A stretch of DNA of 28,662 nucleotides from a virus (lineage: Duplodnaviria > Caudoviricetes): positions 1 through 28,662 of IMG/VR virus record IMGVR_UViG_3300020595_000145. One strand, written 5' to 3'. The position numbers were made by a program, and so were the translations under genes. The notes under the pieces are model-generated. The model saw only the letters and a program-made list of their open reading frames with translations. It did not search any database and was not told where the DNA came from. This document shows positions 1 through 28,662 of the stretch, in pieces; positions within the stretch are counted from its first letter, which is position 1, and every line of letters starts with the position of its first letter.

Positions 1-773
1 TCATAATCAACAAGCATAGCAGCCAAAGTAGGATGGTAGGAACCAATATCAAATTCGACAAAAATATCGTTATGCGGAATAAAACTTTTTCGGGATCCGT
101 CTTTATGTGAAAGTGCTGCATAATTGACTCCCCTAAATTTGTTAGAAGGCCTTGTCGTAAGCGTTTTATAGTTGTAACTAGTGTATACAACATCGTTTTC
201 AACTGGGTGGAAATGTTTTTCAAATTCATCTTTATCAATTTTTATACCATTACGCTCGATTGCATTAAATACAAGCGTGGCTCGGTCATTATAAAACGGG
301 TTTACCACGGTATTAACACGATGCTCCAAATCATCATATACTTGCTCGCAAACCTCATAATGTTTGGTAATTGGCACAAGTTGATTAACCGTTAATAGAT
401 CCGGAAATCTCCTATATAATGTAGAATGAGCTGTTGTTTTTGGAGGTATATACGGAGGAGATCCTAATGTTATATCTACAAGTTGCTTTAAAATCGTGTA
501 GTGTAGAAATTCTTTCTTGTCTCTTACATATATCGTCTCTAACCCTTTTAAATATAAATATACCTCATCCTCAAACAAATTTTCACATTCGGGGTGAGAT
601 ATAGGTAGAATGTATCCCTTATGACCTTGGATAGGTCTTACATAGAAGCCAATAATAGAGTTTTGTGTTGGATGTTGGTAAGGATTATTTGAAATAATCT
701 CTACAAACGCTTCTTTAAAACCGCTATTTTTTAAAACCTCAAATTGTTCTTTATTCTCTATTAACCAAAACAC
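1..773 (-). CDS. Family A DNA polymerase-like protein, 5' part (runs off the window edge; absent from the ORF track)
   Basis: My translation from GTG at 771-773: MFWLIENKEQFEVL...LVFNAIERNGIKIDKDEF...VYTSYNYKTLTTRPSNKFRGVNYAAL...RKSFIPHNDIFVEFDIGSYHPTLAAMLVDY. It contains the PolA-type 'E.NGI.ID' helix, a TGRLSS-like motif (TTRPSN), 'R..F' and the motif A Asp (FVEFDIGSYHP). Confidence 0.8.
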   Translation of the reverse strand, partial: MFWLIENKEQFEVLKNSGFKEAFVEIISNNPYQHPTQNSIIGFYVRPIQGHKGYILPISHPECENLFEDEVYLYLKGLETIYVRDKKEFLHYTILKQLVDITLGSPPYIPPKTTAHSTLYRRFPDLLTVNQLVPITKHYEVCEQVYDDLEHRVNTVVNPFYNDRATLVFNAIERNGIKIDKDEFEKHFHPVENDVVYTSYNYKTLTTRPSNKFRGVNYAALSHKDGSRKSFIPHNDIFVEFDIGSYHPTLAAMLVDY

Positions 774-787
774 TTATATCTATAACT

Positions 788-1357
788 TTACTTATAGAAC
801 TTAAGATAATTATACTTTAGGTAAAATCCAAATCCAGTTATCCCAAGTTCTTGTTCTCTTAACTTTACCATATTTTCGTTTACACGAGCAACTTCGTTTT
901 TGTCCCCTGTTATTAACCATGGTAATTGGATACCAATATACAAAGAATTTTTAAATAATCCACTAGTTTCAGTGTATCTATTTTCATTGGTTTTTTTAGA
1001 AAAGTATCTTGTAAATTCTCCTAACTGGTAATCTTGGGTGTTGGGTTGGGGGTAAAAAGGAATAGGTGGTGGAGGTACTGAGGAGTTTGGGGTGATATTA
1101 TTAAGCAAGGAATAATTAAGATTATCTATACCATAAAATCTGTAGTCAGTTTCTTCTTCTCCTTCATCAGTAGTAGCTGTTGAAGATTCTGGTGTTGTTA
1201 ATTCTAAATTACTACCGTCTTCTGGGAATCTTCCAGTGTAAGCTTTACCATCAATAGTAGTAAAATAGTACCCAATATAGGGTTGATTAGATCCTAGTAT
1301 AGATAATTCACCATTACAATATAAATTAGGAGTTATATGTGATTTTGGATAATACAT
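788..1357 (-). CDS. Hypothetical protein, probably virion/baseplate-associated
   Basis: 189 aa ORF 2 nt downstream of the hub gene, on the same strand at the end of the tail module; no recognisable motif. Confidence 0.6.
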   Translation of the reverse strand: MYYPKSHITPNLYCNGELSILGSNQPYIGYYFTTIDGKAYTGRFPEDGSNLELTTPESSTATTDEGEEETDYRFYGIDNLNYSLLNNITPNSSVPPPPIPFYPQPNTQDYQLGEFTRYFSKKTNENRYTETSGLFKNSLYIGIQLPWLITGDKNEVARVNENMVKLREQELGITGFGFYLKYNYLKFYK

Positions 1358-1359
1358 TT

Positions 1360-4300
1360 TTAAGTTCCTTTTACATCATTTATATCTACGTATTGTGAAG
1401 ATGAAGAAGATAAACCATAAAAATTAACAAATTCTAATTCTCCAGCGCTAAATACAGTTTTACCATCTTCATTACTTATTCTAAGGAAATTAGTTTGATT
1501 TATAGCTCCTAATATTTCTTTACTTCTTTTTGTTCTATTTAATAATAAAGTTTGAATTTTAGGGTATTTTTCAAATAAAACTTCTTTTGCATTTGATGAA
1601 ACTGATTTCCAATCTGGTATAGCGTCAAAATGGACACAATCATATACCCAAGTGCCAGCAGTCCAAGTCCCTCCCCATCTTAATCCAGCAGCTTTAGCTA
1701 TATCAGGAACTCCTAATTTACTCCATTTTAGAGCGCCAGCAGGGGTTCCATATCTAACGTATAACTTATCTTTGCTTGGAACTAAATCTCCATCTACATC
1801 ATCCCCCTTAGGGAAAGCTTTATATATAGACATATCTATAGCAAATCCCCAAACGTGGGTAGAACCAATTCCTACCCCGGTAGTAGTATCTAATTTTCTA
1901 GTTATAGAACCTATATTAAATCTAAAATCTTTAGGATATCTTTCTAATAAACCATTAAGAAATTTTCTAAATTTATTTTGTACGTAGGGGGAGTTATTAA
2001 TATATTGTAATACTTCATCTACAGAATTTGTTCTTCTACCTTTAGGTCTTCTACCTATACGGAAATCCCTAGCAATAGCTCTATCTATATAGAAATAACT
2101 ATCTATTCTATTATCGATAACTTCAGGAGTTTCTTCTTCTATTACTGGGTCTTCTTCGATTATAGATTCTTCAATAATTCTAGTAATTTGTTCTTCTATA
2201 GCTACTTCAGGTCTTTCATCAAATAATTTTGCCCTAGATTGTGTACCTACTTTTGTAATCCATTTATTATTTTCAATAACATGATCTAATTCAGTAATAA
2301 TAAAGGTTAAAGTTTCACCATAATTTTTAGGTAAATATCTAGAGTCAATAGTTAATTGATCAAAAATTCTAATACCTGAGAGACCATCAAATGTTAAAGA
2401 TAGATTAATGGGTAAAAAACCAACAAAAGGGGTTGTTATGCCTTTCCTTTCAGCATCATATGATAGTACTTTATTAAAAAAATCTCTTTGAATACTTAAA
2501 AATTTAGTAAATGTTGGGTTATTATCACCTGTAGTACTAAGATATAGATCCGGAAAACCATAACCAGCAAAAGTACTATTTTGACCTGCTACTCCTGGGT
2601 TATTGGTAAAAGATAATTCAGAGGAACTTTTAAGTTTGCGAAGATAATTTTTATAAGTTTCTCTTAATAAAGAAAAATCAACTCTACTTTGAGCATTTTC
2701 TTGCCCTGCTTTTTCTATATCCAGTTTAGTAGGGATTATTCTATCTACTAACCCTATATTCCATTTACTAAATACAGTAGCATCTTCCCCAACAGCTCTA
2801 CCTGTAGCTTGGGCCCCTATTGAAATCATAGTAGCAAAATCTTTATCTAAAGTAGTGGTTAATTGGTAATCTCTTACAAAATTTCCAGCATTACCATTAA
2901 ACCCATATATATTAAATACAGGGTTTGTATCTATTTTTTTAAATGGAACTTCATCATATATTTCTAATACTTGTTTAGTTATTGGTTCTGTTGGTCTACT
3001 AGCCGTAACGGTTGCAGTTTGAAATAAACTATCACTAATAGCAATATCATCTGAATCTGCAAATTCACCAGTAGCATCTGGATTAAAAGCTACAAATTGA
3101 GCTTCTCCTACAGCTTCAAAAGTTTGAGTACTTTCTGAGTTAGACCCTGCAAAAGTTTTTTCAACAACTCTTAATTTTAATTTATTTACTCCTCCTAAAA
3201 ATCTATTAGTATCAATTAATATTTGATTTAAAAATTCGTAAATAGATAAATTACCTTCTTCATCAGATTTAGATTTAATTAAACCCTTTAAATATTCTTT
3301 TTCATAAAAAAGATTCATTACTTTACCTACACGTTCAGTTCCTATTTTAGTATGAAATTCTGGGAGAGAGGGAAAAACTTTTATTTCTTCATCCCCTAAA
3401 TTTACATCTAATTTGTTAATCATCTTAGAAGGATCACCTGAAAAACTATAACCATTACTATAACAATAAGTATCTTCGCTATTATCTATAGAAATTAATG
3501 CTGGGTTTTGGTTTTTGTCGTAAACCAAAAGTTTTCGGTTAATAAATTCTAGAAGAACTCCTAAACGTAAATAATGTTTAGATTCTTGTGTTTCATTTCC
3601 ATAAGCAGCATTACATGATAATATATTATTGGGTTTGGTAAATGCTGTAGTTTCAAGGTTTAAAGATTTTGCTTCTTCTTCAGTTAAAGAAGTTTTAATA
3701 GGAGAAGTTATAGTTTTATTTACAAACTGATTAGTACTACCTAATCTTGTATTGGATGAAGTTGATTTTACAGTTACGGGGACTTCTTCTACTTGAGTTG
3801 TAGTTAATAAATCTATAGCTACTTCTAAAGCTGTTGGACGATCTTCTTCAGGTGTTGGGTCATTTGAACTTTCTTCTGGAGTTGATCCTGAAGGGAGAGT
3901 ATATTTTATATTGTCTAAAGAGGTATTAATTTTTAAGCTTTCAATTACACTACCTATACTCATTAAATCTAAACTAATAGTATAAGATCCTTCTTTAGTA
4001 AATTCCCAAGAAAAATTAGTAACTCTTCCTAAAAAAGCATCGTAATTCCCTTTAGATTTTTTTCTAAGATTTTCAATTTTAGTATAAAACAAATCAGTCC
4101 CTTTATCAAACCCTGTTAGAAATTCATTTTGAAGAGTTAATTCGCTTATATCTTGTGTTGAAGCATATTCATCAACAGAAAGAGGATAGTTTGAATTACC
4201 CCATTCTACTAACATAGTATAACCTAACCTTATATAAGTAGATTCTATGTATTCAAATTGTTTACGATTATGAGCTATTAAAGAAATTGTAGCTTTTCTT

Positions 4301-4761
4301 AAAGAACCATTACTGTAAGTTTTAGAATTAAATGAAATGATCCCAGGCATAGGTTTAATTCCAAAATCAGTTCCTCCAAACCCATAGTTATAATTAGAAG
4401 TAGGTAAATTTGAAGTATCATTAGTTACTCCAAATTTAGATTTAGTATTATTTAAAGTTCCTCCTTGTAGAACTAATTCTTGAGATAATTGATTACCTTT
4501 ATAATTTTCTAATCCTAAAAATTCATTTCTAAACGAGGTCCCATTATCTGAGCCTGTTACATCTTGGTAAATAGTTTCATCAAATTTTAAAACTATTTGA
4601 TCTTCTATATTTACTGAAGATAATAATCTTACCCAAGAAGTTGAAGCATTTTCCCAAACTATATCAGATGAGGTTTTAGAGGGTTTTCCTAAAATATCTT
4701 GACGTGTTTTAATTTGGTCTTTTACATAAGCTAAATGATCTTCTCCTACTATATTAGCCAT
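1360..4761 (-). CDS. Baseplate hub-like protein with C-terminal M15-type peptidoglycan peptidase domain
   Basis: 1133 aa; sits after the LysM-like gene; hub-like N-terminus (LRKATISL...RLGYTMLVEWG, GNYDAFLGRVTNFSW). The C-terminus has SxHxxGxAxD (STHVWGFAID), GLRWGG and DxxHF (DCVHFD), the Zn-binding pattern of M15 peptidases. Confidence 0.7.
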   Translation of the reverse strand: MANIVGEDHLAYVKDQIKTRQDILGKPSKTSSDIVWENASTSWVRLLSSVNIEDQIVLKFDETIYQDVTGSDNGTSFRNEFLGLENYKGNQLSQELVLQGGTLNNTKSKFGVTNDTSNLPTSNYNYGFGGTDFGIKPMPGIISFNSKTYSNGSLRKATISLIAHNRKQFEYIESTYIRLGYTMLVEWGNSNYPLSVDEYASTQDISELTLQNEFLTGFDKGTDLFYTKIENLRKKSKGNYDAFLGRVTNFSWEFTKEGSYTISLDLMSIGSVIESLKINTSLDNIKYTLPSGSTPEESSNDPTPEEDRPTALEVAIDLLTTTQVEEVPVTVKSTSSNTRLGSTNQFVNKTITSPIKTSLTEEEAKSLNLETTAFTKPNNILSCNAAYGNETQESKHYLRLGVLLEFINRKLLVYDKNQNPALISIDNSEDTYCYSNGYSFSGDPSKMINKLDVNLGDEEIKVFPSLPEFHTKIGTERVGKVMNLFYEKEYLKGLIKSKSDEEGNLSIYEFLNQILIDTNRFLGGVNKLKLRVVEKTFAGSNSESTQTFEAVGEAQFVAFNPDATGEFADSDDIAISDSLFQTATVTASRPTEPITKQVLEIYDEVPFKKIDTNPVFNIYGFNGNAGNFVRDYQLTTTLDKDFATMISIGAQATGRAVGEDATVFSKWNIGLVDRIIPTKLDIEKAGQENAQSRVDFSLLRETYKNYLRKLKSSSELSFTNNPGVAGQNSTFAGYGFPDLYLSTTGDNNPTFTKFLSIQRDFFNKVLSYDAERKGITTPFVGFLPINLSLTFDGLSGIRIFDQLTIDSRYLPKNYGETLTFIITELDHVIENNKWITKVGTQSRAKLFDERPEVAIEEQITRIIEESIIEEDPVIEEETPEVIDNRIDSYFYIDRAIARDFRIGRRPKGRRTNSVDEVLQYINNSPYVQNKFRKFLNGLLERYPKDFRFNIGSITRKLDTTTGVGIGSTHVWGFAIDMSIYKAFPKGDDVDGDLVPSKDKLYVRYGTPAGALKWSKLGVPDIAKAAGLRWGGTWTAGTWVYDCVHFDAIPDWKSVSSNAKEVLFEKYPKIQTLLLNRTKRSKEILGAINQTNFLRISNEDGKTVFSAGELEFVNFYGLSSSSSQYVDINDVKGT

Positions 4762-4767
4762 AACTTT

Positions 4768-5067
4768 TTATTGATTTAATGTATTGTATGCTTCTAAAAC
4801 AGAGTTTAAATTTCCAGGAATTCTAAGTTGAATTCCTACAGGTGGGTATAAAGAACTTTGAGTATATTCAGCGTTAGCAGAAGAAATAACCCACCATAAA
4901 GAAGGATCTTCGTAATATAATTGAGCTAAAATATCATATCTATCTCCATCTGTAGTAATAACATAAACATCATTATTAGTGCGAGGAATATCTGGATATT
5001 TAACCGTCCTATATAAACGGGTATTTTCTAGTGTTTTAGTTTTTAATATATTTCTGTAACGTGCCAT
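4768..5067 (-). CDS. LysM-like / tail X / gp53-like baseplate wedge protein
   Basis: 99 aa with 'TTDGDRYDILAQLYYEDPSLWWVISSAN...QLRIP', the LysM-like pattern typical of contractile-tail baseplates. Confidence 0.75.
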   Translation of the reverse strand: MARYRNILKTKTLENTRLYRTVKYPDIPRTNNDVYVITTDGDRYDILAQLYYEDPSLWWVISSANAEYTQSSLYPPVGIQLRIPGNLNSVLEAYNTLNQ

Positions 5068-6890
5068 TATCCTCTATCTAAATTTTCAATCCTTGTAATT
5101 TCATCATCAATAGCATCTAAATCAGCTTCTGTAGGGGTGGATGTAGTAGGAACAAAAGGACCATCTTTTTGGTGATCGTTTGCTCTATAAACATTTGATG
5201 GGAAATCTTGATATAGATTATTTATTTTATCTGTTAAAGTTCCATCTTCTAAAGATATAAACCTTTGAGTAATAGCCCCAGCTGCATCTATATGTTTTAC
5301 AGTTTCTGGGAGGAATTTGTAGATAGGTTTAAATGTCATTTCTACATTAATCATATGGGGTAGTTCTTTTACTGAAGGGTTTCTGAATGTAGTACCCCCA
5401 ACAGAAGATATTTCAGTATTAGTAGCAGGGATTGAAATTTCCCAAGGACTTTCTTGAGGAATAGTATATGTTAAACTTTCAATAATACCCGGAGTTTCAT
5501 AAAAATAACCCCCAAGAGTTAATCTATGGATATTTCCTCTCATATATCCATTATCTGAGTAATTAGGGGCAAGTGTAGATTTTAAATAATTTAATTTTTG
5601 GAACATAATAGAAAGTTCCTGTATAGATTGAGCTACTACTGTAAATCCCATACTTACAGTATTATTAAATCCTTGATATGTATAAAAATTTTCTCCTCTA
5701 CCTATATACTTAAAATTATTCCACTCAGCACCCATAGAATCTGTAAATGAGTTTATAAATGCTCTAAAGTGGGCGAAAGTTGCTAATTTAGGATTATTAT
5801 TATCTATAGTAGCAATTCTAAATTTAACTAAATCATTCTTTTTACTTATATCTTCAGTTACATTTTCACTTTTATACAGATATAAAGAATTTATTTTATC
5901 TAAAGGGTCAGGTTTATCGTTAAATGAAGTTCTACCTTTTGAATAATTACTTCTATTTCTACCTCTTTCTCCAGGATTACCTAATCCTACCCTTTGTTCA
6001 ATATTTTTAGTTTTATAATCAGGAGATGAAGATATATTAGAAGCAGGTTTTATAGTAAGATTTTTTCTAAAATCTTCAACTAATGTAGAAGAAGAATCTT
6101 TTACTACACTATAATTTTGAAGTTGCCCTTGAGATAATGTTGAATACCTTCTATTAGCAGGGATTGTTGGAAAATCTAAACTTGATTCATATCCTATAAA
6201 TGGGGTTCTTTCAGGAGCGGTCTTAATTATAGTATCTAAAGAACCATTTTTACCAGAATTTGGACCTCCTCTATATCTAAATAACTCTAAATCAGAATGA
6301 CCATTGCTATTAGCAATTTTTTTTGAGTAAAGGTTTACTAACCTATTATTTTTTTTGGTTTTTATAGACAATAGTGAACTTTGAAAACCAACTAAATTCC
6401 CATTTACTAAGTTTATATACTCAGGACGAGAAAAAGGAACACTTAACCCAGTTGGGTCTAATCCTTGTTTATTTGGGTGAATTCCTAAAGCAGTACCTGT
6501 TGCTGATGCTAAGGTACTTAAAGGGGTGTATACACCATCATTTAATCTATATTTATTAGTTTCAGAAATTAAGGTAGGGTACCCCCCATAAATTCGAGTA
6601 CCTAATGTTGATAAAGCATTTTGTTGGGCTATAAATAACCCCCCCTTTACGGTAGTAAAATATTTTCCTAGTCTTACTAAATCATCGGCTACAGAAGACG
6701 CAACTTGAAAGCCCCCACGAATAAACATATCTGGACCTCCAGTACGGGCTAAAGTTTCAATTCCATCATTAGTAATTCTTTTATTTAAAGATTTACCTTT
6801 TATAAAGGGTTGACGACTAGAACCACCACCAGGTCTATCTTTCCCATATCTAAGAGAAGTTAGGTCTGTTTGTAAGTCTATTAATGGCAT
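5067..6890 (-). CDS. Putative baseplate / tail-tube initiator protein
   Basis: 607 aa between tape measure and LysM gene; C-terminal beta-rich tube-like segment (FRAFINSFTD..AEW...YIGRGENFYTY.GF...MRGNIHRLTLGGY...PGIIESL); its stop overlaps the next start by 1 nt. Confidence 0.55.
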   Translation of the reverse strand: MPLIDLQTDLTSLRYGKDRPGGGSSRQPFIKGKSLNKRITNDGIETLARTGGPDMFIRGGFQVASSVADDLVRLGKYFTTVKGGLFIAQQNALSTLGTRIYGGYPTLISETNKYRLNDGVYTPLSTLASATGTALGIHPNKQGLDPTGLSVPFSRPEYINLVNGNLVGFQSSLLSIKTKKNNRLVNLYSKKIANSNGHSDLELFRYRGGPNSGKNGSLDTIIKTAPERTPFIGYESSLDFPTIPANRRYSTLSQGQLQNYSVVKDSSSTLVEDFRKNLTIKPASNISSSPDYKTKNIEQRVGLGNPGERGRNRSNYSKGRTSFNDKPDPLDKINSLYLYKSENVTEDISKKNDLVKFRIATIDNNNPKLATFAHFRAFINSFTDSMGAEWNNFKYIGRGENFYTYQGFNNTVSMGFTVVAQSIQELSIMFQKLNYLKSTLAPNYSDNGYMRGNIHRLTLGGYFYETPGIIESLTYTIPQESPWEISIPATNTEISSVGGTTFRNPSVKELPHMINVEMTFKPIYKFLPETVKHIDAAGAITQRFISLEDGTLTDKINNLYQDFPSNVYRANDHQKDGPFVPTTSTPTEADLDAIDDEITRIENLDRG

Positions 6891-6893
6891 TTA

Positions 6894-7109
6894 TTATCCT
6901 GGTAAGTTATCAGTGTACTTAGGAGGAGTAAGCCCATCTAAATCTAATGTAGATGGGTTTGGTTTACCACCCATACCTGGGTTACCATTGATTGAATACT
7001 CATCATGTAATCTTGATTGTTTGCTAGACCCAGGCATAACAGAAGGAGTTGAACCATTCCATTGAGTTAGGTTTGAACCGTTTTGAGCTAATTTGTTTTT
7101 TAATCCCAT
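6894..7109 (-). CDS. Small hypothetical virion protein
   Basis: 71 aa Pro/Gly/Ser-rich ORF preceded by the recurring ATATTTATA motif; 3 nt from the next gene. Confidence 0.6.
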   Translation of the reverse strand: MGLKNKLAQNGSNLTQWNGSTPSVMPGSSKQSRLHDEYSINGNPGMGGKPNPSTLDLDGLTPPKYTDNLPG

Positions 7110-7122
7110 AATATTATTTTGT

Positions 7123-7131
7123 TATAAATAT
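7123..7131 (-). promoter_or_regulatory. Putative late promoter motif ATATTTATA
   Basis: 13 nt upstream of the ATG at 7109; one of seven intergenic copies. Confidence 0.55.
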
Positions 7132-8957
7132 TAAACATTATAAGCTACTCCTGAAGCTTTCATTGATGAATTTAATTTTCTACCATCCATATTAATAGAA
7201 AAATCTTTATTAGCTACTTGTTTTAATAAAGAAATCATTTCGTTAGCTTGAGCTTTAGTAATCCCATCATTACTTCCACCTTGGGATACATTAGGAGAAA
7301 CTACTACATTATCTCCTTTTGCTGTGACTGCTGTAGCACCATATGAATCTGTAATAGTAAAAGGGCCTCTTTCTGCTGGGGCAGTACCATCCATAACAGC
7401 AGCAACTCCCCCACCTAAGGCTAACCCCCCAAAAGCAGCTGCAAGAGCTGGAAGTGCTGTTCCACCAGTTGCTATTACTAAAGCTGCGCCAGCTATAGCT
7501 AATATTAAAGCTAAACTAGTTTTTAAAATAGTATTTAAGGATTGAATACCTTGAGTTAAAGCATCTTGGGCTGAGAGGGCGGCTGTATTTGCTGTTAGAG
7601 AATCTCCTTGTGTTTCTACTCCTGTTTGAATACTATTATTAATAGATTCTTGAGTTCTTAACTGGTCTGCAAGTGTATCTCGAGACATACCTAAAGCTGC
7701 GGCAAAAGCATCCTGTTGGATTACATTTAAACTTTGGAATTCTTCAATTGATCCGAATTCATTAGCAATTTCTTGAGTTAACCCAGCTATATCATCATTT
7801 AAAGCGAATAATCTAGCTCTTTCTAGGTTAATATCTCTATTAATAAGGGATTCAGCTTTTAATTCAGCAGCAATAGATGATTCAAAATCTAAAATAGATC
7901 TTTGAGTACCTAAAATAGCGCCCATTTCTACACCTAATGATTTAGCTTGAGCTACAGCTTCTACTAAACCACCCGGGGATCTTTCTAAATTTAATCTTAA
8001 AGCTCCTGAAATTTGGTTTGCTTCTTCTAAAGTTTGTTTAAAATTAAGAGCAACACCTGTTGTTGCTTTTATAGATTTAAATGCTGCTTCGTTTTCAGCT
8101 ACTACATCATTAAAAGCTTTACCACTATTAATGGCTTCTATTGCTAGGTTAGAGGCAGCTTCTGCAGATAATCCTAGGCGTTCTTCAGCAAATGCTACTC
8201 CATTTCTAATATCAGTAGTAAATAAATTTGCAGTTCCCCCTAAAGCACTATTTAAATCATTTGTGGCTTGGGTTACAGTTTTTAAATTTACCCCTAAGGT
8301 TTGAGCCTCTAAAGAAGTTCTAGCTAATTGTTGATTTATAGCTAAACCTTCACCTTTAGTTACAGCAAATCCTCTTTGTATCTTAGCTACTTCACTATCA
8401 ACTTCTTTAAGCATTTTTACCATATAAGCAAAAACTGCTTTACCTATATCTGGTGGGCGGATGTCCGCTATTTTTTGTTTAAGTTTATCTACAATACCAG
8501 CACCAATCCCTCTAGATTTATTTTCTTTTTCAATAGCTTCTAGAGCTTTTTCCTGTAGGGATATTTGTTCGTTTAGTGCATGTAACTGTTCTTCATTTAA
8601 ATTTACACCATTTTCTTTAGCTATATTAACTCTAGCTTCTTTTAATGCTTGGGATTCTAAAAGTTTTATTTTTAATTTTTCAACTTCAGAAGATTTTAAA
8701 AGACCTTTATTTTGTCTAGCTTGAGCTTTAATAAGTTCTTCACTTACTTTAGCTACATCTCTTAAATCTTTACTATAACCTTTTTTAAGAGTATTACCCA
8801 TAGTTTCGGTAACATCCCCTAATTCTACAGCTTCATCAACAGCTTCTCTAAACCCATTAACAAGTTTATCCCCAATAGAGACAACAGCATCAAGAATATA
8901 TTGCATTTCTTGGTTAAGTTCCTTTGCTGCTTGTTGTTGTTGTTTTAAATCTGCCAT
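7131..8957 (-). CDS. Tape measure protein-like
   Basis: 608 aa, Ala/Leu/Glu/Gln-rich and helical, with a long hydrophobic Ala/Gly stretch (SLALILAIAGAALVIATGGTALPALAAAFGGLALGGGVAAVM); canonical position after tube and chaperones. Confidence 0.75.
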   Translation of the reverse strand: MADLKQQQQAAKELNQEMQYILDAVVSIGDKLVNGFREAVDEAVELGDVTETMGNTLKKGYSKDLRDVAKVSEELIKAQARQNKGLLKSSEVEKLKIKLLESQALKEARVNIAKENGVNLNEEQLHALNEQISLQEKALEAIEKENKSRGIGAGIVDKLKQKIADIRPPDIGKAVFAYMVKMLKEVDSEVAKIQRGFAVTKGEGLAINQQLARTSLEAQTLGVNLKTVTQATNDLNSALGGTANLFTTDIRNGVAFAEERLGLSAEAASNLAIEAINSGKAFNDVVAENEAAFKSIKATTGVALNFKQTLEEANQISGALRLNLERSPGGLVEAVAQAKSLGVEMGAILGTQRSILDFESSIAAELKAESLINRDINLERARLFALNDDIAGLTQEIANEFGSIEEFQSLNVIQQDAFAAALGMSRDTLADQLRTQESINNSIQTGVETQGDSLTANTAALSAQDALTQGIQSLNTILKTSLALILAIAGAALVIATGGTALPALAAAFGGLALGGGVAAVMDGTAPAERGPFTITDSYGATAVTAKGDNVVVSPNVSQGGSNDGITKAQANEMISLLKQVANKDFSINMDGRKLNSSMKASGVAYNV

Positions 8958-8972
8958 ATTCTATGTATATGT

Positions 8973-8981
8973 AATAAATAT
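8973..8981 (-). promoter_or_regulatory. Putative late promoter motif ATATTTATT (variant)
   Basis: 15 nt upstream of the tape measure ATG. Confidence 0.5.
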
Positions 8982-8995
8982 TACAAGATTATATT

Positions 8996-9319
8996 TTACT
9001 TATATTTAGAAGTAGCTGATTTAAATTGTTGTTTATTTACTTTTCCAGAACTATCTACTAATTGTTGACCATTTTTCTTTTGGGGTTTAGATGATTCATT
9101 TGCTTTAGTATAATGTTCTTTAAGTTTAGATAAAGTAAATCTTCTTAAATATATAGGCATATTATATACTTCACTCCAAATATAACCTCCCCCACCATGA
9201 AATACTACTTCATGAACTTCGGTTAATATACTTTTTCTAAATTGTGGTGCGTTATCGGATGTCAGGCCAAAAAAAGTTAAGTCCAATGGGAATTGAAGTT
9301 TTTTCTCCAGTGCGTTCAC
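8996..9319 (-). CDS. Second tail-assembly chaperone frame (gpT / gp51-like), probably reached by frameshift
   Basis: Overlaps the upstream gene by 68 nt in the +1 frame; weak GTG start; core 'VHEVVFHGGGGYIWSEVYNMPIYLRRF' resembles the 'ENMxPxER/MPxxxR' pattern of gp51/gpT-like chaperones. Confidence 0.6.
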   Translation of the reverse strand: MNALEKKLQFPLDLTFFGLTSDNAPQFRKSILTEVHEVVFHGGGGYIWSEVYNMPIYLRRFTLSKLKEHYTKANESSKPQKKNGQQLVDSSGKVNKQQFKSATSKYK

Positions 9320-9980
9320 GAAAAAAAGTTAGGTCAACATCAGGTTGAATTTTATTAATATATGTTCTTAATGCTCGGGCATCTTGAGCTAAAAGATAAT
9401 TATCAACAAAATTTCGAATATCAGACCTTTCTTCACTACCATCTACAGATAAAATCATATGTTTTAATCTAGTAGTTAATTCTGCTGAATTGTTGGAATT
9501 AATTCGTTTTAGTCCTTTAATTTCTTGGGCAATTTTTACTTCATCACCATGAGTTAGAATTTTAAACTCAATAGTAATTTTAGTAGAAGGTAATTCAAAA
9601 GAAAATCTGTTATTACTTCTAGTAAAAAGGGATTCATCAATTTCTTTATTATCTAACTGACTCAAGTCAATATTATATTCTTCTCCTTGGTAAGAAAATT
9701 TATAGTCTTTACCATATCCTAAAATACGGGAAGATACCATAATAGCATTTTTATCACCAATTAATAAATCATTATAATTAACATCACTTACAATTAAAGA
9801 TTTCATTAATTTATCTAGTACAGTACCATCATTAATATAATTAGCATTAGTAAGAATATCTTCTTCTTTTGCTGTCATATATTTAATTTCAATTTTCCCA
9901 GATGATAAAGGGTTATCTGTTGAGTAAAGAAGACCTTTAGAAGGTAGTTGTACTGTTTCTGTTGGTAATTTAAATTCCAT
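9252..9980 (-). CDS. Tail/baseplate hub assembly chaperone (T4 gp26-like)
   Basis: 242 aa; 'VQLPSKG...IKYMTAKEEDIL...DLLIGDKNAIMVSSRILGYG' is a gp26-like pattern; lies between tube and tape measure. Confidence 0.7.
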   Translation of the reverse strand: MEFKLPTETVQLPSKGLLYSTDNPLSSGKIEIKYMTAKEEDILTNANYINDGTVLDKLMKSLIVSDVNYNDLLIGDKNAIMVSSRILGYGKDYKFSYQGEEYNIDLSQLDNKEIDESLFTRSNNRFSFELPSTKITIEFKILTHGDEVKIAQEIKGLKRINSNNSAELTTRLKHMILSVDGSEERSDIRNFVDNYLLAQDARALRTYINKIQPDVDLTFFRERTGEKTSIPIGLNFFWPDIR

Positions 9981-10009
9981 ATCTTTTATTTATAATAACT
10001 TTATTCGAG

Positions 10010-10018
10010 TATAAATAT
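10010..10018 (-). promoter_or_regulatory. Putative late promoter motif ATATTTATA
   Basis: Immediately after the terminator and 29 nt upstream of the chaperone ATG. Confidence 0.6.
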
Positions 10019-10024
10019 GAATAT

Positions 10025-10053
10025 AAAAAAGAGCTTGAACGAATCCAAGCTCT
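10025..10053 (-). terminator. Rho-independent terminator after the tail tube gene
   Basis: Minus strand AGAGCTTGGA-TTCG-TTCAAGCTCT-TTTTT: 10-bp stem (one G:U), UUCG tetraloop and U-tract, about 25 nt after the tube stop. Confidence 0.85.
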
Positions 10054-10077
10054 CTTTACAAAAATATTTGTTTTTTT

Positions 10078-10566
10078 TTAGAAGTTCAAAATACAGTAAT
10101 CAGGTTGTACAGTCATTGAAATTTCAACAGCAGAATCTACTGTATCATAATTATAATCACCGAAGTTTGCTGATGTAATTAAAGCACCCTTAATAATCCA
10201 TTCTGAAACTACATCACCAACTGGGCCTAATACGTTAAATGTTAAATCTTTTTTATAGAAATCTGAATAACCATCTCTACCAGTTACTGATTCGTGGTGT
10301 AGACGTACCCATTCCATTACCGCTTGAGCACCTGAAGGGGTAATTGGGTCAAATAATGTAAAATCGATTGTGTCCCAAGTAGTTTTACCTTTAACGAAAC
10401 GTTGTACGTTAATATGATTTAAAGGTACTGTTCCTTGGGATAAAGATACACCACTTACACCTTTTACCATGAATGATGGAAAACCATCCATATACATGAT
10501 GAACCTATTAGTTTGTTTTGGTTCAAAAGCTGTGAAGAAAATTTCGTTAGGGTCTAATACTGCCAT
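10078..10566 (-). CDS. Tail tube protein (T4 gp19-like family)
   Basis: 162 aa right after the sheath; 'FEPKQTNRF...GKTTWDTIDFTLFDP...MEW...YKKD...GPVGDVVSEWIIKGA' is a typical tube signature. Confidence 0.9.
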   Translation of the reverse strand: MAVLDPNEIFFTAFEPKQTNRFIMYMDGFPSFMVKGVSGVSLSQGTVPLNHINVQRFVKGKTTWDTIDFTLFDPITPSGAQAVMEWVRLHHESVTGRDGYSDFYKKDLTFNVLGPVGDVVSEWIIKGALITSANFGDYNYDTVDSAVEISMTVQPDYCILNF

Positions 10567-10586
10567 TTTGCGTTATATTATTTTAT

Positions 10587-10595
10587 TATAAATAT
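10587..10595 (-). promoter_or_regulatory. Putative late promoter motif ATATTTATA
   Basis: 20 nt upstream of the tube ATG; context TGAATATTTATAAT is shared with the sheath copy. Confidence 0.6.
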
Positions 10596-10610
10596 TCAAC
10601 TTTTAAATCC

Positions 10611-12353
10611 TTATGATGGGAAAGTAGCTCCTGTTGGAAGTACGTTAAAGTCTAGGATAATAAATTCTGCCGTTTTAGTTGGTTGTAGAAAAATCTGGCC
10701 TACTAATTGGTTTCTATCGATAACATCTGGGGTGTTGTTACTATCATCCATTACTACTTTAAATGCATAAAGACCTTGTCTTTGTTGAACACTTTCTAAG
10801 TAAGGGTTTACTTGTGATAAGAAGTTATTTCTTGTAGCAGCAGTATTTTGTTCAAATACTAAAGTTTGAGAAATCTGACCAATATAGCTTTTTAAAGAAA
10901 TTAATAATCTTCTTACATTTACTCTATCTAAAGCACTTGCTTGACGTTGTAATGTTTTTTGTCCATATACTACTGTACCTACTCCAGGGAATGAAGCAAT
11001 TGGGTTAACTTTAGCATTATATAAAGTATCTCTATTAGATTGAGATAATTTTCTTTCTGGACGAATTACGGTGGTTAAACCACCTCTATTAATACCCGCC
11101 GGAGCGAACCATGGTTCAGAGGCATTGTCGTTAAATGCGTAAACTCCCGGAATCATTGTCGAGGCTGGTACCCATACATTATCACCAGTATCTGGATCTG
11201 ATGTTTGTAACCATGGCCAATACATAGCACCATAAGATGAGTTAATAGTACCAGCTTCTGCTACAGGACCATCGGCCGCTGAAATGGCAAGACCATATGC
11301 GGAAGGATCAATAATATAAATTGCATCTCCTCTACTTTGTACATTGTTAATAGCAGTAGTAATAGCTGTGCTATGTGCCGAAACACCTCTAATTAAACCT
11401 GGGGTAGTTAATACATTAAATTGGTAATCATCTTGGTTAGCTAATAAATTTAGCATATCACTATAATCTGCTGCTACTAAACCTTGAGTTTGGGTAGCAA
11501 TGTCCCCAAACATATTGTTAACACCTTGGGCGTTAATTAAACTACCTTCTCCATCTTCGAAAGTACCGGAATAAGAACCTGAACCTTGTGTAGGAATGTA
11601 CCCTGAGAAAGCAGCTTTAGCATTACCAGCATTATCAAAGTAATCTGGGGTTTTAAGTGATACAGATTTTACTCTTACATATCTAGAAGCATTAGGATAA
11701 TCGCCTGTTACTTTTACATAATTTTCAGTTGTATCATACTCGTATTTATAATCACCAATTACTCTAGCAACATAATTATCAGATTTAGGGTCTAATGATA
11801 ATCCTGAGAATGTTTCTAAAACAGTTTTATTAGTGTCTTTATCATCACCTCTTCTAATTAATAAATCAAAAGTACCATTATCTGATGAAGAATTTGCTAC
11901 TTCCCATCTAATATTATCTTTAGAACCTGAATATAATGCACCATCCCCATTTGGGATTTGGTTTACAGATCCAGAATTATTAAATAATTCCCCTTGATCT
12001 AAAACTTCAAGTGTAAATGCAGTTCCATCTTCAGCAGGGATTGCTGATTCAGCATAATCCCAAGTTGAAGAACCTGATACTACTCTAGCTACTAATAAAG
12101 ATTCACCTCCATTTTGGAAGTAATTATAAGCTGAGATTGATGTTAGGAATGAATATTGATCACTCCCACTGTCAAAAGTAGTACCAAAACGATTTTGATA
12201 ATCCGAATACGAAGTAACAATTGTAGGAATTTCTACAGGACCTTTTACTGTAGGACCAACAATAGCAGCACCTACTGTTACAGGTTGCTGTGTGATAAAT
12301 GATTGGTCGTTTTCCCTTGTTAATACACCAGGTGAAATTAAAGTTTCTGCCAT
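10611..12353 (-). CDS. Contractile tail sheath protein
   Basis: 580 aa; N-terminal 'SPGVLTREND', 'GPTVKGP' and C-terminal 'WFAPAGINRG...NPI..FPG.G..VYGQKTL...SALDRVNVRRLL...FEQN...PTKTAEFI' are sheath hallmarks. Confidence 0.95.
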   Translation of the reverse strand: MAETLISPGVLTRENDQSFITQQPVTVGAAIVGPTVKGPVEIPTIVTSYSDYQNRFGTTFDSGSDQYSFLTSISAYNYFQNGGESLLVARVVSGSSTWDYAESAIPAEDGTAFTLEVLDQGELFNNSGSVNQIPNGDGALYSGSKDNIRWEVANSSSDNGTFDLLIRRGDDKDTNKTVLETFSGLSLDPKSDNYVARVIGDYKYEYDTTENYVKVTGDYPNASRYVRVKSVSLKTPDYFDNAGNAKAAFSGYIPTQGSGSYSGTFEDGEGSLINAQGVNNMFGDIATQTQGLVAADYSDMLNLLANQDDYQFNVLTTPGLIRGVSAHSTAITTAINNVQSRGDAIYIIDPSAYGLAISAADGPVAEAGTINSSYGAMYWPWLQTSDPDTGDNVWVPASTMIPGVYAFNDNASEPWFAPAGINRGGLTTVIRPERKLSQSNRDTLYNAKVNPIASFPGVGTVVYGQKTLQRQASALDRVNVRRLLISLKSYIGQISQTLVFEQNTAATRNNFLSQVNPYLESVQQRQGLYAFKVVMDDSNNTPDVIDRNQLVGQIFLQPTKTAEFIILDFNVLPTGATFPS

Positions 12354-12378
12354 TGTTATATTGATTGAATGTTTTGAT

Positions 12379-12387
12379 TATAAATAT
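12379..12387 (-). promoter_or_regulatory. Putative late promoter motif ATATTTATA
   Basis: 25 nt upstream of the sheath ATG; context TGAATATTTATAAT. Confidence 0.6.
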
Positions 12388-12405
12388 TCAAAACTTTCTC
12401 AAAAA

Positions 12406-12657
12406 CTAACTATTTTTAGTAAATTCTCCAGATTCTAAATCAAAGGTCCCTTCACCATATTTGTCTTGTAACGTTTTAGCTAAACCTACTTTTTCTTTAT
12501 TAAAAGATGTTACCTGACTTAAAATACTTTCTTTTTGAAGATTTAAGTTTTGAATTTCAATTTCCAACTGTCCTAGTTGAATAATAAAATTGTTTTCTTT
12601 TTCTTGAATTGATAAAATTTGTTTTTTATCTTCTTCAGTAATATAAACTTTTTCCAT
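12406..12657 (-). CDS. Small coiled-coil hypothetical protein
   Basis: 83 aa with a heptad-like helical body and C-terminal 'KYGEGTFDLESGEF'; lies between the glycosylation block and the sheath. Confidence 0.65.
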   Translation of the reverse strand: MEKVYITEEDKKQILSIQEKENNFIIQLGQLEIEIQNLNLQKESILSQVTSFNKEKVGLAKTLQDKYGEGTFDLESGEFTKNS

Positions 12658-12659
12658 GT

Positions 12660-12668
12660 TATAAATAT
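12660..12668 (-). promoter_or_regulatory. Putative late promoter motif ATATTTATA
   Basis: Only 2 nt upstream of the ATG at 12657. Confidence 0.45.
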
Positions 12669-12672
12669 TAAT

Positions 12673-14946
12673 TTATTTTTTACTATTTAATTTATTTTTT
12701 ACTATTTTAAATACTTGGTTAGGGGTTATTGATTTCTGGCAAATATGTTGTTTGTCAGTGCCCTTCCAAATGGGACACCAATCCCAATCACCTGCATCAA
12801 AAGTGAAATTTGGGTTAGTCCAACAAGGAAAACATGCATTACCATTAGCTACTCTAGTTACTTTGGTTGTAAATTCATGACCTTTTTCAACAAAACCATT
12901 TATCATTATAGTATGTTTATTTAAAGCCCAATTAAACCATGATAAGCCTGAACCTAATCCTATAAATAGATCAGCATGTAATAAATAATTAGCTATTACA
13001 TTAAAAGGTTGATTCCATGAGTTTATTACATTAGGTAAATCAGATTGATCTTTAGTTAAAGCTACTACTTTATACCCAATTTGGTTTAATAATTTAGTTA
13101 AAATAATCCAGTTTTCTCTTGGCCATTCTTTACACCCAGCAGTAGACTGGGGGCCTATGACTACATACTTTTCTAAAATGGGTTTTGTTTGTTTTTTAAA
13201 ATCAATACCATGATTAATTTCTTTAAAATTTAAACCTAAAATATCTGTAGCTGTTTGTTGTAAAGGTATAGTATTACATTGGGTAGGATGCATATCTGTG
13301 TTTTCCCATCCCCCTTGTTCATTTCTAAACCAACCTATTTTGTAATGAGCTATACAAGGGGTTGAAGTACCAGGGTCAATAAATTGAATTTTTTTATAAG
13401 CAGGAAGATTTTTGAACCAATCATTATGAAAAGTACATAAAATAACTTTACAATTATGTTTTTCAGCAAATTCTACAGCATAGGGAGTCCAAGCTAAAGT
13501 ATCACCTAATGAACTTGAATCAATAGAAATAAATACTGGTTGGTTTTGGAGTTCTAATCTAGAAACCTCTTTTCCATTTACTTTGATTAACCAAGGAATA
13601 TAATATTCTTTACTACATTCTACCCACATATTATTATGGATAGTTTGTTGGTGAATAATTTTATTAGTATCTCTATTGATAAATTCTACTTGATATTCTT
13701 TATCAACATCCCCTATAATTTCTACCTTAGGTTTTCCTATATAATTAACACTTATAGTATTAGTATCTTTGGGTTCTTTATAATTATCTAAAAATTCTTG
13801 GATAGTATCTCTACCAATTTTTGCTACTTTATCCCAATTAAAATCTCTATGAATAATTTTTGCTTCTTCTACAGCACGTTTTTTATGATCTGTATAATTT
13901 TCAAAAGCATCACGCATTACACGAGATAAGTCTTCATAATCAGGTTCGTAATAATTGCCTACATGATTTGGATTTTTAACTTCATTTTTTATTTGTACTG
14001 GGAGGCCTTTACCTTTTGCAAATTCTAATTGCCCTGAACAGTTAGAGTAAATAGAGGGAGTACCGCAAGCCATAGCTTCAATTAAAGGTAAATTCCACCC
14101 TTCACTACGTGCACAAGATAAAAACACATTACCTTGTTTCATATAGGTAACATAATCTTCTCTACTAACAAAATGCTTTACTTTAATACGTTTATCGGTA
14201 AAACCAAAATGTTCTAACCTTTCTTCTGTAGAATTAAAATCATCATTTGCAAAATTATTATCAGCAGCTAAAATAAGATCTACAGGGTCTTCTTTAGTAA
14301 ACGTTTTTAAAAAAGTTTCAATAATTTCTTTTGTTGATTTTCTATATTCCCATCTACCAAAAAGAATAAATTTAAATCTACCATCTACATAATCTAAAGT
14401 AGTTAGAGGATCTTCAGGATAAAAAGTATTTACATCTACACCTTCGGGGACTACTTTTACTTTTTTAGGATCGGCACCTTGAGCAATAGTACAATCTGCT
14501 TGCCATTGAGAAGGAACCCACATTTGATCAAATTCTTTCCATTTATTAAAAAACCCTTTAGGTTGTTCTGTGGATTCCCATACATTATAACCAATTTTAG
14601 GACCTTTATAATAATCATAAAAATAATGATGGTTGGTTTCCATTAATACTAAATTAACATCATGATCAAATTTATCCCCATGTTTAGTATAAATTGAAGA
14701 ATCTTCTCTACTATTATCTCCAGTAGTAAGTGTTTGTTTATTTAATAAAATTTTATCTAAATCTGTAAGATAGGATTCATTATTATGGGGTTCATCTGAA
14801 AACCCTTCCCATGTATTACCTACTGTATAATTACGAACTTTAACTGGAGTTGATTTAGATAAATGTCTAAAAAAATCTCTAGTATGATTAGCATAACCTG
14901 TTGTACCTACATAGGCACCATGAGCATAAACTTTTGGTTCTTTCAT
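12673..14946 (-). CDS. Fusion of a GT4 glycosyltransferase and an Aah/TibC-like (autotransporter strand-loop-strand) O-heptosyltransferase
   Basis: N-terminal GT-B/GT4 motifs (TTGYANHTR; GRWEYRK; ARSEGWNLPLIEAMACG, i.e. E-x7-E). C-terminal half has 'SSSLGDTLAWTPY..EF..KHNC', 'HADLFIGLGSGLSW' and a four-Cys pattern CFPC...WCP...HICQK, like the iron finger of TibC/Aah. Confidence 0.8.
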   Translation of the reverse strand: MKEPKVYAHGAYVGTTGYANHTRDFFRHLSKSTPVKVRNYTVGNTWEGFSDEPHNNESYLTDLDKILLNKQTLTTGDNSREDSSIYTKHGDKFDHDVNLVLMETNHHYFYDYYKGPKIGYNVWESTEQPKGFFNKWKEFDQMWVPSQWQADCTIAQGADPKKVKVVPEGVDVNTFYPEDPLTTLDYVDGRFKFILFGRWEYRKSTKEIIETFLKTFTKEDPVDLILAADNNFANDDFNSTEERLEHFGFTDKRIKVKHFVSREDYVTYMKQGNVFLSCARSEGWNLPLIEAMACGTPSIYSNCSGQLEFAKGKGLPVQIKNEVKNPNHVGNYYEPDYEDLSRVMRDAFENYTDHKKRAVEEAKIIHRDFNWDKVAKIGRDTIQEFLDNYKEPKDTNTISVNYIGKPKVEIIGDVDKEYQVEFINRDTNKIIHQQTIHNNMWVECSKEYYIPWLIKVNGKEVSRLELQNQPVFISIDSSSLGDTLAWTPYAVEFAEKHNCKVILCTFHNDWFKNLPAYKKIQFIDPGTSTPCIAHYKIGWFRNEQGGWENTDMHPTQCNTIPLQQTATDILGLNFKEINHGIDFKKQTKPILEKYVVIGPQSTAGCKEWPRENWIILTKLLNQIGYKVVALTKDQSDLPNVINSWNQPFNVIANYLLHADLFIGLGSGLSWFNWALNKHTIMINGFVEKGHEFTTKVTRVANGNACFPCWTNPNFTFDAGDWDWCPIWKGTDKQHICQKSITPNQVFKIVKNKLNSKK

Positions 14947-14947
14947 A

Positions 14948-15697
14948 TTATCGCATTATGTGACACCCACAATCAATACCTCTAGATCCTTCAAATCCAT
15001 GGTACATAGGTTTAAGTGGAATTTTTTTATTGTTTATATGTTGTAAAATTAAAGTTTCATTAATAAATACATCATTATTATTATCTCGGTATTCTGGGTT
15101 ATGAAATATATTATAAAGCATTTCAGAAAACACGCTACAATAATCTTTTATTAAATGAGGAGGACCGATTGCTAATTGGTCATTCATTTGCCAATCCATA
15201 TTCCAATGTGGAGCGTATTCCCAAAAACTAACGTGTTCTGTACTTAGTTTAGTTATATCTGTAAGTAAATCACAATTATTAGCTACGTTATGAGTAAATA
15301 ATAAATCATAACGTGTTTTAAATACTAAATCATATTCAATACCTGAAGATTCACATAGGTCCCAAACGCGTTGTGTTGACATCCACATTCCCATTTGAGA
15401 ATTTAAACGTTGATTATTAGGACCTTTTATATCTGAAGCATCAAATTGGATAGAAGGTTCAAATAAGTATCCTTTAGGTTGATACCAATCAAGTAAATTT
15501 TGATACAAATCATTTCCTACTTCATATGTTTTTTGAACCTTACCTTCATTAAAAAAGTCATATTTTTTAAATTCAGTATCTTTCCAAGCATGAAGGTATA
15601 CATCAATATCATACTTATCTAAAAACCATTTTTTAAGTTCTTGATAACCTTCTCTATATCTACGTGGTTGACCACTAATTAATAATGCTATTTTCAT
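14948..15697 (-). CDS. Putative glycosyltransferase-like protein (SGQPR / RYD family), paralog 2
   Basis: 249 aa; 'KIALLISGQPR', 'DVYLHAW', 'YDLVFKTRYD', 'NDQLAIG', 'NETL'; resembles GT-A-like proteins of polysaccharide loci. Confidence 0.55.
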   Translation of the reverse strand: MKIALLISGQPRRYREGYQELKKWFLDKYDIDVYLHAWKDTEFKKYDFFNEGKVQKTYEVGNDLYQNLLDWYQPKGYLFEPSIQFDASDIKGPNNQRLNSQMGMWMSTQRVWDLCESSGIEYDLVFKTRYDLLFTHNVANNCDLLTDITKLSTEHVSFWEYAPHWNMDWQMNDQLAIGPPHLIKDYCSVFSEMLYNIFHNPEYRDNNNDVFINETLILQHINNKKIPLKPMYHGFEGSRGIDCGCHIMR

Positions 15698-16458
15698 CGT
15701 AAAATATGAGCTGTAAAATGTTCTGTTAAACTATTTATAAAATTAATAGGTATTTCGTTTTTTACTAAATGATACTTTAATAAACTTTCAGGACATAATT
15801 TATCAGGATGGTCTGAAATTAAAGGTTTAAACCATTCAGGGTATCCTTCATCTATGTAAATGTATTCCAACATATGGGAAAAACAATTAGAATACACATC
15901 CATAATTTCCATAGAACTAATGGCAAACAAATCATCTACTTCAGATATTCTAGTAGGATAACCATTAAGTATAGGATATTCAAATAAATTTATACCACTT
16001 AAATCTAATTGTGTAATGTCCTTTAAAATAAGACATTCAGGTGAAATATAATCTGTAAAAGCTAAATCAAATCTAGTTCTAATAACTATATCGTATTGTT
16101 TACCTGAGTCTTGGAGTAATTTATTACAAGCATAAACTGAATAATACCCACTTAGCATATTATGGAGCCTGTAGCCTAAGTGTCCTTCTATATTTGTTGT
16201 ATCAAAAGGGATAGGGTGTTGTAGAAAACTATCTTTAGGTTGATATAACTCTAATATTTTATCATAGTCATTTTCTGTGAATTTATATTCAACCAAAGTA
16301 GGAGCAAATTTATGTCCCCCAGTCATAGGAGAATTTACATCTTTCCAAGTATGAAGGTAAACATCACAATCATACTTGTCTAAAAACCACTTTTTTAATT
16401 CATGATAACCCTGTTCGTAATTACGGGGTTGACCACTAACACAAACTGCTACTTTCAT
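15694..16458 (-). CDS. Putative glycosyltransferase-like protein (SGQPR / RFD family), paralog 1
   Basis: 254 aa; 'KVAVCVSGQPR', 'DVYLHTW', 'YDIVIRTRFD', 'DDLFAIS', 'PESLL'; clearly paralogous to 14948-15697 and joined to it by an ATGA overlap. Confidence 0.55.
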   Translation of the reverse strand: MKVAVCVSGQPRNYEQGYHELKKWFLDKYDCDVYLHTWKDVNSPMTGGHKFAPTLVEYKFTENDYDKILELYQPKDSFLQHPIPFDTTNIEGHLGYRLHNMLSGYYSVYACNKLLQDSGKQYDIVIRTRFDLAFTDYISPECLILKDITQLDLSGINLFEYPILNGYPTRISEVDDLFAISSMEIMDVYSNCFSHMLEYIYIDEGYPEWFKPLISDHPDKLCPESLLKYHLVKNEIPINFINSLTEHFTAHILR

Positions 16459-17072
16459 TACTTAAAATGACCTCCTCCTAGCCAAAGTACAAATGATTTT
16501 CTAGTACCTGAAGTAACTGGGGTTACTCTATGCATTAGATAAGATGGGAATATTACTACATTACCTTTACCACGTGGTGCAGTATATGGAGACTGACCAC
16601 CTGGCCAAATTTGTAAATCACCACCTTCATATTCATCTGAATCAGATAATTGGACTGTAACAGAAATTTTACGGAATTTCATAAAACCTTCAGTTCCAAT
16701 ATCCATATGCCAATCGTAATGCCCTTTATTAGTACCATAATACTCCGTATACTGAATATTTTCTGGCATATTGTGGATATCAAAATGGAACATTTCATCA
16801 TTAGCAATTTTAGCTAACATACCAATTTTATCATAAATCCATTTAGTTTCATCACTAAACGGAACCCATTTAATCATAGAATTACGTGATTCTAAACCCT
16901 CACCTTCTGCTTGGTTTCCAGATTCAGTTACCCCAGCTTGTGAGGGAATTTCTTGTACTTGTTGTTCGAGAGTTTTTAATTCTTCTGGGGTAAAACCTTC
17001 CTCAAACCAATAATAATTACTTTGATTGACATATTTGTCAAAATCTAATGGAAAAGAATAAAGTGTCTCCAT
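16458..17072 (-). CDS. 2OG-Fe(II) oxygenase, prolyl-hydroxylase-like (PKHD/2OG-FeII_Oxy_3 type)
   Basis: HxD (YDWHMD), 'RKISVTVQLS', 'YEGGDL', distal His (FPSYLMHRVTPV) and RxS (GTRKS). Confidence 0.85.
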   Translation of the reverse strand: METLYSFPLDFDKYVNQSNYYWFEEGFTPEELKTLEQQVQEIPSQAGVTESGNQAEGEGLESRNSMIKWVPFSDETKWIYDKIGMLAKIANDEMFHFDIHNMPENIQYTEYYGTNKGHYDWHMDIGTEGFMKFRKISVTVQLSDSDEYEGGDLQIWPGGQSPYTAPRGKGNVVIFPSYLMHRVTPVTSGTRKSFVLWLGGGHFK

Positions 17073-17078
17073 ATTTTT

Positions 17079-19406
17079 TTATTTTTTATTTGTAAATGAT
17101 ACTAATATATAACGTGTTCCTGTTTCTACTGGTCTACCTCCGTGTAAATGAGTAATGTTTCCGGGGTGAGCCATAGCATATCCTTTTTTACGTGGTTGTA
17201 CTGTAGTTTTATATTTTGGGAGGAATGTACCTCCACCTTTAAATTCATTATTTAATCTAACATTCAATGTAATAACAGAACTATCATGATGCAAGTCTAA
17301 GCTGCCTTGGTTTTCTGTATCGTATTTAGCTATAAAGTTTTCACTGGTTAGATTACCCCAACCATCACCTTGTAATTCCCAAAACCAAGTCCAGATAGGA
17401 TAAACAAATTCCTCTAATACTCTTTGATAAATGTCTTGCATACCTAAACTTTCCATAGTTTGGTCGGTTGTAGGGTAAAATTCATGTCTATCAGTAATCC
17501 ACTCGTTTTGTTCAGCTAAGTCAATAATTTCATTACAGAATTTTTCTGTAAATAATGGGAATTCTATTACGTTAGAAGCAATTTCATCTACCATCAAACG
17601 ATATTGGCCTTTTAATAATGCTGGGTTGATGTATTCTTTGCACCATTCCTCCCAGTTAGATACTTTTTTAATAGATGGGGTTATACCTTGGATATTAAAT
17701 GTAGATAATTGGTCTGCTATATAAAATGTTAAACCAGGGCTATCTTTTTGAATATAATGGTTTATTATAGGAGCTGCTGCTTTTAAACGGGTTTTTCCTG
17801 AGTATTCAGCTAGGATATCTTGGCGATGTGTCATACCAAATGTAATAGAAAGGAATTCATCAAAAGCAAACATTTCACTTTTATATTGTTCCATATATTC
17901 CTCTACTAAAATTTGAACACCTCTTTTAGATAAAATATAAGCGTGAGAATTATAAGTATAATCAGGTTCTACCCATCCATCTAAACCTTCTATTGGTTTT
18001 TCTAATGAAGCCTCTAAAGCATTACGTCCTAAATAAATTAAGTCGTACCCTCTATTTAATAATTCCTCAACTTGAGCCCAGTCTACTGGGGTGTCCTCAT
18101 AGAAGTCTTCTTCTAAAATTAAAGTAGTTTCTAAACCCCTGCGATATGAATCTACCCAAGTATCTACGTGAGATAAACCACAGCCTAATTCACCTTCCAT
18201 TACATCACGTTTCCACCATTTATTACTACCCTCAATATTCCATCTAGAATGTTTAGCTACACCAAATTTATCCCAATCTTCTTGAGACATTTTACGAGCA
18301 TCAAATCCGGGTTTGATAAAATATTCTGTAGGTGAGGGTAAAGTAATATTATTACATTTTTCTACTATCTCTGGGGTTTCTTGTAGTGCTAAAACGTAAA
18401 ATAACTCTAAATTCATATGTGTTTTTGTTATTAAAGAATTCCAATGTTTATTTACTCTGGAGTCCCATGTACATTCATCTAAATAATTAGGTACTTGATC
18501 CCAATCTATAACTTCAGTAGTATTTAAGGTATCAAAACCATTTAATGTTTCTTTTAATCCTCCCCATTCCCATGTAATAGGTTGAACTTTATGTCCTAAC
18601 ATCTCTAAAGCAGTAATACAGAAAGTCTCCTCGTATGATGAGGGATAATACCAATAGGTACTCTCTGCCATTAATTCATATAGCTCATGTTGGGGTAATG
18701 TACCAAGGAATTCTATACCATCCAAATTATCTACTAAATCCTTAAAATAAATGTTGTAATATTCTAACCCATATTCTGGGGTAGATATTTTTAGTGTAGC
18801 CTTAGGGTTATTAGATTTAATATCACCCCATTCTTGTAGAAGTTGAAATAATCCTCGTTCACAATGTGAGGTATAAATGTATTGATTTGGGTTTTTATTA
18901 CCTATTTTAAATTTAGAAATATCTACTCCATTACCTATAACTTGGATTTTATCTCTAGTTTCTGGGAATTGTTCTATAAATTTGTTTTTATGCCATTCTG
19001 TTAGACAGACTATAGATTTTAAGCGAGAATCTAATAAAAGTTCACGATGGTTTGGTAGTTCTTCGCCATTCCACCACGTGAAATAATCGGTATTATGTAC
19101 CCAAAATATCGAATCGGTATACTCGATATCCTCAAATTCTTTAATGTAATGAATGTATGAAACCCCAATAATAGTATCTACAGAATCGACTTCATTTTTG
19201 AAATCTTGTGTGGGTCTATACATTACTCCATCATAATCCCCATAAACTACCCCACCAACGACCCAAATATCCCAAATTGGATTTTGGGATTTAAGGGTTT
19301 TAGCTAAATTTATAATACATTGTTCTGTACCCCCTAAACCAATTTCGTCTATAGTTTCAGGTGAGTAAGGTGGGAAATAATATCCCGCGTATATAACTAA
19401 TTTCAT
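17079..19406 (-). CDS. Three-domain fusion: GT4-like glycosyltransferase + COLGALT-like GT25 + PLOD-like lysyl hydroxylase
   Basis: aa ~1-325 GT-B (GLGGTE; YEETFCITALEM). aa ~331-560 GT25 (GELGCGLSH, LILEED, YDLIYLGR, VEPDYTYNSHAYILS, DEFL). aa ~580-775 matches the PLOD lysyl-hydroxylase pattern (FPLFTEKFC, YPTTD, NFIAKY, LHHDSS.ITLNV.LN, GGGT, HPGNITHLHGG.P...GTRYILVSF). Confidence 0.85.
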   Translation of the reverse strand: MKLVIYAGYYFPPYSPETIDEIGLGGTEQCIINLAKTLKSQNPIWDIWVVGGVVYGDYDGVMYRPTQDFKNEVDSVDTIIGVSYIHYIKEFEDIEYTDSIFWVHNTDYFTWWNGEELPNHRELLLDSRLKSIVCLTEWHKNKFIEQFPETRDKIQVIGNGVDISKFKIGNKNPNQYIYTSHCERGLFQLLQEWGDIKSNNPKATLKISTPEYGLEYYNIYFKDLVDNLDGIEFLGTLPQHELYELMAESTYWYYPSSYEETFCITALEMLGHKVQPITWEWGGLKETLNGFDTLNTTEVIDWDQVPNYLDECTWDSRVNKHWNSLITKTHMNLELFYVLALQETPEIVEKCNNITLPSPTEYFIKPGFDARKMSQEDWDKFGVAKHSRWNIEGSNKWWKRDVMEGELGCGLSHVDTWVDSYRRGLETTLILEEDFYEDTPVDWAQVEELLNRGYDLIYLGRNALEASLEKPIEGLDGWVEPDYTYNSHAYILSKRGVQILVEEYMEQYKSEMFAFDEFLSITFGMTHRQDILAEYSGKTRLKAAAPIINHYIQKDSPGLTFYIADQLSTFNIQGITPSIKKVSNWEEWCKEYINPALLKGQYRLMVDEIASNVIEFPLFTEKFCNEIIDLAEQNEWITDRHEFYPTTDQTMESLGMQDIYQRVLEEFVYPIWTWFWELQGDGWGNLTSENFIAKYDTENQGSLDLHHDSSVITLNVRLNNEFKGGGTFLPKYKTTVQPRKKGYAMAHPGNITHLHGGRPVETGTRYILVSFTNKK

Positions 19407-19424
19407 AACTTTTTACTAATTTAT

Positions 19425-19661
19425 TTAAGGTATTTCACTTATATCTGGTTGATACCATTCATCAATTCTATTTGGAGAGTAAATCCAATCTTGAACGTCA
19501 TTGGACTTTTCAAATTTTACTAGATAATCTGATATTACATAGCTATGGTGAACTTCAATTATACATTCACTTCCACTTGTATTCCATACAGGAGAATACT
19601 CTAAATTATCAGAATGTACATTATATTGACTTACATTTAAAATATAATAAAATTGTGCCAT
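19425..19661 (-). CDS. Small hypothetical protein, possibly a fibre-associated/assembly factor
   Basis: 78 aa acidic/aromatic ORF filling the gap directly after the LamG-tipped fibre gene (10 nt and 18 nt spacers). Confidence 0.55.
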   Translation of the reverse strand: MAQFYYILNVSQYNVHSDNLEYSPVWNTSGSECIIEVHHSYVISDYLVKFEKSNDVQDWIYSPNRIDEWYQPDISEIP

Positions 19662-19671
19662 AATTCAAAAA

Positions 19672-22600
19672 TTAAAATCCATACGCTCCAAAACTCATTC
19701 CGCTTATAGAAACATTGGAGAGGTTATTATTGTATTGAGTAATAGTACCCCCATCATCAAAACTAACATTTGTAATTAAATTAGTAGTACTTATAGTTTG
19801 TGCTGCTTCTGCTCTTGTAGAATCATATAGATTACTAACTACTGATGATGATAGTGTTTTATTATAAAAAGCCCACTCGTCTATTCTACCATTCCATGGG
19901 ACAGTTGTTAAAGCATGTCTTTGAGCACCTATAGCTAACCTTCCCATAGTATTATTAGTTCTAGTATTATTATTAGAGACTGCTACAGAAGTTAATTGTG
20001 AAGCATTCCAATAACATTTAAATGCATTTGAAGCTATAGTTTGGGATGCATCATAGGTAATTGTAAGCATACACATATTATCACTATTAACATTACCCCT
20101 ATTTGTACTTAACCATTTATTTGAAGAAGAAGTACCAGTACCTGTAGCTGAGTTATTATCATGTAAAGCCCACTGAGCATCAAAGTTTGTAGCGTTAGTT
20201 CTTATTCTCATTATAAGTCTATTAGAACTTTGGTTGTATTGTAAGAATGTACGATTATTAGTACCAGAAGTAGTATTATTAAAATCCCATACAGTACGAT
20301 TTGCTGCTGATGTTTGGTCCATTCTAACATATACTCTAATACTCCAATCAAAATTAGTTAGATTATCGTAAGAGCCATTCATAGTAGCTGTAACATTATC
20401 ATTAGTACCATCAAAATCGCCGTAGTAATAATTTTTATATGCTTGTTCTGCACTTGTAATTAAACCATTTGTAAAATCTAAAGCGGTAGAATAACCTGCT
20501 TGGTCTTTTAATCCATATATTGTAGGGGATGTTGAAACACCTGGATAAGTAGCTTGTGATTGACCTGGGTTACCTTTAGGGCCAATTAAACCAATAGGAC
20601 CTTCAGGACCTTGAGGTGAAGGACCAATAGGACCAATAGGACCAATAGCACCAATAGGACCAATGGCACCTGTAGCACCTGATGGACCAATGTTACCAAT
20701 TAGACCTTCAGGACCTTGTGGACCATTTGGACCTTGTGGACCATTTGGACCTTGAGGACCAATAGCACCTTGTACACCTATAGGACCTTTAGCACCTGTT
20801 CTACCTTTAGGACCAATAGCACCTATAGCACCAGCTGGACCTTGAGGTCCTCTAGCACCTGGGGCTCCTTGAACATTAGCTGGACCAATAGGACCGATAC
20901 TACCTTTAGGACCAATTAAACCTTCAGGACCTATAGGACCTTTAGGACCTTGTGGTCCTAACGGACCAATTGATGCTGTAGGACCTTTAGGACCTATTAA
21001 ACCTTCAGGACCTTGAGGACCTAATGGACCAATTGGACCAATAGGACCTTCAGGACCTTTAGCACCAATATCTGGTGTATTACCTTTAGGACCAATTAAA
21101 CCTTCAGGACCTCTTGGACCTTTAGGACCAATAGGACCTTTAGGACCAATTAAACCTCTAGCACCAATACCAGCATCTGTACCTCTAGGACCTATTAAAC
21201 CTTCGGGACCTTGTGGACCTAAAGGACCTAATGGACCAATAAGACCTTGAGGACCTATAGGACCATTTACATTTTCTATACCTCTATCACCTATTAAACC
21301 TTCAGGACCTTGTGGGCCTAATGGACCTTGTGGGCCTATATTTCCTTGTGGACCAATAGCACCGATAGCACCAGCGGGACCTTGAGGACCTTCAGGACCA
21401 ATAGCACCTTTAGGACCTATATTACCTATACCACCTGTTCTACCTTTAGGACCAATAGCACCTATAGCACCTATTGGACCTTTATTACCTATCAAACCTT
21501 CAGGACCTTGGGGACCTAATGGACCAATTGGGCCAATATTACCTTCAGGACCTTTAGGACCAATATCAGGTGTATTACCTTTAGGACCTATTAAACCTTC
21601 AGGACCTTGTGGTCCTAATGGACCAATATTACCTTGTGGACCTATTGGGCCAATAGCACCTTGTGGTGCCGCAGGACCTATATTACCAATTAGACCTTCA
21701 GGACCTTGCGGTCCTATAAGACCTTCAGGACCAATAGGACCTTGTGGACCAATAGCTCCTTGATTACCCGATATACCTTTAGTACCTATGGGACCTGTTA
21801 CTCCTTTAGGGCCTTTATTACCTCTAGGACCTTCGGGACCTTGTGGTCCTAATGGACCAATTGCGCCTGCAGGGCCCTGTGGTCCCAGTGGACCTATAAT
21901 ACCTTTAGGTCCTATATTACCTATACCACCTGTTCTACCTTTAGGACCAATAGCACCTATAGCGCCCGATGGACCTTTATTACCAATAAGACCTTCAGGA
22001 CCTTGTGGGCCTAATGGGCCAATAGGACCAATGTTACCTTCAGGGCCTTTAGGACCAATATCTGGTGTATTACCTTTAGGACCTTGAGGACCAAGTGGTC
22101 CTATAGCACCATTATCTCCTCTAGGACCTTGAGGACCTTGAATTCCTTGATCGCCTGAGGTGTAAATTTCGTCTGTGTGTTGGTACCATGTAGAACCTGA
22201 TGATTCTGATGGTTTTTTCCAAAATACTGTTAAACCGTCACCACCACTATATTCTTGTTGATAAACTACAATATTATAACTAGTACCTGCTGTTAATGAA
22301 ATAGTACCAGTTGTAGTACCTAAAGCGCTTCTACCTCTACCACCATAAAAAGAAGCAACAATAGTACTTCCAATTTTCAATTGAACAGAATCATCAGATT
22401 CTGCTGTAAAGGTGTACGTACCAGTTTCTGTTGGTCTAAATATACCTGTTACTCTGGTTGAAAAATATGCTCCAGAATTAGGGACTGTAATTCCTAAGGA
22501 TTCAAGTAGGGCTGTAGTAGTCCAATTTAAAGCATTAGTTGTATTATTTAAGTCACTAACTACTGAATCTGTAAATGATGTATTTGATAGGTTTACATTA

Positions 22601-23952
22601 AAGAATGATTCAAAATCTGAAGCATTACCTGGGTAATTTGAATATTGAGAAGTATTACCATTACCATTATGAGTAGAGAAAGTTTCTATTAATACACTAC
22701 CTTCAATTTCATTTGGTTGACCTTTAGGACCTATAAGACCTTCAATACCTTTAGGACCTTGTGGGCCTAATGGACCAATAGCACCTTGTGGGGCTGCTGG
22801 ACCAATAGGACCAATAGCACCTTGGGCTACATCTTCACCAATAAGACCTATAGGACCTTGTGGTCCTAATGGACCGATAGGACCTTTAGGACCTTGTGGA
22901 CCTAATGGACCAATTGCACCTTGTGGGGCAGCTGGGCCTATATTACCTATTAAACCTTCAGGGCCTTGAGGACCTTGGGGACCTAATGGACCAATAGCAC
23001 CTATAGGACCAATAGGTCCGTTTACAGCTTCTACACCAATAGCACCAATCCCCCCTGTTAGGCCTTTATCACCTATAAGACCTTCAGGACCTTGTGGTCC
23101 TAATGGACCAATTGCACCTTGTACGTTTGCATCTCCTCTAGGACCAATTGCACCTTGTACGTTTGCATCCCCTCTAGGACCAATATCACCTCTAGAGCCT
23201 ATAAGACCTTCAGGACCAATAGGACCTTGTGGGCCTAAGGGACCAATATTACCTTTTTCTGCTGCGTTACCTATATTACCAATTAAACCTTCAGGACCAA
23301 TATTACCTCTAGGACCTTCAGGGCCTTGTGGACCTAATGGACCAATTGCACCTTGTACATTTGCATCCCCTCTAGGACCAATAGCACCTTGTGGAGCATC
23401 AGCACCTATATTACCTATTAAACCTTCAGGACCTTGTGGTCCTATAGGACCTTCATTACCTTTTATACCTTGAGGACCTTTAGGACCTGTTACATTAGTA
23501 GGACCTTTAGGGCCTATAGCACCTTGAGGTGCAGCATCTCCAATTAAACCTTCAGGACCTTGTGGTCCTATAGGACCTTCATTACCTTTTATACCTGTAA
23601 TTCCTTTAGGTCCTTGTAAACCTCTAGGGCCCCGATCACCTTGTGGTCCTTGTAATTCTATTTTACCTGAACCACTATCACCTACTGCAATACTATTTGT
23701 ATTAGAATCAAATATTACAGCACCTGTAGGTGGGTTAGCAGGGGCTCCAGCTTGGGTAGGTAAAATAATAGTAGCATCGTTACTAACATTTAATGTTTTA
23801 GTATCGGAGTCCTTCATTTCCATTAAGGAATCTCCTCTTTCATTAGTAACTTCAACTACAGAACCACTAATAGTATAAATAATTTTACTACCGTTTCCGT
23901 TATCGAACTCTACACTACCTGAGGAAGGTATTATTTTAACGCTTTTAGCCAT
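19672..23952 (-). CDS. Collagen-like fibre protein with internal PA14 domain and C-terminal LamG/ConA-like lectin domain
   Basis: 1426 aa; Gly-X-Y tracts at aa ~100-410 and ~600-1130; PA14 motif (FSTRVTG.F.P.ETGTYTF..ESDDSV.L.I...YQQEYSGG); LamG-like end (FDGTND...[23 protein letters not shown]). Confidence 0.85.
20565..22155 (-). repeat. Coding 9-nt collagen repeat tract (C-terminal tract of the 1426 aa protein)
   Basis: Period-9 GGTCCTNNN repeats, with higher-order repetition of the [10 protein letters not shown]...[13 protein letters not shown] block (about 22080, 21585, 21090). Confidence 0.9.
22720..23650 (-). repeat. Coding 9-nt collagen repeat tract (N-terminal tract of the 1426 aa protein)
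   Basis: Period-9 repeats, including a 36-nt tandem duplication at 23105-23140/23141-23176 (1 mismatch). Confidence 0.9.
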
Positions 23953-23971
23953 TTATATGGATATCTATTTA

Positions 23972-26821
23972 TTAACTAAAACTAACAAGTACACCTTGTT
24001 CAAACCCAAAATTACTAGTTGTACCATCAGCTCCCTGGATTGAAAAGTCAGTATCTATTCCAGTAGGGGCATCAGCACCCGCTGGACCAATATTACCTTG
24101 TGGACCTCTAGGACCAATAGCACCTGTAGTACCTGCAGGACCAATAGCACCTCTAGGGCCAATATTACCTTTTGGACCAATAGGTGAAGAACCTCCAGGA
24201 CCAATAGGACCTTGGACCCCAATAGGACCTCTAGGACCAATTGGACCTCTAGGACCAATAGCACCTTCAGGACCAATAGGTGAGTTACCAATAGGACCTT
24301 GTGCTCCTGTTGGTCCTTCAGGACCAATAGGTGAGTTACCAATAGGACCTCTAGGACCCTGAGCACCACTAGGTGATGTACCTTTAGGACCAATAGCACC
24401 TCCTGGACCTATAGGACCTTGTGGACCTATAGCACCTTGAGGACCAATAGGACCTCTAGGACCAATAGGTGAAGTACCTTTTGGACCAATAGGACCTTGA
24501 ACCCCAATAGGACCTCTAGGACCAATTAAACCTCTAGGACCTTGAATACCTTGTGGACCAATTGGTGAACTACCAGCAGGACCAATAGGACCTTGAATAC
24601 CTATAGCACCTGCAGGACCAATAGCACCACCAGGACCAATAGGACCTTGTGGACCAATTGGTGAACTACCAGCAGGACCAATAGGACCTTGAATACCAAT
24701 AGGACCTCTAGGACCTCTTGGACCAATATTACCAATAGGACCTTGTGGACCAATTGGTGAAGTACCTTTAGGACCAATAGGACCTTGGTTTCCAATAGGA
24801 CCTCTTGGACCAATTAAACCTCTAGGACCTTGGATACCTTGTGGACCAATAGGTGAATTTCCAATAGGACCTCTAGGACCAATAGCACCTCCAGGACCAA
24901 TATTACCAATAGGACCTTGTGCTCCTGTTGGTCCTTCAGGACCAATAGGTGAAGCACCTTGAGGACCGATAGGACCTTGTATACCAATAGGACCTCTAGG
25001 ACCAATTAAACCTCTAGGACCTTGAATACCTTGTGGACCAATTGGTGAACTACCAGCAGGACCAATAGGACCTTGAATACCAATAGGACCTCTAGGACCA
25101 ATATTACCTATACTACCTTTAGGGCCAATATTACCTTGTGGTGATGTACCTTTAGGACCAATAGGGCCTTGAACTCCAATAGGACCTCTAGGACCTCTAG
25201 GACCAATATTACCAATAGGACCTCTAGGACCAATAGGTGAAGCACCTTGTGGTCCAATGGGGCCTTGTTCTCCGCCTACACCAATAGGACCAATAGGACC
25301 TTGAATACCAATTGGGCCTCTAGGACCGATGGGTGAATTTCCAATAGGACCTCTAGGGCCAATAGCACCTCCAGGACCTATATTACCGATAGGACCCTGT
25401 GCCCCTGTTGGTCCTTCAGGACCGATAGGAGAGTTACCTTGTGGTCCAATAGGACCTTGAATACCGATAGGACCTCTAGGACCAATATTACCTTGGGGAC
25501 CTTGAATACCAATAGGACCTATAGGTGAACTACCAGCTGGGCCAATAGGACCTCTAGGACCGATAGGACCTATATCACCTTTAGTACCTTTAGGTCCTGC
25601 TGGACCTTGTGCTCCTGTTTGACCTTTATCTCCTTTAGGACCAATAGGACCTTGAATACCTTGTGGACCAATTGGACCTCTAGGACCGATTGGACCAATA
25701 GGTGAAGTACCTTTAGGACCAATAGGACCAATAGGAGATGTTCCTTTAGGACCCGTAGGACCAATAGGACCTCTAGGACCAATTGCACCTTGTATGCCAA
25801 TAGGACCTCTAGGACCAATATTACCAATAGGAGATGTTCCTTTAGGACCAATAGGACCTTGGATACCTATAGGACCTCTAGGACCTCTAGGACCAATGTT
25901 ACCAATATTACCTTTAGGACCAATTGGTGAAGTACCTTTAGGACCTTCAGGACCTTGAGCACCTGTTGGACCAATAGGACCTTGTATACCAATAGGACCC
26001 CTTGGACCTATAGGACCAATAGGAGATGTCCCTTTGGGACCAATAGGACCAATAGGTGAAGTACCTTTTGGACCAATAACACCTATAGGACCTATAGGAC
26101 CTTGTGGACCAATATTACCGATAGGACCTCTAGGACCAATGTTACCAATAGGGGATGTTCCTTTAGGACCAATAGGACCTTGTGGTCCAATGTCACCAAT
26201 AGGACCTTGAATTCCAATAGGACCTCTAGGACCAATAGGACCAATAGGTGAAGTACCTTTTGGACCTATAGGACCAATTGGTGAAGTACCTTTAGGACCT
26301 TCAGGACCTTGGGGGCCAATTAAACCTCGTGGACCTTGAATACCTGTGGGACCCTGAATACCTTGTGGACCAATAGGAGATGTTCCTTTAGGTCCAATAG
26401 GACCAATAGGTGAAGTACCTTTAGGACCTTGTGGTCCAATTAAACCTCTAGGACCTTGTATACCTGTAGGACCTTGGGCTCCGTCGTCTCCAATAGGACC
26501 TTGTGGACCTCTAGGACCTTGAACACCTTTTTGACCACCACCTATTTCAAATTGTGTACTACTTTTTACAAGTAATTGATTTGTTGATGAATCAAAGAAC
26601 ATAGCTCCTTCAGGAGCATCCGATGGAGTACCACTTACAGTGGGAATTATAAATTCAGCACTATTATCTATGTTGATAGTACTACCAGTCATAGACATGA
26701 GGGTAGTACCACCCGCCTTAGTGGTGAGGGTACCGCCATCCATTTCCATTTCTACGCTATTACCTCCGTCTGTGAATTCAAAGCTACCTGAGCCGGGGAT
26801 TATTGTAACGTTTTTAGCCAT
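23972..26821 (-). CDS. Collagen-like fibre protein (about 820 aa Gly-Pro-Y tract)
   Basis: 949 aa; about 95 aa N-domain, long [12 protein letters not shown] tract with G(T/N/S/A)SPIG interruptions, about 30 aa C-terminal beta segment. Confidence 0.9.
24070..26540 (-). repeat. Coding collagen repeat tract of the 949 aa protein
   Basis: Period-9 repeats with 15-nt interruptions; 98-nt identical blocks at 24504-24601 and 24984-25081. Confidence 0.9.
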
Positions 26822-26835
26822 GTTCTTTTATTTAA

Positions 26836-26844
26836 TATAAATAT
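26836..26844 (-). promoter_or_regulatory. Putative late promoter motif ATATTTATA heading the collagen/modification block
   Basis: 14 nt upstream of the ATG at 26821. Confidence 0.55.
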
Positions 26845-26848
26845 ATGA

Positions 26849-28662
26849 TTATTTAACTTGGTACTCAACTTCTATTGGTCCATCTGCTTTTCTTTCTGCA
26901 TGAACTATGTAGTAAGCATTAACTTCTCCACATTGACATCCTACAGTAATTGATGCAGTTGTAACAGTATCTACATAATGAGTACATGGACTTCCTACGG
27001 GAGTTAATTGGACTGATATACTGTCTTCGTATACTAACCCGCTCCAGTAATCTGGGAGTTCAATTGTGTTACTTCCGCTGAGATGACCTCTAACATAAAC
27101 ACCTCTTTCAGGACCCTCCATTACAGAGTGACGAAGTCTCCATCCTTCTTTTGTTGGGTGTGGTATATCAAACTGTTTTTCTTCAGCTGTAAATACACCT
27201 GAAACATTAAAGGTATTTCCATCCCAAGTAAGTCCAGCATCACTAGTAACAGTATTAGCATCTGACCAATAAGTTATACGAGTAGCAGCACCTGAACCAT
27301 CTACTAGACTAGAACCCCAAACACGAGAATCAATCTCATCTGTTTTTAGGAAACCATCTGCATCTTTTATTACTACAGAGTTATCAACACCTGTAGTTAA
27401 ATTGGCTTTTACTGTATTAGCAATAATTTCCCAAGGATTAGTAGTATCACCTAAGGTATTTCCTGAAGCTTCTGAAATTATATCCCCATCTATTTTCCCT
27501 TGGAATTGGATGGTATCAGTTGCTGCATTACCCAATATAGTATTACCTGTTACAGTTAAACCCCCAGTTACAGTTAGTGTACTACCATTAAATACTAAAT
27601 TAGCTTCTGCATTAGCTGCACCTTGAACCCCAGTTGAAGTTAATACTCTATTATTACCTAAATTAGTTATAGTAGCTGTACCTGAAGTACCTGAGCTACC
27701 TGATGAACCTGAAGTACCTGATGAGCCTGATGAACCACTTGAACCTGATGTACCTGAGCTGCCTGAACTACCTGATGAGCCTGAGCTACCACTTGTACCT
27801 GAAGTACCTGATGAGCCTGAACTGCCTGATGAACCTGAAGAACCACTTGATCCACTAGTACCTGATGAGCCTGATGAACCACTTGAACCTGATGTACCTG
27901 ATGTACCTGAGCTGCCTGAACTACCTGATGAGCCTGATGAGCCTGAACTACCTGAAGTACCTGATGAACCACTTGAACCTGATGAGCCTGATGTACCTGA
28001 GCTGCCTGAACTACCTGATGAGCCTGATGAGCCTGAACTACCTGATGAACCCGCAGCACCACCTACAGCAAAGTTAGAATAAAATTCTTCGTTATTTGAA
28101 GGTGTTGCACCTGTTCTAGTTACATTACTTAGAGAAAAAAGCCAATAAACTCCTTCGTCTCCTATAGCTGTGAAGCCATTTAATATTATTTTAGCTGTTG
28201 ATGTTTTTGAGGTAAAGGTAATAGTACCTGATAACTCCATATCTCCAAATAGAGAAGCAAAGTTTGTTGCAGGGGAGAATGCTTGTTCTGCAATTTCTAA
28301 ACTATCACCACTAGATATACTTCCCCAAGCTACATCAAACCCAAAGTATCCTGTACCTGGGAGGGAAAGTAGATTAGTTGTGTATTTCCAAGTTGCTACA
28401 CTATCGGGAGCACCTGAACTACCTGATGAGCCTGATGAACCACTAGAACCTGATGTACCTGATGAACCACTTGAACCCGAAGTGCCTGAAGAGCCTGAGC
28501 TACCGCTTGTACCTGAAGAACCTGAGCTACCTGATGTACCTGATGAGCCACTTGAACCTGAGGTTCCAGAAGTAGCTGCTGCTTCTTTTGTTTTTACTAC
28601 CCCATCGGAGTCTATTACTAATACAGTATCCTCGTTAGGTGCTGTAGGGAGAGTACCTGAGA
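26849..28662 (-). CDS. Tail fibre-like protein with Gly-Ser-Ser/Gly-Thr-Ser repeats and C-terminal intramolecular-chaperone-like domain (5'-truncated)
   Basis: The frame stays open upstream of the ORF-track Met at 28240 to the window edge (SGTLPTAPNEDTVLVIDSDGVVKTKEAAATSGTSGSSG...APDSVATWKYT...). The C-terminal 'KQFDIPHPTKEGWRLRHSVMEGPERGVYVRG...IELPDYW...VQLTP' is typical of phage fibre ends. Confidence 0.8.
   Translation of the reverse strand, partial: SGTLPTAPNEDTVLVIDSDGVVKTKEAAATSGTSGSSGSSGTSGSSGSSGTSGSSGSSGTSGSSGSSGTSGSSGSSGSSGSSGAPDSVATWKYTTNLLSLPGTGYFGFDVAWGSISSGDSLEIAEQAFSPATNFASLFGDMELSGTITFTSKTSTAKIILNGFTAIGDEGVYWLFSLSNVTRTGATPSNNEEFYSNFAVGGAAGSSGSSGSSGSSGSSGSSGTSGSSGSSGSSGTSGSSGSSGSSGSSGSSGTSGTSGSSGSSGSSGTSGSSGSSGSSGSSGSSGTSGTSGSSGSSGSSGSSGTSGSSGSSGSSGTSGSSGSSGTSGTATITNLGNNRVLTSTGVQGAANAEANLVFNGSTLTVTGGLTVTGNTILGNAATDTIQFQGKIDGDIISEASGNTLGDTTNPWEIIANTVKANLTTGVDNSVVIKDADGFLKTDEIDSRVWGSSLVDGSGAATRITYWSDANTVTSDAGLTWDGNTFNVSGVFTAEEKQFDIPHPTKEGWRLRHSVMEGPERGVYVRGHLSGSNTIELPDYWSGLVYEDSISVQLTPVGSPCTHYVDTVTTASITVGCQCGEVNAYYIVHAERKADGPIEVEYQVK
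27678..28052 (-). repeat. (Gly-Ser-Ser/Gly-Thr-Ser)n coding repeat, block 1
   Basis: 9-nt period (acctgatga / gcctgatga / acctgaagt on the + strand), about 125 aa. Confidence 0.9.
28410..28575 (-). repeat. (Gly-Ser-Ser/Gly-Thr-Ser)n coding repeat, block 2
   Basis: Same 9-nt period, in the same frame as block 1, about 55 aa. Confidence 0.85.

Follow-up and report, generated by a model that had tools for sequence, protein, structure and literature searches.

Does a bacteriophage hydroxylate and glycosylate its own collagen fibres as animals do? The question is raised by a stretch of 28,662 nucleotides, hereafter the window, which comes from an uncultured, T4-related phage and carries in its structural region two collagen genes followed by a run of enzyme genes (Table 1). 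As read from its sequence, the block encodes between six and eight enzyme domains besides two collagen chains that match in register. It was analysed for domain identities, intactness of catalytic residues, gene order, register match and co-occurrence, the points that sequence can show.

Table 1. Features of the collagen and enzyme block in the window
Feature	Position	Strand	Remarks
ATATTTATA motif, block head	26836-26844	-	14 nt before chain A gene
Gly-Ser/Thr-Ser repeat fibre protein, C-terminal part	26849-28662	-	open to window end
Collagen chain A gene	23972-26821	-	949 aa
Collagen chain B gene	19672-23952	-	1426 aa
Small ORF, 78 aa	19425-19661	-	present in close relatives only; no function assigned
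GT4-GT25-LH fusion gene	17079-19406	-	775 aa
2OG-Fe(II) oxygenase gene, PKHD/PiuC-type (phrog_61)	16458-17072	-	204 aa
DUF7796/phrog_13607-like gene, putative glycosyltransferase	15694-16458	-	254 aa
Second DUF7796/phrog_13607-like paralogue	14948-15697	-	249 aa; 33% identity to 254-aa protein
GT4 + GT9/TibC fusion gene	12673-14946	-	757 aa

The gene content and gene positions given in an earlier note on this DNA were confirmed, all genes of the block lying on the minus strand. The intergenic gaps from chain A to the 757-aa fusion are 19, 10, 18, 6, -1, -4 and 1 nt; the claim that none exceeds 19 nt holds if the 78-aa ORF, absent from the earlier list, is counted, and not otherwise. An 83-aa gene and then the tail sheath follow the 757-aa fusion gene, so the block does adjoin the tail module. 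The motif ATATTTATA stands at its head and, as had been noticed, before none of the internal genes, where the best match has at least two mismatches. The window holds seven copies, all on the minus strand (chance mean 2.4; seven reached in 2/100 shuffles). In related loci the tube gene has it no more than 45 nt away in 17/17 cases, the sheath gene in 13/17 and the LH (lysyl hydroxylase) fusion gene in 4/16. The head motif of the block is thus common to the sheath and tube genes, and it is likely to be a late promoter element.

Chain A consists of an N-domain (residues 1-95), for which there were weak Atlas leads only, to phage trimerisation/Mtd_N domains (scores 0.88-0.90), and a helix (96-917) built mostly of 10-triplet segments with 2-residue breaks. 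Its lysines occupy the Y position only and are present in 15/28 of the triplets that are next to last ahead of a break or an end. The N-domain of chain B is homologous to that of chain A (43% identity); its helix (102-1132) has 3-residue breaks and a looped-out insert of 186 aa with a PA14 domain, and it is followed by a globular C-terminal part of about 290 aa for which a Pfam search gave no match. Each chain has about 250-260 triplets, with Ile making up 35% of Y residues. When the two chains were aligned in register, both measured 283 units and 19/20 breaks coincided, which was matched by 0/2000 shuffles; 9/253 triplets are identical between them. In cross-genome chain pairs 5/21 and 6/20 breaks coincide. 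Coincidence was found again in loci L105 (20/21), L112 (13/14) and L108 (4/4) and was absent in L114, L120, L020 and L151, where one chain has few breaks; in L114 and L120 the helix lengths of the two chains match even so. The equal lengths and coincident breaks of the window's chains point to a heterotrimer of A and B. Lys faces an acidic residue of the partner chain in 10/55 cases in the window (2.9 expected) and in 4/4 in chain A of L108, so that some Y lysines may simply form salt bridges.

The 775-aa fusion contains GT4 (about 1-330), GT25 (about 335-560) and LH (about 580-775) domains; its AlphaFold model has a mean pLDDT of 86.8, confidence being low in the linker at 565-575. The best PDB matches of the LH domain are PLOD3 (E 8e-26) and mimivirus L230 (E 8e-25), the next oxygenase following at 5e-3, and the match to these solved relatives spans the whole domain including its N-terminal extension. 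The Fe triad (H706, D708, H755) and the 2OG binders (Y695, R765), assigned from PMC5802723, are invariant in 18/18 phage LH domains. In intact pairs the domain is under purifying selection (dN/dS 0.09-0.22, 8 pairs). The capping loop (PLOD3 590-610) is shortened by 9-10 residues, with the equivalents of H595 and D611 kept and those of D597 and R599 absent. At the homodimer contact, where L873 enters an aromatic pocket of Y798, Y801 and Y831, the equivalent of L873 is Ile/Val, that of Y798 Trp and that of Y831 Ile/Leu/Met, and a second Trp is invariant. The short-loop LH domains form a clade apart from the long-loop group, which had 98% SH-aLRT in a quick tree. The PLOD glucosyltransferase domain (PF25342) was not found in the 775-aa fusion at E 0.01, and 6/56 proteins scanned join a short-loop LH to a genuine PLOD GT domain. 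In two loci, L448 and L449, the LH is dead, lacking HxD, His and Arg; there GT25 has 83% identity and dN/dS 0.19, the LH 64% and 0.40, and the short collagen ends still bear one GPK each. The LH domain of the window is predicted, and likely, to 5-hydroxylate Lys in X-Lys-Gly.

For GT25 the sole significant PDB match was human COLGALT1 (E 6e-13). The reading of this gene as a lysyl hydroxylase/GT25/GT4 fusion was therefore sound, its LH being of PLOD/L230 type with intact catalytic residues and its GT25 COLGALT1-like; searches against the PDB matched its domains to PLOD3, COLGALT1 and L230 alike. E432 and D434 of the ExD metal motif, D516 and E517 are invariant in 27/27 full fusions. In short-loop proteins the catalytic base of COLGALT1, D522, is kept in 42/42, and E523, which has been proposed to anchor the amine of the lysine (PMC12987934), in 38/42, as is Y494 of the acceptor cleft. 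K470 and W495 are present in 16/18 and 17/18 L230-like proteins and in 1/42 and 1/42 short-loop proteins, Asn replacing both in the window; W495A abolishes COLGALT1 activity (PMC12987934). Given these replacements and the missing PLOD GT domain, an animal-type Glc-Gal-Hyl (hydroxylysine) product, in line with the animal-style system of the earlier note, is not supported.

The 204-aa oxygenase best matches PKHD-type Sbal_3634 and PiuC. As a collagen prolyl 4-hydroxylase (P4H) it was rejected on a weaker P4H match and on the scarcity of Y-position Pro (3/494 triplets in both collagens), which likewise leaves proline hydroxylation at Y unsupported. The two proteins described earlier as GT-like paralogs are indeed a paralogous pair; their GT likeness is weak (DUF7796, E 5e-4, in one). 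Their family, phrog_13607, has no assigned function; the DUF7796-like family is viral, a locus carrying from 1 to 3 copies. The 254-aa protein is a putative glycosyltransferase in view of its invariant R-x-D, D and E residues.

The 757-aa fusion combines GT4 (about 1-390) with a TibC/Aah-family O-glycosyltransferase (416-750), which scores 229.5 bits against TIGR04414 (curated cut-off 200) and 26.7 bits against the LPS heptosyltransferase I model, and which matches PDB 4RAP over its full length (E 3e-43). It has the catalytic residues D482, T602, K606 and W670 and, in addition, four iron-finger cysteines. Across phage domains TibC D110, K230, C339/342/358/370 and W305 occur in 35/35 and T226 in 32/35. 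R286, responsible for adenine recognition, is Ile in the window; among the variants listed, the 12 commonest have a hydrophobic residue or Thr there, and the P300 equivalent is Gly or Ser; since neither is kept, the donor may differ. The description as a GT4/heptosyltransferase fusion is correct as to the GT4 and GT9/TibC families. The block goes beyond the single hydroxylysine pathway ascribed to it, the last gene being by sequence a serine O-glycosyltransferase of the TibC/Aah family. Its likely acceptor is the upstream Gly-Ser-Ser fibre, whose gene has at least 604 codons in the window; a complete relative in the same gene place has at least 705 Gly-Ser/Thr-Ser triplets in one 6.9-kb stretch. 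The TibC-like gene is also found without LH, beside Ser/Thr-repeat fibres.

Are such enzymes associated with collagens elsewhere? The 148 viral LH loci fell into 54 clusters at 90% identity, of which 36 include collagen at the locus, 8 lack it although at least 5 kb lies upstream, and 10 are too short. Hence 36/44 informative clusters, from T4-related and crAss-like phages, adjoin collagen, against a clear LH in 2/79 flanked background collagen loci, although none of these counts represents independent events because the loci are related. No full-length LH match was found in 27 whole background records. The co-occurrence proposed earlier was thus upheld. In the crAss-like lineage, an assignment resting on PHROG matches, the pair is flanked by portal and capsid genes. 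Lys makes up a median 31% of Y residues in 18 distant LH loci versus 3.4% in 95 background loci; for the window's clade the median is 9.0%, only marginally above the background (p 0.06). Where same-family loci lack LH in the slot, their 1,394 triplets contain no Lys (8 loci), and in the window's clade Y-Lys is only 0.5-3% in L012, L108, L020 and L113 although LH is intact. Lys followed by Gly-Asp/Glu accounts for 298/422 cases in the background (89 expected) and 8/298 in the window's clade (4 expected). Y-position GPKG carries no weight by itself: Lys avoids the X position in background collagens too, and in the collagens of E. coli prophages no triplet is more frequent than GPK, at 15% (PMC3368898).

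We consider it likely, from these sequence features, that the block builds heterotrimeric virion fibres and modifies them post-translationally. The block would very probably be transcribed late from ATATTTATA and its collagens serve as fibres of the virion. These are probably whiskers of the neck or collar, given the location of their genes between that of the head-tail adaptor and that of the sheath. With good probability A and B would share one segmented triple helix, kinked in common about every 10 triplets, with PA14 looped out, and it is fairly probable that the LH domain would 5-hydroxylate Y-position Lys before helix closure. Addition of a first sugar to hydroxylysine is a candidate activity of GT25; the chances are about even that it does so and that the fused GT4 adds a second, replacing the missing PLOD glucosyltransferase. 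The TibC-like domain would, on balance, O-glycosylate Ser of the Gly-Ser-Ser fibre, probably using a donor other than ADP-heptose. The likely purpose is to keep the long, Ile-rich fibres soluble, to protect them from proteases or to shield their surface.

It is conceivable, if rather unlikely, that the fibres are decorated without an animal-type hydroxylysine cascade. GT25, the GT4s and the DUF7796-like pair would then glycosylate Ser/Thr (hinge Gly-Thr-Ser, Gly-Ser-Ser) or extend TibC-primed glycans, and LH would leave unglycosylated hydroxylysine or hydroxylate another residue. The systematic replacement of K470 and W495 fits such a scheme, as do the conservation of GT25 beside a dead LH in L448/L449, the GT4-LH fusions lacking GT25 (L140-L150), the LH behind Thr-rich non-collagen repeats in L386 (and L388 and L389), and the Y position of the window's clade, where Ile, Gln and Arg are commoner than Lys. 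GT25 and LH are nevertheless fused in most architectures found, E523 is kept, and Lys rather than Ile is enriched across LH lineages, an Ile-rich collagen occurring in L031 without an adjacent LH.

Action on host LPS or surface glycans, proteins or a metabolite, the enzymes lying beside fibre genes by descent, is improbable: the association with collagen is seen again in virions of unrelated type, the block opens with the motif that sheath and tube genes carry, the GT9 domain favours the protein-modifying Aah/TibC model over LPS heptosyltransferase I, and two contigs of a collagen-distant LH cluster carry Lys-bearing collagens elsewhere. It would account for the 8/44 informative clusters without neighbouring collagen, for the LPS enzymes among the GT25, GT4 and GT9 families (Pfam descriptions), and for bacterial LH homologues in non-collagen contexts: six such loci (L345-L350) have no collagen neighbour, and one homologue neighbours genes for a PLP-dependent enzyme and for an acyl-AMP-ligase-like protein (labels from reading of the sequences). 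Modification of phage DNA bases is very improbable. PMC2938197 and PMC9614988 treat phage 2OG oxygenases and glycosyltransferases as known DNA modifiers, and among PHROG families the LH domain hits one with the label 'DNA endonuclease'. The closest characterised relatives are nevertheless protein-modifying enzymes, and the block is located among virion genes. Moreover, in a complete relative the QueC/PTPS/radical-SAM/GTP-cyclohydrolase genes, a set typical of 7-deazaguanine DNA modification, stand separately and far from the block.

Modification of the phage's own fibres remains our preferred reading. In its full form, that unrelated aquatic phages, probably of Bacteroidota hosts, make heterotrimeric collagen fibres bearing Hyl-linked disaccharides by one three-domain cytoplasmic enzyme, with TibC-type Ser glycosylation of a second fibre, it is possible rather than probable. 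If true, hydroxylysine glycosylation and heterotrimeric collagen would extend to bacterial viruses, and in the short-loop LH/GT25 clade the PLOD/COLGALT machinery would have a large branch among viruses of prokaryotes. This would bear on the origin of this chemistry and offer compact enzymes working in bacterial cytoplasm for modified recombinant collagen. PMC8968730 describes prokaryotic collagen-like proteins as mostly unmodified homotrimers, and hydroxylysine glycosylation for animals and mimivirus. Literature searches found no phage report of such a collagen hydroxylation/glycosylation cassette.

Mimivirus L230 (GT25-like glucosyltransferase and LH; PDB 6AX6) likewise joins COLGALT-like and LH domains in one viral chain, with conserved Fe ligands and 2OG binders, and Acanthamoeba polyphaga mimivirus also has collagen-like genes in the same genome. 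The window's fusion differs in belonging to a bacterial virus, in its N-terminal GT4, shorter capping loop and separate LH clade, in the absence of the PLOD GT domain that is present in most long-loop relatives, in the replaced K470/W495 equivalents and in Ile for dimer-pocket Y831. In mimivirus particles hydroxylysine has been confirmed and its glucosylation has not (PMC9614988). With human LH3/PLOD3 and COLGALT1/GLT25D1 (KOGG complex; PDB 6FXK, 8ZGC, 9EVJ) the phage has in common the LH fold and ligands, GT25 D522/E523, the ExD metal motif, Gly-X-Lys sites and a likely heterotrimeric substrate; it has one polypeptide in place of a complex, lacks the PLOD glucosyltransferase and accessory domains and the D597-R599 part of the loop, and has almost no Y-Pro in its collagens.

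The TibC/Aah bacterial autotransporter heptosyltransferases (BAHT, TIGR04414; PDB 4RAP) have the same catalytic Asp, Thr, Lys and Trp, the four iron-finger Cys and a Ser-rich repeat protein nearby, whereas the present domain is phage-encoded and fused to GT4, and in place of an autotransporter its likely acceptor is the Gly-Ser-Ser fibre. The prophage collagen EPclA of E. coli O157 (PMC3368898) resembles the window's collagens in its Gly-Pro-Y repeats, Lys at Y and little Y-Pro; EPclA forms short, Asp/Glu-rich homotrimers, unglycosylated when recombinant, whereas the window has two long, Ile-rich, register-matched chains and adjoining enzymes. The idea of prokaryotic hydroxylation appears in PMC2938197, which predicts bacterial beta-hydroxylase/sulfotransferase operons with collagen-like/tail-collar proteins, and phage-encoded glycosylation of virion proteins, namely capsid and tail tube, in mycobacteriophages (Freeman 2023, as cited in PMC12619734); as described there, both involve other enzyme families, with no PLOD-type LH or GT25. 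The closest cultured phage by sheath (54% identity) is Flavobacterium phage vB_FspM_immuto_2-6A (Immutovirus), whose slot before the sheath holds neither collagen repeats nor enzyme block. Its genes for head, sheath, tube, hub and tape measure are arranged in the order seen here, and this relationship suggests a host among the Flavobacteriia.

All the main genes of the 28.7-kb virus record lie on the minus strand, and among them are contractile-tail genes for sheath, tube, hub and baseplate-wedge proteins. The gene coordinates, gaps and head motif (a short element preceding the collagen genes) described in an earlier note were confirmed, provided that a 78-amino-acid ORF omitted there is counted. 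This ORF, between collagen chain B and the lysyl hydroxylase (LH) fusion, occurs in close relatives only and has no family match. The head motif is found before the tube gene in 17/17 related loci and before the sheath gene in 13/17, and is read as a late-gene signal; among the internal enzyme genes, that of the LH fusion alone ever has it ahead (4/16 loci). The baseplate-region protein of 1133 residues ends in an M15 peptidase domain (Pfam E=4e-6).

Coordinates of features in the window and in the loci compared (L-numbers)
Source	Position	Strand	Feature
Window	1360-4761		1133-aa baseplate-region protein
Window	12673-14946		757-aa GT4 + TibC-like fusion
Window	14948-16458		DUF7796-like pair
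Window	16458-17072		204-aa 2OG oxygenase
Window	17079-19406	-	775-aa GT4-GT25-LH fusion
Window	19425-19661		78-aa ORF
Window	19672-23952	-	Collagen chain B (1426 aa, PA14 insert)
Window	23972-26821	-	Collagen chain A (949 aa)
Window	26836-26844	-	Head motif, 14 nt before chain A
L006	4791-7118		Fusion broken into two ORFs (within LH)
L115	4-1640		Fusion broken into two ORFs
L114	3966-9973		Adjacent collagen genes (176/181/180 units)
L120	2851-9960		Adjacent collagen genes (215/216/215 units)
L338 (G006)	3803-12395		Second sugar-handling cluster
L338 (G006)	8431-9666		RuBisCO-like protein
L339 (G006)	916-6398		QueC, PTPS, radical SAM and GTP cyclohydrolase genes
L386	721-7154		1149- and 974-aa mucin-like repeat proteins
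L448	368-2701		P0113, LH without HxD, distal His and Arg
L449	382-2703		P0114, LH without HxD, distal His and Arg

The block also occurs in a relative (G006) whose 170-kb genome is complete and encodes a T4 gp23-type capsid and a T4-type terminase. The gene order there is capsid, PhoH, head-tail adaptor, two genes without known function, a giant Gly-Ser-Ser protein, collagen A, collagen B, the enzymes and sheath. Judged by its sheath (54%), the nearest cultured phage is Flavobacterium phage immuto_2-6A, which shares this gene order but has neither collagen nor enzyme block; we infer that the window phage has a host in the Flavobacteriia. No LH fusion was found among 50,697 records of cultured phages, in which oxygenases reached 25–29% identity at most. 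Elsewhere in the complete relative, the second sugar-handling cluster comprises two DegT aminotransferases, PglD-like, HAD/nucleotidyltransferase and RuBisCO-like proteins and methyltransferases, with a GT2, a GT4 and a sulfotransferase nearby (L337). The L339 genes suggest that its DNA may carry a 7-deazaguanine modification.

For the C-terminal LH domain of the fusion the best matches are PLOD3 (E=8e-26) and, from mimivirus, L230 (E=8e-25); other oxygenases follow far behind. The iron and 2-oxoglutarate residues named in PMC5802723 are invariant in 18/18 phage LH domains, and the capping loop is shortened. When 1.84 billion representatives were searched with a profile, 206 matched at E=1e-30 or better. 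In a quick tree of 170 rows the matches fall into two groups, one long-loop and L230-like, the other short-loop, large and containing all 18 phage rows. This tree is unrooted and lacks rows for named PLOD or L230 proteins; it gives no support to any direction of transfer. Because six short-loop proteins bear a true PLOD GT domain (Pfam scan of 56 longer matches), the short-loop clade is tied to hydroxylysine glycosylation. AlphaFold gave a confident model of the fusion with a flexible linker ahead of LH; the domain identities in the block are predictions from sequence. In two other proteins a peptidase C39 is fused to LH (P0152, and P0176, which also has GT25), hinting that short-loop LH may be used in peptide maturation. 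In contigs L006 and L115 the fusion is broken into two ORFs, which may be a true split or an assembly error.

COLGALT1 is the sole PDB match of the middle, GT25 domain (E=6e-13). In COLGALT1, D522 acts as the base, the lysine amine may be anchored by E523, and the cleft is lined by K470/Y494/W495 (PMC12987934). The equivalents of D522 and E523 are retained in the fusion, while K470 and W495, kept in 16/18 and 17/18 long-loop proteins versus 1/42 and 1/42 short-loop ones, are replaced. This combination argues for a domain that would be COLGALT-like in catalysis but not in its acceptor cleft. The likeness to PLOD and COLGALT proposed in the earlier note is upheld for the LH ligands and the GT25 acids, and does not extend to a full PLOD. 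From family chemistry, the N-terminal GT4 is a candidate for a second, retaining transfer. The GT4 part occurs alone, in proteins of ~1,100 residues, beside Gly-X-Thr collagens without Y-position Lys (L155, L159 and L166); several loci of this type come from contigs that are very large or GVMAG.

The register of the two collagens was examined by coding each chain as triplets and breaks, the PA14 insert counting as one unit. Both chains have 283 units, and 19/20 breaks of chain B fall on breaks of chain A, a match equalled in 0/2000 segment shuffles. Breaks also coincide in three other genomes (20/21, 13/14 and 4/4), and cross-genome pairs do not match. Since 9/253 aligned triplets are identical, the pair is not a recent duplication. 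The simplest reading of the shared register is that chains A and B would form a heterotrimer; they may instead form two homotrimers bundled side by side. Loci L114 and L120 have three collagen genes each, equal in helix length and with unmatched breaks, and these are candidate ABC heterotrimers. In L020 and L151, where one chain has few breaks, the comparison gave no coincidence and carries no information on register.

In a first scan, collagen was present upstream in 18/18 LH loci having upstream DNA, 5/23 loci being cut off. Wider scans (best 80 of 216 and best 80 of 331 matches) yielded 148 LH loci of viruses, which clustering at 90% identity reduced to 54 clusters. Among these clusters from the best 80 of each scan, 36 have collagen in the locus, eight lack it despite at least 5 kb upstream and ten are too short; at 70% identity 12/13 clusters, again from the best 80 of each scan, have a collagen-linked member. 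The statement that LH always adjoins collagen is untrue. Seventeen virus records without collagen near LH, all fragments, hold large Lys-bearing collagens elsewhere (2), Ser/Thr-type or small repeats (4) or none (11). One distant LH group has a portal gene on one side and, on the other, capsid-type genes, an arrangement read as crAss-like. Background viral collagen loci were collected by Gly-Pro pattern from 1 of 64 collection parts, with Pro demanded at three X positions. Those with flanks showed a clear LH in 2/79 and a weak oxygenase match in one; 27 whole background records had no full-length LH match, and weak partial matches in three. The block is judged real and widespread, with a putative chemistry.

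Prokaryote genomes contributed seven LH loci. One, from a Flavobacteriaceae MAG, is a phage-like collagen locus; the other six lack a collagen neighbour. Among such collagen-free loci (L346-L349), GT4 is fused to LH in bacteria of the Granulosicoccaceae and Chromatiales, and Aquimarina RZ0 has a GT25 whose LH is degenerate, adjoined by a separate, intact LH (60% identity). In L386, L388 and L389 the usual place of collagen is occupied by Thr/Ser/Trp-rich mucin-like repeat genes, which precede GT4 and GT25-LH genes.

Lysine is confined to Y in the window collagens (31/250 and 19/244 triplets in the two chains). As evidence for LH action this was rejected, since background collagens show the same, and Lys at Y is general also according to PMC3368898. 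Median Y-Lys is 3.4% in the background (95 loci, after 18/130 were dropped as contig repeats, near-copies, LH-positive or sister-clade, and 17 had no qualifying run). It is 31% in distant LH loci (18), 17.6% in the sister group (3) and 9.0% in the window's clade (11; p=0.06, p-values being optimistic because loci are related). Where the slot of same-family loci lacks LH, the median is 0% (8 loci, 1,394 triplets). A single sister contig was covered over the whole stretch between collagen and sheath: other enzymes and a TibC fusion fill its slot, LH is absent there, and the collagen is Gly-X-Thr/Gln. No LH was found in whole records of LH-free relatives, which are 3–59% complete, the collagen-to-sheath slot alone being covered fully.

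Background Lys is mostly in a Lys-Gly-Asp/Glu salt-bridge context (298/422 versus 89 expected). LH-adjacent Lys is not so enriched (8/298, 4 expected, in the window's clade; 635/2151, 597 expected), and an acid is close to 10/55 window lysines once the partner chain is included. In chain A, Lys is concentrated just ahead of breaks (15/28 versus 8/148 internal). Against a coupling of LH to lysine collagen and GT25 stand two metagenome contigs (L448, L449) with a dead LH, a conserved GT25 and only ~100 collagen residues, which are a candidate natural experiment uncoupling LH from GT25; no catalytically dead LH was found among the viral loci. Loci of the L386 type, with Thr-rich repeats in place of lysine collagen, also count against the coupling to collagen. 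In host-guest work, Ile, Gln and Arg are stabilising residues at Y. Ile at Y is not favoured as the LH target; its share is 2% in the distant LH loci and reaches 50% in L031, where LH is not adjacent.

In its C-terminal half the last gene product matches TibC (E=3e-43), which modifies serines, and this half passes TIGR04414. Of the TibC residues described in PMC4358343, the catalytic and iron-finger ones are kept, and R286 and P300 are replaced. A Ser/Thr Gly-X-Y repeat is present in 22 loci of L001-L167, and 17 of these also have a TibC-like domain, three without LH; many of the 64 TibC loci extend too little upstream to show the repeat. The 204-residue oxygenase is PKHD/PiuC-like, with a homolog also in an LH-free, Thr-type block. 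It was rejected as a collagen prolyl hydroxylase by substrate count and best matches. The DUF7796-like pair belongs to a viral family whose conserved acids are GT-like.

Enzymes of other families have been predicted to hydroxylate collagen-like and tail-collar proteins of bacteria (PMC2938197), and for mimivirus particles PMC9614988 notes hydroxylysine and not glucosylation. A literature search outside subscription journals, covering mostly titles and abstracts, found no report of phages modifying their fibres with a PLOD-type or TibC-type system, or of a phage heterotrimeric collagen; supplements could contain annotations of such genes. Within that scope, the earlier note's view that no bacteriophage pathway like this is characterised agrees with the search. 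Compared with mimivirus L230 and with PLOD3/COLGALT1, the block would resemble them in its working, being neither a full PLOD nor, by its acceptor cleft, a COLGALT.

Follow-up and report, generated by a model that had tools for sequence, protein, structure and literature searches.

A contractile-tailed phage encodes, in a single open reading frame, a 775-residue protein in which a GT4 glycosyltransferase, a GT25 glycosyltransferase and a lysyl hydroxylase (LH)-like oxygenase are fused. The three domains have the folds of their families, their catalytic residues are conserved, and the gene holds a constant position behind collagen genes. By analogy with characterised collagen enzymes, the protein probably hydroxylates G-X-K lysines of the phage's own fibres and then adds one or two sugars. 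The gene lies in a 28,662-nucleotide stretch of viral DNA (IMG/VR record IMGVR_UViG_3300020595_000145), called the window below.

The fusion protein and its genomic setting

The fusion gene occupies positions 17079..19406 on the minus strand. Residues 1-330 (18417..19406) form a GT4 domain of GT-B fold that keeps E260 and E268. Residues 331-566 (17709..18416) form a GT25 domain resembling the catalytic domain of COLGALT1, with C409, E432, D434 and D516 in place. Residues 575-775 (17079..17684; domain 575-773) form an Fe(II)/2OG oxygenase resembling the LH domains of PLOD and L230, with H706, D708, H755, Y695 and R765 retained. An earlier note on this DNA had proposed a triple fusion in one reading frame with the Fe triad and the 2OG-binding Arg intact, and both points are confirmed. 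Full-length relatives number 112. Among 120 homologs, the five oxygenase residues are each kept in 114-116, four of the sequences being fragments without the region; C409, E432 and D434 are kept in all 120, D516 in 119, E260 in 117 and E268 in 118. Because the catalytic residues are conserved across these homologs, all three domains look active. Three relatives (L006, 4791-7118; L010; L026, 2334-4493) have an LH domain that is cut short or broken by a stop codon, through either true loss or sequence error.

The genes of the window make up the tail module of a phage with a contractile tail, a setting that the earlier note did not mention. They include sheath, tube, baseplate hub and wedge genes, and the contractile-tail core lies at 9252..12353 on the minus strand (sheath 10611-12353, tube 10078-10566, baseplate hub 9252-9980). 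The order on this strand begins with a GSS/GTS-repeat protein (26849..28240, with a start possibly further upstream than 28240; 61 triplets, 58 Ser at Y, no G-X-K-G). It is followed by a 949-residue collagen-like protein (23972..26821; 235 triplets, with Lys 19 times at Y and never at X), a 1426-residue collagen-like protein with a PA14 domain (19672..23952; 250 G-X-Y triplets, 31 Lys at Y and none at X), a 78-residue ORF with no Pfam or PHROG match (19425..19661) and the fusion. Behind the fusion come a second Fe(II)/2OG oxygenase of 204 residues (16458..17072), which is nearest to PKHD-type hydroxylases and prolyl 4-hydroxylase and travels with the fusion; two paralogous phrog_13607 proteins of 254 and 249 residues (14948..16458); a GT4 fused to a TibC/Aah-like protein O-heptosyltransferase domain (12673..14946; TIGR04414, 229.5 bits against a cut-off of 200); and the sheath. 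Both collagen-like proteins are likely fibres and candidate substrates of the fusion, their fibre identity being assumed from position and repeat-driven PHROG matches.

The nearest cultured sheath, at 54% identity and with identical downstream gene order, is that of Flavobacterium phage immuto (Immutovirus), from which we infer a Bacteroidota host. Immuto is absent from the 13 phage records that match the fusion. Metagenomes that contain the window DNA (20 runs, 16 studies) come mainly from marine and estuary sites. The 1133-residue product of 1360-4761 carries an M15 peptidase domain at its C-terminus and sits where Immutovirus has its 'carboxypeptidase' gp33, and the phrog_13607 genes (14948-16458) occur in one to three copies across relatives and match DUF7796 weakly.

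Other modifying enzymes accompany fibres of other composition. The TibC-like enzyme tracks GSS/GTS fibres: 188-343 Ser-rich triplets are in view at five of nine TibC-positive sheath loci and at none of 12 TibC-negative ones (the window, 12673-14946 and 26849-28240; L084, L085, L087, L091, L101). This enzyme likely carries out Ser O-glycosylation of fibres, with the GSS/GTS-repeat protein as candidate substrate. A PKHD/P4H-like oxygenase at L114:4306-4896 stands beside a Lys-free, Pro-rich collagen, which hints at a proline target; in the window collagens, Pro occurs almost only at X. These collagens (19672-26821) are also unusually rich in Ile at Y (35%), with about 10% charged residues.

Linkage to collagen genes

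Collagen triplets lie upstream of the fusion in 24 of the 25 loci that contain the gene start, several of which are near-duplicates; the 25th has 358 bp upstream. In a distant fusion clade (P0154), collagen lies upstream in six of the eight script-examined loci reaching upstream (L157, L159-L162, L164), a tally in which L163 begins inside the gene and L165 is a separate phage. In L165, GT4 and GT25-LH are split into two genes, which lie behind fibres containing 82 and 66 lysines at Y. The small oxygenase accompanies both the P0154-clade fusion and the split genes of L165, whose collagens differ in make-up. The Aureibacter plasmid pAT5 encodes LH and GT25 as two genes, located behind one for a fibre-like protein that contains a short stretch of collagen. 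Related three-domain genes occur in cultured phages: S-PRM1 gp162 (L156:2669-4513 / L167), S-CAM9 gp218 (L169:14371-16212) and CRP-6 gp58 (L168:8467-10236) encode GT25-GT_PLOD-oxygenase proteins, and S-8S53/55/56 match too. In the cyanophages S-PRM1 and S-CAM9 and the roseophage CRP-6, the gene follows the only collagen-bearing fibre among those examined, with 23, 22 and 26 Lys at Y, respectively.

We also compared sheath relatives with at least 9.5 kb of upstream sequence, 21 out of 80 loci fetched. The LH domain is absent from 18 of the 21, none of which shows more than one collagen Lys at Y in view; at L114 the small oxygenase accompanies a collagen devoid of Lys, and there is no LH fusion. 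This comparison is not independent evidence because the three LH-positive loci are close kin, one being the window phage itself. Lysine at Y is likewise no pointer to hydroxylation, since it is the default in phage collagens: a passage of PMC3368898 gives Lys/Arg as 31% at Y and 0.3% at X in E. coli prophage collagens, with GPK the commonest triplet. Lys at Y drops to 0.8-3% in seven loci that retain the gene (L017, L021-L024, L026, L029). Linkage to collagen is better evidence than the Lys-at-Y pattern.

The oxygenase and glycosyltransferase domains

The oxygenase has the LH-type double-stranded beta-helix fold. The earlier note had named clustering with generic GT25s and non-PLOD oxygenases as the outcome that would speak against its reading. 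Instead, family profiles searched against the PDB scored 113 bits for LH3 and 17.7 for prolyl 4-hydroxylase, and 93 bits for COLGALT1 and 22.7 for a bacterial GT25. The LH domain matches human LH3 (PLOD3) at E 1e-26 and has equivalents of H667, D669, H719, Y656 and R729. Passages of PMC5802723 describe the Fe-triad and 2OG residues of LH enzymes and a tail-to-tail dimer formed through Leu715 and an aromatic pocket. At the corresponding positions of the fusion, Ile751 replaces Leu715, and the pocket is partly preserved: Ile712 replaces Phe673, Trp676 is kept, and the position of Tyr642 is ambiguous in the alignment. Thr727 replaces Cys691 of the LH3 2OG pocket. The capping loop of LH3 carries Arg599 and a second Fe site (H595, D597, D611, H613; passage in PMC6082870), whereas the phage loop is nine residues shorter, the deletion removing D597 and R599, and His613 aligns with Thr. 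Unlike PLOD3, the fusion is without GT_PLOD and accessory domains and has no signal peptide evident at its start; Pfam gave no match to the PLOD GT (PF25342) in it. With Cys691, the LH3 capping loop and these two domains absent, and with the protein outside the eukaryote and giant-virus clade (below), the earlier assignment of the domain to PLOD is not supported.

The fusion has the COLGALT catalytic-domain fold and keeps equivalents of E435, D437, C412 and D522. The C, E-x-D and catalytic D motifs mark GT25 and not COLGALT, because they occur in 18-19 of 19 comparison GT25s. More selective are the positions of R461, Y485 and E517, which COLGALT and giant-virus GT25s share and which are unpublished markers selected in the present analysis: all three are kept in the fusion and in 12 of 12 COLGALT rows each, and in 6, 5 and 2 of 19 generic GT25 rows. 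Trp495 of COLGALT1 is essential and lines the acceptor crevice (passage in PMC12003778). The phage fusion has N486 at this position, where the 120 homologs have Asn in 101, Glu in 15 and Trp in none. COLGALT1 Asp436 is replaced by Glu, the homologs being divided between Asp (61) and Glu (59), and the N-terminal GT1 domain of human COLGALT1 (GLT25D1) has a GT-B domain in its place. The resemblance to COLGALT claimed in the earlier note is borne out by the profile scores; several of the motifs it quoted are common to all GT25s, and Trp495 is missing. Because defining features of both families are absent, we do not file the fusion as PLOD or COLGALT. The GT4 domain has the E-x7-E motif, and its best structural matches share 11-18% identity and act on many different substrates.

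Proposed function

Three steps would turn lysines of the fibres into glycosylated hydroxylysines. Acting on fibre chains that have not yet folded, the oxygenase would convert the lysines of G-X-K-G triplets to hydroxylysine; GT25 would place the first sugar there, and GT4 would add the second, replacing the retaining PLOD glucosyltransferase of the giant-virus and cyanophage versions. Lysine is the expected substrate because of the kinship with L230 and LH3, and collagen enzymes are the closest characterised relatives whether judged by profile, fold or tree. GT25 enzymes are inverting and GT4 enzymes retaining, and from this family chemistry come the predicted linkages and the placement of GT4 in the PLOD-GT slot. 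We infer the order of the steps. Several observations weigh against this reading: Lys at Y falls to a few per cent in some carriers of the gene, Trp495, Cys691 and the full capping loop are missing, three relatives have broken LH domains, and six bacterial loci lack a collagen neighbour. As to benefit, one may speculate that the sugars stabilise or shield Ile-rich fibres with almost no Pro at Y, or tune host binding.

The fibres could instead be decorated by different chemistry, with the oxygenase acting on Arg or Ile at Y or on lysines outside the triple helix, and GT4 working independently, for example by extending Ser/Thr-linked glycans begun by the TibC-like enzyme. The acceptor-site changes, namely N486 for Trp495 and the short capping loop, are consistent with this, as is composition: Ile makes up 29-50% of Y positions in most loci, and Lys falls to about 1% in some. 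The domains also come and go separately. Of 1.84 billion representatives searched with a profile, 988 matched at E below 1e-10; among 163 LH domains, comprising the best 150 of the 988 and added loci, we counted 30 GT4-GT25-LH, 18 GT25-LH and 7 GT4-LH proteins, so that GT4 and GT25 appear to have been gained or lost independently around LH. The same set holds 25 GT25-GT_PLOD-accessory-LH proteins and other architectures. However, in L030, L165, the cyanophages and CRP-6, where Ile is scarce at Y, the gene still adjoins a Lys-rich collagen, and Trp is also absent at the Trp495 position in 3 of 16 giant-virus GT25s. We regard different chemistry as unlikely and retain lysine hydroxylation followed by glycosylation as the preferred reading.

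Evolutionary relationships

The LH family appears as a modular radiation that is deep and diverse in phages. An LH tree was built with IQ-TREE from 76 rows chosen from the 163 domains, with sampling biased towards the queries and an unreliable root; its 'phage' and 'giant-virus' labels are based on architecture and on the loci examined. Eukaryote PLODs (those named being from a cestode, a nematode, an LH3-like record and a choanoflagellate) and giant-virus-type rows form a 25-row clade (100/98). The window protein lies outside it, within a 38-row phage/bacterial clade (96/87) in which the bacterial copies nest among phage-type rows. A GT25 tree of 86 rows unites the phage, COLGALT and giant-virus domains to the exclusion of 16 generic GT25s (100/98) and places the phage domains in a separate 33-row clade (95/86). 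Three rows initially called generic had fallen in the phage clade of a quick GT25 tree and were removed from the outgroup.

In both trees the phage domains make up a clade of their own, next to the animal and giant-virus enzymes and not within them, so we read the phage enzymes as relatives, rather than members, of PLOD and COLGALT. The per-domain phylogeny that the earlier note had called for upholds a grouping near the animal and giant-virus enzymes and makes the phage domains sister lineages, not insertions within PLOD or COLGALT. The note saw a bearing on the origin of collagen-modifying enzymes; with query-biased sampling and an unreliable LH root, the trees do not fix the direction of transfer.

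The target might also lie outside the fibres (for example a glycan on the host surface, lipopolysaccharide or a small metabolite), the tail slot merely collecting accessory genes. In line with this, the genes between fibre and sheath form a changeable set of glycosyl-, methyl- and sulfotransferases, and six bacterial loci with GT4-LH fusions, or GT25-LH plus LH, have no collagen gene nearby. Against it, the GT25 domain groups with COLGALT and giant-virus enzymes rather than with the generic GT25s, and the make-up of the cassette follows the type of fibre. Phage sequences surround the bacterial copies in the LH tree, and a collagen match above the Pfam cut-off is present in four of five such genomes (4 of 14 in the control); these collagens are Lys-rich in two genomes and Lys-free where seen in two (Aquimarina and G002). 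A non-fibre target is distinctly improbable on this evidence, and modification of the fibres remains our reading.

The bacterial and atypical loci merit description in their own right. In Aquimarina sp. RZ0 (L054:4271-6337), GT25 is fused to a degenerate LH copy and followed by an intact LH gene, all between transposase genes; the intact LH nests inside the phage family, likely as a result of phage-to-bacterium transfer, and the long collagens seen in the genome are Lys-free. Solo GT4-LH fusions occur in marine proteobacteria (L049, L053, L056, L057, L061), four of them forming a clade (100/98) among phage sequences, and Aliishimia has a Lys-rich collagen elsewhere in its genome (64 Lys at Y of 158 triplets). 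Two contigs within bacterial MAG records (L045, L050) are giant-virus-like, with 28% GC and an L230-like gene, and are probable binning contamination. In P0138 and P0157, GT25-LH is fused to a C39 peptidase-like domain, which suggests a role in peptide modification and export systems.

In other phages, pairs of an oxygenase and a glycosyltransferase hypermodify DNA. DNA-modifying phage glycosyltransferases are also described in a passage of PMC12619734, but for the fusion this role is very improbable: we found no TET/JBP-type Pfam match at E 0.01, the nearest folds are collagen lysyl hydroxylases, the oxygenase groups with LH enzymes, and the neighbours are structural and not replication genes. 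Equally hard to credit is a recent capture of the collagen-type domains from an animal or giant virus as passengers: the LH domain is 34% identical to L230 over 190 aligned residues, and giant-virus contigs likewise combine GT25 with LH and have an FkbM methyltransferase gene next door, but both trees, and the depth and diversity of the phage radiation, disfavour it.

A broader and decidedly tentative proposal extends fibre modification to a whole pathway. Phages of Bacteroidota, cyanobacteria and roseobacters may hold a full hydroxylysine-disaccharide pathway with swappable second-sugar modules (GT4 or a PLOD-type GT) in a fibre-matched cassette, in which TibC-like enzymes would serve Ser repeats and the small oxygenase Pro. 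The phage pool, holding LH, COLGALT-type GT25 and PLOD GT, would contain all three animal collagen-lysine modules and could be the source of giant-virus and animal PLOD and COLGALT.

Comparison with known systems

Hydroxylysine glycosylation of collagen has so far been described for animals and mimivirus, and we found no paper on a lysyl hydroxylase-glycosyltransferase of tailed phages in the open-access literature. A passage of a 2022 review describes prokaryotic collagens as mostly unmodified (PMC8968730). In 2010, hydroxylation of bacterial collagen-like and tail-collar proteins by dioxygenases linked to them was proposed for other families (passages in PMC2938197). Mycobacteriophage virions are glycosylated by phage-encoded glycosyltransferases (PMC12619734); the targets there are the C-termini of capsid and tail tube proteins, and the passage mentions neither a hydroxylation step nor collagen. 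If our reading is correct, a widespread marine phage group makes glycosylated collagen fibres, with consequences for host recognition and for the origin of PLOD and COLGALT. Its enzymes would be compact and work in the bacterial cytoplasm, where glycosylated recombinant collagen is hard to make (passage in PMC9546862). Cultured phages with related genes make the collagen-modification reading directly testable.

The genes of S-PRM1, S-CAM9 and CRP-6, annotated 'hypothetical protein', resemble the window fusion in having three enzyme domains, the LH-like oxygenase last, behind a Lys-rich collagen fibre. They differ in carrying GT_PLOD where the fusion has GT4 and in their oxygenase, which is further removed (84-87 bits with the family profile) and has Lys in place of the 2OG Arg. 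Their layout is that of the giant viruses minus the accessory domain.

The closest characterised system is mimivirus L230, which joins a GLT25D1-like and an LH domain in one chain, hydroxylates collagen lysines and adds glucose (passages in PMC9614988 and PMC9546862). L230 acts on mimivirus's own collagens, and its sugar is glucose, in contrast to galactose in animals (PMC9614988, same passages). A COLGALT-like and LH fusion, of the kind that the earlier note remarked on, is therefore already found and assayed in L230 (PMC9614988). Like L230, the phage protein is viral and a single chain with a COLGALT-like domain and a C-terminal LH, whose fold superposes at an rmsd of 2.0 over 190 residues. 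Unlike L230, it belongs to a tailed phage, has an N-terminal GT4 and a shorter capping loop, and falls in a separate clade. Marine giant-virus relatives have the PLOD GT and the accessory domain, whereas the phage fusion has neither. Thus, the chemistry has a viral precedent in L230, and what sets the phage enzymes apart is their apparent spread in tailed phages, their sister position and their cultured carriers.
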